In this document: positions 1 to 45,328 of the stretch, one piece after another | Position numbering within the stretch: the stretch's first letter is position 1 | Layout: each line of letters opens with the position of its first letter | Assembly: GCA_000004985.1 (NCBI GenBank) | Contig: GG738941.1 | DNA length: 45,328 nucleotides | Reading direction: 5' to 3' (one strand) | Origin: Naegleria gruberi | Lineage: Eukaryota | The notes under the pieces: generated by a model | Told to the model about the DNA's origin: nothing | What the model saw: the letters and a program-made list of their open reading frames with translations, nothing else | Database searches by the model: none | Translations under genes and position numbers: made by a program

Positions 1-424
1 TCAAACCCAAACCCAAACCCAAACCCAAACCCAAACCCAAACCCAAACCCAAACCCAAGCCCAAACCCAAACCCAAACCCAAACCCAAACCCAAACCCAA
101 ACCCAAACCCAAACCCAAACCCAAACCCAAACCCAAACCCAAACCCAAACCCAAACCCAAACCCAAACCCAAACCCAAACCCAAACCCAAACCCAAACCC
201 AAACCCAAACCCAAACCCAAACCCAAACCCAAACCCAAACCCAAACCCAAACCCAAACCCAAACCCAAACCCAAACCAAAACCCAAACCAAAACCCAAAC
301 CAAAACCCAAACCCAAACCCAAACCAAAACCCAAACCAAAACCCAAACCAAAACCCAAAACCCAAACCAAAACCAACACCCAAACCCAAACCCAAACCCA
401 AACCCAAACCCAAACCCAAACCCA
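1..424. repeat. Telomere-type hexamer array: (CCCAAA)n on + strand = (TTTGGG)n on - strand, ~70 units
   Basis: Near-perfect CCCAAA hexamers from base 1. The inner ~150 bp (about 270-400) degenerates into CCAAAA, CCCAAG and CCAACA variants before ending in unique sequence (cccacgactaagg). C-rich strand 5'->3' on + at the left edge fits a left chromosome end. Confidence 0.9.
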
Positions 425-1099
425 CGACTAAGGTCAGACCCAACATTTTTACTTTTATTCATCTTAATTAATTATCTCAATAAATACTCATTATAAATCA
501 ATATATTATATATCAATATACTCCAAATTTAATATATAATCATATAATAACATAATATTACATCATTATAATGACTTATATAAGTTAATTTCATATAATA
601 GATTAGACAATTAGAATATCAATGAAAACATTTCAAAATCATTTTAAATCAATATATCACCTTATAAATCATATTAGTAACAATATATATCAATTTCAAA
701 TACTTTGGTATCATTTCAGGATATTTACTATTCAACTTGTCAACTGACCTATTCTAACATTGAAGATAGAAATCTATACCACTTCAATTCACTTCCAATA
801 CCTCTACACATGATAATTAAATACATTAATATCATTTTGACATTCATCCATATCATACATGGTACATGGCTGATCCACTTGATACCTACAGGGATGTGAC
901 AATGACATCTACTATACAGATCATTATAAAATTGATACAGTACCTTACTAATGGTGAATAAACACTACTGTATCAGTTTCATGACAATTTGATATCATTC
1001 AACATGTCAGGAGTGTAATCATGGGAATAATGAATATCAAGATAATCAAATCATATTAATTTTAANATATTTCAATTATAGCATTATATATAGATCAAT

Positions 1100-4000
1100 N
1101 NNNNNNNNNNNNNNNNNNNNNNNNNNNNNNNNNNNNNNNNNNNNNNNNNNNNNNNNNNNNNNNNNNNNNNNNNNNNNNNNNNNNNNNNNNNNNNNNNNNN
1201 NNNNNNNNNNNNNNNNNNNNNNNNNNNNNNNNNNNNNNNNNNNNNNNNNNNNNNNNNNNNNNNNNNNNNNNNNNNNNNNNNNNNNNNNNNNNNNNNNNNN
1301 NNNNNNNNNNNNNNNNNNNNNNNNNNNNNNNNNNNNNNNNNNNNNNNNNNNNNNNNNNNNNNNNNNNNNNNNNNNNNNNNNNNNNNNNNNNNNNNNNNNN
1401 NNNNNNNNNNNNNNNNNNNNNNNNNNNNNNNNNNNNNNNNNNNNNNNNNNNNNNNNNNNNNNNNNNNNNNNNNNNNNNNNNNNNNNNNNNNNNNNNNNNN
1501 NNNNNNNNNNNNNNNNNNNNNNNNNNNNNNNNNNNNNNNNNNNNNNNNNNNNNNNNNNNNNNNNNNNNNNNNNNNNNNNNNNNNNNNNNNNNNNNNNNNN
1601 NNNNNNNNNNNNNNNNNNNNNNNNNNNNNNNNNNNNNNNNNNNNNNNNNNNNNNNNNNNNNNNNNNNNNNNNNNNNNNNNNNNNNNNNNNNNNNNNNNNN
1701 NNNNNNNNNNNNNNNNNNNNNNNNNNNNNNNNNNNNNNNNNNNNNNNNNNNNNNNNNNNNNNNNNNNNNNNNNNNNNNNNNNNNNNNNNNNNNNNNNNNN
1801 NNNNNNNNNNNNNNNNNNNNNNNNNNNNNNNNNNNNNNNNNNNNNNNNNNNNNNNNNNNNNNNNNNNNNNNNNNNNNNNNNNNNNNNNNNNNNNNNNNNN
1901 NNNNNNNNNNNNNNNNNNNNNNNNNNNNNNNNNNNNNNNNNNNNNNNNNNNNNNNNNNNNNNNNNNNNNNNNNNNNNNNNNNNNNNNNNNNNNNNNNNNN
2001 NNNNNNNNNNNNNNNNNNNNNNNNNNNNNNNNNNNNNNNNNNNNNNNNNNNNNNNNNNNNNNNNNNNNNNNNNNNNNNNNNNNNNNNNNNNNNNNNNNNN
2101 NNNNNNNNNNNNNNNNNNNNNNNNNNNNNNNNNNNNNNNNNNNNNNNNNNNNNNNNNNNNNNNNNNNNNNNNNNNNNNNNNNNNNNNNNNNNNNNNNNNN
2201 NNNNNNNNNNNNNNNNNNNNNNNNNNNNNNNNNNNNNNNNNNNNNNNNNNNNNNNNNNNNNNNNNNNNNNNNNNNNNNNNNNNNNNNNNNNNNNNNNNNN
2301 NNNNNNNNNNNNNNNNNNNNNNNNNNNNNNNNNNNNNNNNNNNNNNNNNNNNNNNNNNNNNNNNNNNNNNNNNNNNNNNNNNNNNNNNNNNNNNNNNNNN
2401 NNNNNNNNNNNNNNNNNNNNNNNNNNNNNNNNNNNNNNNNNNNNNNNNNNNNNNNNNNNNNNNNNNNNNNNNNNNNNNNNNNNNNNNNNNNNNNNNNNNN
2501 NNNNNNNNNNNNNNNNNNNNNNNNNNNNNNNNNNNNNNNNNNNNNNNNNNNNNNNNNNNNNNNNNNNNNNNNNNNNNNNNNNNNNNNNNNNNNNNNNNNN
2601 NNNNNNNNNNNNNNNNNNNNNNNNNNNNNNNNNNNNNNNNNNNNNNNNNNNNNNNNNNNNNNNNNNNNNNNNNNNNNNNNNNNNNNNNNNNNNNNNNNNN
2701 NNNNNNNNNNNNNNNNNNNNNNNNNNNNNNNNNNNNNNNNNNNNNNNNNNNNNNNNNNNNNNNNNNNNNNNNNNNNNNNNNNNNNNNNNNNNNNNNNNNN
2801 NNNNNNNNNNNNNNNNNNNNNNNNNNNNNNNNNNNNNNNNNNNNNNNNNNNNNNNNNNNNNNNNNNNNNNNNNNNNNNNNNNNNNNNNNNNNNNNNNNNN
2901 NNNNNNNNNNNNNNNNNNNNNNNNNNNNNNNNNNNNNNNNNNNNNNNNNNNNNNNNNNNNNNNNNNNNNNNNNNNNNNNNNNNNNNNNNNNNNNNNNNNN
3001 NNNNNNNNNNNNNNNNNNNNNNNNNNNNNNNNNNNNNNNNNNNNNNNNNNNNNNNNNNNNNNNNNNNNNNNNNNNNNNNNNNNNNNNNNNNNNNNNNNNN
3101 NNNNNNNNNNNNNNNNNNNNNNNNNNNNNNNNNNNNNNNNNNNNNNNNNNNNNNNNNNNNNNNNNNNNNNNNNNNNNNNNNNNNNNNNNNNNNNNNNNNN
3201 NNNNNNNNNNNNNNNNNNNNNNNNNNNNNNNNNNNNNNNNNNNNNNNNNNNNNNNNNNNNNNNNNNNNNNNNNNNNNNNNNNNNNNNNNNNNNNNNNNNN
3301 NNNNNNNNNNNNNNNNNNNNNNNNNNNNNNNNNNNNNNNNNNNNNNNNNNNNNNNNNNNNNNNNNNNNNNNNNNNNNNNNNNNNNNNNNNNNNNNNNNNN
3401 NNNNNNNNNNNNNNNNNNNNNNNNNNNNNNNNNNNNNNNNNNNNNNNNNNNNNNNNNNNNNNNNNNNNNNNNNNNNNNNNNNNNNNNNNNNNNNNNNNNN
3501 NNNNNNNNNNNNNNNNNNNNNNNNNNNNNNNNNNNNNNNNNNNNNNNNNNNNNNNNNNNNNNNNNNNNNNNNNNNNNNNNNNNNNNNNNNNNNNNNNNNN
3601 NNNNNNNNNNNNNNNNNNNNNNNNNNNNNNNNNNNNNNNNNNNNNNNNNNNNNNNNNNNNNNNNNNNNNNNNNNNNNNNNNNNNNNNNNNNNNNNNNNNN
3701 NNNNNNNNNNNNNNNNNNNNNNNNNNNNNNNNNNNNNNNNNNNNNNNNNNNNNNNNNNNNNNNNNNNNNNNNNNNNNNNNNNNNNNNNNNNNNNNNNNNN
3801 NNNNNNNNNNNNNNNNNNNNNNNNNNNNNNNNNNNNNNNNNNNNNNNNNNNNNNNNNNNNNNNNNNNNNNNNNNNNNNNNNNNNNNNNNNNNNNNNNNNN
3901 NNNNNNNNNNNNNNNNNNNNNNNNNNNNNNNNNNNNNNNNNNNNNNNNNNNNNNNNNNNNNNNNNNNNNNNNNNNNNNNNNNNNNNNNNNNNNNNNNNNN

Positions 4001-6455
4001 NNNNNNNNNNNNNNNNNNNNNNNNNNNNNNNNNNNNNNNNNNNNNNNNNNNNNNNNNNNNNNNNNNNNNNNNNNNNNNNNNNNNNNNNNNNNNNNNNNNN
4101 NNNNNNNNNNNNNNNNNNNNNNNNNNNNNNNNNNNNNNNNNNNNNNNNNNNNNNNNNNNNNNNNNNNNNNNNNNNNNNNNNNNNNNNNNNNNNNNNNNNN
4201 NNNNNNNNNNNNNNNNNNNNNNNNNNNNNNNNNNNNNNNNNNNNNNNNNNNNNNNNNNNNNNNNNNNNNNNNNNNNNNNNNNNNNNNNNNNNNNNNNNNN
4301 NNNNNNNNNNNNNNNNNNNNNNNNNNNNNNNNNNNNNNNNNNNNNNNNNNNNNNNNNNNNNNNNNNNNNNNNNNNNNNNNNNNNNNNNNNNNNNNNNNNN
4401 NNNNNNNNNNNNNNNNNNNNNNNNNNNNNNNNNNNNNNNNNNNNNNNNNNNNNNNNNNNNNNNNNNNNNNNNNNNNNNNNNNNNNNNNNNNNNNNNNNNN
4501 NNNNNNNNNNNNNNNNNNNNNNNNNNNNNNNNNNNNNNNNNNNNNNNNNNNNNNNNNNNNNNNNNNNNNNNNNNNNNNNNNNNNNNNNNNNNNNNNNNNN
4601 NNNNNNNNNNNNNNNNNNNNNNNNNNNNNNNNNNNNNNNNNNNNNNNNNNNNNNNNNNNNNNNNNNNNNNNNNNNNNNNNNNNNNNNNNNNNNNNNNNNN
4701 NNNNNNNNNNNNNNNNNNNNNNNNNNNNNNNNNNNNNNNNNNNNNNNNNNNNNNNNNNNNNNNNNNNNNNNNNNNNNNNNNNNNNNNNNNNNNNNNNNNN
4801 NNNNNNNNNNNNNNNNNNNNNNNNNNNNNNNNNNNNNNNNNNNNNNNNNNNNNNNNNNNNNNNNNNNNNNNNNNNNNNNNNNNNNNNNNNNNNNNNNNNN
4901 NNNNNNNNNNNNNNNNNNNNNNNNNNNNNNNNNNNNNNNNNNNNNNNNNNNNNNNNNNNNNNNNNNNNNNNNNNNNNNNNNNNNNNNNNNNNNNNNNNNN
5001 NNNNNNNNNNNNNNNNNNNNNNNNNNNNNNNNNNNNNNNNNNNNNNNNNNNNNNNNNNNNNNNNNNNNNNNNNNNNNNNNNNNNNNNNNNNNNNNNNNNN
5101 NNNNNNNNNNNNNNNNNNNNNNNNNNNNNNNNNNNNNNNNNNNNNNNNNNNNNNNNNNNNNNNNNNNNNNNNNNNNNNNNNNNNNNNNNNNNNNNNNNNN
5201 NNNNNNNNNNNNNNNNNNNNNNNNNNNNNNNNNNNNNNNNNNNNNNNNNNNNNNNNNNNNNNNNNNNNNNNNNNNNNNNNNNNNNNNNNNNNNNNNNNNN
5301 NNNNNNNNNNNNNNNNNNNNNNNNNNNNNNNNNNNNNNNNNNNNNNNNNNNNNNNNNNNNNNNNNNNNNNNNNNNNNNNNNNNNNNNNNNNNNNNNNNNN
5401 NNNNNNNNNNNNNNNNNNNNNNNNNNNNNNNNNNNNNNNNNNNNNNNNNNNNNNNNNNNNNNNNNNNNNNNNNNNNNNNNNNNNNNNNNNNNNNNNNNNN
5501 NNNNNNNNNNNNNNNNNNNNNNNNNNNNNNNNNNNNNNNNNNNNNNNNNNNNNNNNNNNNNNNNNNNNNNNNNNNNNNNNNNNNNNNNNNNNNNNNNNNN
5601 NNNNNNNNNNNNNNNNNNNNNNNNNNNNNNNNNNNNNNNNNNNNNNNNNNNNNNNNNNNNNNNNNNNNNNNNNNNNNNNNNNNNNNNNNNNNNNNNNNNN
5701 NNNNNNNNNNNNNNNNNNNNNNNNNNNNNNNNNNNNNNNNNNNNNNNNNNNNNNNNNNNNNNNNNNNNNNNNNNNNNNNNNNNNNNNNNNNNNNNNNNNN
5801 NNNNNNNNNNNNNNNNNNNNNNNNNNNNNNNNNNNNNNNNNNNNNNNNNNNNNNNNNNNNNNNNNNNNNNNNNNNNNNNNNNNNNNNNNNNNNNNNNNNN
5901 NNNNNNNNNNNNNNNNNNNNNNNNNNNNNNNNNNNNNNNNNNNNNNNNNNNNNNNNNNNNNNNNNNNNNNNNNNNNNNNNNNNNNNNNNNNNNNNNNNNN
6001 NNNNNNNNNNNNNNNNNNNNNNNNNNNNNNNNNNNNNNNNNNNNNNNNNNNNNNNNNNNNNNNNNNNNNNNNNNNNNNNNNNNNNNNNNNNNNNNNNNNN
6101 NNNNNNNNNNNNNNNNNNNNNNNNNNNNNNNNNNNNNNNNNNNNNNNNNNNNNNNNNNNNNNNNNNNNNNNNNNNNNNNNNNNNNNNNNNNNNNNNNNNN
6201 NNNNNNNNNNNNNNNNNNNNNNNNNNNNNNNNNNNNNNNNNNNNNNNNNNNNNNNNNNNNNNNNNNNNNNNNNNNNNNNNNNNNNNNNNNNNNNNNNNNN
6301 NNNNNNNNNNNNNNNNNNNNNNNNNNNNNNNNNNNNNNNNNNNNNNNNNNNNNNNNNNNNNNNNNNNNNNNNNNNNNNNNNNNNNNNNNNNNNNNNNNNN
6401 NNNNNNNNNNNNNNNNNNNNNNNNNNNNNNNNNNNNNNNNNNNNNNNNNNNNNNN
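1100..6455. other. Assembly gap (5356 N)
   Basis: Uninterrupted run of n. The ORF-track entries 1076..6487 and 1095..6461 are poly-X artefacts of this gap. Confidence 1.
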
Positions 6456-7466
6456 AGCCACTCCAAGCTCATTTGAAACAGTTTCAAAAAGTTTTTACAT
6501 CGGGTTGGATAACAACCATTGTTTTAAAGATTACAGTTGTGAAAAATCGACCAATCTCAATCATTTTTGAGAATTTAAGTATACTGTAAAGGACTGGTAC
6601 CATTTCCATCGAGTTTTGAACATTTTCCATCTACTTGAAAAAATTCCTTACTAATTGTGAAATATTCAAAGTTCAGTAAGAAAGTTTAATTGTGAAAATG
6701 TTGGCTCTTTGCCAGAATACCAGTTAAAATTGTATTCCGATTGAATTTTACGTAAGCACACCGGGTTTGAGCCACACCAAGCTCATTTAAGAAAGTTTAA
6801 TTTAATTTTACAACGGGTTTGAGCCAGTCCATGGAGTTGTTAGTAAAGAGTGGTTGGATGAAATCACTGTTTCAAAGATAATAGTTGTGAAAAATCGACC
6901 AGTCTCAATCATTATTAAGAATTTGAGTATAGTTCAATGGAATTATACCATCTATAGCCAGTTTTGAACATTTTCCATCTCTTTGTAAAAATTCCTTAAT
7001 AATTAGGATGAAGGAAAAGTTCACTAAGAAAAGACAATGATAATTTGTTGAACAGTATTGTACAATCCCCACCTAAAGGTTGAATAAGTCACTCTTTTGA
7101 GAAGAAGCAACGGGTTTGAGCAACTCCAAGCTCATTTGAAACATTTAATAGTAGTTGTTACATCGGGTTGGATGACAACCACTGTTTTAAAGATTACAGT
7201 TGTGAAAAATCGACCAATCTCAATCATTTTTGAGAATTTAAGTACACTTTAAAGGACTGCCACCATTTCCATCGATTTTGGAACATTTTCCATCTACTTG
7301 AAACAATTCCTTAATAATTGTGAAGTAAGAAAAGTTCAGTAAGAAAAAATAAATTTCAGTTTGTTGTATAGTTAATACATTCTCATTCAAAAGGTTGGAT
7401 AAGTCTCTTTTTGAAAAGAAGCAACGGGTTTGAGCCACTCCACGTTCATTGAAACAATTCAAACAG
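6456..7466. repeat. Subtelomeric tandem satellite, unit ~300-315 bp, ~3.2 copies, bounded by gaps on both sides
   Basis: The unit-start motif 'gggtttgagcc[a/g][c/g]tccaagctcatttgaaaca' recurs at about 6448 (inside the gap), 6763, 6815 (a 52-bp partial duplicate), 7112 and 7426. The unit body 'gttgtgaaaaatcgaccaatctcaatcatttttgagaatttaagtat...ccatttccatcga...gaacattttccatctacttgaaa' is conserved. Copies 1 and 3 are ~90% identical; copy 2 is more diverged. Confidence 0.85.
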
Positions 7467-7516
7467 NNNNNNNNNNNNNNNNNNNNNNNNNNNNNNNNNN
7501 NNNNNNNNNNNNNNNN
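7467..7516. other. Assembly gap (50 N, typical scaffolder spacer)
   Basis: Exactly 50 n between the satellite and the second CCCAAA array. Confidence 1.
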
Positions 7517-7899
7517 CCCAAACCCAAACCCAAACCCAAACCCAAACCCAAACCCAAACCCAAACCCAAACCCAAACCCAAACCCAAACCCAAACCCAAA
7601 CCCAAACCCAAACCCAAACCCAAACCCAAACCCAAACCCAAACCCAAACCCAAACCCAAACCCAAACCCAAACCCAAACCCAAACCCAAACCCAAACCCA
7701 AACCCAAACCCAAACCCAAACCCAAACCCAAACCCAAACCCAAACCCAAACCCAACCCAAACCCAAACCCAAACCCAAACCCAAACCCAAACCCAAACCC
7801 AAACCCAAACCCAAACCCAAACCCAAACCCAAACCCAAACCCAAACCCAAACCCAAACCCAAACCCAAACCCAAACCCAAACCCAACCCAACCCAACCC
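7517..7899. repeat. Second telomere-type (CCCAAA)n array, ~63 units, same orientation as array 1
   Basis: Almost perfectly homogeneous CCCAAA. There is one CCCAA variant near 7755, and the inner end degenerates to cccaacccaacccaaccc before unique sequence. The array abuts the gap on its 5' side. Confidence 0.9.
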
Positions 7900-8433
7900 G
7901 TAACTTTACCATATACCTTTAATCACTCTATTATACATCTGGTATCAATTTCATACAGTTAGAATTGAATTCAGTATGATAATAATAACAATCTTTCAAA
8001 ATGACATATTTCAATAAAAAGATTACACTCCATCTCAGTCAGTTTACAAAATATCATACTAGTATCAAATATGAATAGACTCCTCTTGATGAGGAGTACA
8101 ATCTGAGAAAGTTTCAAATTCATGGCTCAGTATCTTCAAGTCAACTAAGTAACCTTAGAATAGACAAGTCAATTAAGTACATCAATTCAACAATTGAAAA
8201 TTGAAATATAGTATATTTATTACAAATTAATAGGACTCTTCTAAATAACTATATCGTTTAAATTAATATTTGTAAAGTTGTCAACACATCATGTCACAGA
8301 TCATACTCTTTCTCAATGAATAGTTGACTAAATCAATTTAAAATGACATATAGTTGTTTATACATAGTATTGTATATGTGGTATCAATATCTTTTAAAAT
8401 TGTCAAGTATTAAGGAAGATCTAAAAAAATAAG

Positions 8434-11400
8434 NNNNNNNNNNNNNNNNNNNNNNNNNNNNNNNNNNNNNNNNNNNNNNNNNNNNNNNNNNNNNNNNNNN
8501 NNNNNNNNNNNNNNNNNNNNNNNNNNNNNNNNNNNNNNNNNNNNNNNNNNNNNNNNNNNNNNNNNNNNNNNNNNNNNNNNNNNNNNNNNNNNNNNNNNNN
8601 NNNNNNNNNNNNNNNNNNNNNNNNNNNNNNNNNNNNNNNNNNNNNNNNNNNNNNNNNNNNNNNNNNNNNNNNNNNNNNNNNNNNNNNNNNNNNNNNNNNN
8701 NNNNNNNNNNNNNNNNNNNNNNNNNNNNNNNNNNNNNNNNNNNNNNNNNNNNNNNNNNNNNNNNNNNNNNNNNNNNNNNNNNNNNNNNNNNNNNNNNNNN
8801 NNNNNNNNNNNNNNNNNNNNNNNNNNNNNNNNNNNNNNNNNNNNNNNNNNNNNNNNNNNNNNNNNNNNNNNNNNNNNNNNNNNNNNNNNNNNNNNNNNNN
8901 NNNNNNNNNNNNNNNNNNNNNNNNNNNNNNNNNNNNNNNNNNNNNNNNNNNNNNNNNNNNNNNNNNNNNNNNNNNNNNNNNNNNNNNNNNNNNNNNNNNN
9001 NNNNNNNNNNNNNNNNNNNNNNNNNNNNNNNNNNNNNNNNNNNNNNNNNNNNNNNNNNNNNNNNNNNNNNNNNNNNNNNNNNNNNNNNNNNNNNNNNNNN
9101 NNNNNNNNNNNNNNNNNNNNNNNNNNNNNNNNNNNNNNNNNNNNNNNNNNNNNNNNNNNNNNNNNNNNNNNNNNNNNNNNNNNNNNNNNNNNNNNNNNNN
9201 NNNNNNNNNNNNNNNNNNNNNNNNNNNNNNNNNNNNNNNNNNNNNNNNNNNNNNNNNNNNNNNNNNNNNNNNNNNNNNNNNNNNNNNNNNNNNNNNNNNN
9301 NNNNNNNNNNNNNNNNNNNNNNNNNNNNNNNNNNNNNNNNNNNNNNNNNNNNNNNNNNNNNNNNNNNNNNNNNNNNNNNNNNNNNNNNNNNNNNNNNNNN
9401 NNNNNNNNNNNNNNNNNNNNNNNNNNNNNNNNNNNNNNNNNNNNNNNNNNNNNNNNNNNNNNNNNNNNNNNNNNNNNNNNNNNNNNNNNNNNNNNNNNNN
9501 NNNNNNNNNNNNNNNNNNNNNNNNNNNNNNNNNNNNNNNNNNNNNNNNNNNNNNNNNNNNNNNNNNNNNNNNNNNNNNNNNNNNNNNNNNNNNNNNNNNN
9601 NNNNNNNNNNNNNNNNNNNNNNNNNNNNNNNNNNNNNNNNNNNNNNNNNNNNNNNNNNNNNNNNNNNNNNNNNNNNNNNNNNNNNNNNNNNNNNNNNNNN
9701 NNNNNNNNNNNNNNNNNNNNNNNNNNNNNNNNNNNNNNNNNNNNNNNNNNNNNNNNNNNNNNNNNNNNNNNNNNNNNNNNNNNNNNNNNNNNNNNNNNNN
9801 NNNNNNNNNNNNNNNNNNNNNNNNNNNNNNNNNNNNNNNNNNNNNNNNNNNNNNNNNNNNNNNNNNNNNNNNNNNNNNNNNNNNNNNNNNNNNNNNNNNN
9901 NNNNNNNNNNNNNNNNNNNNNNNNNNNNNNNNNNNNNNNNNNNNNNNNNNNNNNNNNNNNNNNNNNNNNNNNNNNNNNNNNNNNNNNNNNNNNNNNNNNN
10001 NNNNNNNNNNNNNNNNNNNNNNNNNNNNNNNNNNNNNNNNNNNNNNNNNNNNNNNNNNNNNNNNNNNNNNNNNNNNNNNNNNNNNNNNNNNNNNNNNNNN
10101 NNNNNNNNNNNNNNNNNNNNNNNNNNNNNNNNNNNNNNNNNNNNNNNNNNNNNNNNNNNNNNNNNNNNNNNNNNNNNNNNNNNNNNNNNNNNNNNNNNNN
10201 NNNNNNNNNNNNNNNNNNNNNNNNNNNNNNNNNNNNNNNNNNNNNNNNNNNNNNNNNNNNNNNNNNNNNNNNNNNNNNNNNNNNNNNNNNNNNNNNNNNN
10301 NNNNNNNNNNNNNNNNNNNNNNNNNNNNNNNNNNNNNNNNNNNNNNNNNNNNNNNNNNNNNNNNNNNNNNNNNNNNNNNNNNNNNNNNNNNNNNNNNNNN
10401 NNNNNNNNNNNNNNNNNNNNNNNNNNNNNNNNNNNNNNNNNNNNNNNNNNNNNNNNNNNNNNNNNNNNNNNNNNNNNNNNNNNNNNNNNNNNNNNNNNNN
10501 NNNNNNNNNNNNNNNNNNNNNNNNNNNNNNNNNNNNNNNNNNNNNNNNNNNNNNNNNNNNNNNNNNNNNNNNNNNNNNNNNNNNNNNNNNNNNNNNNNNN
10601 NNNNNNNNNNNNNNNNNNNNNNNNNNNNNNNNNNNNNNNNNNNNNNNNNNNNNNNNNNNNNNNNNNNNNNNNNNNNNNNNNNNNNNNNNNNNNNNNNNNN
10701 NNNNNNNNNNNNNNNNNNNNNNNNNNNNNNNNNNNNNNNNNNNNNNNNNNNNNNNNNNNNNNNNNNNNNNNNNNNNNNNNNNNNNNNNNNNNNNNNNNNN
10801 NNNNNNNNNNNNNNNNNNNNNNNNNNNNNNNNNNNNNNNNNNNNNNNNNNNNNNNNNNNNNNNNNNNNNNNNNNNNNNNNNNNNNNNNNNNNNNNNNNNN
10901 NNNNNNNNNNNNNNNNNNNNNNNNNNNNNNNNNNNNNNNNNNNNNNNNNNNNNNNNNNNNNNNNNNNNNNNNNNNNNNNNNNNNNNNNNNNNNNNNNNNN
11001 NNNNNNNNNNNNNNNNNNNNNNNNNNNNNNNNNNNNNNNNNNNNNNNNNNNNNNNNNNNNNNNNNNNNNNNNNNNNNNNNNNNNNNNNNNNNNNNNNNNN
11101 NNNNNNNNNNNNNNNNNNNNNNNNNNNNNNNNNNNNNNNNNNNNNNNNNNNNNNNNNNNNNNNNNNNNNNNNNNNNNNNNNNNNNNNNNNNNNNNNNNNN
11201 NNNNNNNNNNNNNNNNNNNNNNNNNNNNNNNNNNNNNNNNNNNNNNNNNNNNNNNNNNNNNNNNNNNNNNNNNNNNNNNNNNNNNNNNNNNNNNNNNNNN
11301 NNNNNNNNNNNNNNNNNNNNNNNNNNNNNNNNNNNNNNNNNNNNNNNNNNNNNNNNNNNNNNNNNNNNNNNNNNNNNNNNNNNNNNNNNNNNNNNNNNNN

Positions 11401-14400
11401 NNNNNNNNNNNNNNNNNNNNNNNNNNNNNNNNNNNNNNNNNNNNNNNNNNNNNNNNNNNNNNNNNNNNNNNNNNNNNNNNNNNNNNNNNNNNNNNNNNNN
11501 NNNNNNNNNNNNNNNNNNNNNNNNNNNNNNNNNNNNNNNNNNNNNNNNNNNNNNNNNNNNNNNNNNNNNNNNNNNNNNNNNNNNNNNNNNNNNNNNNNNN
11601 NNNNNNNNNNNNNNNNNNNNNNNNNNNNNNNNNNNNNNNNNNNNNNNNNNNNNNNNNNNNNNNNNNNNNNNNNNNNNNNNNNNNNNNNNNNNNNNNNNNN
11701 NNNNNNNNNNNNNNNNNNNNNNNNNNNNNNNNNNNNNNNNNNNNNNNNNNNNNNNNNNNNNNNNNNNNNNNNNNNNNNNNNNNNNNNNNNNNNNNNNNNN
11801 NNNNNNNNNNNNNNNNNNNNNNNNNNNNNNNNNNNNNNNNNNNNNNNNNNNNNNNNNNNNNNNNNNNNNNNNNNNNNNNNNNNNNNNNNNNNNNNNNNNN
11901 NNNNNNNNNNNNNNNNNNNNNNNNNNNNNNNNNNNNNNNNNNNNNNNNNNNNNNNNNNNNNNNNNNNNNNNNNNNNNNNNNNNNNNNNNNNNNNNNNNNN
12001 NNNNNNNNNNNNNNNNNNNNNNNNNNNNNNNNNNNNNNNNNNNNNNNNNNNNNNNNNNNNNNNNNNNNNNNNNNNNNNNNNNNNNNNNNNNNNNNNNNNN
12101 NNNNNNNNNNNNNNNNNNNNNNNNNNNNNNNNNNNNNNNNNNNNNNNNNNNNNNNNNNNNNNNNNNNNNNNNNNNNNNNNNNNNNNNNNNNNNNNNNNNN
12201 NNNNNNNNNNNNNNNNNNNNNNNNNNNNNNNNNNNNNNNNNNNNNNNNNNNNNNNNNNNNNNNNNNNNNNNNNNNNNNNNNNNNNNNNNNNNNNNNNNNN
12301 NNNNNNNNNNNNNNNNNNNNNNNNNNNNNNNNNNNNNNNNNNNNNNNNNNNNNNNNNNNNNNNNNNNNNNNNNNNNNNNNNNNNNNNNNNNNNNNNNNNN
12401 NNNNNNNNNNNNNNNNNNNNNNNNNNNNNNNNNNNNNNNNNNNNNNNNNNNNNNNNNNNNNNNNNNNNNNNNNNNNNNNNNNNNNNNNNNNNNNNNNNNN
12501 NNNNNNNNNNNNNNNNNNNNNNNNNNNNNNNNNNNNNNNNNNNNNNNNNNNNNNNNNNNNNNNNNNNNNNNNNNNNNNNNNNNNNNNNNNNNNNNNNNNN
12601 NNNNNNNNNNNNNNNNNNNNNNNNNNNNNNNNNNNNNNNNNNNNNNNNNNNNNNNNNNNNNNNNNNNNNNNNNNNNNNNNNNNNNNNNNNNNNNNNNNNN
12701 NNNNNNNNNNNNNNNNNNNNNNNNNNNNNNNNNNNNNNNNNNNNNNNNNNNNNNNNNNNNNNNNNNNNNNNNNNNNNNNNNNNNNNNNNNNNNNNNNNNN
12801 NNNNNNNNNNNNNNNNNNNNNNNNNNNNNNNNNNNNNNNNNNNNNNNNNNNNNNNNNNNNNNNNNNNNNNNNNNNNNNNNNNNNNNNNNNNNNNNNNNNN
12901 NNNNNNNNNNNNNNNNNNNNNNNNNNNNNNNNNNNNNNNNNNNNNNNNNNNNNNNNNNNNNNNNNNNNNNNNNNNNNNNNNNNNNNNNNNNNNNNNNNNN
13001 NNNNNNNNNNNNNNNNNNNNNNNNNNNNNNNNNNNNNNNNNNNNNNNNNNNNNNNNNNNNNNNNNNNNNNNNNNNNNNNNNNNNNNNNNNNNNNNNNNNN
13101 NNNNNNNNNNNNNNNNNNNNNNNNNNNNNNNNNNNNNNNNNNNNNNNNNNNNNNNNNNNNNNNNNNNNNNNNNNNNNNNNNNNNNNNNNNNNNNNNNNNN
13201 NNNNNNNNNNNNNNNNNNNNNNNNNNNNNNNNNNNNNNNNNNNNNNNNNNNNNNNNNNNNNNNNNNNNNNNNNNNNNNNNNNNNNNNNNNNNNNNNNNNN
13301 NNNNNNNNNNNNNNNNNNNNNNNNNNNNNNNNNNNNNNNNNNNNNNNNNNNNNNNNNNNNNNNNNNNNNNNNNNNNNNNNNNNNNNNNNNNNNNNNNNNN
13401 NNNNNNNNNNNNNNNNNNNNNNNNNNNNNNNNNNNNNNNNNNNNNNNNNNNNNNNNNNNNNNNNNNNNNNNNNNNNNNNNNNNNNNNNNNNNNNNNNNNN
13501 NNNNNNNNNNNNNNNNNNNNNNNNNNNNNNNNNNNNNNNNNNNNNNNNNNNNNNNNNNNNNNNNNNNNNNNNNNNNNNNNNNNNNNNNNNNNNNNNNNNN
13601 NNNNNNNNNNNNNNNNNNNNNNNNNNNNNNNNNNNNNNNNNNNNNNNNNNNNNNNNNNNNNNNNNNNNNNNNNNNNNNNNNNNNNNNNNNNNNNNNNNNN
13701 NNNNNNNNNNNNNNNNNNNNNNNNNNNNNNNNNNNNNNNNNNNNNNNNNNNNNNNNNNNNNNNNNNNNNNNNNNNNNNNNNNNNNNNNNNNNNNNNNNNN
13801 NNNNNNNNNNNNNNNNNNNNNNNNNNNNNNNNNNNNNNNNNNNNNNNNNNNNNNNNNNNNNNNNNNNNNNNNNNNNNNNNNNNNNNNNNNNNNNNNNNNN
13901 NNNNNNNNNNNNNNNNNNNNNNNNNNNNNNNNNNNNNNNNNNNNNNNNNNNNNNNNNNNNNNNNNNNNNNNNNNNNNNNNNNNNNNNNNNNNNNNNNNNN
14001 NNNNNNNNNNNNNNNNNNNNNNNNNNNNNNNNNNNNNNNNNNNNNNNNNNNNNNNNNNNNNNNNNNNNNNNNNNNNNNNNNNNNNNNNNNNNNNNNNNNN
14101 NNNNNNNNNNNNNNNNNNNNNNNNNNNNNNNNNNNNNNNNNNNNNNNNNNNNNNNNNNNNNNNNNNNNNNNNNNNNNNNNNNNNNNNNNNNNNNNNNNNN
14201 NNNNNNNNNNNNNNNNNNNNNNNNNNNNNNNNNNNNNNNNNNNNNNNNNNNNNNNNNNNNNNNNNNNNNNNNNNNNNNNNNNNNNNNNNNNNNNNNNNNN
14301 NNNNNNNNNNNNNNNNNNNNNNNNNNNNNNNNNNNNNNNNNNNNNNNNNNNNNNNNNNNNNNNNNNNNNNNNNNNNNNNNNNNNNNNNNNNNNNNNNNNN

Positions 14401-17400
14401 NNNNNNNNNNNNNNNNNNNNNNNNNNNNNNNNNNNNNNNNNNNNNNNNNNNNNNNNNNNNNNNNNNNNNNNNNNNNNNNNNNNNNNNNNNNNNNNNNNNN
14501 NNNNNNNNNNNNNNNNNNNNNNNNNNNNNNNNNNNNNNNNNNNNNNNNNNNNNNNNNNNNNNNNNNNNNNNNNNNNNNNNNNNNNNNNNNNNNNNNNNNN
14601 NNNNNNNNNNNNNNNNNNNNNNNNNNNNNNNNNNNNNNNNNNNNNNNNNNNNNNNNNNNNNNNNNNNNNNNNNNNNNNNNNNNNNNNNNNNNNNNNNNNN
14701 NNNNNNNNNNNNNNNNNNNNNNNNNNNNNNNNNNNNNNNNNNNNNNNNNNNNNNNNNNNNNNNNNNNNNNNNNNNNNNNNNNNNNNNNNNNNNNNNNNNN
14801 NNNNNNNNNNNNNNNNNNNNNNNNNNNNNNNNNNNNNNNNNNNNNNNNNNNNNNNNNNNNNNNNNNNNNNNNNNNNNNNNNNNNNNNNNNNNNNNNNNNN
14901 NNNNNNNNNNNNNNNNNNNNNNNNNNNNNNNNNNNNNNNNNNNNNNNNNNNNNNNNNNNNNNNNNNNNNNNNNNNNNNNNNNNNNNNNNNNNNNNNNNNN
15001 NNNNNNNNNNNNNNNNNNNNNNNNNNNNNNNNNNNNNNNNNNNNNNNNNNNNNNNNNNNNNNNNNNNNNNNNNNNNNNNNNNNNNNNNNNNNNNNNNNNN
15101 NNNNNNNNNNNNNNNNNNNNNNNNNNNNNNNNNNNNNNNNNNNNNNNNNNNNNNNNNNNNNNNNNNNNNNNNNNNNNNNNNNNNNNNNNNNNNNNNNNNN
15201 NNNNNNNNNNNNNNNNNNNNNNNNNNNNNNNNNNNNNNNNNNNNNNNNNNNNNNNNNNNNNNNNNNNNNNNNNNNNNNNNNNNNNNNNNNNNNNNNNNNN
15301 NNNNNNNNNNNNNNNNNNNNNNNNNNNNNNNNNNNNNNNNNNNNNNNNNNNNNNNNNNNNNNNNNNNNNNNNNNNNNNNNNNNNNNNNNNNNNNNNNNNN
15401 NNNNNNNNNNNNNNNNNNNNNNNNNNNNNNNNNNNNNNNNNNNNNNNNNNNNNNNNNNNNNNNNNNNNNNNNNNNNNNNNNNNNNNNNNNNNNNNNNNNN
15501 NNNNNNNNNNNNNNNNNNNNNNNNNNNNNNNNNNNNNNNNNNNNNNNNNNNNNNNNNNNNNNNNNNNNNNNNNNNNNNNNNNNNNNNNNNNNNNNNNNNN
15601 NNNNNNNNNNNNNNNNNNNNNNNNNNNNNNNNNNNNNNNNNNNNNNNNNNNNNNNNNNNNNNNNNNNNNNNNNNNNNNNNNNNNNNNNNNNNNNNNNNNN
15701 NNNNNNNNNNNNNNNNNNNNNNNNNNNNNNNNNNNNNNNNNNNNNNNNNNNNNNNNNNNNNNNNNNNNNNNNNNNNNNNNNNNNNNNNNNNNNNNNNNNN
15801 NNNNNNNNNNNNNNNNNNNNNNNNNNNNNNNNNNNNNNNNNNNNNNNNNNNNNNNNNNNNNNNNNNNNNNNNNNNNNNNNNNNNNNNNNNNNNNNNNNNN
15901 NNNNNNNNNNNNNNNNNNNNNNNNNNNNNNNNNNNNNNNNNNNNNNNNNNNNNNNNNNNNNNNNNNNNNNNNNNNNNNNNNNNNNNNNNNNNNNNNNNNN
16001 NNNNNNNNNNNNNNNNNNNNNNNNNNNNNNNNNNNNNNNNNNNNNNNNNNNNNNNNNNNNNNNNNNNNNNNNNNNNNNNNNNNNNNNNNNNNNNNNNNNN
16101 NNNNNNNNNNNNNNNNNNNNNNNNNNNNNNNNNNNNNNNNNNNNNNNNNNNNNNNNNNNNNNNNNNNNNNNNNNNNNNNNNNNNNNNNNNNNNNNNNNNN
16201 NNNNNNNNNNNNNNNNNNNNNNNNNNNNNNNNNNNNNNNNNNNNNNNNNNNNNNNNNNNNNNNNNNNNNNNNNNNNNNNNNNNNNNNNNNNNNNNNNNNN
16301 NNNNNNNNNNNNNNNNNNNNNNNNNNNNNNNNNNNNNNNNNNNNNNNNNNNNNNNNNNNNNNNNNNNNNNNNNNNNNNNNNNNNNNNNNNNNNNNNNNNN
16401 NNNNNNNNNNNNNNNNNNNNNNNNNNNNNNNNNNNNNNNNNNNNNNNNNNNNNNNNNNNNNNNNNNNNNNNNNNNNNNNNNNNNNNNNNNNNNNNNNNNN
16501 NNNNNNNNNNNNNNNNNNNNNNNNNNNNNNNNNNNNNNNNNNNNNNNNNNNNNNNNNNNNNNNNNNNNNNNNNNNNNNNNNNNNNNNNNNNNNNNNNNNN
16601 NNNNNNNNNNNNNNNNNNNNNNNNNNNNNNNNNNNNNNNNNNNNNNNNNNNNNNNNNNNNNNNNNNNNNNNNNNNNNNNNNNNNNNNNNNNNNNNNNNNN
16701 NNNNNNNNNNNNNNNNNNNNNNNNNNNNNNNNNNNNNNNNNNNNNNNNNNNNNNNNNNNNNNNNNNNNNNNNNNNNNNNNNNNNNNNNNNNNNNNNNNNN
16801 NNNNNNNNNNNNNNNNNNNNNNNNNNNNNNNNNNNNNNNNNNNNNNNNNNNNNNNNNNNNNNNNNNNNNNNNNNNNNNNNNNNNNNNNNNNNNNNNNNNN
16901 NNNNNNNNNNNNNNNNNNNNNNNNNNNNNNNNNNNNNNNNNNNNNNNNNNNNNNNNNNNNNNNNNNNNNNNNNNNNNNNNNNNNNNNNNNNNNNNNNNNN
17001 NNNNNNNNNNNNNNNNNNNNNNNNNNNNNNNNNNNNNNNNNNNNNNNNNNNNNNNNNNNNNNNNNNNNNNNNNNNNNNNNNNNNNNNNNNNNNNNNNNNN
17101 NNNNNNNNNNNNNNNNNNNNNNNNNNNNNNNNNNNNNNNNNNNNNNNNNNNNNNNNNNNNNNNNNNNNNNNNNNNNNNNNNNNNNNNNNNNNNNNNNNNN
17201 NNNNNNNNNNNNNNNNNNNNNNNNNNNNNNNNNNNNNNNNNNNNNNNNNNNNNNNNNNNNNNNNNNNNNNNNNNNNNNNNNNNNNNNNNNNNNNNNNNNN
17301 NNNNNNNNNNNNNNNNNNNNNNNNNNNNNNNNNNNNNNNNNNNNNNNNNNNNNNNNNNNNNNNNNNNNNNNNNNNNNNNNNNNNNNNNNNNNNNNNNNNN

Positions 17401-20400
17401 NNNNNNNNNNNNNNNNNNNNNNNNNNNNNNNNNNNNNNNNNNNNNNNNNNNNNNNNNNNNNNNNNNNNNNNNNNNNNNNNNNNNNNNNNNNNNNNNNNNN
17501 NNNNNNNNNNNNNNNNNNNNNNNNNNNNNNNNNNNNNNNNNNNNNNNNNNNNNNNNNNNNNNNNNNNNNNNNNNNNNNNNNNNNNNNNNNNNNNNNNNNN
17601 NNNNNNNNNNNNNNNNNNNNNNNNNNNNNNNNNNNNNNNNNNNNNNNNNNNNNNNNNNNNNNNNNNNNNNNNNNNNNNNNNNNNNNNNNNNNNNNNNNNN
17701 NNNNNNNNNNNNNNNNNNNNNNNNNNNNNNNNNNNNNNNNNNNNNNNNNNNNNNNNNNNNNNNNNNNNNNNNNNNNNNNNNNNNNNNNNNNNNNNNNNNN
17801 NNNNNNNNNNNNNNNNNNNNNNNNNNNNNNNNNNNNNNNNNNNNNNNNNNNNNNNNNNNNNNNNNNNNNNNNNNNNNNNNNNNNNNNNNNNNNNNNNNNN
17901 NNNNNNNNNNNNNNNNNNNNNNNNNNNNNNNNNNNNNNNNNNNNNNNNNNNNNNNNNNNNNNNNNNNNNNNNNNNNNNNNNNNNNNNNNNNNNNNNNNNN
18001 NNNNNNNNNNNNNNNNNNNNNNNNNNNNNNNNNNNNNNNNNNNNNNNNNNNNNNNNNNNNNNNNNNNNNNNNNNNNNNNNNNNNNNNNNNNNNNNNNNNN
18101 NNNNNNNNNNNNNNNNNNNNNNNNNNNNNNNNNNNNNNNNNNNNNNNNNNNNNNNNNNNNNNNNNNNNNNNNNNNNNNNNNNNNNNNNNNNNNNNNNNNN
18201 NNNNNNNNNNNNNNNNNNNNNNNNNNNNNNNNNNNNNNNNNNNNNNNNNNNNNNNNNNNNNNNNNNNNNNNNNNNNNNNNNNNNNNNNNNNNNNNNNNNN
18301 NNNNNNNNNNNNNNNNNNNNNNNNNNNNNNNNNNNNNNNNNNNNNNNNNNNNNNNNNNNNNNNNNNNNNNNNNNNNNNNNNNNNNNNNNNNNNNNNNNNN
18401 NNNNNNNNNNNNNNNNNNNNNNNNNNNNNNNNNNNNNNNNNNNNNNNNNNNNNNNNNNNNNNNNNNNNNNNNNNNNNNNNNNNNNNNNNNNNNNNNNNNN
18501 NNNNNNNNNNNNNNNNNNNNNNNNNNNNNNNNNNNNNNNNNNNNNNNNNNNNNNNNNNNNNNNNNNNNNNNNNNNNNNNNNNNNNNNNNNNNNNNNNNNN
18601 NNNNNNNNNNNNNNNNNNNNNNNNNNNNNNNNNNNNNNNNNNNNNNNNNNNNNNNNNNNNNNNNNNNNNNNNNNNNNNNNNNNNNNNNNNNNNNNNNNNN
18701 NNNNNNNNNNNNNNNNNNNNNNNNNNNNNNNNNNNNNNNNNNNNNNNNNNNNNNNNNNNNNNNNNNNNNNNNNNNNNNNNNNNNNNNNNNNNNNNNNNNN
18801 NNNNNNNNNNNNNNNNNNNNNNNNNNNNNNNNNNNNNNNNNNNNNNNNNNNNNNNNNNNNNNNNNNNNNNNNNNNNNNNNNNNNNNNNNNNNNNNNNNNN
18901 NNNNNNNNNNNNNNNNNNNNNNNNNNNNNNNNNNNNNNNNNNNNNNNNNNNNNNNNNNNNNNNNNNNNNNNNNNNNNNNNNNNNNNNNNNNNNNNNNNNN
19001 NNNNNNNNNNNNNNNNNNNNNNNNNNNNNNNNNNNNNNNNNNNNNNNNNNNNNNNNNNNNNNNNNNNNNNNNNNNNNNNNNNNNNNNNNNNNNNNNNNNN
19101 NNNNNNNNNNNNNNNNNNNNNNNNNNNNNNNNNNNNNNNNNNNNNNNNNNNNNNNNNNNNNNNNNNNNNNNNNNNNNNNNNNNNNNNNNNNNNNNNNNNN
19201 NNNNNNNNNNNNNNNNNNNNNNNNNNNNNNNNNNNNNNNNNNNNNNNNNNNNNNNNNNNNNNNNNNNNNNNNNNNNNNNNNNNNNNNNNNNNNNNNNNNN
19301 NNNNNNNNNNNNNNNNNNNNNNNNNNNNNNNNNNNNNNNNNNNNNNNNNNNNNNNNNNNNNNNNNNNNNNNNNNNNNNNNNNNNNNNNNNNNNNNNNNNN
19401 NNNNNNNNNNNNNNNNNNNNNNNNNNNNNNNNNNNNNNNNNNNNNNNNNNNNNNNNNNNNNNNNNNNNNNNNNNNNNNNNNNNNNNNNNNNNNNNNNNNN
19501 NNNNNNNNNNNNNNNNNNNNNNNNNNNNNNNNNNNNNNNNNNNNNNNNNNNNNNNNNNNNNNNNNNNNNNNNNNNNNNNNNNNNNNNNNNNNNNNNNNNN
19601 NNNNNNNNNNNNNNNNNNNNNNNNNNNNNNNNNNNNNNNNNNNNNNNNNNNNNNNNNNNNNNNNNNNNNNNNNNNNNNNNNNNNNNNNNNNNNNNNNNNN
19701 NNNNNNNNNNNNNNNNNNNNNNNNNNNNNNNNNNNNNNNNNNNNNNNNNNNNNNNNNNNNNNNNNNNNNNNNNNNNNNNNNNNNNNNNNNNNNNNNNNNN
19801 NNNNNNNNNNNNNNNNNNNNNNNNNNNNNNNNNNNNNNNNNNNNNNNNNNNNNNNNNNNNNNNNNNNNNNNNNNNNNNNNNNNNNNNNNNNNNNNNNNNN
19901 NNNNNNNNNNNNNNNNNNNNNNNNNNNNNNNNNNNNNNNNNNNNNNNNNNNNNNNNNNNNNNNNNNNNNNNNNNNNNNNNNNNNNNNNNNNNNNNNNNNN
20001 NNNNNNNNNNNNNNNNNNNNNNNNNNNNNNNNNNNNNNNNNNNNNNNNNNNNNNNNNNNNNNNNNNNNNNNNNNNNNNNNNNNNNNNNNNNNNNNNNNNN
20101 NNNNNNNNNNNNNNNNNNNNNNNNNNNNNNNNNNNNNNNNNNNNNNNNNNNNNNNNNNNNNNNNNNNNNNNNNNNNNNNNNNNNNNNNNNNNNNNNNNNN
20201 NNNNNNNNNNNNNNNNNNNNNNNNNNNNNNNNNNNNNNNNNNNNNNNNNNNNNNNNNNNNNNNNNNNNNNNNNNNNNNNNNNNNNNNNNNNNNNNNNNNN
20301 NNNNNNNNNNNNNNNNNNNNNNNNNNNNNNNNNNNNNNNNNNNNNNNNNNNNNNNNNNNNNNNNNNNNNNNNNNNNNNNNNNNNNNNNNNNNNNNNNNNN

Positions 20401-20461
20401 NNNNNNNNNNNNNNNNNNNNNNNNNNNNNNNNNNNNNNNNNNNNNNNNNNNNNNNNNNNNN
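8434..20461. other. Assembly gap (12028 N)
   Basis: Run of n. The ORF-track entries 8384..20509, 8410..21597 and 8421..20465 are artefacts spanning it. Confidence 1.
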
Positions 20462-21539
20462 ACAATCTGAATCATATAAACACTCTCTTGTACAATAAGA
20501 ATCACACATTTAGGATAACCAGTTATCGTATTGTAACAATAGTTAGTACTAGAACACGAATAAGGTGTAGCAGTACATTGATGGTAAGTTGATTCAGAAC
20601 TTTTAGTTTCACAAATTCCAGTACCTTTTCCAACACATTCCAGATCATTCACACATTCTGGAGCACAAATACCATTAGTACAAGAGGTATAACCAGTTTT
20701 TGTACATTCTGAACTATTGGAACAAGTTTTGGCGACACAATGTTGAGTTGTAATATCACAAACAGGCTTTCCATTAGTACCACATTCAATATCTGAAACA
20801 CACTCTGGTTTACATCTTCCAGTTGTCATATCACAAGTTGGTTTCTTTGGATCTATAGTACACATGTAATTTGCAAGGCATTCCTTAGTACAAACTTTTG
20901 AGGTCGGATTACAATATGAATAACCAGTATAAATACAATCAGAATCAGATGAACAAGGTAGCTCAACACATCTACCCTTAGATGTACTACAGAGATTGTA
21001 ATTGCTTCCCTTAATATTAGGAGCACAATCAGTGTTATTGTAACATTCAGGAAGACAACGATACTTTGTCATATCTTCCTTTAAGGAGCAAAATGGTTTT
21101 GGTTCGCTACAATCAGTATCAGCTGTACACTCCCTTCCGCATTTCTTTCCACTGTTACAGAAAGTAAAACCTTTTACAGTACAATCTGTATCAGCTGAAC
21201 AAGTTTTTTCAGTACAGACTTGGTTGACACATTCACTTTTTCCAATAGACAGGCCCTTTTCAACACAATCGTCATTAGTTAAACAGTCCGGTACACATGT
21301 ACGATAAGTTGAATCCATTTTAGTAGAACACTTTGGACGATCAGGAGTTGAACTACATTCCCAATTGGCAAAACATTGAGGAAGACAAGTTTTTTCTTGG
21401 AATGTTACATATCCGGATGGGAAGGCAATTTCTACATTTGGACCACGACAAACTGCTGCTCCTGGCAATGTACAATTCGAATCACTTGAACAAAGATTAG
21501 CCTTGCATTTGTATTTCACAGGTTGGGTAAACACCAACT
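20462..21539 (-). CDS. Cysteine-rich repeat region, 4 Cys per ~36 aa with a C-x-x-[DN]-[ST]-[DN]-C motif. It is the probable continuation of the upstream 1716-aa ORF after a +1 frame break, and is truncated by the gap
   Basis: Open frame from the gap edge to ~21597. It has no ATG near its 5' end; the track's M is a GTG. It encodes the same repeat type as the C-terminus of ORF 21497..26647 (KCKANLCSSDSNC..., CLPQCFANWEC..., CVPDCLTNDDC...). Confidence 0.5.
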
Positions 21540-24500
21540 GTTGATTTATCGATTCCTCTTTGTTCACAGTCAGTATTATTAAAACAAGCAGGTACACAAA
21601 CTTTTTGGTATGACTCTCCGGTAGGATCTGAAGTGCATGATGTTAAATATTTGTTATTATTGGATAGAGTTTGACAGCTGTCATCAGTCCAACATCCTCT
21701 AAGGTGTCCACATTTACCTGAATTACAACTTGGTAAAAGAGGATTCTTCTTAGTACAATAGTCAGAAATTCCATTTTCACTACATTCTTCAACGCAATAT
21801 CCATACAAAAATACAGCCGGATCAGTTTGACATCTTGGAGAAGTTTTTTGACTAGCACAATCACTGTCACTGTGACAGACAATACTACACTTTCCATCCG
21901 TACATTTTGGTAATGCATAGTTAGTAGTACATTCAAAATCGTATTGACATGCAACATAACCACATAAACCTTCTGAGCTACAGAGTGGTTTTTCAGGATC
22001 GAGAGTTTTACAATAAGAATTGGATGAACATTTTACAACACATTCGGTTCCATCCCAAACATATCCAGAGGCACATTTCATACAAGTAATTCTATCTTCA
22101 CCACAAACATCGCATTGGGTAGTGTTACCTGTAACACAGGATTTTACACACTTACGATATTCAGCAGTATTGTTTGGATTTGAACCGCATCTCTCAAAAC
22201 CAAATTCTTTACAATTGGTATGATTAGTACATTCAACTTCACAAGTACCAATATTAGTACATTTGGAATAATGATACGGATAACAATCAGAAGTGGCAGA
22301 ACAGCTTACACTGGAACAGTTAAAGGTTGTGAGATCACATTTAGGTGTTCCAGTAAATGGAGAGTCACAATCAGCATTACTTTTACAATTCTTGTACAAA
22401 CATCTGTGATAGGTTTCAATATTTGTCTTATCAGAACCACACTCAAAGTATTTACTACTTCCAACTGGACAATCCTTACTTTCCAAACATTCATTTCTAC
22501 AAATTGAATTATTACATTGAGAATATCCATAACTTTGACATTGGGTGTCATTTGCACAAGAGTACATTTTACAGCCACCATCGGAACAATAATGTTTTCC
22601 AATTGAGGTACAATTTTCATTTGATGTACATTCAGGAACACATTTTCCGTAACTGCCATCAGCACTCATTTTACATTTTGGTGTTGGTGAACTACATTGG
22701 CTATCTTGCATACATTCAGCAACGCATCTACCTTTGTAAGTGACATAGATGTCAATATCGACACATTTTGGGAAGTTTGGATCAGTACAAGGTGAAGCAT
22801 AATTTGGCCAACAAGTATCTTCGCGACACCATTTATATGAAGTAACGGTGGTATCGTATTCAGATTCTCTTGTAGTTCCACAATATTTCTTTCCATAAAT
22901 AGGACAATCACTAGTTGTTTCACAAAGTCTTCTTTCACATGTTTTACCTTTGAATCCTAAAGGACAAACACATGTTTCACTTCCGTCCTTATAGTGGAAA
23001 CATGTACCATTGTTTTCACAAGTTAAGGTTGAACAAGGAGTTTGAATTTCACAATATTGTCCAGAATATCCATTTGTACATGTTGTACAAGTATTATAAC
23101 CAGTACACTTTCCTCTTCCTGAACAAACTCTTTTTGAATCCAAGGCAGAAATACCATTACATTGGTCAACACAAGTGTTTGGAGCAATGCACATCTTTGT
23201 TCCATTACAAACACTAGCATTATTGGAAGGAATTCCATCACAAATTGGAATTTCACAATTTGATCCTGTCCAGGTTTCATTACAGCTACAATCATCATTA
23301 TCAACACAAGCACCACGACCAGAACAAACAGAAGCATTATTCGAAAGAATGGAGAAACAACTGAAATCTGAGCATTCACTACCATAGGCTCCTTCATTAC
23401 ATGAACAAACATTATTTGCTGTACAATTACCAGAACCAGAACATACAGAGCTATTACTTTGAGAAATTCCAAAACAAACCGGCTCAGTTACATTACAATT
23501 ACTTCCTTTCCATCCAAGATTACAATAACACTTATCAGTACAAACACCATTACCAGAACAAACCAATGTGCTTGTGCTTGGAATACCTGAACAACTTGCA
23601 AGACATACTTCCTTTGAGTGTTCGTAAAAACATACATAATTTGATGAGGCACAAGTTGTATTAACACAAGGAATTGATAATTCACAATTAACCCCATATC
23701 TACCATAATGGCATGAACAATTGTTCATTGAAACACATGTTCCTTCTCCAGAGCAAACATTAGCATTGGAAGCTGGAATCTTTGAACAAATAGGTTCACA
23801 AGTATTTGGTCCAATGCATTTAGCATCATTACCAAACATAGTACAACCAGCACTTCCATAACAAGTATAATTTTGACACATATTTCCAGTATATCCATCT
23901 TGACATGAACACATATCTGGTTTAACACATGTTCCGTGACCACTGCAAACAGCAGAGCTTAAAGAGCTGTTTCCATAACAGGAATACTCAGTGCAATCAT
24001 AACCACTATATCCAGGAAGACATGAACACTGTGTTAACTCCAAATTTAATTCTACATTAGTGTATCTACTACAATTACCACCATTACATGATAAATAACT
24101 AGCTGCTGGAACACCCTCACAAATAAGAGAGCAAGTTGCTTGATCAATATAGGTTTCAGAAACACATCCCTTTAATTGGGCAATATTGATATATTTAAGC
24201 TTGTTGTCAAAGAAATACAAATCATTTCCATAAAAGAAAATATCAAGAATATCAGAACCAGCCCCTCCAAAAACAACCTGAGAGAAGCTGCCACCAGAAA
24301 ATTTGCTAATTTGTTGTGCACCATATGTGTACAGCTCTCCAGCTGGATTGAATCTGAAATAAGAACCTGGACAACTCTCAGCTACTAACGTAGCACCACT
24401 TGCTTGACCAGGAGTCCAACTGTAAAGATCGGAATTCAAATGATACAATTTACCATTAAAATAGCGCAAAAATCCAAGAGCATAATCAGTTGATTCAGGT

Positions 24501-26647
24501 TGAATAGTTATTTGACTACCAGAATCAGTAAATTTACCAATTTTCCCTGACATTGAAACATAATATGTGTCAGTTTCAGGAACATATGTAAGAGATGTAG
24601 CTAAAGGAGGTCTACCAACAGTACCAAGATAAGTGGATGTTTTAGAAGTAAAAGAATACTTGTAGACATCACCATCACACAAGTACACCAAATCTCCAAA
24701 CTTGTTAAACAAAATGGATATTGAAGGATAGCAATCTAAATTAGAAATAAATGTGGTGACATTTCTTGTTGCCAAATCAAAAGCAAAAACTGACTTGTCA
24801 GCTACTGCTGAAGCATAGATAACACCATTGGAATAGACGAAAGCAGAGGCTTTGAGTTCAGCCAAACCAAGAGGTCCATAGAGTGGGAAAAGATCAATAT
24901 CAGTACGTTTTTCACATTGAGAACCTCCATAACCACTGTCACATGCACAATTGTTTTGAGAAATACATTTTCCTTTTCCTGAACAAACTTTTGGATCAGA
25001 AAAAGCTAATCCATAACAAGTGTCATAAGCCTTTGAACAATCAGAGCCATAGTGAGCCTTATCACAATAACAAAAGTCCTGTGCAACACAGACACCATGT
25101 CCAGAACAAACACTCGAGTTGAAATTGTAAACTCCATTGCATTTGTGAACACAAGTTTCAACTCCCTTCAAATAAAAACACTCTCCACCACAACCCATGT
25201 TTGATACACACGGTTTGAGGAATTCACAATTATTTCCAATAAAACCAAAGGAACATGAACAATTATTTTGTGAGCTACATTCTCCTACACCTGAGCAAAC
25301 AGAAGCACTTGATGCACCAATAGAATTGCATGTGTGTTCGCATGTATCTTGTGCAATACACTTGACCTCGAATCCGTGCTCGCTACATGCTAGAGGATTT
25401 TTATGAGCAATGTTGGAACAGTTGAATGGAGCAATTTCGCACTCAGGTCCATCCCAATCACCCTCACATTCACATATATCCACATCAATACAAACACCAC
25501 GACCAGAGCAAGCATTACTAGAAGCATTCTTACCAAAACATGGAATAACTTCACAATTAATACCACTTGTTCCAGGCTTACACGCACAACCAACAGTTTC
25601 GTTTTGTGAGGTTCCATTTTGTGGTAAGAATTCACTACATTGACCAACACCAGAACAAACATGTGCATCCAATCTACTCAATCCATTACAAACAATATCA
25701 CATGTGGTGTGATTAATAAACGCTTGATTCATACAACCTGAAGGAGTCAACTTTCTTGTAGCACTTCCTTCAGCTACATAAATGTTACCAAATTGATCGA
25801 AATCCAAACTAATTGGAGAAGCATCAGCAGAAAGAGCAGGACCATCATTACCAGTAACTCCAATAGTGCCTGTACCAAATATACGAACCTCCTTTGAACC
25901 AACAAGTCTGAAAACACCATCATCAGTAATCAAGAAAATAACACCAGATGGAGAAACTCTAAAGTTGGTATATTTAGTAGAGCTCAAAGTTATGAAATCA
26001 GTAGCCGAAGAGACACTTTCATCTTTTCCCCATATCTTGATTTTGTTATCCAATAACATGTAGAATTTGTTGTTGAACAATTGCAACTTTGCATTTGAGG
26101 TTTGGCTTATAAAGATTTGAATGCATGAACTAGGATAGTTAACAGATGAACAGAAAGAACCTGTTCTTTTACCATTAATACCATCACCATCACGAATTTG
26201 AATGAAATAAAGAATGTCTGTTGTTGGATCATAAGTGATTGATCTGACAAAATCTGACATGGACCACTTGGAAGTTTCTACGAGAATAGTTCTTTGATAG
26301 TTATGCAGAGAGAAGAGGAAAACATCAGTTTGCCCAAGCTCAGGCATAACAATTACATCTCCATTCTTGTTGATAATAAACTGGTCAAAATTGAGATTAC
26401 TAACCGAACCAAGGCTAGAAATAGAGTTAGAGCCATCAAGTACCTTGAAAGAAGTACCATCGCTAATGACCATCTTTTGGTTCCATGGCAAAACTGAATT
26501 ACCATAGTCGCAAACCTTAGAAACTGTATAGTTGAAATAGCTTCCACACATGGTGGGGCTATCACAGACATATGCTTGAGATGTCGTTGTAGCAAAACAT
26601 GCCCACAACAACAAGCTCAACCACAAAACAAACTCTGCCTTGGCCAT
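21497..26647 (-). CDS. Large secreted multidomain protein: signal peptide; beta-propeller/NHL-like region 1 (~25740-26570); EGF array 1 (~24910-25740); beta-propeller-like region 2 (~24140-24910); EGF array 2 (~22940-24140); 4-Cys repeat region (21497-22940)
   Basis: A 5151-nt uninterrupted ORF with a true ATG at 26647 in 'aaaaaaaatagATGgcc' context. N-terminus MAKAEFVLWLSLLLWACFATTTSQA|YV is a classic signal peptide. Dozens of 6-Cys EGF units of the form C[FY]GIxxxxxxVCSG[HR]GxCxxxxxCxCxxGYxGxxC. Repeats such as DFDQFGNIYVAEG and DILDIFFYGNDLYFFD are NHL/YD-like. Confidence 0.85.
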   Translation of the reverse strand: MAKAEFVLWLSLLLWACFATTTSQAYVCDSPTMCGSYFNYTVSKVCDYGNSVLPWNQKMVISDGTSFKVLDGSNSISSLGSVSNLNFDQFIINKNGDVIVMPELGQTDVFLFSLHNYQRTILVETSKWSMSDFVRSITYDPTTDILYFIQIRDGDGINGKRTGSFCSSVNYPSSCIQIFISQTSNAKLQLFNNKFYMLLDNKIKIWGKDESVSSATDFITLSSTKYTNFRVSPSGVIFLITDDGVFRLVGSKEVRIFGTGTIGVTGNDGPALSADASPISLDFDQFGNIYVAEGSATRKLTPSGCMNQAFINHTTCDIVCNGLSRLDAHVCSGVGQCSEFLPQNGTSQNETVGCACKPGTSGINCEVIPCFGKNASSNACSGRGVCIDVDICECEGDWDGPECEIAPFNCSNIAHKNPLACSEHGFEVKCIAQDTCEHTCNSIGASSASVCSGVGECSSQNNCSCSFGFIGNNCEFLKPCVSNMGCGGECFYLKGVETCVHKCNGVYNFNSSVCSGHGVCVAQDFCYCDKAHYGSDCSKAYDTCYGLAFSDPKVCSGKGKCISQNNCACDSGYGGSQCEKRTDIDLFPLYGPLGLAELKASAFVYSNGVIYASAVADKSVFAFDLATRNVTTFISNLDCYPSISILFNKFGDLVYLCDGDVYKYSFTSKTSTYLGTVGRPPLATSLTYVPETDTYYVSMSGKIGKFTDSGSQITIQPESTDYALGFLRYFNGKLYHLNSDLYSWTPGQASGATLVAESCPGSYFRFNPAGELYTYGAQQISKFSGGSFSQVVFGGAGSDILDIFFYGNDLYFFDNKLKYINIAQLKGCVSETYIDQATCSLICEGVPAASYLSCNGGNCSRYTNVELNLELTQCSCLPGYSGYDCTEYSCYGNSSLSSAVCSGHGTCVKPDMCSCQDGYTGNMCQNYTCYGSAGCTMFGNDAKCIGPNTCEPICSKIPASNANVCSGEGTCVSMNNCSCHYGRYGVNCELSIPCVNTTCASSNYVCFYEHSKEVCLASCSGIPSTSTLVCSGNGVCTDKCYCNLGWKGSNCNVTEPVCFGISQSNSSVCSGSGNCTANNVCSCNEGAYGSECSDFSCFSILSNNASVCSGRGACVDNDDCSCNETWTGSNCEIPICDGIPSNNASVCNGTKMCIAPNTCVDQCNGISALDSKRVCSGRGKCTGYNTCTTCTNGYSGQYCEIQTPCSTLTCENNGTCFHYKDGSETCVCPLGFKGKTCERRLCETTSDCPIYGKKYCGTTRESEYDTTVTSYKWCREDTCWPNYASPCTDPNFPKCVDIDIYVTYKGRCVAECMQDSQCSSPTPKCKMSADGSYGKCVPECTSNENCTSIGKHYCSDGGCKMYSCANDTQCQSYGYSQCNNSICRNECLESKDCPVGSSKYFECGSDKTNIETYHRCLYKNCKSNADCDSPFTGTPKCDLTTFNCSSVSCSATSDCYPYHYSKCTNIGTCEVECTNHTNCKEFGFERCGSNPNNTAEYRKCVKSCVTGNTTQCDVCGEDRITCMKCASGYVWDGTECVVKCSSNSYCKTLDPEKPLCSSEGLCGYVACQYDFECTTNYALPKCTDGKCSIVCHSDSDCASQKTSPRCQTDPAVFLYGYCVEECSENGISDYCTKKNPLLPSCNSGKCGHLRGCWTDDSCQTLSNNNKYLTSCTSDPTGESYQKVCVPACFNNTDCEQRGIDKSTVGVYPTCEIQMQG

Positions 26648-27054
26648 CTATTTTTTTTCTTCAATCAAGTCACAAGTAGGGACGATGTTAAATCGAATCT
26701 ATACACAGCTAAAAACCCATCACCCTATCCATTCTTACTCTTCAGTTCCTTATTTGATTTTGTTTAATAAGGCCAACGCATATTAGAGAGGATCCATTAA
26801 CAACCTTAATTAACGTAACCAGAACAAACAAGTAGCTATTTGCTCAATAATTTCCATTCCTGTCCTTCAGTACGCAAAACAAGCTGCAACCCACAACATT
26901 TGATTTGGGTTCCCAATAGTTTTGTACAAAGACCATCACAGACTTCCTATTCACTACGCACAAACCCTAACAAAATGTTTGCTTCGGAATCTTGAACATT
27001 CATCATGAGCAGTAGTGTTTTATCAAAAAAATTTACGCAGTTTTATCAAAAAAA
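26648..27054. promoter_or_regulatory. Divergent intergenic/promoter region between the minus giant gene and the Sel1 gene
   Basis: 407 bp between two divergently oriented ATGs, both with A-rich -1..-8 contexts. No ORF support. Confidence 0.4.
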
Positions 27055-28494
27055 ATGATAAGAAGTCATCAAGAGATTGCCAATTCCGAAATCGACGAGG
27101 AGCAATTAAATTCTGATCAGACCAATGATGATAATGATCCGAAAGTACAACCAAAGAGTAAAAAAATTATTCGTGTTGATATTCGTTCTTCCGATGGTAC
27201 ATCCTATCATTCCCTAGGTTGTAAGTGTAAAGATGAAAAGGATTATGGGAAAGCCTTTGAATGGTTTACGAAAGGTGCTGAGCAGGGGTGTGCGGAATCA
27301 ACATATAAAATTGGATACTTTTATGCGAATGGATTGGAAGTGGATACAGATTATTCGAAAGCTATGGAATGGTATTTGAAGGCTGCTGAAATGGGGTTTA
27401 CTAAACCAATAGTTCAAATTGGATATTTATATTTCTTTGGAAAAGGAGTTGAACAGGATTATGTGGAAGCTTTAAAGTGGTTTTTAAAAGCTGTCGAAAA
27501 GGGAAGTGCGGAAGCATACGTTAGTATGGGAAATTTATATTCTAAAGGAACAGGAGTGGAACGAGATCTCTCTAAAGCTATGGAATGGTATTTGAAGGCT
27601 GCAGAAAATGGTTGTTCAACAGCACAATTTAATATTGGGCGGTCTTATTATTTCGGTTTTGGAGTGGAAAGAAATTATTCGAAAGCGGTAGAATGGTATT
27701 TAAAAGCTGCTGAAAATGGAAATACATCTGCACAATTTAAAGTTGGATTTTTATTTGAAACGGGAAAGGGAATTGAGAAGAATTTCAAAAAAGAAGTGTT
27801 TTGGAAATCAAAATATTTTAATACTGATAATTTTACGTTTATTGAAGATCCTTACGATCAATTTGCAATTCAAAATTTTACACCAGCAGGGCTTTGTGAC
27901 GAAAAGGAAATTGAAGAGGATTCAATAATGGAAGAAGTAATTATTCGATTTGAAGAGAGAGATTTTACAATCGTACACAAATATTTGAAATCATGTAAAT
28001 ATTTAACAACAATGATGAATTCAAATTGGAAAGATTTTAATCTAAAAGAACAGAATTGTATAGTACTTGATTTGAGATCTGTTCAAAATCAAATATTTCA
28101 AACTCAAGAAAACACCAATCACATCCAAATATTTGAGAATTATGTGGAATATTTAACCAATAATGCCATACCAAATGATTTTGATATGAAATTGAAATTA
28201 ATAGAACTATCGAAATATTTACAAGATGATTCATGTATTTTGAAAATAGTTAATCAATCGAGTATTCTAATGAGACTATATTTTCTTTTCAAGTTTGAAA
28301 ATATTGAACCAGTTCATCTTGCAATTGCTAGCTGCTTTGTAATGGGTGATTTATTTACAACAATGAATGATCTTTCACCAAATAGTATTGAAACCTTGTT
28401 GAATGAAATTGAATTATCACCAATGGGAAAGAAGAAGATTTTGGATGTTCTAGTCAATAATAAGTTTCCAAACTCTGTAATATTCAGTAAGTAA
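27055..28494 (+). CDS. Sel1-like repeat (SLR/TPR-like) protein with a C-terminal BTB/POZ-like segment; the annotated stop is probably inside an intron donor
   Basis: ATG in 'caaaaaaaATGata' context. At least 5 tandem ~36-aa Sel1 repeats (KAMEWYLKAAEMG...IGYLYFFGKGVEQDYVEALKWF...). The downstream segment EVIIRFEERDFTIVHKYLKSCKYLTTMMNS resembles a BTB fold. The stop TAA 28492-94 lies within AG|GTAAGTAA. Confidence 0.8.
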   Translation: MIRSHQEIANSEIDEEQLNSDQTNDDNDPKVQPKSKKIIRVDIRSSDGTSYHSLGCKCKDEKDYGKAFEWFTKGAEQGCAESTYKIGYFYANGLEVDTDYSKAMEWYLKAAEMGFTKPIVQIGYLYFFGKGVEQDYVEALKWFLKAVEKGSAEAYVSMGNLYSKGTGVERDLSKAMEWYLKAAENGCSTAQFNIGRSYYFGFGVERNYSKAVEWYLKAAENGNTSAQFKVGFLFETGKGIEKNFKKEVFWKSKYFNTDNFTFIEDPYDQFAIQNFTPAGLCDEKEIEEDSIMEEVIIRFEERDFTIVHKYLKSCKYLTTMMNSNWKDFNLKEQNCIVLDLRSVQNQIFQTQENTNHIQIFENYVEYLTNNAIPNDFDMKLKLIELSKYLQDDSCILKIVNQSSILMRLYFLFKFENIEPVHLAIASCFVMGDLFTTMNDLSPNSIETLLNEIELSPMGKKKILDVLVNNKFPNSVIFSK

Positions 28495-28558
28495 CTCAAA
28501 AATAATTGAATATTAATATGGGCAGACAACAATAATATTGTGCACATTGAATTGACAG

Positions 28559-28830
28559 CAGCTTACAAACCAAAGACTATTTCATTCAAGAATGAAACTG
28601 TGAGTTTTACTCTGAGACGTTTCACAGCAGACGAAAGGGCCAGATACAATATTACAAGTTCGCACGACATTGAATTTTTGGGAAAGAAGATTTATGTTCA
28701 ATTAAACAGGGCAAAGGACAACATTGGATTTTGGTTGGATAATAATAACAAATTTGAAAACAAAACCATTATCAGATTACCCATTGTTAATTTTGAAACT
28801 ATCGATTTAGTTATTTTTATTGAATCATAA
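28559..28830 (+). CDS. Putative 3' exon of the Sel1/BTB gene, giving a model 27055..28486 + 28559..28830 with a 72-nt intron
   Basis: The ORF-track entry 28540..28830 starts on GTG and has no in-frame ATG. Donor GTAAGT at 28487 (phase 1) and acceptor ttgacAG at 28557-58 join in frame (...NSVIFS|TAYKPKTISFK...). The intron is AT-rich and carries an in-frame TAA. Confidence 0.4.
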
Positions 28831-28843
28831 TTTAATTGTATTA

Positions 28844-30238
28844 CTAGATCAAAATTTTCTTGAGAGAGGGAATCTTTGATTGAAGAACTTCAATTGGATC
28901 AATGAAGATGATTAAATTGTCTCTAATACTTATTATTTCAAGATTAGATAGTATTGAACTATTCGCAAAATCAATAATTCCCGTGTCAGATAAATTATTA
29001 TAATCCAAATTTAAACTTGTCAAATTTGATAAATAGATACTCGATGAAATGAGTTGTAAATGGCCATCGTTGAGAGAGGTACTGCTAAGATCTAGGTGCT
29101 TCAATGATTTAATATTAATCATCTCGAATAATTCCAAGCTAAATGTTGATCTTGAAAGAATAAGTGTCTCAATATTCGCGTTAGGAGTGGCCTTTTCATA
29201 TATGTCGAGTAGGAAATCAGCAGGACTAATTGAAAGTTTTCTAAGATTTGATAACTGCTTGCTATTAAGTATAGTTGACATTCCTGAAAGTGATATGTTA
29301 TTGTTCTCCAATGCTAGTTCCTTCAGATTGGTAAGGCTACTACCAGCAGACAATATAATACAGTCCCAAGCCATTCGGCAGGTAGAGGACAAATTCAAAT
29401 AAATCAACTTGGTCATATGTTCACTATTTGAAAGAGAGGTCAAAACCTCCGAATTAATACAAGACCCTTTCAAATTTAAATATTTCACATTTGAAAAGAT
29501 GGCATTGTTTAGCAGTTTGAAAACAGCGCTAGATTCTTCCATTCCCATAATAAATTCCTTTTGAGGAAAGCAATGCGTGATTGTGACTTTTTCTAGTTGT
29601 TTCACAAGTGATTTTTCATGAATATTTTGATCATTTTGAATTCCTGCAATAATTGACTTATTAATTTCCAAACTTGTCAAGTCTCTGAATATTTCATTAT
29701 TTAAGGTAGGAACAAAGTGCTTTCCAAACTCACAATTATCAAATACAAGTGATGTAATACCTCCCGAGTAATTTTTAAAAATTGAAAGACATTTTGAGAA
29801 TATAGCATCATCAATACCACTCATGATAACTGTTTTCAAATTTGTGCCACCCAACACATTGTCTTTCAGTAATGCTTTGATATCTTTTGCACGTAAAACG
29901 AGAGAGCTCACTCCTGAAAAGTATCCCTTCTTGAAACAGTTCATGAATGATTTCAAAGATTGACTGTCATATCTGCTCCTATAACTAGCATACGGTGAAT
30001 CGACAACATCAGAATCTTCCATAAAGTCTGGAAAATTCAACTCGTAATTTCTCAAACCATTGCAAATAAATTCATTAATATTTCTATTGATCAACCTTCC
30101 GATCCTATGCAACCAAACAATATCAAAACACGACAAGACATGTTCAAGTAATAACTCTTCTAAAAAGGCAATAGCTTGAAAAGGCTTTTCTGGAGGAATT
30201 TCAGAGAAGAAACAATGATACGATTCTCCAAAATACAT
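28844..30238 (-). CDS. F-box-like / leucine-rich-repeat (RNI-type) protein, 464 aa
   Basis: ORF 28844..30259 in the track, but its 'M' at 30259 is TTG. The first ATG is at 30238-30236 in 'aaaaacATGtat' context. N-terminal IPPEKPFQAIAFLEELLLEHVLSCFDIVWL is F-box-like. The C-terminal half has LRRs (LTSLNLDYNNLSDTGIIDF, LKHLDLSSTSLNDGHLQL). Confidence 0.7.
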   Translation of the reverse strand: MYFGESYHCFFSEIPPEKPFQAIAFLEELLLEHVLSCFDIVWLHRIGRLINRNINEFICNGLRNYELNFPDFMEDSDVVDSPYASYRSRYDSQSLKSFMNCFKKGYFSGVSSLVLRAKDIKALLKDNVLGGTNLKTVIMSGIDDAIFSKCLSIFKNYSGGITSLVFDNCEFGKHFVPTLNNEIFRDLTSLEINKSIIAGIQNDQNIHEKSLVKQLEKVTITHCFPQKEFIMGMEESSAVFKLLNNAIFSNVKYLNLKGSCINSEVLTSLSNSEHMTKLIYLNLSSTCRMAWDCIILSAGSSLTNLKELALENNNISLSGMSTILNSKQLSNLRKLSISPADFLLDIYEKATPNANIETLILSRSTFSLELFEMINIKSLKHLDLSSTSLNDGHLQLISSSIYLSNLTSLNLDYNNLSDTGIIDFANSSILSNLEIISIRDNLIIFIDPIEVLQSKIPSLKKILI

Positions 30239-30590
30239 GTTTTTCTCCTTGAATTTCAAGTTTCATATGGAGGAGTATTAACAACAAAATAGAGTTCAAC
30301 GATCAAGTGCTGATGATGATGAATGACGTTGCAAGATGCGTCATCACGGTATTTTTTTTAAAATATTAAATATTAAATTAATCAAAATTTAAATATTTGT
30401 TTATTAATTTAAAATACTAGCAATAGTACCCATGATAGACCCATATAATTTGAAATATTTCAAATTCTCGAACCATACCAACTCAAATTATTTCGGAAGA
30501 ATCCTCTATAATAGATGCGATGCAACAACGATTTTTTAACCACCTCTCAAACCGATTGTAGTTCAGCAATCCTTAAAACACAACAAAAAA
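30239..30590. promoter_or_regulatory. Divergent promoter region between the F-box/LRR gene (minus) and the C2 gene (plus)
   Basis: 352-bp AT-rich spacer between divergent starts, with A-runs immediately 5' of both ATGs. Confidence 0.35.
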
Positions 30591-31778
30591 ATGTCTTCTT
30601 CACCACCATCATACACCCTCAGTTTGAAAATTCATTCAGGATTTAATTTACCAAAGACTGACCTTCTTTCAGGAATTGATGCTTATTGTGTGATTCATGT
30701 TCCATTGTTGGGAGGAAAAATTGAAAAATTTAAAACCAAGTCTATAGATAATAATCCAAATCCCGAATGGAAGTTTGCCTTCTTTATTACTAATGTTGAT
30801 TCATCAAAGGATATTTTCGTGGAAGTGTGGGATAAGGATACTTTTAGTAAGGATGATCTTGTTTGTAGGGCTTATTTGCCATCAGCTCTTTTATTGAAGG
30901 AAACGTTTTGGGATCAAAAGAAGTTTGTTTTGGAATGTTTAGGAAAGAACAAGCCATACAAGGCAAAGGAATGTGGAATTGTTGTCTCTGCCATCCCACA
31001 AGTTTCATTCTCTGAATTAGTTGCTCGAGTTAAAACTCCTACAAAATATGTTGATGAAAATAAGATGGTTCTTGTCCATCAATTAACTGGTATCTTTAAT
31101 GACTCACTCTACTTGAAAGTCTCAGTTAATAAGAAGTTTAACATTTCAATTTTCGATACAAGTAAGGATCCAAATAGATTGACTATTTTCGAAGTGGAGG
31201 GAAGAAATATCGGATCAAGAATTTACAAATATAAGGTTCCAAGAACAAAGTATGGAATTACATTCTCAAAGAAGATTAGGTTGAAGAGATGCGATCCTTA
31301 CTCTCTTGTTAACTTGAAGCTATCACTAGGTGATTTGAAATTGGACGAATCAAAGATTGTAAACACACTTGTTCAAGAACATGGATGGTTTGGATTCCTT
31401 TCTTTTGAAGATGCTTGTGCAAAACTCAAAAACATTTCAATAGATAAGGAAAGAAAGAGAATTTACATGAATGAATTTCTCTACTCATACATGGTTGATT
31501 ATGATTCCAAAAACTTTGATCAAAAGGTTTTCCTGAGAGAAGAGGCAGCTAAACAAGGCCACCACTTGGAATTCATTTTTGTAGATGGTGATAATTTTCA
31601 AATAACAAGTTATAATGAACAACCAATCACTTTGAAATGTTCTGAGGAAAAGTTTAAGTATACATCTAAGGTTAACGATTTAGAATATGGTACATCATTC
31701 TATCAATTCAAAATCAATACTTACAAGAAGGAAAACCATAAATTGTTCAATCTTGGAGAAAATTATCTCAAGTTGTAA
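30591..31778 (+). CDS. C2-domain protein (395 aa) with a possible SH2-like segment in the C-terminal half
   Basis: ATG in 'caacaaaaaaATGtct' context. The N-terminal ~110 aa match C2 domain features (LSLKIHSGFNLPKTDLLSGIDAYCVIHV...NPNPEWKFAFFI...IFVEVWDKDTFSKDDLVCRAYLP). WFGFLSFEDACAKLKN is a weak match to the SH2 N-terminal W[FY]xGxLSRxEAExLL. Confidence 0.8.
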   Translation: MSSSPPSYTLSLKIHSGFNLPKTDLLSGIDAYCVIHVPLLGGKIEKFKTKSIDNNPNPEWKFAFFITNVDSSKDIFVEVWDKDTFSKDDLVCRAYLPSALLLKETFWDQKKFVLECLGKNKPYKAKECGIVVSAIPQVSFSELVARVKTPTKYVDENKMVLVHQLTGIFNDSLYLKVSVNKKFNISIFDTSKDPNRLTIFEVEGRNIGSRIYKYKVPRTKYGITFSKKIRLKRCDPYSLVNLKLSLGDLKLDESKIVNTLVQEHGWFGFLSFEDACAKLKNISIDKERKRIYMNEFLYSYMVDYDSKNFDQKVFLREEAAKQGHHLEFIFVDGDNFQITSYNEQPITLKCSEEKFKYTSKVNDLEYGTSFYQFKINTYKKENHKLFNLGENYLKL

Positions 31779-33422
31779 ATAAATTAAAATAAATATTTTT
31801 CAAAACTTATTATTTTAAATTGTGTAAAAAATAGGACGAGATGAATTGTGGAAGCAATTGATGGAGTTATGGAAAATAATTTTGTGTGGATGTGGAGATG
31901 AGGATAGGCATGAGGATGGTTTTGATGGATGAGTGTATTGGAAAGTGAATTGAGGAGATTGAAGACAATTTTTAAATTTTGAAAATTGTAATTATTACTT
32001 GATGGAATGATAACATCTTTTATGATGGAATAGGATGATTAGATGATATTCAAGTGTATCCGAGGTTATTATTGCAACAAGATTTCCATCAAAATTATAA
32101 TTTCATTATTTTCTTCATCATGTTACATAATTTAAATTCATCACCGGATATCAAAATGTTGCTAATCATCGATAGTATCATTGTGGAAAGTCTCATCTTG
32201 TCTCTATGAATCTAAATAGAGTTTGAGAAGAAAGTAAAATTCACCATCAAACAATGCAGCAACAATTAGTAGTCAATCATTGAACAATAATAATTTATAA
32301 TCACTATTTTGATGTGAATTAAACAAGAGGAGAGCATGTTGAATTTTTACCCTTTCTTCTAATATTAAATTCTCATGATGGTGATGAAGAATAATTATCC
32401 AAACATGATAAATTGCATTGAGTGTTGGTATAGAACATTTCCATTCAATCATTCATCTTCATATTGAATATCCATGGAAATAATAAATAATTTCTATCAG
32501 GACATATGTTTTTGTTGGTGAATTAATTCTTTTGCTTTCTGTGATGAAAAAATTATTGACGAGTTTTTGATTGCAAGAAAAGTGATGAGTGAAATTTGAT
32601 GAAAAAATTAGTTGAAAAATATTGAGAAAAATTTCATCACTTTTAATAATTTACATCATTGATGATTCACAAAGGCAATTCTTCATAAATTCAAAAACCA
32701 TTTTCAACACAACATGATTGGATTATATAGAGTGTATATGAATTGATTTTATTGGATTTTACAATGAAATACAAATTTTAAAAGGTAATGATTAAATTGA
32801 TGGAAAATTTTGTTAAAGTGGAAAATTAAAAGTCACATCATCTATTAGTATTCAACATGAATATAACAATCAAATAGATGCAATTGTTTTTCAGCAAGAA
32901 TATTTTCATCAATTTATTAATTTTAATATTTTCATCATGAAGAACATTATTCACAACAAGAAGAATATTATTAACATGTTCTAAATCATTACTAGTATCA
33001 CCTCAGAAACTTTCAAAACTTTCCATCCAGCGTTGATGAAGAGTTGGAAGATGAAAGTATTCAGCTTAGAGTGAAAAACATCATTTGGAAAACTTGTTCA
33101 ATTTGAAGAGGAGGTACAAGATTTGTTATTGTATCACATCAGAAAATGTATTTTGACAATGTTTTTCGAATAATTTGTAATGATGGTCAAGTTGAATTTT
33201 TACATGCTTCCTAACATTAACTGTTCATCATCTACTTGATCAATCTTCATCACGACAATAATAAATACATCTATAGGATGTTATCTAACATTACAATTCA
33301 TCTTGTTGTTTCACTTTAAAAGATTGTCAAGAAATTCAACAAGTCTCACACCCAATAAGATGCCACCAGCAAACCTTTCCAGACTTTTTATTATTTATAT
33401 TTGAAATTTTTAGATATTGAAT

Positions 33423-33541
33423 GGCTACGGCCATATCACGATGAATGCACCTCATCCCGTCCGATTTGAGAAGTTAAGCATCGTCGAGCCACATCAGTAC
33501 TGAGGTTGGAGACAACTTGGGAACCTGTGGTGCTGTAGTCT
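33423..33541 (+). rRNA. 5S ribosomal RNA gene (~119 nt)
   Basis: GGCTACGGCCATATCAC...CCCGTCCGATTTGAGAAGTTAAGCATCGTCGAGCC...AGTACTGAGGTTGGAGACAACTTGGGAACCTGTGGTGCTGTAGTC aligns position by position with eukaryotic 5S consensus (CTACGGCCA, CCGTC-GAT, GAAG--AAGCA, GTCG-GCC, AGTACT, TGGGAGAC, TGGGAA, GGTG-TGTAG). The 5' GGCUACGGC pairs with the 3' GCUGUAGUC to form helix I, with two G-U pairs. Confidence 0.9.
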
Positions 33542-33551
33542 TTTTCATTTT
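33541..33551 (+). terminator. Pol III-type T-run terminator of the 5S gene (TTTTTcaTTTT)
   Basis: A T5 run immediately after the 5S 3' end, followed by a second T4 run. Confidence 0.5.
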
Positions 33552-33867
33552 ACCTTATGGATTATTTAATTATGATATTGATCGCAACCACAAGTTTCTC
33601 TTTCTAAAAACATCAAATTTAAATTTGATAAATATATGACAATTATCAAGCTTTTATAAACAACAAACTTACTGAACCAACAATCAATAGATTCGTTGCC
33701 TTCACTGTTCATACAGTCAAAGACTGTAGCGGGATTGTCGTCATATTCCTGGCAGGCTTCCCGTCTATTACATCATAAAGCGAAAATTTTAATGTGAATA
33801 ATGCCCAACCATTTGCAACGACTCAGTTGAAAAAGAACCAATTTGTTGTGTAGCAAACTTTAAAAAA

Positions 33868-35557
33868 ATGATCACACAACCAAACCATTCCATCACATCA
33901 AAAGTCACTGAAAATATCCTATTCTCTGATGATGCACTTTTTGAAATTTTATCTTTTCACAATGATTTTACATTTATTGTAACCAGTTGTGCATTAGTTT
34001 CGAAACAGTGGTTTAATGTCATTAAATATAATTGTAAACACCTCTCCATATCATATTATGGTGATCGGGAAATGGTTGGTCAATTTTTGGAAAATATTGC
34101 ACCTTGGAGTGAGAATGAATGAAGAAATTGGATTTAATTTACAGGTTTTGGATTCGATGAAAGGATTGAAAAAACTCAATTTAGAATACAATAATAATAT
34201 TGATCCAAACGGAATTAAGTATTTAGGCTCACTGAAACAATTGACTGATCTCAATATATCTTGTTGTTACATTGGATTGACTGAGAATTTGAGTTATTTG
34301 ACATTATTGAAAGCACTAACTCATCTTGATATAGCGAGTAATAATATTAGTGCAGAAGGAGCCAAATGCATTGGTGAAATGAAGCAATTGGCTAATCTTT
34401 CTATTGGTTCCAATGATATTGGAACAGAAGGAGCCAAGTATATTGGTGAAATGAAGCAATTGAAACAACTTCATATTGCTAATAATAATATTGGCCCAGA
34501 AGGAGCCAAGTACATTAGTGGTCTTGAACAATTAACTTATCTTGATATCTGTTTAAATGATATTAACGAATATGGAGCAAAGTGTATTAGTTAATTGAAA
34601 CAGTTGACTTACCTTGATTGTGTTGGAAACCGTATTTGTGATGGTGGAGCTAAATTTATAAGTGAAATGAAACAATTAACTAATCTTAATGTTCGACATA
34701 ATGATATTGATGAGGAGGGAGCCAAGTATATTAGTGAATTGATGAATGTAAGCACACTTGATATTAGTGGTAATTCTATTAATAAGAGGGGAGCCAAGTA
34801 TATTGGTGAAATGAAACAATTAACAGATCTTGGAATGTATTGTTGTAGCATTGGAGTGGAAGGAACAAAATATATTTCATCATTGAATCAATTAACTCAT
34901 CTTTCTATCAACATAAATAATATTGGGGATGAAGGAGCCAAGTACATTGGCCAAATCAAACAATTAACAGATCTTAGCATATGTGATAATAAGATTGGAA
35001 GTGAAGGAGTAAAATATATTGGTCAATTGAAAAATTTACTTAAACTTTACGTTTCTTGCAATGAGATTGGAGATAATGGAGCTCAATTTATAAGTGAAAT
35101 GAACCAATTGACTAAACTTGATATTTCGAGTGTTAATATTACACCAATAGGTATAAAATATATCAGTAAAATGGAGCATTTAATTGACCTAATGATTAGT
35201 GATAATAATATTGATTCGATGGGCGCAAAACATATCAGTCAAATGAAATTAACAAGTCTTGAAGTCTATAACAATACCATTGATGTTGAAGGAGCTAAAT
35301 ATCTAAGTGAAATGGAACAATTAACTAATCTTGAGATATCTAAAAATGAAATTGGTGACAAAGGTGTACAATTCTTAAGTGGAATGAAGCAATTAACCAG
35401 CCTTGACATAAATGAAAATAAGATAAGCGACGTGGGAGCCAAATATATTCTGGAAATGAAGAATTTGATAGATCTGAGTGTATTTGACAATGAGATCAGT
35501 GAGGATATAATTGAACGTTTAAGAGAAATGAAACAGTTAACTTATCTTGATATTTAA
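33868..35557 (+). CDS. F-box + RNI-type LRR protein locus, disrupted: F-box segment 33868..34122 (frame 1), LRR segment 34016..34591 (frame 2), in-frame TAA at 34592-34594, LRR segment 34595..35557; intron and/or pseudogene
   Basis: ATG at 33868 in 'ttaaaaaaATGatc' context. F-box motif ILFSDDALFEILSFHNDFTFIVTSCALVSKQWFNVI. There are then >20 tandem ~24-aa LRRs of type LTxLDISxNxIGxEGAKYI[SG]EMKQ. The LRR frame is +1 relative to the F-box frame. TAA 34592-94 sits where every other repeat has a GAA/CAA/GGA-type codon, the following TTG is in the same frame, and the repeat register continues across it. Confidence 0.6.
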
Positions 35558-36385
35558 AATAGGAAAATCTTTTATGTAATATACTTTTTCTTGAACCTTT
35601 GAAATGACAAAATGAAATCTATTCCACAAATGGATTTCTTTCTGTCTATTTGTAAACTCTCAAAGTGTGGTGAAATAAGTGTCACATCAGATCGAGAACT
35701 TTTCCTAATGGGCCACAAAATAACGACTTGTAAACTTTGCCAATAATCTTTTTCACTTTCGAATAACTCCTGGTTACCATGTGACACATTTGATGTTTTA
35801 AATAAATATTCAATCAAAAAAATCTTCATCACATGTAGCAGCAATTCCGCGTAAAATCTATAAATTTGTTTCCCATGACTTGTTCTTCATTAAATAATAA
35901 TATTAATTGTCAATATGGCAATGATGATAGTGATGAATTTTTTTAATTAAAATTACATTTGATTATTCAACATTTAAAGCGGTTCATCCTTCCGATTTAT
36001 CAACAATTAATTTTAAAAGGAGCACATACACATTATTGCGTAATGGCAAAAGGTCGACCAATTTTATCTGAACGAACGAGTTGTTGGGTTGTCTGCAAAC
36101 TATTACGATTCTCTAAAAACAGTGAGTTGCACTACAACTACCAATTATATCAGGCCGAACTCATCAATGAGAACCCTTCTTCCTGTTGGCTGTAAAGTAA
36201 TTCTTCCAGGAAAAACAGCTCGAGTGGGCGCCTTAATAACACAATAATAAGGAAACTGATGTTACACTTCAATAGAGATATTTGAAAAAACAACAAGACT
36301 CATCTTCTGTCTGACTAGTGAGAAATTACTCTCTTTTGAATTATTAAGCCCTGTAGTAGTTTCAAAGTAGTGGTAGTAATATAGC

Positions 36386-39300
36386 ATGACAATAACAACA
36401 ACAGGGAAGGTGTCATTAAGGGAAGGAGAAAACATGATGATGAAAATTCTACCTTCTCATCATCACCACTCTAAGAAATTTCACATGTTAAATTATACAT
36501 CATCAACAACAACTGTTGGCATTATTATTGTGGTGCTTTTTATGCTACTTATTAGTATGCATCTAATCACTTGTAGTTTTACTTGTAATTTTATTGACGA
36601 ATCAGATACATTGAATGTTTGTTCAGGAAATGGAACATGCATAGCCGATGATGAATGCCAATGTAATTCTGGCTTTTTGGGCAATAATTGTGAATATGTA
36701 CAGTGTTTTGGAATAAGTAATGAGATGGTACAACAAGTGTGTAATGGGCATGGTATTTGTATCGGGCCAGATGTTTGTTTATGTGACTATAATTATCAAG
36801 GTGAATCATGTAACCAAACCATACCAACACAACCAACACAACCTACGACGATAACATGTTTTGGAGTGGAAAAGAATACGCCAAATGTTTGTTCAGGTAG
36901 AGGAAGTTGTTCCCAACAAGATTTGTGCTCTTGCTCAGCTGGATTCAATGGACATAGATGTGAGAAGGACATTTTCGCTGGTTACAAACTGGTTTCGAGC
37001 TCAAATTTGATTATTGCTAAAAATTCAGAGACAAATGTAAATTTAACAGCCAGTATTGCAGCTACAGAAATAGTCCTCTCCTCAATTTATGGCTACGAAC
37101 CAGTAGCTTACATTCCACAAGGACAAGCCACTATTACCACAATCGATCCAAATGATTTGAATAACTTTGCTGGATTACTCTACAATGAGACTGAAAAGAA
37201 GGTTATTGAATTGTTTTCTCTTCCGTGTACTCAACAAATTTCAAATCCAGATACAGATATGAGTCGATTGATTGTTGTAAAACATGGTGGTGTCTATTGT
37301 ATGGATCAAGGTTGGAGAGTTGATGGTCATACTTTTGTAATTGTTGGAACTGAGACTGTAGTTTTCAAATTACCATTTGCTGTCTACACACAAGCCACCT
37401 TTTACTATTTGGAATGTGCTTCATATAGAAATGTATTTTGGATAACCTATGATGGACAAGTGGAGAGAACATCATTTTCAGGAAATGTTCATGGTACTAT
37501 TATTGGAATTGAATCAGGTTTTGATGTTTCTGATATTGTTTATGGATCTGTATGGTATTGGGGAAGATCCTCTCAAATTATGCTTTTTGAGGCAACATTT
37601 ACTGAGCCAATAACTTTCAATCAGGAGGAGCCATACTTTAGAGATGAATGTGCCAGAACTTATTGTTTTGGAATTATATCGAGTGATAATTCCAGTTGTA
37701 ATGGAAGAGGACTTTGTGTTGCCAATAATACGTGTCTCTGTAATGAGGAATCTTATGGCGACGAGTGTTCATTCTATGCATGTAATGGAATTACTGGAGA
37801 TGGATTTGGAGTTTGTACTGGACACGGAGATTGTATCGCCACAGACACTTGCTCCTGTCGTGATAATTATAATGGAACTTGGTGTGAGTGGACTACATGT
37901 GCTGGAATACCAAATACTGAATCAGAAGTTTGTAATAGCAGAGGTTTATGTTTGGATCACGATTCTTGTTCATGTGATCCCCAATTTGGATATGGAGGAG
38001 CAAATTGTGATATTCCAGTTTGTAATGGAGGTGTTGGAACTTGTACAGGATCTAGAGGTGTTTGTACAGCTCCTGATGTTTGTTTATGCTCTCCTGAATT
38101 CTTTGGTGAGTTTTGTGAAAAATCATTTTGTTATGGTATTGCCTCAAATGATAGTTCTGTATGTTCTGGTGGTCATGGTACTTGTCTGAATACAGATACA
38201 TGTGTTTGTCATGATGGCTACATGGGAACTTTATGTGATGGTTTCACATGTATGGGCTTTACCAATAATGACTCTGCAGTTTGTTCAGGAAGAGGATCAT
38301 GCATTGATGCCAACATGTGTCAATGTAATAATGGATTTACTGGTTCTAATTGTGAAATTTCAACTTGTTATGGTATTTCCAGTATTAACTCTTCATTTGT
38401 TTGTAGTGGAAAAGGAATTTGTACTGGTGTTGATACTTGTGTGTGTCAAAATAATTACACTGGTTACATGTGTCAGGAAACAACATGTGATGGTATTGAG
38501 TCAACCAATGAAACCGTTTGTAATGGACACGGCTCTTGTTTTCCTAAAGACAAATGTAATTGTCTTATTGAATTCGTTGGAGAAAAATGTCAATATCCAA
38601 CTTGCTTCGGTATTTCAGCACTAAATGAAAGTGTTTGTGGTGGAAGAGGAAATTGTACAGAATTGAATGAATGCAATTGTACAGAGAATTATTTGGGAGA
38701 GGAATGCCAATTGACAACTTGTAATGGAGTACCGTCAAATAGTTCCTTCACTTGTGGAGCACATGGACAATGTCTTGACTTTGATACTTGCCAATGTGAG
38801 GATTATTACTTAGGATCTTTTTGTGAAGAATTTGAATGTTTTGGAGTGTCAACCCATTCTTCATCTGTTTGTTCAGGAAGAGGTACTTGCTTAGCTTTTG
38901 ACAGCTGTGCTTGTAGTCCAAGTACATTTGGTGGAAATTGTGAATTTACTCGTTGTAATGGAACTATCAATACAGATCCACATGTGTGTAATGGATTGGG
39001 TTCATGTATTAACCCTGAAGTTTGTGTTTGTGTTCCAAATTATTTTGGTGATTTTTGCGAAGTAACAACTTGTGGTGGAGTTCCATCCAATTCCTCAAAC
39101 GTTTGTAATGGGCATGGTAGTTGTATTTCATTTAATACATGTATCTGTGAGGAGCTTTTTGCTGGAGCCACATGTGAAATGTTTCAAAACGATATATTTG
39201 CAGGATACAAATTAATTAGTACGAATCCAGTTTTGGTCAAGACTAATCCTTCCAATTATGCTCTCCTCAATGCCTCAATGTTGATTCCTTCAATGAATGC

Positions 39301-42300
39301 CAGCTCGGGTCAATACATTTATATATCCAATAAGAATGCAGTAATTACCAATACTAATTCAACGATGGGAAGTTGGATTCTCAGTAAGGCCATGTTACAA
39401 GTTAATTCTTTAGAAAAATTAGCATGTACTGTGAATGTAACTAATCCAGCAACATATTTTGGGACTAAAATTGTCATCAAACATGGTGGAGTTTATTGTT
39501 TCCAATCATCCAGTTGGACATTGACTTCAAGTCAACAATTTATTATTATTGGAACAGAGCCTGTAATTTTCAGAGCGAATACAATCACTTCCACTGGTCC
39601 TTCATTCACATATCTTGAATGTGCGTCATTTAGAAATGTTTTCTGGTTCACTTATGGTGTAAACTCTACAACTTCAACTTTTAACGGAACTGTTCATGGA
39701 ACTGTAATAGCCAAAGGTGGAAGTTTGAGTATTGGTGGAAGTGTTCAAGGTACTGCCTGGTATGTTGCCAATACTAACACGTTCAATCCAACTTTGATTA
39801 ATGCAAGATTTGCTACTCCAACCACCTTCTCACCATTTGATCCATACATAACATCTTCTTGTGATTATACCACTTGTTACAATATTAAATCAACTAATGG
39901 TTCAGTATGTTCTGGAAAGGGTTCCTGCACTGATTTAGATACATGTGTTTGTCAAACAAACTCATACGGAACTGATTGTTCTCTATACAAATGTAACGGT
40001 ATTCTAAGTAGCTCTGCATTTGTGTGTAGTGGACACGGAGATTGTGTTAATCCAAATACATGTTCTTGTGATTTACATTACAATAATACTTATTGTGATG
40101 AAACTTCATGTAATGGAATTGAGAGTACTGATCCATATGTGTGTAACTCAAGAGGTCAATGTAAAACCTTTAACAAATGTACTTGCAATACTGCCCTAGG
40201 TTTCGGTGGAGACAATTGTGATATTTTCTTGTGTGGTGGTGTTTTGGCTACTAGTGCATCAGTTTGTTCTGGGCATGGTGAGTGTACAGCACCAAATACT
40301 TGTGCATGTGCTGACCATTATTCAGGAACCTATTGTGGAACTACAAGTTGTTTTGGAATTTCGAGTGGAGATTCGAGTGTTTGTTCTGGAAATGGACGTT
40401 GTTCGTCTTATGACACTTGTACTTGTAAAACTGGATATTATGGATCGGATTGTTCCAATTATAATTGTTATGGAATTAATAAGGATGATTCAAAAGTTTG
40501 TGCTTCCCATGGTGAATGTATAGATTACAATAATTGTAAATGCCAAGATGGATATTTTGGTTCAGATTGTTCCATGACCAAATGTTTTGGAATTTTAAGT
40601 AATTCTACATTGGCATGTTCATCAAAGGGTACTTGTACAGCACTCGATACCTGTACTTGTATATCAAATTACACAGGTAGCCAATGTCAAGAAACTACCT
40701 GTAATAATATTCCTTCGACAGATCCAAATGTTTGTAATGGACATGGTAAATGTTGGCCATTAGAGACTTGTACATGTAGTGCTTCATCTGGATATACTGG
40801 AAACTATTGTCAATTACCTATTTGTTATGGCTATTATTCTACTCATGCCTCAGCATGTACTTCCCAAACAAGAGGACAATGTATTGCTCCAAATAATTGT
40901 TCTTGTGCAGAGCATTATTATGGAACTATTTGTGAAAAAACAACTTGTAATGGTGGAGCTTCTGATTACTTTTTAACTTGTTCTAATCATGGTTTGTGTA
41001 CAGCATTTAATACATGTACCTGCGCATTTGGTTATTCAGGATCTGATTGTGAACTTTATGGATGTAATGGTATATCCAGTTTGTCAAATAACACATGTTC
41101 AGGTAATGGAGTGTGTCGTGGGTATAATTGGTGCTCGTGCAAAAGTGGATATATTGGAAATTATTGTCAATTGACAAGTTGTAATGGAATTCAAAGCGAC
41201 TCAGCAAGTGTTTGTTCTGGTAAGCACGGAGACTGTATAGCTTATGAAACATGTGCCTGCCATGAACATTATTGGGGAACTGATTGTGAATTCACCACGT
41301 GTAATGGAACAGTCAACTCTAATCTGACCTATGTGTGTAGTGGACACGGAAAATGTAATGCCTACGATAAGTGCACTTGTGATTTTGATTATGATGGTGA
41401 CTGGTGTGAAAATTACGTGTATGACAATTTTGCTGGTTACAGGGTTGCCATAAAAGACAATATACGAATTTCCTATCAAAAAGATTTGCCATTTGCAGCA
41501 AATGTTAACTCCTATCCATTTTATAGAGTAGATTCCACAAAAGGAGTACCTTATTACGTTGGTAATGCAAACTTTACTGAGGCACTCTCTACTCAACTCA
41601 TTCATGAAAAGGCAAGCACACACTTTTATAGAAATTACAAAATGGGTAGCTGTAAATGGATATATGATATCGAAAATCCCTTTGTAGTTAGGAATGGTGG
41701 TGTTTTTTGCTTATCCTCCTCAATGTATCTTTCTCCAAGTAACAAAATTGTAATTATTGGCCCAGAGCCTGTAATTTTTATTATCCAAAGTGGGTACTTG
41801 ACATACATTTATCCAAATATAATATTTGCAGAATGTGCTTCGTACAGAAATTTAATATTTATGGTTTGGAGTAGGATATATGTTACTCGTTGGAATGATT
41901 GGACTGGTTGGTACTCTTATTGGTCCACAGTAACTAGTGTAATTACTGGTGGACCTTATGGATCTAATTTACCACCTATATCTGCCACTTTCTTTGGTAT
42001 GGATGGCTATTTTGAGTTCCATGGAAAGTTTGCTGGTTTAATTGTGAACAGTAGATATATTCAATTCTATGATGTTAGTTTAGAAGAGCCTTATTCTTTT
42101 GATAGATATGAACCATACATTACAGAAGAGTGCCTTAATTTGACCAATTGCTTTAATATTTATTCCAATAATGAAACTGTTTGTACAGGAAGAGGAAGTT
42201 GTATAGATTATGACGTTTGCACTTGTAGAGATATTTCATATGGTAAAGATTGTTCCATTTCCAAGTGTAACGGAATCATGGGAAATTTGACCAGTGTTTG

Positions 42301-45300
42301 TAGTGGACACGGAAAGTGTACAGATCATGACGTATGCACATGTGATACTCACTATTATGGAGAGTGGTGTCAATATACAACTTGTAATATTTATAATAAT
42401 ACGGAGCCAGAAGTTTGCAATAGTCGTGGTGTATGTCCACTCTATAATAATTGTACTTGTGACTTATCTTATGGATACACTGGATATGATTGTGAAACAC
42501 CAATATGTTACAATTACACGGCCACAAATTCTAAAGTTTGTTCTGGACATGGTAGTTGTTACCTTCCAGATTCTTGTAATTGTAGTGATTTATATTTTGG
42601 AGACAATTGCGAGAAAACTTATTGTTATGGAATTGAATCCAATTCCTCAATGGTTTGTACTGCACGTGGTCGTTGTTGGCCTTACAATACCTGTAATTGT
42701 ACAACAGGTTATTATGGCGTTTCATGTGCTGAATATAATTGTTTTGGTATTAACAGAAATAGCTCACTTGGCTGTAGTAATAGAGGTACCTGTTCCAATA
42801 TCAATACATGTGATTGCAGAGATGGATATTATGGATCCAATTGTTCAGTTTCTAAATGCTTTGGTGTGTTCAGTAATTCATCATTGACATGTAATGGATT
42901 GGGTACTTGTAAAAATACTAATAATTGTACCTGTACCACAAATTACTTTGGTTTAAACTGTAATGAAACTTATTGTAATTCAGTCAAATCAACCAATAGT
43001 TCTGTATGTACTGCACGTGGTCAATGTTGGCCATATAATAATTGTACATGTTCAACTGGTTACACTGGATTATGGTGCCAAATTGGTATCTGTTTTGGTG
43101 TGAATGGATCTAGTCCTTCAACTTGTAATGGTCTAGGATCATGTTTAAGTTATAATAACTGTAATTGTTCAAAGAATTATTATGGAGATAATTGTAATGT
43201 AACTACTTGTAGTGGAATACTTTCTAATAACACAAAAGTGTGCTCAGGAAGAGGTTCATGTTGGCCTTATAATAATTGCACTTGTAAGGCAGGATATTTT
43301 GGATCTAATTGTGAATTGGATTATTTTGCTGGTTACAAATTTGAAACCACCTATACTGGACAATATAAATTTACAGCAAGTGGTAATTCTGTAATCACAA
43401 ATACCACAACCACAGCCACAGGACAGAATTTAGTTACCTCTTTGGGAAGGAGAATTGCTGAACTTGCAGCAATGCCTTGCACATATACTATTTCAAATCC
43501 AACAACTGAATTAGGAAGAAAGATCTTAGTTAGAAATGGAGGAGTTTATTGTATTAGTAACAGTTGGACAATTGATGGACAAACTTTTACAATTATTGGT
43601 ACTGAGCCAGTTGTTTTCAAAATGAATAATCTCAAATATTCTAGTGCTATTTTCAATTATATTGAATGTGCTTCTTATAGAAATGTATTTTGGCTACCAA
43701 ATGATGCAGTTGGCTACAGTAATTTTACAGGTACAATTCACGGCACGGTAATTACAAGTAGTGCAAACATTGATTATTGGATTAATGCAGCTGATGTTCA
43801 AGGTGCTTTTTGGTTCTATTCACCAACTTATCAAGGAAAGACCTACCTTAAAGATTCTAAATTTGGAGTACCTTATACATTTGACCAAAGTGTAATGACA
43901 CTCGACAGCAAATGTAATTATTTCACATGCTTCAATATTACTTCCAACAAGAATTCTACTTGTGCAGGAAAGGGTAAATGTGTTGATTTTGACACTTGTG
44001 TTTGTAATCCAAATACTTATGGAAAAGATTGTTCTATTTCCATTTGTAATGGAACCTTTGGTAATTACTCAACTGTATGTAGTGGACATGGTAGCTGTAT
44101 TTCACAAGACAAGTGTTCTTGTAGCTATGGTCATAATGGTACTTGGTGTCAATATACTTCCTGTTCAGGATTACCTGCCTCTTCACCACTTGTTTGTAGT
44201 CAACGTGGTGTATGTGAATTTTACAATAATTGCACTTGTAATTCAACTCTGGGTTATGGCGGACCTAATTGTGATACTCCGGTATGTAATGGATTGGTTG
44301 GTTTATGTAGTGGTCTTGGAAGAGGTCAATGTCTCTCACCAAACACTTGTTCTTGTAATGCACATTATTATGGTGAATTTTGTCAGTTTACAACCTGTTA
44401 TGGAATTGAATCTAACAATGTTTCAAAAGTTTGTAGCGGAAGAGGAATTTGTTCTGCATATAATAATTGTACATGTAGAGCTGGTTTTATTGGAAATCAA
44501 TGTGAATATGATGTGTTTGCCGGTTACAAACTTGTCAGTAATCAACCTCCTTTGCTTCTCAAAAATTCAAAGATAAATGCTCCGTTGGTTGCTGGTATTG
44601 TTGTTCCTTCACAAAAAATCAATCCTCCAAGCTTATTATATCCAGATAAGGTTTATCCCTACACTGCTCAAGGAAATGCCATTATTACAACTCCTACAAG
44701 CGTTAATGGTTCACTAATCATGAAAGAACTTTCAAAGAAAGTAGTTGAATTACAGAACCTACCTTGTGATTACATTATCAACAAGCCAGATACGGAAATG
44801 GGTCAAAAAATTGTGATTGAATTTGGTGGAGTGTATTGTTTCAAAAATGGTTGGACAATTAATGGACAACAATTTATCATTGTCGGAACTCAACCTGTTG
44901 TTTTCAAGGTTCCTTACTTGAAATATTTGGGAGCTACTTTCAAATATTTGAAATGTGCATCTTATAGAAACGTTTTTTGGTTCCCTAATTTCTATGGAGT
45001 CGGTTTCACTGGTAAATTACTAACCAATACATTTTCTGGAAATGTTCATGGAACAATTGTTGCAAGATATGGTTATGACTTTATGATTGCCGATAATATT
45101 CAAGGATCTATTTGGTTCTATACTACAGAAACTGGTTATGTAACGTTGAAAGAAGCAAGATTAAGTACTCCAATCACTTTCAATCCACTACTTCCATATG
45201 AACAAGAGGTTTGCAATACTTTCACATGTTATGAAATTGAATCTAGTGCAAATAATACTTGCTCAGGAAGAGGTCGATGTGTTGATTACAATAATTGTCA

Positions 45301-45328
45301 ATGTTTGCCAATGCTTATGGTAATGATG
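36386..45328 (+). CDS. Giant secreted/membrane protein, >2980 aa, 3' end beyond window: signal/anchor, then five iterations of [array of ~8-10 EGF-like repeats + ~220-aa beta-helix-like module, candidate ice-binding-like/DUF3494]
   Basis: I translated a single frame, phase 36386 mod 3, from the stop at 36377 to the window end without meeting a stop. The track omits it because it has no stop in the window. First ATG is 36386; alternatives are 36434 (aaaacATGATGATG) and 36485. Hydrophobic stretch TTTVGIIIVVLFMLLISMHLITCSFT. EGF units are CxGIxSxxxSVCSGxGxCxxxDxCxCxxxYxGxxC. Non-EGF modules are at about 36968-37650, 39191-39860, 41423-42150, 43319-43935 and 44509-45230. Confidence 0.85.
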   Translation, partial: MTITTTGKVSLREGENMMMKILPSHHHHSKKFHMLNYTSSTTTVGIIIVVLFMLLISMHLITCSFTCNFIDESDTLNVCSGNGTCIADDECQCNSGFLGNNCEYVQCFGISNEMVQQVCNGHGICIGPDVCLCDYNYQGESCNQTIPTQPTQPTTITCFGVEKNTPNVCSGRGSCSQQDLCSCSAGFNGHRCEKDIFAGYKLVSSSNLIIAKNSETNVNLTASIAATEIVLSSIYGYEPVAYIPQGQATITTIDPNDLNNFAGLLYNETEKKVIELFSLPCTQQISNPDTDMSRLIVVKHGGVYCMDQGWRVDGHTFVIVGTETVVFKLPFAVYTQATFYYLECASYRNVFWITYDGQVERTSFSGNVHGTIIGIESGFDVSDIVYGSVWYWGRSSQIMLFEATFTEPITFNQEEPYFRDECARTYCFGIISSDNSSCNGRGLCVANNTCLCNEESYGDECSFYACNGITGDGFGVCTGHGDCIATDTCSCRDNYNGTWCEWTTCAGIPNTESEVCNSRGLCLDHDSCSCDPQFGYGGANCDIPVCNGGVGTCTGSRGVCTAPDVCLCSPEFFGEFCEKSFCYGIASNDSSVCSGGHGTCLNTDTCVCHDGYMGTLCDGFTCMGFTNNDSAVCSGRGSCIDANMCQCNNGFTGSNCEISTCYGISSINSSFVCSGKGICTGVDTCVCQNNYTGYMCQETTCDGIESTNETVCNGHGSCFPKDKCNCLIEFVGEKCQYPTCFGISALNESVCGGRGNCTELNECNCTENYLGEECQLTTCNGVPSNSSFTCGAHGQCLDFDTCQCEDYYLGSFCEEFECFGVSTHSSSVCSGRGTCLAFDSCACSPSTFGGNCEFTRCNGTINTDPHVCNGLGSCINPEVCVCVPNYFGDFCEVTTCGGVPSNSSNVCNGHGSCISFNTCICEELFAGATCEMFQNDIFAGYKLISTNPVLVKTNPSNYALLNASMLIPSMNASSGQYIYISNKNAVITNTNSTMGSWILSKAMLQVNSLEKLACTVNVTNPATYFGTKIVIKHGGVYCFQSSSWTLTSSQQFIIIGTEPVIFRANTITSTGPSFTYLECASFRNVFWFTYGVNSTTSTFNGTVHGTVIAKGGSLSIGGSVQGTAWYVANTNTFNPTLINARFATPTTFSPFDPYITSSCDYTTCYNIKSTNGSVCSGKGSCTDLDTCVCQTNSYGTDCSLYKCNGILSSSAFVCSGHGDCVNPNTCSCDLHYNNTYCDETSCNGIESTDPYVCNSRGQCKTFNKCTCNTALGFGGDNCDIFLCGGVLATSASVCSGHGECTAPNTCACADHYSGTYCGTTSCFGISSGDSSVCSGNGRCSSYDTCTCKTGYYGSDCSNYNCYGINKDDSKVCASHGECIDYNNCKCQDGYFGSDCSMTKCFGILSNSTLACSSKGTCTALDTCTCISNYTGSQCQETTCNNIPSTDPNVCNGHGKCWPLETCTCSASSGYTGNYCQLPICYGYYSTHASACTSQTRGQCIAPNNCSCAEHYYGTICEKTTCNGGASDYFLTCSNHGLCTAFNTCTCAFGYSGSDCELYGCNGISSLSNNTCSGNGVCRGYNWCSCKSGYIGNYCQLTSCNGIQSDSASVCSGKHGDCIAYETCACHEHYWGTDCEFTTCNGTVNSNLTYVCSGHGKCNAYDKCTCDFDYDGDWCENYVYDNFAGYRVAIKDNIRISYQKDLPFAANVNSYPFYRVDSTKGVPYYVGNANFTEALSTQLIHEKASTHFYRNYKMGSCKWIYDIENPFVVRNGGVFCLSSSMYLSPSNKIVIIGPEPVIFIIQSGYLTYIYPNIIFAECASYRNLIFMVWSRIYVTRWNDWTGWYSYWSTVTSVITGGPYGSNLPPISATFFGMDGYFEFHGKFAGLIVNSRYIQFYDVSLEEPYSFDRYEPYITEECLNLTNCFNIYSNNETVCTGRGSCIDYDVCTCRDISYGKDCSISKCNGIMGNLTSVCSGHGKCTDHDVCTCDTHYYGEWCQYTTCNIYNNTEPEVCNSRGVCPLYNNCTCDLSYGYTGYDCETPICYNYTATNSKVCSGHGSCYLPDSCNCSDLYFGDNCEKTYCYGIESNSSMVCTARGRCWPYNTCNCTTGYYGVSCAEYNCFGINRNSSLGCSNRGTCSNINTCDCRDGYYGSNCSVSKCFGVFSNSSLTCNGLGTCKNTNNCTCTTNYFGLNCNETYCNSVKSTNSSVCTARGQCWPYNNCTCSTGYTGLWCQIGICFGVNGSSPSTCNGLGSCLSYNNCNCSKNYYGDNCNVTTCSGILSNNTKVCSGRGSCWPYNNCTCKAGYFGSNCELDYFAGYKFETTYTGQYKFTASGNSVITNTTTTATGQNLVTSLGRRIAELAAMPCTYTISNPTTELGRKILVRNGGVYCISNSWTIDGQTFTIIGTEPVVFKMNNLKYSSAIFNYIECASYRNVFWLPNDAVGYSNFTGTIHGTVITSSANIDYWINAADVQGAFWFYSPTYQGKTYLKDSKFGVPYTFDQSVMTLDSKCNYFTCFNITSNKNSTCAGKGKCVDFDTCVCNPNTYGKDCSISICNGTFGNYSTVCSGHGSCISQDKCSCSYGHNGTWCQYTSCSGLPASSPLVCSQRGVCEFYNNCTCNSTLGYGGPNCDTPVCNGLVGLCSGLGRGQCLSPNTCSCNAHYYGEFCQFTTCYGIESNNVSKVCSGRGICSAYNNCTCRAGFIGNQCEYDVFAGYKLVSNQPPLLLKNSKINAPLVAGIVVPSQKINPPSLLYPDKVYPYTAQGNAIITTPTSVNGSLIMKELSKKVVELQNLPCDYIINKPDTEMGQKIVIEFGGVYCFKNGWTINGQQFIIVGTQPVVFKVPYLKYLGATFKYLKCASYRNVFWFPNFYGVGFTGKLLTNTFSGNVHGTIVARYGYDFMIADNIQGSIWFYTTETGYVTLKEARLSTPITFNPLLPYEQEVCNTFTCYEIESSANNTCSGRGRCVDYNNCQCLPMLMVMM
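36968..45230 (+). repeat. Intragenic super-repeat, period ~2.2 kb (then 1.9 and 1.2 kb): 5 copies of module [D/N]xFAGY[KR]...LPC...GGVYC...ECAS[YF]RN[VL]FW...GNVHGT[IV]..., each followed by EGF units
   Basis: Module starts at 36968, 39191, 41423, 43319 and 44509. The conserved blocks are directly readable in the translation of all five copies. DNA-level identity is only moderate, so the duplications are old and the protein has diverged. Confidence 0.8.

What the first reader, a model, noticed from the sequence alone, without database searches (positions are those of the whole stretch)
1..7899. Two telomere-type (CCCAAA)n arrays in the same orientation, 7 kb apart, flanking a satellite
Both arrays read C-rich 5'->3' on the + strand, and both degrade in purity toward their inner (right) ends. 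That is the pattern expected if each were a genuine left chromosome end. The second array is nearly perfect (~63 units), which is atypical for an old interstitial telomeric sequence. So either this is a very recent telomere-healing or fusion product (an interstitial telomeric sequence), or the scaffolder has joined two telomere-bearing contigs head-to-tail across the 50-N spacer. The repeat unit TTTGGG is also worth noting for a genome whose gene features look dictyostelid-like.
Basis: seen in the sequence. Interest (0 to 1): 0.6.

Follow-up and report, generated by a model that had tools for sequence, protein, structure and literature searches.

The report
Naegleria telomere arrays, probable scaffold join
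The two CCCAAA arrays are the already-published candidate telomere repeat of the amoeba Naegleria gruberi, and their head-to-tail arrangement rests only on a scaffolding join across a 50-N gap, so it is more likely an assembly product than a new kind of chromosome structure.

Summary
(CCCAAA)n arrays lie at 2-424 (70 units) and 7517-7896 (64 units), both C-rich on the + strand. The window is one complete 45,328-bp draft scaffold of Naegleria gruberi NEG-M, not a dictyostelid. TTTGGG was already proposed in 2013 as that species' telomere repeat.

The left 20 kb is not continuous sequence. It consists of three read-sized islands (1099, 1011 and 917 bp) separated by N gaps of 5356, 50 and 12028. 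Of the 7,092 bases between the arrays, 5,406 are N. The "satellite" is 3.1 divergent copies of a 315-348-bp unit.

Array 2 starts exactly at a contig edge, so no sequenced base joins it to anything on its left. The flanks of the two arrays are unrelated.

Best reading (about 0.6): both arrays are physical chromosome ends, either two haplotype forms of one end or two different ends, and the scaffolder stacked them.

Rival (about 0.3): a true internal tract under a stacked subterminal element, as with yeast Y' or Magnaporthe MoTeR.

An end-to-end fusion is excluded by orientation.

I could not retrieve reads, mate pairs or other N. gruberi scaffolds, so the question is not settled. Interest is low.

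The parts
1..424 (+). Array 1: (CCCAAA)n, the C-strand of the N. gruberi TTTGGG telomere repeat, at the very start of the scaffold
   Evidence: TRF reports 70.3 copies at 95% matches. The unit parse gives 59 CCCAAA and 7 CCAAAA, with the variants at 276-378. The scaffold equals the whole record.
425..1099 (.). Flank of array 1: AT-rich (24% GC), non-coding, unique sequence. It ends at a contig edge and contains a single ambiguous base at 1066.
   Evidence: There is no significant similarity to the flank of array 2.
1100..6455 (.). Sized scaffold gap of 5,356 N with no sequence
6456..7466 (+). Tandem repeat island: 3.1 copies of a 315-348-bp unit. Monomers 1 and 3 are about 90% identical; monomer 2 is 65-72% identical to them.
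   Evidence: No ORF exceeds 75 aa and there is no Rfam match. The repeat was not found in metagenome contigs.
7467..7516 (.). 50-N gap. This is the only link between the repeat island and array 2.
7517..7896 (+). Array 2: (CCCAAA)n in the same orientation as array 1, starting at the first base of its contig
   Evidence: TRF reports 63.8 copies at 98% matches. The unit parse gives 60 CCCAAA and 4 CCCAA.
7897..8433 (.). Flank of array 2: AT-rich (26% GC), non-coding, unrelated to the flank of array 1
8434..20461 (.). Sized scaffold gap of 12,028 N. A Cys-rich ORF on the minus strand at 20464-21642 runs into it.
20462..45328 (.). Gene-bearing contig that anchors the scaffold. It carries giant EGF/teneurin-like genes, a Sel1 gene, LRR genes and a C2 gene. 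Two of its proteins are exact matches to N. gruberi EFC36113.1 and EFC36114.1.

Best explanation
Both arrays are genuine N. gruberi telomeres, each capping a physical DNA end. The head-to-tail order in this record was produced by scaffolding and is not a contiguous piece of chromosome.

In the whole-genome shotgun, each end yielded a read-length island consisting of the telomere plus about 0.5-0.7 kb of flank. Contig 1 was tied to the repeat island by mate pairs. Both that pair of contigs and contig 3 were tied by long-insert mates to the same gene-bearing contig, or to repeats shared with it. Contigs cannot overlap, so the scaffolder laid them in a row and put a floor-value 50-N gap between the repeat island and array 2.

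The two ends are either alternative forms of one chromosome end, or two different ends linked through repeated DNA. Alternative forms could be two haplotypes of a heterozygous diploid, or a long and a truncated-then-healed form coexisting in the culture.

Shown: the arrays, their orientation, the contig and gap structure, and the unrelated flanks. Inferred: how the scaffolder made the join, and that array 2 is terminal in the cell.
For: 1. The record is a whole 45,328-bp draft scaffold of N. gruberi, and 38% of it is N.
2. TTTGGG is the published candidate telomere repeat, found mainly at the ends of N. gruberi scaffolds.
3. Array 2 begins at the first base of its contig, as a terminal array must, and no base joins it to the DNA on its left.
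4. The three islands are 1099, 1011 and 917 bp, which is Sanger-read scale. Contig 1 carries an uncalled base at 1066, suggesting very few reads. Contig 1 + gap + contig 2 add up to 7,466 bp, about one plasmid insert (the library sizes are from memory).
5. The other two gaps have odd, estimated sizes (5356 and 12028), whereas this one is exactly 50, which looks like a floor or placeholder value.
6. The arrays are similar in length (424 and 380 bp), as expected for two ends under the same length control.
7. Their flanks share nothing (best blastn E about 1.8), so they are two different ends and not one end assembled twice.
8. Array 2 is 98% pure. That is normal for a telomerase-maintained end and unusual for an internal tract.
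9. Naegleria is described as mainly a heterozygous diploid with aneuploidy and strain-variable karyotypes (PMC9928731). This makes alternative end forms plausible.
Against: - JGI-type scaffolders need several concordant mate pairs to make a join. A pure-telomere read cannot by itself place DNA outside a telomere, so some real clones probably do link this neighbourhood.
- The poor assembly of the 7-kb and 12-kb stretches would also fit a multi-copy subterminal element, which is what the rival explanation predicts.
- The argument that reads should have spanned a 380-bp internal tract is weak if local coverage was as low as the islands suggest.
- I could not see reads, mate pairs or any other N. 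gruberi scaffold.
- The meaning of the 50-N gap is my inference.
Confidence: 0.6

Rival explanations
1. Array 2 is a true internal telomere tract. A subterminal module of about 7 kb (flank 1, the unsequenced 5.4 kb and the 315-348-bp repeats) was added distal to an existing telomere and then received its own telomere. The addition could have happened by break-induced replication or recombination between chromosome ends, or by a telomere-targeting transposon. The arrangement would resemble yeast Y' arrays or Magnaporthe MoTeR arrays. Long internal tracts of this kind break easily, so the culture could hold both a long and a short form.
For: - The same-orientation, head-to-tail geometry is exactly what such stacking gives.
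- The scaffolder did link these contigs.
- The region between and beyond the arrays assembled very poorly, as multi-copy subterminal DNA would.
- Real precedents exist. In M. oryzae, telomere tracts lie between subterminal elements and break and heal (bioRxiv 10.1101/845669).
Against: - No contiguous sequence crosses the left edge of array 2.
- A tract of at least 64 near-perfect units is far longer than the documented inter-element tracts. In M. oryzae, three or more repeats already promote breakage, and the longest tract reported is about 15-18 canonical repeats plus variant repeats.
- The visible parts of the putative module hold no ORF above 75 aa and no recognisable family.
- If the gap really is about 50 bp, reads should have bridged a 380-bp tract.
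- None of 120 metagenome contigs carrying this repeat had two arrays of 48 bp or more. This is weak evidence, because those are short-read assemblies.
Confidence: 0.3
2. One homologue, or a subpopulation of cells, lost its terminal segment by breakage at about 7897 and was healed by de novo telomere addition. The other form keeps the longer end. The scaffold merges the two. This is a special case of the best explanation, listed separately because it predicts that the distal DNA is allelic.
For: - Array 2 is almost free of variants, and it abuts unique sequence through only three CCCAA units, as a young, newly added telomere would.
- Heterozygous diploidy and aneuploidy are reported in the genus.
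- Breakage followed by healing is documented at fungal chromosome ends.
Against: - The right end of the repeat island (up to 7466) does not overlap or resemble the sequence at 7897 onward, so there is no direct sign of the long allele crossing the breakpoint.
- This cannot be told apart from the other forms of the best explanation without reads.
Confidence: 0.15
3. Array 2 is a relic of an old telomere-telomere fusion, or an ancient interstitial telomeric sequence.
For: Only that a telomere-type array lies inside a scaffold.
Against: - Fusion of two ends gives inverted, head-to-head arrays (established knowledge, for example human 2q13). Here both arrays have the same orientation, and no TTTGGG-strand array exists in the window.
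- 98% purity is incompatible with an old relic.
Confidence: 0.02

Closest known systems
Candidate telomere repeat TTTGGG of Naegleria gruberi (Fulneckova et al. 2013, Genome Biol Evol, PMC3622300)
   Same: Same species, same hexamer and same orientation relative to the sequence end. Array 1 sits at a scaffold end, which is the criterion that survey used.
   Different: Nothing differs for array 1. Array 2 is scaffold-internal, though it is at a contig end. The 2013 call was made in silico only; I found no experimental confirmation in the papers I searched.
Scaffolding artefacts in draft assemblies: false joins, or haplotype contigs stacked in series
   Same: A telomere array at a contig edge next to a gap inside a small, gap-rich scaffold of a heterozygous genome.
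   Different: Not demonstrated here, because the mate-pair evidence behind the join is not available.
Saccharomyces cerevisiae tandem Y' elements separated by internal TG1-3 tracts (established knowledge, not tested here)
   Same: Telomere tracts in the same orientation, separated by a subterminal module of about 5-7 kb, with a terminal telomere outside.
   Different: Yeast internal tracts are short (tens to about 150 bp). Y' is multi-copy and encodes a helicase. Here the tract is at least 380 bp, no ORF is visible, the copy number is unknown and the junction is unsequenced.
MoTeR retrotransposon arrays in Magnaporthe oryzae telomeres (bioRxiv 10.1101/845669)
   Same: Interstitial telomere tracts between subterminal elements, with breakage at those tracts generating new ends.
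   Different: MoTeRs encode a reverse transcriptase, and their inter-element tracts are much shorter and unstable when they contain three or more repeats. No such element is visible in the sequenced parts here.
Fusion-type interstitial telomeric sequence (for example human 2q13)
   Same: A telomere repeat inside a chromosome-scale sequence.
   Different: Head-to-head orientation and degenerate repeats. Here the arrays are head-to-tail and nearly perfect.

Membership tests
Terminal telomere array | Tandem short repeat matching the species' telomere motif | tested here: met
   CCCAAA/TTTGGG, 70 and 64 units. The motif is published for N. gruberi. The species was identified by exact protein matches.
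Terminal telomere array | The G-rich strand runs 5'->3' toward the end, so a left end reads C-rich on the top strand | tested here: met
   Both arrays read CCCAAA on the + strand, with unique DNA to their right.
Terminal telomere array | Lies at the physical end of the molecule | tested here: inconclusive
   Array 1 is at the scaffold end. Array 2 is at a contig end but is placed internally by a 50-N join. Physical terminality (Bal31 digestion, long reads) is not testable with these tools.
Terminal telomere array | Homogeneous distal repeats, with variant repeats confined to the proximal part | tested here: met
   Array 1: variants at 276-378, and the distal 275 bp are pure apart from one unit. 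Array 2: variants at 7751 and 7882-7896.
Interstitial telomeric sequence | Non-telomeric DNA on both sides in contiguous sequence | tested here: not met
   The left side of array 2 is a run of 50 N, so no base connects it to 6456-7466.
Fusion-type interstitial telomeric sequence | Two arrays in inverted (head-to-head) orientation | tested here: not met
   Both arrays have the same orientation, and there is no TTTGGG-strand array in the window.
Y'-like or MoTeR-like stacked subterminal element | A discrete element between tracts, present at several chromosome ends | not testable with these tools
   Other N. gruberi scaffolds could not be retrieved, and 5,356 bp of the candidate element are N.
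Y'-like or MoTeR-like stacked subterminal element | The element encodes its own helicase or reverse transcriptase | tested here: inconclusive
   No ORF exceeds 75 aa in the 1.7 kb that is sequenced. The 5.4-kb gap could hide one.
Satellite DNA | A long array of head-to-tail monomers | tested here: inconclusive
   Only 3.1 monomers of 315-348 bp are sequenced, at 65-90% identity. Whether the array extends into the gaps is unknown.

The most novel reading that the evidence does not exclude
Naegleria chromosome ends carry stacked subterminal modules separated by long, nearly perfect telomere tracts, a Y'/MoTeR-like architecture generated by recombination or by a telomere-targeting element. Array 2 would be a fragile internal tract that can break to give a shorter end. 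This would be the first such architecture described in Heterolobosea.
Probability: 0.25. Interest if true: 0.45.

Novelty: already known. Interest (0 to 1): 0.15.

Why it matters
As it stands, the finding mainly flags a probable scaffolding problem in the 2010 N. gruberi draft. It also supplies two clean telomere/subtelomere junctions for a repeat that has only been called in silico.

It would matter more if long reads showed the internal tract to be real. Naegleria would then offer a non-fungal, non-insect example of modular, recombining chromosome ends, located next to giant surface-protein-like genes. That is the kind of setting in which other protists diversify gene families.

Tried and rejected
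- Fetching other N. gruberi scaffolds to see whether they end in the same array plus repeat. The look-up of encoding contigs has no N. gruberi genes on record, neither for a paralogue nor for the window's own protein.
- A N. lovaniensis homologue was retrievable but lies mid-contig and tells nothing about ends.
- Searching for proteins translated from telomere repeats ((WV)n/(FG)n, ORF 1-462 on the minus strand) to reach telomere-bearing contigs. The only hit was one unrelated high-GC protein.
- Searching JGI metagenome contigs for the conserved core of the 315-348-bp repeat gave 0 hits.
Arrays were 48-120 bp. 44 of the 55 end-located arrays had the proper telomere orientation, 65 were internal, and none had two arrays. 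None resembles the window's flanks or genes. This is too weak to set a base rate, because short-read assemblies collapse arrays.
- An Rfam scan of 1-8433 at E<=1 found nothing.
- An ORF scan of the three islands found nothing above 75 aa.
- Same end assembled twice: rejected, because the flanks are unrelated.
- Ciliate origin (Paramecium also uses TTTGGG units): rejected. Long ORFs are open under the standard code, and there are exact N. gruberi protein matches.
- The N. gruberi genome paper (Cell 2010) is not held in the library, so I could not read its assembly details.
Full report
**What the sequence is**

Two ORF products from the right half of the window are exact matches to Naegleria gruberi proteins EFC36113.1 and EFC36114.1. 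The only contig carrying them is 45,328 bp long, which is the length of the window. The window is therefore one complete draft scaffold of N. gruberi NEG-M. It is not a dictyostelid genome.

The scaffold is 38% N. It consists of four contigs:
- 1-1099
- 6456-7466
- 7517-8433
- 20462-45328

They are separated by N runs of 5,356, 50 and 12,028 bases. There is also a single N at position 1066.

**Checking the observation**

Tandem Repeats Finder reports a 6-bp array at 2-424 (70.3 copies, 95% matches) and another at 7517-7896 (63.8 copies, 98% matches). Both read CCCAAA on the + strand. There is no TTTGGGTTTGGG anywhere in the window, and no double CCCAAA unit outside the two arrays.

Parsed unit by unit, the arrays look like this:
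- **Array 1:** 45 distal units, pure apart from one CCCAAG; then a zone at 276-378 where CCAAAA alternates with CCCAAA; then seven perfect units next to the flank.
- **Array 2:** 39 perfect units, one CCCAA, 21 perfect units, and three CCCAA at the inner junction.

So the arrays, their shared orientation and the inward concentration of variants are real. The gradient is marginal in array 2.

The description of what lies between the arrays needs correcting. 5,406 of the 7,092 intervening bases are N. The "satellite" is 1,011 bp holding 3.1 copies of a 315-348-bp unit. Monomers 1 and 3 are about 90% identical, while monomer 2 is only 65-72% identical to them.

**What the repeat is**

Fulneckova et al. 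(2013) searched 143 genome assemblies for terminal minisatellites and named TTTGGG as the candidate telomere repeat of N. gruberi (PMC3622300). The unit is therefore already known, although only from in-silico evidence. My paper searches turned up nothing later on Naegleria telomere or subtelomere structure.

Array 1 sits at the scaffold end in the orientation expected of a left chromosome end, with the G-rich strand running 5'->3' toward the terminus. Its variants are proximal and its distal part is pure. That is the usual picture of a telomerase-maintained end.

**Anatomy around the arrays**

- The flanks (425-1099 and 7897-8433) are AT-rich, at 24% and 26% GC, somewhat below the intergenic DNA of the gene-bearing contig.
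- Neither flank holds an ORF above 75 aa, and there is no Rfam match.
- The two flanks share no significant similarity; the best blastn E-value is about 1.8 at word size 7. The two telomere-bearing contigs are therefore two different junctions and not one end assembled twice.
- The repeat island resembles nothing else in the window.

**The key structural point**

Array 2 begins at the first base after the 50-N gap. No sequenced base connects it to the repeat island. Its internal position rests wholly on the scaffolder's join.

The three left-hand contigs are 1,099, 1,011 and 917 bp, about the length of a Sanger read. Contig 1 even contains an uncalled base. Contig 1 plus its gap plus contig 2 add up to 7,466 bp, about one medium plasmid insert (the library sizes are from my memory, not from a tool). 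The two large gaps have odd, estimated sizes, whereas this one is exactly 50. I read that as a floor or placeholder value used when the estimated distance is small, negative or unknown. That reading is an inference.

**Best explanation (about 0.6)**

Both arrays cap physical DNA ends, and the scaffold stacks them. A contig that ends exactly at the outer edge of a telomere array is what a real end produces. The two arrays have similar lengths (424 and 380 bp), as two ends under the same length control would. Array 2 is 98% pure, which is normal for a living telomere and unusual for an internal tract.

Naegleria is described as mainly a heterozygous diploid, with aneuploidy and karyotypes that vary between strains (PMC9928731). 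One chromosome end could therefore exist in two forms, as divergent haplotypes or as a long form and a truncated, healed form. Both forms would legitimately link by long-insert mates to contig 4. A scaffolder that cannot overlap contigs would then lay them in series with a minimal gap. A false link through repeated DNA, such as the 315-348-bp repeat or the repetitive Cys-rich genes, is the other route to the same picture.

**Main rival (about 0.3)**

Array 2 could be a real internal tract under a stacked subterminal module, as with yeast Y' arrays (established knowledge) or MoTeR arrays in Magnaporthe oryzae (bioRxiv 10.1101/845669). The head-to-tail geometry fits exactly. The very poor assembly of the region would also fit multi-copy subterminal DNA.

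Several points count against it:
- The junction is unsequenced.
- A tract of at least 64 near-perfect units is far longer than documented inter-element tracts. In M. oryzae, tracts of three or more repeats already promote breakage.
- The visible parts of the module encode nothing.
- A 380-bp tract with a 50-bp gap should have been bridged by reads if coverage were normal. This last argument is weak, because local coverage was evidently low.

**Excluded**

An end-to-end fusion or an ancient interstitial relic is ruled out. Fusion gives inverted arrays, and relics are degenerate. Here the arrays share one orientation and are nearly perfect.

"Healing" alone also does not explain an internal array. 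It creates a terminal array, and further DNA would then have to be added outside it.

**What I could not do**

- N. gruberi genes are not on record in the contig look-up, so no other scaffold of this genome could be examined.
- A N. lovaniensis homologue was retrievable but lies mid-contig.
- A search with the telomere-derived ORF found nothing useful.
- The 315-348-bp repeat is absent from the metagenome collection.
- A scan for (CCCAAA)8 returned 120 metagenome loci with short arrays of 48-120 bp. 44 of the 55 end-located arrays had the proper orientation, 65 were internal, and none had two arrays. None is related to this window. Short-read assemblies collapse such arrays, so this says little about how often double arrays occur.

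**Verdict**

The arrays are real and are the known candidate telomere of N. gruberi. The head-to-tail arrangement is unproven and is more likely a scaffolding product than biology. Long reads that contain 7897-8433 would settle it at once. Interest is low unless those reads show the internal tract to be real.

Noticed in passing
window 276-378: The inner part of array 1 is a regular alternation of CCAAAA and CCCAAA (a 12-bp period, TTTGGGTTTTGG on the G strand) and not random decay. It could record a variant telomerase product or an old recombination event.
   Followed up: partly
window 34592-34594: A single in-frame TAA splits one 512-codon LRR reading frame into two ORFs (34016-34591 and 34595-35554). 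It falls where the repeat consensus 'ISEMKQLT' has Glu, so it looks like a GAA->TAA change. Possible causes are a pseudogene, an allele or a sequencing error.
   Followed up: partly
window 20464-26647 (-) and 36380-45328 (+): The gene-bearing contig holds giant Cys-rich EGF/teneurin-like ORFs: one of 1,716 aa; a 393-aa piece that runs into the 12-kb gap; and one of at least 2,983 aa that runs off the scaffold end. Paralogues exist in N. gruberi, with homologues in N. lovaniensis, N. fowleri and Acrasis kona. A surface-protein-like family next to a chromosome end may be worth a look.
   Followed up: partly
window 27339-27608 and 34340-34520: The 108-bp and 72-bp tandem repeats reported by TRF are coding repeats, Sel1 (36 aa) and LRR (24 aa) units inside genes. 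They are not non-coding satellites.
   Followed up: yes
window 1066: There is a single ambiguous base inside contig 1, consistent with very low read depth over the telomere-proximal island.
   Followed up: no
window 31779-34015: A 2.2-kb stretch between the C2-domain gene and the LRR gene has no ORF of 100 aa or more, at 29% GC. I did not examine it for intron-containing genes or RNAs.
   Followed up: no
loci L004, L014, L020, L039, L040, L043, L051, L058, L065, L070 (contigs JAESGV01...): Many contigs of one metagenome project end in (CCCAAA)n or (TTTGGG)n in the proper telomere orientation. This suggests an environmental eukaryote that uses the same TTTGGG telomere. It shows no similarity to this window.
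   Followed up: partly

Follow-up and report, generated by a model that had tools for sequence, protein, structure and literature searches.

An EGF-rich giant gene of Naegleria gruberi with a divergent NHL-like module and a cysteine-rich repeat tail

Animal teneurins are type II membrane proteins in which eight EGF repeats are followed by TTR, FN-plug, NHL, YD-shell and Tox-GHH parts, and NHL-repeat propellers are also found in bacterial proteins (e.g., P0003 and P0088). Nearer to the organism of interest here, 28 7TM-RGS proteins have been described in Naegleria fowleri, some of which carry GPS motifs and EGF/lectin ectodomains and are adhesion-GPCR-like (Bosch et al., 2022, PMC9283941). The gene analysed here (gene A) lies on the minus strand at positions 21497..26647 of a 45,328-nucleotide stretch of Naegleria gruberi DNA (assembly GCA_000004985.1, contig GG738941.1), referred to as the window. 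Its predicted product has features in common with all three systems: tenascin-type EGF repeats and a putative NHL-type propeller in one putatively extracellular protein, as in teneurins; an EGF-rich ectodomain in the same organism group as the 7TM-RGS proteins; and an NHL blade motif of the bacterial type.

Gene A is an intronless and uninterrupted open reading frame (ORF) of 1716 codons followed by TAA. An open frame of this length has a chance of about 1e-55 to 3e-55 at this base composition, and the view of an earlier sequence-only reading that the interval is one long EGF-rich gene is borne out by the single ORF. The protein begins with a putative signal peptide (aa 1-24, MAKAEFVLWLSLLLWACFATTTSQA; 26576..26647, minus strand), recognised by reading the sequence, which is followed by a beta module (A1), an EGF array, a second module (A2), another EGF array and a region of 4-Cys repeats. 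EGF array 1 (aa 305-580; 24908..25735, minus strand) contains 40 Cys in teneurin/tenascin-type units and truncated 4-Cys units, while EGF array 2 (aa 828-1238; 22934..24166, minus strand) contains 62 Cys and ends with a classical EGF unit (aa 1205-1237). The two EGF strings that had been quoted for the gene are indeed present in it, CFGISQSNSSVCSGSGNC at aa 1058 and CYGNSSLSSAVCSGHGTC at aa 890. The Pfam matches of gene A are to EGF families exclusively, namely EGF_TEN (2.9e-24; 86.4 bits versus a cutoff of 65), EGF_Teneurin (6.7e-12) and EGF_2 (1.4e-9).

The best database relatives of gene A are giant proteins of Naegleria lovaniensis, N. fowleri, N. gruberi and Acrasis kona (E 5e-169 to 3e-105), and 13 named Naegleria/Acrasis proteins match it with E-values from 5e-169 to 4e-26. 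Similarity to the Naegleria proteins is limited to the EGF arrays, covering 16-28% of the query at 28-37% identity. Three of these relatives, P0075 and P0080 of N. gruberi and P0077 of N. lovaniensis, consist of a signal peptide, an NHL/TEN_NHL region and then an EGF array, and thus resemble gene A in having an N-terminal NHL-type propeller followed by 35-aa EGF units (E 1e-82 to 1e-144) in which the Cys spacing 10-5-5-1-8 is common. Visual inspection shows a propeller-EGF junction C-x10-12-C-x3-C-[NE]-G like that of gene A in P0080 and, with less clarity, in P0077, the locus of which is single-exon, as gene A is. All three are annotated merely as 'predicted protein' or 'EGF-like domain-containing protein'. 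The build of NHL and teneurin-type EGFs is therefore already known from three Naegleria proteins, of which gene A is a further family member or variant, and the earlier description of it as teneurin-style and unusual outside animals does not hold. Gene A nevertheless differs from these three proteins in that its cassette is present as a tandem duplicate, its propellers are far more degenerate, and it carries a 4-Cys region of at least 28 units, which is absent from all proteins matched; no REJ/GPS/TM/RGS part is visible in gene A. RGS occurs at the C-terminal end in three named Naegleria proteins (P0073, P0074 and P0080), a GPS-like C-x-C-x-H-T-T-x-F motif in P0073 and P0080, and C-terminal hydrophobic stretches of transmembrane type in all four relatives whose sequences were read. 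In heterolobosean and unnamed matches, EGF units of this type occur together with RCC1, REJ, jacalin and RGS, which shows free modular use. The combination of an NHL propeller with teneurin/tenascin-type EGF arrays is hence not an animal speciality but recurs in heterolobosean amoebae, in which one EGF scaffold bears many different heads.

The propeller assignment differs in strength between the two modules. Module A1 (aa 25-304; 25736..26575, minus strand) is by profile comparison NHL-like, a probable divergent NHL-type beta-propeller in which the last blade is canonical (aa 258-304, GTGTIGVTGNDGPALSADASPISLDFDQFGNIYVAEGSATRKLTPSG; 25736..25876, minus strand; 35.5 bits with an independent blade HMM built from 733 blades) and the remaining blades are not recognisable singly. 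In hhalign comparisons with an NHL multiple alignment the match has a probability of 95.5%, or 96.3% for A1 alone, while 30 column shuffles gave at most 0.4% and the reversed alignment 0.1%. The last blade shares the motif GxGxxGxxGDGGPAxxAxxxxPxxxxxDxxGNxYxAD with the bacterial NHL-repeat proteins, and the profile alignment with them spans 250 columns; unlike these proteins, A1 has one canonical blade and sits in a eukaryotic EGF protein. Module A2 (aa 581-827; 24167..24907, minus strand) is a degenerate paralogue of A1 (E 7e-7, 23% identity), and the propeller and EGF cassettes are colinear over 493 aa (31% identity, E 1e-57). On sequence grounds it is shown that gene A grew by tandem duplication of the whole propeller and EGF cassette. 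Compared alone with the NHL alignment, A2 has no detectable NHL likeness (hhalign 1.1%) and its designation as NHL-like derives solely from its paralogy with A1, so that the proposal of NHL/beta-propeller-like modules stands for A1 and not for A2 taken by itself. Pfam finds no NHL (PF01436) or TEN_NHL (PF25021) match in gene A at the gathering threshold, nor NHL in A1 and A2 searched separately at E<=10, and the sole relevant propeller-type match, SBBP (0.075), is below threshold. Remote matches of the A1/A2 profile carry TEN_NHL; against PDB sequences this profile gave nothing significant, and hhalign of A1/A2 against single NHL regions of Naegleria proteins reached at most 2.9%, which is not significant, and orthology of the propellers is therefore not claimed. 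An AlphaFold model of A1 from a two-row alignment is poor (pLDDT 38) and at most a weak hint.

The names of the matching Pfam models, EGF_TEN and EGF_Teneurin, and the TEN_NHL in the remote profile matches raise the question of whether gene A is a true relative of teneurins, akin to those of animals or to their bacterial YD-toxin ancestors. This is very improbable. TTR, FN-plug, YD/RHS and Tox-GHH have no Pfam match in visible gene A (E<=1 for the ORF, E<=10 for separate pieces), and the modular use of the EGF type described above also speaks against such kinship. In animal teneurins the EGFs precede the NHL propeller, whereas in gene A each NHL-like module precedes its EGF array. Moreover, the N-terminus of animal teneurins consists of a cytoplasmic domain and one transmembrane segment, while that of gene A is a 24-aa signal-peptide-like segment and not a type II anchor. 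The YD-like character attributed to the gene by the sequence-only reading is thus unsupported by Pfam in the whole ORF at E<=1 and in its pieces at E<=10. Of the domains which that reading had proposed to search for (NHL, YD, EGF and Dicty_CTDC), EGF is present, A1 is NHL-like by profile, and Pfam finds neither NHL, YD nor Dicty_CTDC.

Downstream of the EGF arrays, the ORF continues with approximately 16 units of a 4-Cys repeat (aa 1239-1716; 21500..22933, minus strand), recognised by their Cys pattern. The tail contains 65 Cys between aa 1239 and 1711, and regular units have the spacing C-x5-C-x(6-15)-C-x(3-20)-C-x(3-4). An insert with furin-like CxxC lies in this region, at approximately aa 1500-1540. 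The 4-Cys repeat that had been put at about 15 copies at the end of the gene is therefore real, although the gene does not end there, and the core C-x-x-[DN]-[ST]-[DN]-C given for it is strict in two units of the ORF, the rest carrying looser variants. A homologue search with the tail yielded no match. Pfam at E<=10 finds no family in either tail piece, and the suggested Dicty_CTDC (PF00526) is not among the matches even at this level; PDB sequence searches with the tail and with a profile of the 4-Cys unit gave nothing significant. The best PDB match in these searches, a late nodulin (E 0.18), is considered a chance resemblance of a 4-Cys hairpin. Likewise, matches of the tail to EGF arrays at about 22%, obtained by BLASTP against Naegleria proteins without composition correction, are regarded as artefacts of Cys periodicity.

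At the end of the ORF (tgtgaaatacaaatgcaaggcTAA; 21497..21520, minus strand) there is an apparent 1-nt frameshift, located at about 21511-21520 in a short A run (gaaa). Removal of one A from this run gives ...PTCEYKCKANLCSSDSNC... and keeps the Cys periodicity. In the +1 frame the 4-Cys repeat continues for 351 codons with 48 Cys and about 12 units (20464..21516, minus strand), a continuation with a chance of about 7e-12, and enters an assembly gap of 12028 N (8434..20461), in which the true 3' part of the gene lies concealed. An intron at 21515 was considered in place of a frameshift and rejected, as the sole GT...AG there spans 18 nt. N in the window totals 17.4 kb. The TAA of gene A probably stems from an error of 1 nt made in sequencing or assembly, the alternative being a very recent lesion, and the true C-terminus is unseen because the repeat runs on into the 12-kb gap. 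For annotation this means that the stop codon is probably false, that the gene is cut by the gap, and that claims about its anchor or signaling end are premature before the gap is closed.

The continuation of the repeat in another frame past the TAA would also be expected of a decaying subtelomeric pseudogene with a real frameshift at about 21515. Gene A would then belong to a fast-evolving family of surface proteins as a copy that was inactivated recently. The chromosomal setting agrees with this. The (CCCAAA)n telomere-type arrays at 1..425, the start of the window, and at 7517..7890, the one nearest to gene A (both plus strand), make the subtelomeric position ascribed to the gene plausible, TTTGGG being the candidate telomere repeat of N. 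gruberi (PMC3622300). A neighbouring LRR gene also has an in-frame TAA (34592-34594) at a site where the other repeats have Glu. Furthermore, a word-index homologue search with A1 had as its sole match the same locus on a metagenome contig (project PRJEB11402, on which no literature was found) that is 98-99.5% identical to the gene A locus and diverges at window position 25100. Decay is possible because this environmental copy carries a 20-nt deletion inside module A1 and differs from gene A by 6 nonsynonymous and 3 synonymous changes, nine substitutions being too few, however, to judge selection. Against inactivation, the 1716 and 351 codons are otherwise stop-free, so that any inactivation must be very recent, and the shift sits in a short A run of a draft scaffold with 38% N, a setting in which errors of a single nucleotide are frequent. 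A pseudogene is on balance unlikely, and the probable 1-nt error remains the preferred explanation of the TAA.

Gene A likely codes for the extracellular portion of a giant glycoprotein, secreted or on the cell surface, that belongs to a lineage-specific heterolobosean family combining an N-terminal NHL beta-propeller with long arrays of 35-residue teneurin/tenascin-type EGF units. In such a protein, the putative signal peptide would route the product through the secretory pathway, both propellers would serve as ligand-binding heads, and the EGF arrays together with the four-Cys units would form a stiff, disulfide-rich and glycosylated stalk keeping these heads distant from the cell. The protein may function in adhesion or in sensing prey, substrate or other cells. 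Its 2061 visible residues contain 33 N-x-S/T sequons. No hydrophobic 19-mer with a Kyte-Doolittle mean above 1.6 occurs among them, nor a GPS motif, transmembrane helices or an RGS domain, and this lack of a visible membrane anchor leaves a location at the surface putative. Together with the signal-peptide-like N-terminus, the many sequons, a Cys content of about 14% in the repeat regions and a 4-Cys tail missing from the receptor-like relatives in Naegleria, it would also suit a soluble secreted matrix or cyst-wall protein forming part of an extracellular layer. This alternative is less probable: the C-terminus is concealed by the gap, and the transmembrane-type stretches at the C-terminus of the four relatives read, with a GPS-like motif and RGS in P0073 and P0080 besides, point to an anchored protein. 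By analogy with these relatives, a GPS motif and transmembrane helices may be encoded at the 3' end of gene A, possibly along with an RGS domain. Gene A as such opens no long-standing question.

A second giant gene of the window (gene B; 36380..45328, plus strand), which runs off the window after more than 2983 codons, contains 44 EGF units and five copies of a module of 205-250 aa. The sequence-only reading had assigned the EGF units of both genes to the same subtype, which agrees with the fact that gene B matches the same three Pfam families and that the Cys spacing 10-5-5-1-8 dominates in both (7/10 units of gene A and 29/44 of gene B, as defined by regular expression); 76 units with this spacing were found in five Naegleria/Acrasis proteins. 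The intervening modules were rightly held to be unrelated, since A1/A2 and the five modules of gene B align with an hhalign probability of 0.5%. The proposed shuffling between the two genes, in contrast, finds no support. Mean non-Cys identity of the units is 0.30 between A and B, not above the 0.32-0.35 between A and Naegleria/Acrasis proteins, and the best DNA matches between the two genes extend over 34-60 nt at 77-88% identity, weaker ones reaching at most 139 nt at 68%. Because A is no closer to B than to these proteins, the shared EGF type is, to judge from unit identities, an old family trait and not the result of local exchange.

A bolder proposal, which is speculative and considered unlikely, is that C-x-[ST]-[DN]-x-[DNE]-C-x(6-15)-C-x(3-20)-C-x(3-4) represents an undescribed extracellular stalk repeat of at least 28 units and that genes A and B are part of a rapidly diversifying, subtelomeric set of giant surface proteins in a free-living heterolobosean. 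If so, one EGF scaffold would carry interchangeable heads (an NHL propeller or an ice-binding-like beta-helix), with genes being gained, internally duplicated and inactivated in a contingency-gene arrangement as in pathogens. The gene B module, which has no match in Pfam, resembles beta-helices of the ice-binding type (DUF3494, e.g., IBP-1) with moderate model confidence (pLDDT 57.5; Foldseek E-values not significant), and the ice-binding-like modules and the 4-Cys repeat offer minor starting points for surveys of surface proteins in protists.

Gene A occupies window positions 21497-26647 on the minus strand as a single ORF of 1716 codons without introns. Cysteine mapping divides its product into a signal-peptide-like N-terminus (aa 1-24, 1 Cys), module A1 (aa 25-304, 5 Cys), a first EGF array (aa 305-580, 40 Cys), module A2 (aa 581-827, 3 Cys), a second EGF array (aa 828-1238, 62 Cys) and a region of 4-Cys repeats (aa 1239-1716, 65 Cys); the EGF strings cited in the sequence-only reading are located at aa 1058 and 890. 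A cassette consisting of a propeller-like module and an EGF array has been duplicated as a whole: its two copies are colinear, with E 1e-57 and 31% identity across 493 aa. Their modules, A1 and A2, are paralogues of low similarity (E 7e-7, 23% identity).

A1 and A2 have no Pfam match above threshold, and a word-index search with A1 returned nothing except the same locus in a metagenome. A profile of both modules run against 1.84 billion representatives matched 72 proteins at E<=1e-3, including that locus (P0001), and the nine best matches besides it are all TEN_NHL/NHL propeller proteins, whose scores consist of many weak matches between profile positions ~215-292 and successive blades. A blade HMM, independently built from 733 blades of the profile-matched NHL proteins, gives 35.5 bits to aa 258-304 of gene A, where the motif GTGxxGxxGNDGPAxSAxxxPxxLxxDxxGNIYVAE corresponds to a canonical NHL blade. 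With hhalign, the A1/A2 profile aligns with a 44-row NHL alignment at a probability of 95.5% (score 65.8, 250 columns), as compared with scores of at most 18.3 for 30 column shuffles and 14.3 for the reversed alignment, and a probability of 0.1% for the gene B module. On its own A1 reaches 96.3% and A2 1.1%. In our reading, A1 is probably a divergent NHL-type propeller with one well-preserved blade, and A2 a degenerate copy of A1 that would be NHL-like solely through paralogy; the NHL-like character proposed for both modules holds for A1 (blade HMM, hhalign) and not for A2 by itself. The module of the comparison gene B (36380-45328, plus strand) occurs in five copies, 26-45% identical to copy one, without a Pfam match and, as had been proposed, without relation to A1/A2 (0.5%, hhalign). 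The AlphaFold model obtained from the five copies (pLDDT 57.5, pTM 0.62, core 70-86) places a long helix ahead of beta strands.

The only Pfam families found in gene A are EGF families (EGF_TEN 2.9e-24, EGF_Teneurin 6.7e-12 and EGF_2 1.4e-9), and the same three are matched by gene B, which has more than 2983 codons and continues beyond the window. A six-Cys regular expression recovers 10 EGF units from gene A and 44 from gene B, and the Cys spacing 10-5-5-1-8 predominates in both genes and in five Naegleria/Acrasis proteins. The units of the two genes are thus of the same subtype, as the earlier reading held. Outside the cysteines, the units of gene A have a mean identity of 0.35 to one another, 0.30 to those of gene B and 0.32-0.35 to those of the Naegleria/Acrasis proteins; because these proteins share the spacing at similar identities, the common subtype is a family-wide trait. 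At the DNA level, the best matches between A and B span only 34-60 nt at 77-88% identity, with weaker matches reaching 139 nt (68%). Neither the unit identities nor the DNA matches suggest that the two genes have recently exchanged sequence or evolved in concert, and the proposed shuffling between them is not borne out. The EGF arrays of gene A (22934-25735, minus strand) also contain, among full units, five truncated units with 4 Cys ('half-EGF'), such as CDGIPSNNASVCNGTKMCIAPNTCVDQ and CYGSAGCTMFGNDAKCIGPNTCEPI. Four of the five form two pairs, the members of each pair having corresponding places in the cassettes, and the fifth falls outside the colinear alignment; for the two pairs, the irregular pattern is older than the cassette duplication.

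The TAA of gene A (21499-21497) falls within the 4-Cys repeat array. One base past it, another frame is open for 351 codons, up to the N run at 20461, with an unchanged Cys content (13.7%) and Cys spacing; the chance of such an open frame at the local composition is ~7e-12. Dropping one A from "gaaa" yields ...YPTCEYKCKANLCSSDSNC... and preserves the Cys periodicity. An intron at this site was rejected, the sole GT...AG there being 18 nt. Since the open frame encodes repeats of the same type, the visible protein is predicted to be no shorter than 2061 aa and to include ~28 four-Cys units; the gene therefore ends inside the 12-kb gap. Hence the sequence-only reading was right that the repeats are present and wrong that the gene ends with them. 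Its C-x-x-[DN]-[ST]-[DN]-C core exists, in just 2 units within the ORF and 5 past the frameshift, and 24 regular units match C-x5-C-x(6-15)-C-x(3-20)-C-x(3-4), with linkers of 3 (often Glu-terminated) and 4 residues both frequent and often alternating. The repeats matched no Pfam family at E<=10, including the suggested Dicty_CTDC, no homologue in a word-index search of 5.8 billion proteins and no PDB sequence. We regard these units as an unclassified disulfide-rich repeat, whose simplest role would be that of a stalk.

The frameshift makes it possible, though less likely, that gene A is a pseudogene. In favour of this, a nearby LRR gene carries an in-frame TAA, and an environmental copy of gene A lacks 20 nt (window 25908-25927) and shows a nonsynonymous:synonymous count of 6:3. 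However, more than 2000 codons are otherwise clean and the scaffold is of draft quality, and a mistake in sequencing or a very recent change is therefore the likelier explanation. The environmental copy, a 2748-bp contig of ENA metagenome ERZ929261, covers window 25100-27195 (the 5' part of gene A and upstream sequence) at 98-99.5% identity; past 25100 it diverges completely and becomes AT-rich. That sample therefore contains the same strain or a sister strain, with either a disrupted copy or a chimeric assembly.

With the whole gene A protein as query, giant proteins were matched in Naegleria lovaniensis (P0073, E 5e-169; P0077, 7e-111), N. fowleri (P0074, 2.5e-157), N. gruberi (P0075, 5e-144; P0076, 1.3e-134; P0080, 4.5e-82) and Acrasis kona (P0078, 3e-105), all through the EGF arrays (28-37% identity over 16-28% of the query). 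P0075, P0077 and P0080 show the order signal peptide, NHL propeller, long EGF array and C-terminal hydrophobic transmembrane-type region, and in other matches the same EGF type is coupled to RCC1, REJ or jacalin domains. In the closest Naegleria relatives, P0073 and P0080, a GPS-like motif (C-x-C-x-H-T-T-[ML]-F) precedes a multi-pass membrane region, and an RGS domain forms the C-terminus. Such a layout, outside animals, resembles that of adhesion GPCRs and is already known for N. fowleri, for which 28 7TM-RGS proteins have been described; some of these have GPS motifs as well as EGF/lectin ectodomains and were compared with adhesion GPCRs (Bosch et al., 2022, PMC9283941). Gene A is a new member of a known heterolobosean family, with an additional repeat type, and its build, thought unusual outside animals, is not exceptional in this amoeba group. 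Although it shares tenascin-type EGFs and an NHL propeller with animal teneurins, it has neither their type II topology nor their EGF-then-NHL order, and Pfam detects no YD shell, TTR, FN-plug or toxin domain in its visible part. The teneurin-style build, with its YD-like part, is therefore not upheld, and the label owes more to the names of Pfam models than to kinship; the original observation is sound and its interpretation half right. Most likely, gene A would encode a giant extracellular protein for adhesion or sensing, whose EGF/4-Cys stalk carries propeller heads and whose membrane end would lie beyond the visible sequence; the visible protein holds no hydrophobic 19-mer fit for a membrane anchor.

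Genes neighbouring gene A encode Sel1, LRR and C2 proteins, and GC content is ~36% in coding stretches and ~30% in the rest of the window. Gene A and two of the neighbouring genes have no exact match in the protein collection searched, so the source is a heterolobosean not represented there. The F-box-like/LRR (RNI-type) gene at 33868-35557 (plus strand) is broken: a TAA at 34592-34594 replaces the Glu of a GAKxISEMKQLT repeat (agt TAA ttg aaa cag, where the SEM of other repeats implies agt GAA atg), and the F-box-like N-terminal ORF (33868-34122) differs in frame from the LRR ORF starting at 34016. It is likely a pseudogene or a product of draft errors. The subtelomeric location claimed for gene A is plausible and is supported by two (CCCAAA)n arrays, one opening the window (1-425) and one directly after a 50-N gap 7 kb in (7517-7890), which agree with TTTGGG, the candidate N. 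gruberi telomere repeat (PMC3622300). Both arrays share one orientation, giving two 'left-end' telomere arrays on a single scaffold, which suggests either that contigs with telomeres were wrongly joined in scaffolding or that a telomeric array is interstitial. This draft scaffold contains 17,435 N, which form four runs (1066, 1100-6455, 7467-7516 and 8434-20461). The AT-rich non-coding piece between gaps at 6456-7466 holds a tandem-like repeat of ~350 and 660 bp, with copies 73-90% identical, that could be a subtelomeric satellite.

Follow-up and report, generated by a model that had tools for sequence, protein, structure and literature searches.

A putative 39-nt intron at the annotated stop codon of a Sel1-repeat gene in Naegleria gruberi

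The Sel1-repeat gene that starts at position 27055 of a 45,328-nt stretch of Naegleria gruberi DNA (contig GG738941.1; the whole stretch is called the window here) is annotated as ending at a TAA next to a GTAAGT hexamer, and an open reading frame (ORF) lies directly downstream. This raises the question of whether the annotated stop is the true end of the gene or whether a short intron links the gene to the downstream ORF. A preliminary description had proposed a 72-nt intron ending at 28558. Comparisons with paralogous loci point to a gene that almost certainly continues past the annotated stop, where a very short intron, missing from the annotation, leads into a last exon of approximately 100 codons, and the length of this intron is most likely 39 nt, not 72 nt. 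Thus, the comparative evidence upholds the splicing idea insofar as the stop would not be the true end, the donor would be used, and a last exon would follow, whereas the acceptor at 28558 is probably wrong.

The annotated Sel1-repeat protein

The upstream part of the locus comprises the following features.
27055-28494, plus strand: annotated coding sequence of a Sel1-repeat protein (479 aa), with stop codon TAA at 28492-28494
27055-28486, plus strand: proposed exon 1, 477 codons followed by A, the opening base of the junction codon

The annotated 479-aa product is identical to the N. gruberi "predicted protein" P0001. It carries five Sel1 repeats (Pfam PF08238; E = 4.9e-53; 176.1 bits versus a gathering cut-off of 30.7), and it is assigned to the Sel1 family on the basis of these multiple repeats above the Pfam gathering score. 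The family profile also matched Sel1-repeat proteins in the PDB, with E values down to 4.9e-98. The paralogs P0002 and P0003 share approximately 50 to 54% identity with P0001 as far as the residues FPNSVIF, and an in-frame 3-nt indel occurs at 28455 in another strain. C-terminal to the repeats, exon 1 encodes a conserved, mostly helical region of approximately 230 aa without a recognisable family. The gene had been labelled Sel1/BTB, and only the Sel1 part of this label is supported, with no BTB family found at E ≤ 0.1 for the whole protein or at E ≤ 10 for residues 293 to 477. A PDB profile search with the same residues returned no matches at E ≤ 10, and hhalign gave a probability of 0.1% against an approximate sequence of the PLZF BTB domain. 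The AlphaFold model of this region (pLDDT of 43.4) is only helical and too poor for fold comparison. The region may be a very divergent BTB.

Coding nature of the downstream ORF

28526-28830, plus strand: proposed exon 2 (terminal), 2 nt, 100 codons, and stop codon TAA at 28828-28830

The downstream ORF had been described as an orphan starting at 28559. The open frame in fact begins at 28510 and ends at 28830, remaining open for 106 codons, a stretch matched in only 5 of 5,000 shuffles. Its codon log-likelihood is +0.10 per codon, whereas off-frame reading gives -0.88 and intergenic sequence reaches at most -0.15. Copies of exon 2 are found at three loci, namely, the window and L003 and L004, which are paralogous Naegleria genomic contigs from metagenome run ERR1078381 and not from the reference strain. 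The three copies share amino acid identities of 31 to 40% over a fully open frame of approximately 100 codons, have 24 invariant residues, and all end at one alignment column. Identities at the first, second, and third codon positions are 0.55, 0.6 to 0.7, and 0.33 to 0.42, respectively, and in this respect exon 2 resembles exon 1. At the nucleotide level, only 35% of exon 2 positions are identical in all three copies, and the longest runs of identity measure 14 nt and, next, 5 nt. Homologs of exon 2 include P0006 (E = 2e-8) and P0008 (E = 7e-4 alone and 4.5e-43 with a profile). DUF7507 repeat proteins of Maribacter-like Bacteroidota (P0005 and P0007; 824 and 1,115 aa) were also considered as homologs, and their 26% identity was judged compositional; their match scores are sums over four to eight T/D/N-rich repeats.

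The entire downstream ORF of the window lacks a Met codon, and the L004 copy has none until its last few residues. At all three loci the ORF lies on the same strand as a Sel1-family gene and directly after its end, which, together with the missing Met codons in the window and L004, rules out exon 2 as an independent gene. Taken together, the sequence comparisons indicate that the downstream ORF is real coding sequence and the last exon of the gene. Exon 2 probably encodes a lineage-specific, all-beta domain of approximately 100 aa without a known family; its AlphaFold model, with a pLDDT of 39.7, is too poor for fold comparison.

Putative donor site and intron position among paralogs

The putative donor and the two putative introns of the paralogs are as follows (a slash marks the exon-intron junction throughout).
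28487-28492, plus strand: proposed 5' splice site GTAAGT in phase 1, preceded by TCA/ in the exon, conserved at three paralogous loci
L003, 618-660: intron of 43 nt, AG at 659-660, junction codon Asn (A/AT)
L004, 11-55: intron of 45 nt, AG at 54-55, junction codon Asn (A/AT)

A GTAAGT 5' site is complementary to the 5' end of U1 snRNA. The hexamer had been singled out as a donor, and it is indeed present at 28487-28492 in phase 1, with no other copy within several kilobases on this strand; GTAAGT hexamers are, however, not enriched in the window, where eight copies occur on both strands of 27.9 kb of non-N sequence against approximately 19 expected from a base-composition estimate. One copy, at 27221, lies inside conserved coding sequence. 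The presence of GTAAGT alone is therefore rejected as evidence of splicing. Several details of the preliminary description also need amendment. The junction was given as ttcAG/GTAAGT and actually reads ttcA/GTAAGTaac, with a single G, so that the exon ends in A and the AG/GTAAGT consensus is absent. The stop codon overlaps the donor rather than lying embedded in it, with only its first base (T28492) falling within the hexamer. The AT richness of the interval is not distinctive, its G+C content being 28% versus 0.278 for 28001-29000.

The evidence for the donor comes from its conservation. The window, L003 (at 618), and L004 (at 11) all carry TCA/GTAAGT, unchanged and at one and the same codon phase, and the amino acids around it differ (VIF, LTF, and IAI). 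Beyond the donor the paralogs are unrelated in sequence, and reading on leads to a stop after 0, 14, 7, and 7 codons. The JGI model of P0002, which comes from an independent gene finder, uses the homologous donor; among published models it is alone in doing so, and it joins this donor to a distal acceptor and skips the domain exon. The C-terminal tail of P0002 was rejected as a homolog of the downstream ORF (BLASTP E = 0.16 to 0.53), and it corresponds to a separate distal exon in L004 whose counterpart is absent from the window and L003. P0003 probably has an intron at the same position too, since its model reads as far as FSK and then runs into unrelated sequence (FSKFILTFIY, followed by a stop). 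No homology could be detected between the convergent genes in the window and in L003 (E = 0.79), and no duplicated two-gene unit is claimed.

Apart from the splice sites and a motif resembling TTAAT, the introns of 39, 43, and 45 nt cannot be aligned with each other, and the three lengths are not congruent modulo 3. Thus, the flanks diverge in a coding manner and the interval in a noncoding manner, with free length and in-frame stops, as is characteristic of an intron. A further reading is unspliced joining, either by stop-codon readthrough or through a sequencing error separating the ORFs. Such joining could be imagined in the window, where the two ORFs share a frame and lie 15 codons apart, although readthrough would then have to pass two stops of different kinds, TAA and TGA. 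A sequencing error is contradicted by a separate, independent assembly of the window locus (L001 and L002; 99.5% identical), in which the interval is identical. The two L003 ORFs occupy different frames, which excludes readthrough there, and removal of 43 nt corrects the +1 frame difference. With the interval also being unconserved and varying in length by non-multiples of three, unspliced joining is effectively refuted by the L003 frame relationship and is regarded as extremely improbable.

It is also very unlikely that no splicing occurs and that the gene ends at TAA 28492-28494, with the downstream ORF as a decaying relic exon or a 3' untranslated region remnant. This reading agrees with the public annotation, which ends at that TAA, with the lack of a transcript-derived protein across the junction in the searched collections, and with the nonenrichment of GTAAGT in the window. 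It could further draw on a 1-nt frame disruption in one paralog, L003, approximately 230 nt upstream of the donor; this disruption may reflect a pseudogene or an assembly error. However, three open copies that are still 31 to 40% identical, with a common end column and coding-type divergence, are unexpected for old relics, and the downstream codon score is coding-like. In addition, conservation extends to the dinucleotides at both splice sites and to their phases.

Choice of the 3' splice site

The candidate intron and the two acceptors considered are listed below.
28487-28525, plus strand: proposed intron of 39 nt, GTAAGTAACTCAAAAATAATTGAATATTAATATGGGCAG, both splice sites conserved in paralogs
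28524-28525, plus strand: 3' splice site AG (GGGCAG/AC; CAG at 28523-28525), with homologous in-frame AG in L003 and L004
28557-28558, plus strand: acceptor AG of the preliminary description (TTGACAG/C), in frame, a possible alternative 3' site

In-frame joinability is not evidence in itself, because 26 in-frame, stop-free GT...AG pairs exist in this small region. The two window ORFs share a frame and would therefore be joined by every intron that spans both stops (TAA at 28492-28494, the annotated stop, and TGA at 28507-28509) and has a length divisible by three. The observation is nevertheless above chance because of the coding signature of the downstream ORF and the conservation of both the ORF and the splice sites among paralogs. 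No junction-spanning protein was found in collections of 5.8 billion and 1.84 billion sequences.

Removal of the 39 nt yields a 578-aa product without an internal stop, in which the junction codon is A/AC (Asn) and the junction peptide is FPNSVIFNNNNIVHIELTAAYK. GT-AG ends and a GTRAGT-type 5' site are found in the window, L003, and L004. An in-frame AG lies right before the motif N-x-N-I-[VL]-H at three of three loci (GGGCAG/AC, AATAG/AT, and TTTAG/AT), so that a YAG/AY acceptor is kept in frame throughout. Protein homology among the paralogs begins at this motif, which is encoded by 28526-28545 in the window. In L003, no in-frame acceptor other than the AG at 660 lies between the donor and the motif. 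The pyrimidine tract before the window 3' site is poor (ATGGGCAG). A single YTNAY branch-like motif is present in the window intron (TTAAT at 28513-28517, with the branch A 9 nt from the 3' end), and the paralog introns have TTAAC at 24 nt (L003) and CTAAT at 19 nt (L004). This consensus is not species-specific, and YTNAY-like motifs are frequent in AT-rich DNA.

The same donor might instead be spliced to the AG at 28557-28558, giving a product of 567 aa either as the sole product or as an alternative 3' isoform. The basic observations behind this proposal were confirmed: 28487-28558 spans 72 nt and contains an in-frame stop (two, at 28492 and 28507), and joining 28486 to 28559 is in frame through the codon A+CA (Thr), with an ORF lacking ATG up to 28830. 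The predicted gain of 96 aa was miscounted: the 72-nt join extends the annotated 479 residues by 88, whereas 96 aa is what the ORF 28540-28830 encodes from its GTG start. The longer intron is of a more conventional size, the join (junction peptide FPNSVIFTAYK) is stop-free, and TTGACAG/C is a reasonable acceptor. Moreover, the branch A at 28516 is 42 nt from the AG at 28558 and 9 nt from the proximal AG, and steric skipping of the latter is conceivable. However, the 72-nt join loses 11 residues (NNNNIVHIELT), including 4 of the 24 invariant residues of the domain (N2, N4, I5, and H7). The sequence 28526-28558, which begins 33 nt upstream of the AG at 28558, is open, in frame, and conserved as protein. 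The homologous AG in L003 is in the wrong phase, and neither paralog has an acceptor at that place. Exclusive or alternative use of the distal AG is thus considered unlikely. For the 39-nt intron, we infer that the spliceosome would remove it by using the proximal AG and not the one located 33 nt downstream.

Proposed gene structure and its significance

In the proposed structure, the gene from 27055 would have two exons, and the 39 nt between them (28487-28525) would be a canonical spliceosomal intron of the U2 type (GT-AG), the removal of which would join exon 1, in codon phase 1, to exon 2 (28526-28830). The predicted product would be 578 aa long, and its last 101 residues (the junction Asn and 100 codons) would make up a small lineage-specific domain that is probably all-beta. 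The public model of 479 aa would be truncated because it reads on into the intron, where it immediately meets TAA. The same intron position would be occupied in at least two paralogs, by introns of 43 and 45 nt. On the sequence comparisons, this two-exon structure with its 39-nt GT-AG intron and 578-aa product is judged probable.

The average N. gruberi gene has 1.7 exons, and the mean intron is 203 bp (PMC8296547). For RNA-seq mapping in Naegleria fowleri, a minimum intron of 30 bp was set from an assessment of predicted genes (PMC8296547); introns of approximately 40 nt are therefore not out of range for the genus. An N. gruberi NEG-M RNA-seq project, PRJEB23822, is listed (PMC6142364), and no published intron-length distribution or splice-site consensus for N. 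gruberi was found in the literature. Genes on the scaffold are mostly single large ORFs. Another intron candidate in the window lies on the minus strand (33672 to 33604, 69 nt). A frame change near 34100 in an F-box/LRR gene was considered as an intron and rejected, as hand inspection gave no acceptable GT...AG pair; the gene looks like a pseudogene.

One N. gruberi protein would have its gene model corrected by the proposed structure, and the correction would extend to a small paralog family (P0001, P0002, P0003, and the L003 locus). It would add a conserved domain of approximately 100 residues, and no annotated protein currently represents the exon-2 domain. Naegleria annotation can systematically overlook introns of approximately 40 nt that lie beside a stop codon, which is relevant to the re-annotation of heteroloboseans and to minimum-intron settings in RNA-seq mapping. 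This is an ordinary gene-model correction, the intron looking canonical and raising no new mechanistic question. A rather doubtful idea is that introns of 39 to 45 nt lie near the lower size limit in Naegleria and that their inefficient or conditional removal, or the choice of acceptor, serves as a switch. If true, the switch would set the C terminus, with the beta domain present (578 or 567 aa) or with the protein ending after the donor (479 aa).

Comparison with known systems

Sel1 repeats are common to the present protein, SEL1L/Hrd3, and bacterial SLR proteins. Here, five repeats occupy the N-terminal half, and the C-terminal 330 aa (the helical region and the exon-2 domain) have no counterpart in SEL1L/Hrd3, bacterial SLR proteins, or the searched databases.

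With the U2-type introns of N. gruberi (approximately 0.7 per gene), the candidate intron shares GT...AG ends, the GTAAGT site, AT richness, and a possible branch motif of the YTNAY type. Further intron-like traits are its phase 1, a position conserved among paralogs, and in-frame stops upon retention. It differs from them in that the introns here, at 39 to 45 nt, are far below the 203-bp mean and in that the window pyrimidine tract is poor. In addition, none of the family members found has the intron in its public annotation.

Truncation of a gene model by reading into an unrecognised 3' intron is a common annotation error in protists with short introns. The same pattern is seen here, with coding sequences running into the intron until the first in-frame stop (P0001, FSK; P0003, FSKFILTFIY) and with the orphan terminal exon reported solely by prokaryote-style gene callers (P0004, P0006, and P0008). 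Nothing about this case is unusual except that the whole small paralog family is affected and that P0002 has been assigned another terminal exon, one that is not conserved.

Ultra-short introns occur in ciliates (approximately 25 nt) and Giardia (35 nt), and short introns are found in fungi. The size class of the candidate introns overlaps the upper range of these systems and, as in them, the intron itself would be the unit recognised (intron definition), and the branch point would lie close to the 3' site. In contrast to those systems, there is no sign here of a distinct class of short introns in Naegleria or of modified splicing signals.

Proposed structure of the Sel1-repeat gene

The ORF at 27055 to 28494 was identified by protein search as an annotated 479-aa "predicted protein [Naegleria gruberi]" (P0001). 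We propose that a canonical GT-AG intron of 39 nt would be removed, joining exon 1 (27055 to 28486) to exon 2 (28526 to 28830) and yielding a spliced product of 578 aa. The public model would thus be cut off early because reading continues into the intron. Comparison with paralogous loci makes some splice from the donor at 28486/28487 into the downstream ORF very probable, and the 39-nt intron in particular is likely. No junction-spanning protein was found in the searched collections (5.8 billion proteins; 1.84 billion representatives).

The site reads ...AATATTCA/GTAAGTAACTC... (the slash marks the splice boundary), with GTAAGT at 28487 to 28492. A preliminary description had placed a 72-nt intron here, with an AG/GTAAGT donor in which the stop codon was embedded. 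That donor contains one G in excess, as the exon would end in ...TTC A in phase 1, and the stop TAA (28492 to 28494) has just its T in common with the GTAAGT hexamer. An AG at 28557 to 28558 does define a 72-nt interval (28487 to 28558), and 28486 joined to 28559 is in frame with the ORF reaching 28830, which lacks an ATG start and moreover contains no Met codon; the product of this join has 567 aa and exceeds the annotated protein by 88 residues, not by the 96 claimed. The two ORFs share one reading frame, interrupted by TAA (28492) and TGA (28507); the open part of the downstream frame already begins at 28510. In this AT-rich DNA, 26 different GT...AG pairs near the site give in-frame, stop-free joins. 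The two strands together hold eight copies of GTAAGT in 27.9 kb, which is rarer than predicted from base composition, and one copy in the window falls within conserved coding sequence. Taken alone, the features at the site are no more than chance expectation. Because the overlap of stop and donor is found in the window paralog only, it is coincidental rather than a matter of design.

Conservation of the splice sites

Three downstream ORFs were called on contigs from one ENA/Logan run, ERR1078381 (PRJEB11402), which is a metagenome and not the reference strain. Contigs L001 and L002 carry the window locus at 99.5% identity (compared over 27205 to 29864), apart from nine substitutions and an AAT inserted in frame at 28455, which adds Asn to ..VNNK.., and are identical to it from 28456 to 29246; a closely related Naegleria strain is evidently present in the sample. 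L003 and L004 are paralogous loci, and L004 corresponds to that of P0002, an annotated paralog whose unusual C-terminal tail matches L004 530 to 640 at 95% identity. The splice sites at the three loci are as follows.

Window 28486/28487, donor TCA/GTAAGT
L003 617/618, donor TCA/GTAAGT
L004 10/11, donor TCA/GTAAGT
Window 28525/28526, acceptor GGGCAG/AC
L003 660/661, acceptor AATAG/AT
L004 55/56, acceptor TTTAG/AT

The donors occupy the same codon phase at all three loci. The 9-nt identical run at the donor points to constraint at the nucleotide level, since the nearby amino acids vary between loci (VIF, LTF, and IAI) and exon 2 shows three-way identity at only 35% of its columns, its longest identical run being 14 nt, at the GFWL[DE] motif, and the next 5 nt. 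Past "S-K" the translations are unrelated, with the window stopping at once, L003 after 14 codons, and L004 and the P0003 paralog model (ending ...STVFSKFILTFIY) after 7 each. A second candidate intron with TTC A/GTAAGT ... TTTTTAG/ lies in a small Cys-rich ORF on the minus strand (33672 to 33604, 69 nt), and its removal gives an in-frame ...NSEGNESIDCWF-K-RETCGCDQYHN followed by a stop.

Protein homology restarts at N-x-N-I-[VL]-H, and an in-frame AG stands exactly there in each of the three loci, with Asn as the junction codon throughout. The predicted introns are 39 (window), 43 (L003), and 45 nt (L004) long, have G+C contents of 21 to 26%, contain stops, and have no sequence in common except their splice sites and a motif like TTAAT. 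The two L003 ORFs differ in reading frame, and between its GTAAGT donor and the conserved motif a single acceptor, the AG at 660, gives an in-frame join. This result rules out readthrough joining both ORFs and shows that no coding constraint acts on the interval. Compared with the window, L003 also lacks one nucleotide within an A/T-rich run at about 375 to 385 (ATTTTGAAAA to ATTTAAAAA), which puts the upstream ORF out of frame ~230 nt ahead of the donor; L003 may be a pseudogene, or the contig may be misassembled there.

The AG at 28558 may serve as an alternative 3' site: measured from the branch A (28516) of the window's only YTNAY motif, the proximal AG is just 9 nt away and the distal AG 42 nt, and the 39- and 72-nt joins are both in frame. 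However, the AG at 28558 is set 33 nt into the conserved coding region, its use would remove NNNNIVHIELT, including 4 of the 24 invariant residues of the domain, and the AG at the homologous position of L003 is in the wrong phase. The earlier proposal of a spliced C terminus holds in outline, but its acceptor is probably wrong, with an intron of 39 nt and not 72.

Coding status of the downstream ORF

Several lines of evidence show that the downstream ORF is real coding sequence. Its 106-codon open stretch (within 28496 to 28843) was equalled by 5 of 5,000 composition-preserving shuffles. In codon-usage log-likelihood it scores +0.10 per codon, against -0.36 to -1.0 in the remaining five frames (references: in-frame gene windows, 0.43 ± 0.21; off-frame windows of known genes, -0.88 ± 0.39; intergenic maximum, -0.15). 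When 1.84 billion representatives were searched exhaustively with HMMER, the ORF itself (P0004) and the relatives P0006 (47% identity) and P0008 (35%) were recovered, and a profile built from three sequences returned only these three from 5.8 billion proteins. The exon-2 copies of the window, L003, and L004 share 31 to 40% protein identity and stop at one shared alignment column. Their nucleotide identities at codon positions 1, 2, and 3 are 0.54 to 0.55, 0.59 to 0.70, and 0.33 to 0.42, a pattern that matches that of the upstream exon (0.56, 0.62, and 0.39) and is the mark of purifying selection on the downstream frame.

Two Maribacter-like DUF7507 repeat proteins of Bacteroidota (P0005 and P0007) also matched the 106-aa query (E = 9e-16 and 3e-4). 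These scores sum 8 and 4 weak, T/D/N-rich repeat matches (..TW.DN.DGTHTYTV..) at 26% identity and are probably an artefact that composition or repeats produce when whole sequences are scored.

Protein domains and scaffold context

Five Sel1 repeats occupy the N-terminal half (E = 4.9e-53 in Pfam, and as low as 5e-98 against Sel1 proteins in the PDB), followed by a region of about 230 aa conserved among P0001 to P0003. The BTB label previously given to the gene found no support in this region, which had no matches at E ≤ 10 in Pfam or in a PDB profile search and an hhalign probability of 0.1% against a PLZF BTB sequence. AlphaFold predicts it as helix-only (pLDDT 43) and the exon-2 domain, which has no Pfam match, as all-beta (pLDDT 40), both at low confidence. 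Other features of the scaffold are as follows.

1100 to 6455, assembly gap, 5,356 Ns
8434 to 20461, assembly gap, 12,028 Ns
21497 to 26647, minus strand, giant Cys-rich ORF, 1,716 aa, signal-peptide-like start and EGF-like Cys spacing
27006 to 27059, upstream ORF, 17 codons, MSSSVLSKKFTQFYQKK and stop
33868 to 35557, plus strand, F-box/LRR repeat gene region
36380 to 45328, plus strand, giant Cys-rich ORF, at least 2,983 aa, 10% Cys, continuing past the scaffold end

The upstream ORF ends in ATGA, overlapping the Sel1 gene ATG at 27055, with an A8 run just before; it could be a uORF, or a homopolymer length error could conceal a longer Sel1 N terminus. The F-box/LRR gene has an in-frame TAA at 34592 to 34594, where AGT TAA TTG (..CIS-stop-LKQL..) replaces the GAA ATG (..ISEMKQL..) of sister repeats. 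Its F-box ORF (to 34122) and LRR ORF lie in different frames, for which hand inspection yielded no acceptable GT...AG solution; a pseudogene or errors in the assembly are the probable explanation. The window is an entire N. gruberi scaffold, and its two N runs together span ~17.4 kb (38% of the scaffold), and giant 'ORFs' called across them are meaningless.

Annotation of the paralog family

P0002 and P0003 both appear to be mis-modelled at one shared intron. The P0003 model makes the same error as P0001, reading into the intron (..FSKFILTFIY, then stop). The P0002 model takes the homologous donor but pairs it with a distal acceptor, ACAG/GG, 517 nt away (L004 11 to 527), which shows that an independent gene finder recognised the donor; it skips the conserved domain exon and ends in an unconserved 60-aa tail to which nothing in the window or in L003 corresponds. 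Its terminal exon is probably a mis-prediction.

N. gruberi has 1.7 exons per gene and a mean spliceosomal intron length of 203 bp, and a 30-bp minimum intron, "based on an assessment of predicted genes," was used in N. fowleri RNA-seq mapping (PMC8296547). That minimum is the sole pointer, as no N. gruberi intron-length distribution was found in the published literature. The observation points to a real feature that is conserved yet ordinary, a short spliceosomal intron and terminal exon missing from the annotation, and its effect is an annotation correction across a small paralog family.

What the first reader, a model, noticed from the sequence alone, without database searches (positions are those of the whole stretch)
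33423..33551. Solitary chromosomal 5S rRNA gene in a protein-coding neighbourhood
The 5S sequence and structure are clear, with helix I and a T-run terminator. It sits alone 330 bp upstream of an F-box/LRR gene. It is not in an rDNA unit or a tandem 5S array. In Dictyostelium discoideum, 5S is carried on the extrachromosomal rDNA palindrome, so a dispersed subtelomeric copy would be a notable difference if this genome is dictyostelid. Alternatively, it could be a 5S-derived retro-copy or pseudogene.
Basis: partly seen in the sequence, partly recalled or inferred. Interest (0 to 1): 0.5.

Follow-up and report, generated by a model that had tools for sequence, protein, structure and literature searches.

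The report
Ordinary dispersed Naegleria 5S rRNA gene
This is a real, intact 5S ribosomal RNA gene, but the scaffold comes from the amoeba Naegleria gruberi, where about 279 such genes are already known to lie scattered among protein genes, and this copy is already in a published list, so it is ordinary.

Summary
Rfam places a full-length 5S rRNA at window 33423-33541 (+) with 105.4 bits against a gathering score of 38. All 34 consensus base pairs are canonical. A T5 run follows the gene, a TATA-like element lies at -31 to -22, and it is the only RNA gene in the window.

The dictyostelid interpretation does not hold. The window is the whole 45,328-bp scaffold_97 of the Naegleria gruberi JGI assembly. 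A 2012 survey (PMC3369914, Table S1) lists 279 nuclear 5S genes on 117 scaffolds. One row, R33695 (scaffold_97:33426-33542), is this gene, and it falls in the modal similarity class. By that table's coordinates, 198 of 279 copies have no other copy within 10 kb, so a solitary 5S is the norm in this genome. The Naegleria rDNA plasmid carries only 18S, 5.8S and 28S.

A Naegleria-clade metagenomic contig carries a 5S that differs at 1 of 119 nt, also solitary beside a protein gene. Its orthologous loci in relatives lack a 5S. I found no hallmarks of a retrocopy, a SINE or a pseudogene.

Verdict: a probably functional Pol III gene of a known dispersed family. It is already known and of low interest.

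The parts
33423..33541 (+). 5S rRNA gene (119 nt). It is one member of the dispersed nuclear 5S family of Naegleria gruberi, listed as R33695 in PMC3369914 Table S1 (scaffold_97:33426-33542).
   Evidence: Rfam RF00001 at 105.4 bits, full length. All 34 consensus pairs are canonical. The structure is supported by 13 compensatory pairs across 12 related sequences. The Table S1 row was read.
33392..33401 (+). TATA-like element TATTTATATT at -31 to -22 from the first base of the gene. It is a candidate upstream Pol III promoter element (inferred).
   Evidence: PMC3369914 reports a TATA box upstream of N. gruberi 5S genes. It has not been tested functionally.
33472..33479 (+). Box A-like internal control element AGTTAAGC (+50 to +57).
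   Evidence: It matches the pattern N(G/C)(C/T)(C/T)AANC quoted in PMC3369914. These columns are invariant in alignment A1.
33502..33519 (+). Box C-like internal control element GAGGTTGGAGACAACTTG (+80 to +97).
   Evidence: It is the best match in the gene to NNGRTGGGNGWCCNYNNG, with 2 mismatches. The assignment is an inference.
33541..33551 (+). Pol III terminator region: T5 (33541-33545) followed by T4 (33548-33551).
   Evidence: Read directly from the sequence. Every related metagenomic copy except L013 has a T3-T4 run directly after the same 3' end.
33868..35557 (+). Context only: the downstream LRR gene, with an F-box-like N-terminus. It has one short GT..AG intron at about 34107-34143 and an in-frame TAA at 34592-34594.
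   Evidence: Pfam LRR_6 E 2e-20 and F-box E 0.047, sub-threshold. ORFs were listed. The stop codon was checked.
7517..7896 (.). Context only: a (CCCAAA)n telomere-type array, the nearer of two. The other lies at 2-424.
   Evidence: Tandem Repeats Finder. TTTGGG is the candidate telomere repeat of N. gruberi in PMC3622300.

Best explanation
The feature is one ordinary, probably active copy of the nuclear 5S rRNA gene family of Naegleria gruberi. In this organism the 18S-5.8S-28S genes sit on a multicopy circular plasmid. The 5S genes are chromosomal and scattered, mostly one at a time, in intergenic spaces between protein-coding genes.

Mechanism (inferred from the sequence and from general Pol III biology, not shown experimentally). 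RNA polymerase III is recruited through the internal control region, box A at +50 and a box C-like element at +80. The TATA-like element at about -30 probably assists by positioning TFIIIB. Transcription starts at or near G33423 and stops in the T5 run at 33541-33545. The 119-nt RNA folds into the canonical three-way junction of five helices and enters the large ribosomal subunit.

Its position 327 bp upstream of an LRR gene, and about 26 kb from a telomere-type array, is incidental.
For: Shown:
- Full-length Rfam 5S match at 105.4 bits.
- All 34 consensus pairs are canonical in this copy.
- The structure is supported by covariation across 12 related 5S sequences: 98.7% of cells paired, 13 pairs with compensatory changes, and 0/500 shuffles reaching the covariation score.
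- Organism: Naegleria gruberi.
- This exact locus is listed among 279 N. gruberi 5S genes as R33695, scaffold_97:33426-33542. Its similarity value of 0.75 is shared by 161 of 279 rows.
- 198 of 279 listed copies have no neighbour within 10 kb, and the copies lie on 117 scaffolds.
- The Naegleria rDNA plasmid encodes only 5.8S, 18S and 28S (PMC5805870).
- A Naegleria-clade metagenomic contig, seen in two independent assemblies (L005/L020 and L019), has a 5S that is 118/119 identical. Its neighbouring protein is only 52-58% identical to its named relatives, so the 5S sequence is under strong constraint.
- Box A, the TATA-like element and the T-run terminator are present. PMC3369914 also reports an ICR and a TATA box for N. 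gruberi 5S genes.
Against: - No expression data could be consulted, so activity of this particular copy is inferred.
- I could not retrieve the other N. gruberi copies. Identity with the family consensus therefore rests on the shared similarity class in Table S1, not on an alignment.
- This copy has U at position 24 in loop B, where all 11 related sequences have A. The position is weakly conserved in Rfam (lower case in the consensus), but the change could be private to this copy.
- Box C matches the quoted consensus with 2 mismatches.
- PMC3369914 found no TFIIIA in N. gruberi, so the exact factor requirements are uncertain.
Confidence: 0.85

Rival explanations
1. It is a silent or decaying copy: a structurally intact 5S gene that is not transcribed or not used, for example because of subtelomeric silencing, a weak promoter context or a private substitution.
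For: It lies about 26 kb from a telomere-type array. U24 differs from the A found in all 11 related sequences. The downstream LRR gene carries an in-frame stop, which fits a decaying subtelomeric neighbourhood. Table S1 of PMC3369914 contains roughly 18 clearly degenerate or partial copies, so pseudogenes exist in this family.
Against: No helix pair is broken and the match is full length at 105 bits. Box A, the TATA-like element and the terminator are intact. It belongs to the modal similarity class of 161/279 rows. Position 24 is a loop position that varies across eukaryotes.
Confidence: 0.11
2. It is a 5S-derived retro-copy or SINE: an RNA-mediated insertion of 5S sequence rather than a gene duplicated as DNA.
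For: 5S copies are not syntenic between relatives. The ABHD11-like gene next to the 5S in L005 has no 5S beside it in N. lovaniensis, Willaertia magna or two other relatives. Flanks of the window copy and the L005 copy are unrelated. Both observations fit some form of mobility.
Against: There is no A-rich tail, no flanking target-site duplication and no 3' extension of non-5S SINE body. The gene ends in its own T-run, and the homology starts exactly at helix I. A TATA-like element sits at the expected -30 position, which a retrocopy would not bring along.
Confidence: 0.02
3. It is an assembly artefact: the scaffold is chimeric with rDNA, or the 5S is a collapsed fragment of an unassembled 5S array.
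For: The scaffold is poorly assembled upstream. It contains 17.4 kb of N in three gaps and two telomere-type arrays in the same orientation.
Against: The 5S lies inside about 24.9 kb of gap-free sequence (20462-45328) with unique protein-coding genes on both sides. There is no other rRNA sequence in the window. The same solitary arrangement is seen in metagenomic relatives.
Confidence: 0.02

Closest known systems
Naegleria gruberi nuclear 5S rRNA gene family (279 putative genes; PMC3369914, PLoS One 2012;7:e36878, Table S1)
   Same: This is the same object. Row R33695, scaffold_97:33426-33542, is this gene, offset by 3 nt at the 5' end and 1 nt at the 3' end. It shares the modal similarity value and the reported ICR, TATA box and T-run terminators.
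   Different: Nothing substantive. The paper's BLAST-derived start misses the first three bases of helix I, which the Rfam model places at 33423. The paper scores 'tandem arrangement: yes', but its own coordinates show mostly solitary copies: minimum spacing 364 bp, and 198/279 with no neighbour within 10 kb.
Scattered 5S genes of Neurospora crassa, Schizosaccharomyces pombe and Acanthamoeba castellanii (reviewed in PMC1635290)
   Same: There are many single 5S genes scattered through the chromosomes, each with its own flanks and unlinked to the large rDNA. An upstream TATA-type element plus internal control region is typical of these organisms (the last point is from my own knowledge).
   Different: The lineage is different (Heterolobosea). 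In Naegleria the large rRNA genes are not chromosomal at all but sit on a circular plasmid.
rDNA-linked 5S genes of Dictyostelium discoideum and Saccharomyces cerevisiae
   Same: Only the RNA itself is shared.
   Different: In those species the 5S lies inside the rDNA repeat (PMC1635290). Here no other rRNA is in the window, and the Naegleria rDNA plasmid lacks 5S.
Dicistronic tRNA-5S genes of Yarrowia lipolytica (PMC2566860)
   Same: The 5S genes are scattered, and the case for TFIIIA-independent expression has been raised.
   Different: There is no tRNA gene anywhere in the window. This 5S has its own box A, box C-like and TATA-like elements.

Membership tests
5S rRNA (Rfam RF00001) | The covariance-model score reaches the curated gathering threshold over the full model. 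| tested here: met
   105.4 bits against 38, model positions 1-120, not truncated.
5S rRNA (Rfam RF00001) | A three-way junction with helices I-V, all base pairs formable. | tested here: met
   34/34 consensus pairs are canonical. The MFE fold gives the same architecture. Covariation across 12 sequences gives 13 compensatory pairs.
Functional eukaryotic 5S gene (Pol III type 1 promoter) | An internal control region: box A, intermediate element and box C. | tested here: inconclusive
   Box A AGTTAAGC at +50 matches exactly. The box C-like element at +80 has 2 mismatches to the quoted consensus. The intermediate-element pattern is too degenerate to be informative. PMC3369914 reports an ICR in N. 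gruberi 5S genes.
Functional eukaryotic 5S gene (Pol III type 1 promoter) | An oligo-T terminator directly after the 3' end. | tested here: met
   T5 at 33541-33545 and T4 at 33548-33551.
Functional eukaryotic 5S gene (Pol III type 1 promoter) | The gene is transcribed and its RNA is incorporated into ribosomes. | not testable with these tools
   No RNA-seq or ChIP data are available here.
Dispersed (scattered) 5S gene family | Many copies at separate chromosomal sites with unrelated flanks, neither in arrays nor in rDNA. | tested here: met
   There is one copy in the window. Re-analysis of Table S1 gives 279 copies on 117 scaffolds, 198 of them without a neighbour within 10 kb. Flanks of the window copy and the L005 copy are unrelated. 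I could not align the other N. gruberi copies themselves.
rDNA-linked 5S (Dictyostelium/Saccharomyces type) | The 5S lies next to 18S/28S genes within one repeat unit. | tested here: not met
   There is no SSU, LSU or 5.8S hit in the window even at E<=1. The N. gruberi rDNA plasmid encodes 5.8S, 18S and 28S only (PMC5805870).
Tandem 5S array | Head-to-tail repeats of gene plus spacer. | tested here: not met
   There is a single copy, and no tandem repeat around it.
5S-derived SINE or retro-pseudogene | A 5S-like head followed by an unrelated body and an A-rich or LINE-like tail, flanked by target-site duplications, often truncated or degenerate. | tested here: not met
   The 5S is full length and ends in its own T-run. 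There is no A-tail and no convincing flanking direct repeat.

The most novel reading that the evidence does not exclude
The 5S genes of Naegleria may move or turn over through a DNA-level mobile mechanism, with this copy being a recent subtelomeric insertion. Three observations are compatible with that:
- An imperfect 29-nt inverted repeat (33393-33421 / 33596-33624, 23/29 complementary) brackets the gene. Only 1 of 200 mononucleotide shuffles scored as well.
- 5S positions are not syntenic between Naegleria-clade relatives.
- A short motif, TTGAAATT..TAGA, is shared upstream of the window copy and the L005 copy.

A weaker variant of the idea is that 5S transcription in Naegleria does not need TFIIIA and relies on the upstream element.
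Probability: 0.05. Interest if true: 0.35.

Novelty: already known. Interest (0 to 1): 0.08.

Why it matters
It matters little. The gene is a routine annotation item that the protein-centred annotation of this old draft assembly leaves unmarked.

Two small points of wider use came out of the check. [quoted passage not shown] That is not strictly true, because the 5S genes are chromosomal. Also, the coordinates published in 2012 show a scattered organisation of the Neurospora/S. pombe/Acanthamoeba type, not a tandem one, although that paper's summary table says 'tandem'.

Tried and rejected
**Fetching other N. gruberi 5S copies.** I therefore made no direct alignment with the other 278 copies.

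**Scans with a 54-nt Naegleria-specific 5S pattern.** The prokaryotic genome collection and the viral collection both gave no hits.

**Full-text search for the 5S sequence string in papers.** No hits.

**Synteny test.** The ABHD11-like gene beside the relative's 5S (L005) was traced to N. lovaniensis, Willaertia magna and two unnamed relatives. None of these loci has a 5S. This argues against positional conservation but yielded no further copies.

**Retrocopy hallmarks.** I looked for target-site duplications and a poly(A) tail and found none.

**Inverted repeat bracketing the gene.** It is nominally unusual (1/200 shuffles), but the shuffle was mononucleotide in AT-rich DNA. It is absent at L005, and the arm sequence occurs nowhere else in the window. 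I treat it as probably chance.

**Weak SNORD38 hit at 32536-32604.** It scores 25.5 bits against a gathering score of 44, with E 0.8. I regard it as chance.

**Dictyostelid origin.** Rejected on protein identity, on the TTTGGG telomere repeat and on the scaffold coordinates.

Full report
**1. The observation**

The Rfam scan of the whole window finds exactly one family above its gathering score: 5S_rRNA (RF00001) at 33423-33541 on the + strand. It scores 105.4 bits against a threshold of 38, with E 3e-22, and covers model positions 1-120 without truncation. A permissive scan at E<=1 adds only a sub-threshold snoRNA match, SNORD38, at 25.5 bits against 44. ARAGORN finds no tRNA.

I projected the Rfam consensus structure onto the sequence. 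All 34 pairs are canonical, including the 9-bp helix I formed by GGCUACGGC and GCUGUAGUC. The minimum-free-energy fold reproduces the same three-way junction (-41.5 kcal/mol, z = -2.6 against dinucleotide shuffles).

The gene is followed directly by TTTTT (33541-33545) and then TTTT (33548-33551).

An ATG at 33868, 327 bp downstream, opens a gene with a strong LRR match (Pfam LRR_6 E 2e-20). Its N-terminus resembles an F-box only below threshold (E 0.047).

**2. Where the sequence comes from**

The C2-domain protein encoded at 30591-31775 is 100% identical over its full length to an NCBI 'predicted protein [Naegleria gruberi]'. That protein's only contig is 45,328 bp long, which is exactly the window length.

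The window begins with a (CCCAAA)n array (2-424) and has a second one at 7517-7896. TTTGGG is the candidate telomere repeat reported for N. gruberi (PMC3622300).

The organism is thus a heterolobosean amoeboflagellate, not a dictyostelid.

**3. What is already known about 5S genes in this genome**

PMC3369914 (PLoS One 2012;7:e36878) searched the JGI Naegr1 assembly by BLASTn. It reports 279 putative 5S rRNA genes that are not located with the rDNA units. It also reports an internal control region, an upstream TATA box and T-run terminators, and no recognisable TFIIIA.

Its Table S1 contains the row 'R33695 | scaffold_97 | 33426 | 33542 | 0.75'. This is the present gene, offset by 3 nt at the 5' end and 1 nt at the 3' end. 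The window is therefore scaffold_97, and this copy is already catalogued.

I re-entered the table and analysed it:
- The 279 rows lie on 117 scaffolds.
- 161 rows share the similarity value 0.75, the same as this copy.
- 235 rows are 117 nt long.
- 57 copies are alone on their scaffold.
- 198 of 279 have no other listed copy within 10 kb.
- The median nearest-neighbour distance among copies that share a scaffold is 22.6 kb.
- The smallest spacing is 364 bp, and only 4 copies have a neighbour within 1 kb.

The family is scattered, with some loose clusters of two or three at 1-3 kb spacing. There are no regular arrays, although the paper's summary table says 'tandem: Y'.

The N. gruberi rDNA plasmid encodes a single copy each of 5.8S, 18S and 28S (PMC5805870; see also PMC10586121, and PMC11075319, abstract). 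A 5S gene outside the rDNA is therefore the rule in this genus. A solitary chromosomal 5S is the expected state here, not an anomaly.

**4. Related sequences from elsewhere**

A metagenome scan with a 30-nt stretch spanning helix III and loop C returned 13 contigs. Each carries a single 5S.

*The closest relative.* One contig, L005 (Ga0247722_10036048), has a 5S that differs from the window copy at one position, U24 to A. The same locus with the same sequence is present in an independent ENA assembly, L019. The gene next to it is an ABHD11-like hydrolase 165 bp away on the other strand. That hydrolase is 58% identical to an N. lovaniensis protein and 52% identical to a Willaertia magna protein. 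L005 therefore comes from a Naegleria-clade amoeba that is not N. gruberi. Near-identity of the 5S alongside such protein divergence shows that the window sequence is under strong constraint.

*No shared flanks, no synteny.* The flanks of the two copies are unrelated. The orthologous hydrolase loci in N. lovaniensis, W. magna and two unnamed relatives contain no 5S. Copy positions are therefore not conserved.

*More distant copies.* The other contigs (VFQM/VFQO and LLBY) belong to more distant organisms, with 26-32 differences. They also show single 5S genes between protein genes. In L008, for example, the 5S sits between a sugar kinase gene and an SNF2-type helicase gene.

*Covariation.* In the 12-sequence alignment the Rfam structure has 98.7% of cells paired. 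There are 13 pairs with changes on both sides and a covariation score of 0.364. The shuffled mean is 0.137, none of 500 shuffles reached the observed score, and slid partner registers give at most 0.081.

**5. Promoter and terminator anatomy**

- Box A (AGTTAAGC) lies at +50 to +57 and matches the consensus quoted in PMC3369914 exactly.
- The best box C match (GAGGTTGGAGACAACTTG) lies at +80 to +97, with two mismatches.
- A TATA-like run, TATTTATATT, lies at -31 to -22. This is where upstream TATA elements of Pol III genes lie in fungi, plants and other protists (my own knowledge).
- The likely 5' end is G33423, not T33426 as in the 2012 paper. G33423-C33425 are needed for the first three pairs of helix I.

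That these elements drive transcription is an inference. No expression data were available.

**6. Rival explanations**

*Retro-copy or 5S-derived SINE.* There is no A-rich tail and no flanking target-site duplication. Nothing of 5S origin extends beyond the T-run, and the TATA-like element sits where a promoter should be.

*Silent copy or pseudogene.* I cannot exclude this, because I could not align the other N. gruberi copies. The only oddity is U at position 24 in loop B, where all 11 related sequences have A. That position is weakly conserved in the Rfam model, so this is weak evidence.

*Assembly artefact.* The 5S lies in about 24.9 kb of gap-free sequence with unique genes on both sides, and there is no rDNA in the window.

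*Inverted repeat.* An imperfect 29-nt inverted repeat brackets the gene (33393-33421 / 33596-33624). It scores better than 199 of 200 mononucleotide shuffles. It is absent at L005, and its arm occurs nowhere else in the window. In AT-rich DNA I regard it as probably chance.

**7. Comparison with known systems and verdict**

The closest known thing is the object itself, a listed member of the N. gruberi 5S family. In organisation it resembles the scattered 5S genes of Neurospora crassa, Schizosaccharomyces pombe and Acanthamoeba castellanii. It is unlike the rDNA-linked 5S of Dictyostelium and Saccharomyces cerevisiae (PMC1635290).

The taxonomic guess is wrong, and so is the inference that the arrangement is notable. 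The finding is already known and of low interest.

The main unsettled point is whether this particular copy is transcribed. Aligning all copies and mapping RNA reads would settle it.

Noticed in passing
window 2-424 and 7517-7896 (N gaps at 1100-6455, 7467-7516 and 8434-20461): Two (CCCAAA)n telomere-type arrays lie in the same orientation on one scaffold. The second comes directly after a 50-N gap. This suggests that scaffold_97 joins two telomere-bearing contigs or haplotypes, or contains an interstitial telomere array. The true distance of the 5S from a chromosome end is therefore uncertain, about 26 kb if the inner array is the real end.
   Followed up: partly
window 6456-7466: The sequence between the first gap and the second telomere array contains several diverged copies of a repeat a few hundred bases long. 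Recurring stretches include CAACGGGTTTGAGCCACTCCAAGCTCATTTGAAACA and GTTGTGAAAAATCGACCAATCTCAATCATT. It looks like a subtelomeric repeat family. Tandem Repeats Finder did not report it at default settings.
   Followed up: no
window 34592-34594: The LRR gene downstream of the 5S has an in-frame TAA in the middle of an LRR unit (AKCIS*LKQLTYLD, where the sister repeats read AKYIGEMKQL..). The gene may be a pseudogene, or the base call may be wrong.
   Followed up: partly
window 33446 (position 24 of the 5S RNA): This copy has U in loop B, where the near-identical Naegleria-clade copy (L005/L019) and ten more distant metagenomic 5S genes all have A. I could not tell whether this is typical of N. 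gruberi or private to this copy.
   Followed up: partly
window 33401-33415; L005 upstream of the 5S (-29 to -15): A similar short motif lies upstream of the two Naegleria-type 5S genes: TTGAAATTTTTAGAT at -22 in the window and TTGAAATTATAGAAT at -29 in L005. With only two sequences in AT-rich DNA this may be chance, or it may be an upstream promoter element.
   Followed up: no
window 33393-33421 and 33596-33624: An imperfect 29-nt inverted repeat (23/29 complementary) brackets the 5S gene. Only 1 of 200 mononucleotide shuffles scored as well. It is not seen at the relative's locus, and the arm is not repeated elsewhere in the window.
   Followed up: partly
literature (PMC5805870, PMC10586121 versus PMC3369914): [quoted passage not shown] This overlooks the roughly 279 chromosomal 5S genes. 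Conversely, the 2012 5S survey marks N. gruberi 5S genes as 'tandem', while its own coordinates show mostly solitary copies.
   Followed up: yes
window 21497-26647 (-) and 36000-45328: There are large cysteine-rich, teneurin-type EGF-repeat proteins. One is a 1716-aa intron-free ORF. Further EGF-like coding sequence seems to fill the right end of the scaffold. Together with the Sel1-repeat, LRR and C2-domain genes, this is a typical fast-evolving subtelomeric gene set. The C2 protein had no homologue other than itself in the protein search.
   Followed up: no
L001-L004, L006-L012 (VFQM/VFQO metagenome contigs): An unidentified intron-poor, roughly 35% GC eukaryote in one metagenome project carries at least ten single 5S genes on separate contigs, each between protein genes. 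They show small sequence variants with compensatory changes in helix II. This is another organism with scattered 5S genes, and I did not determine its identity.
   Followed up: no
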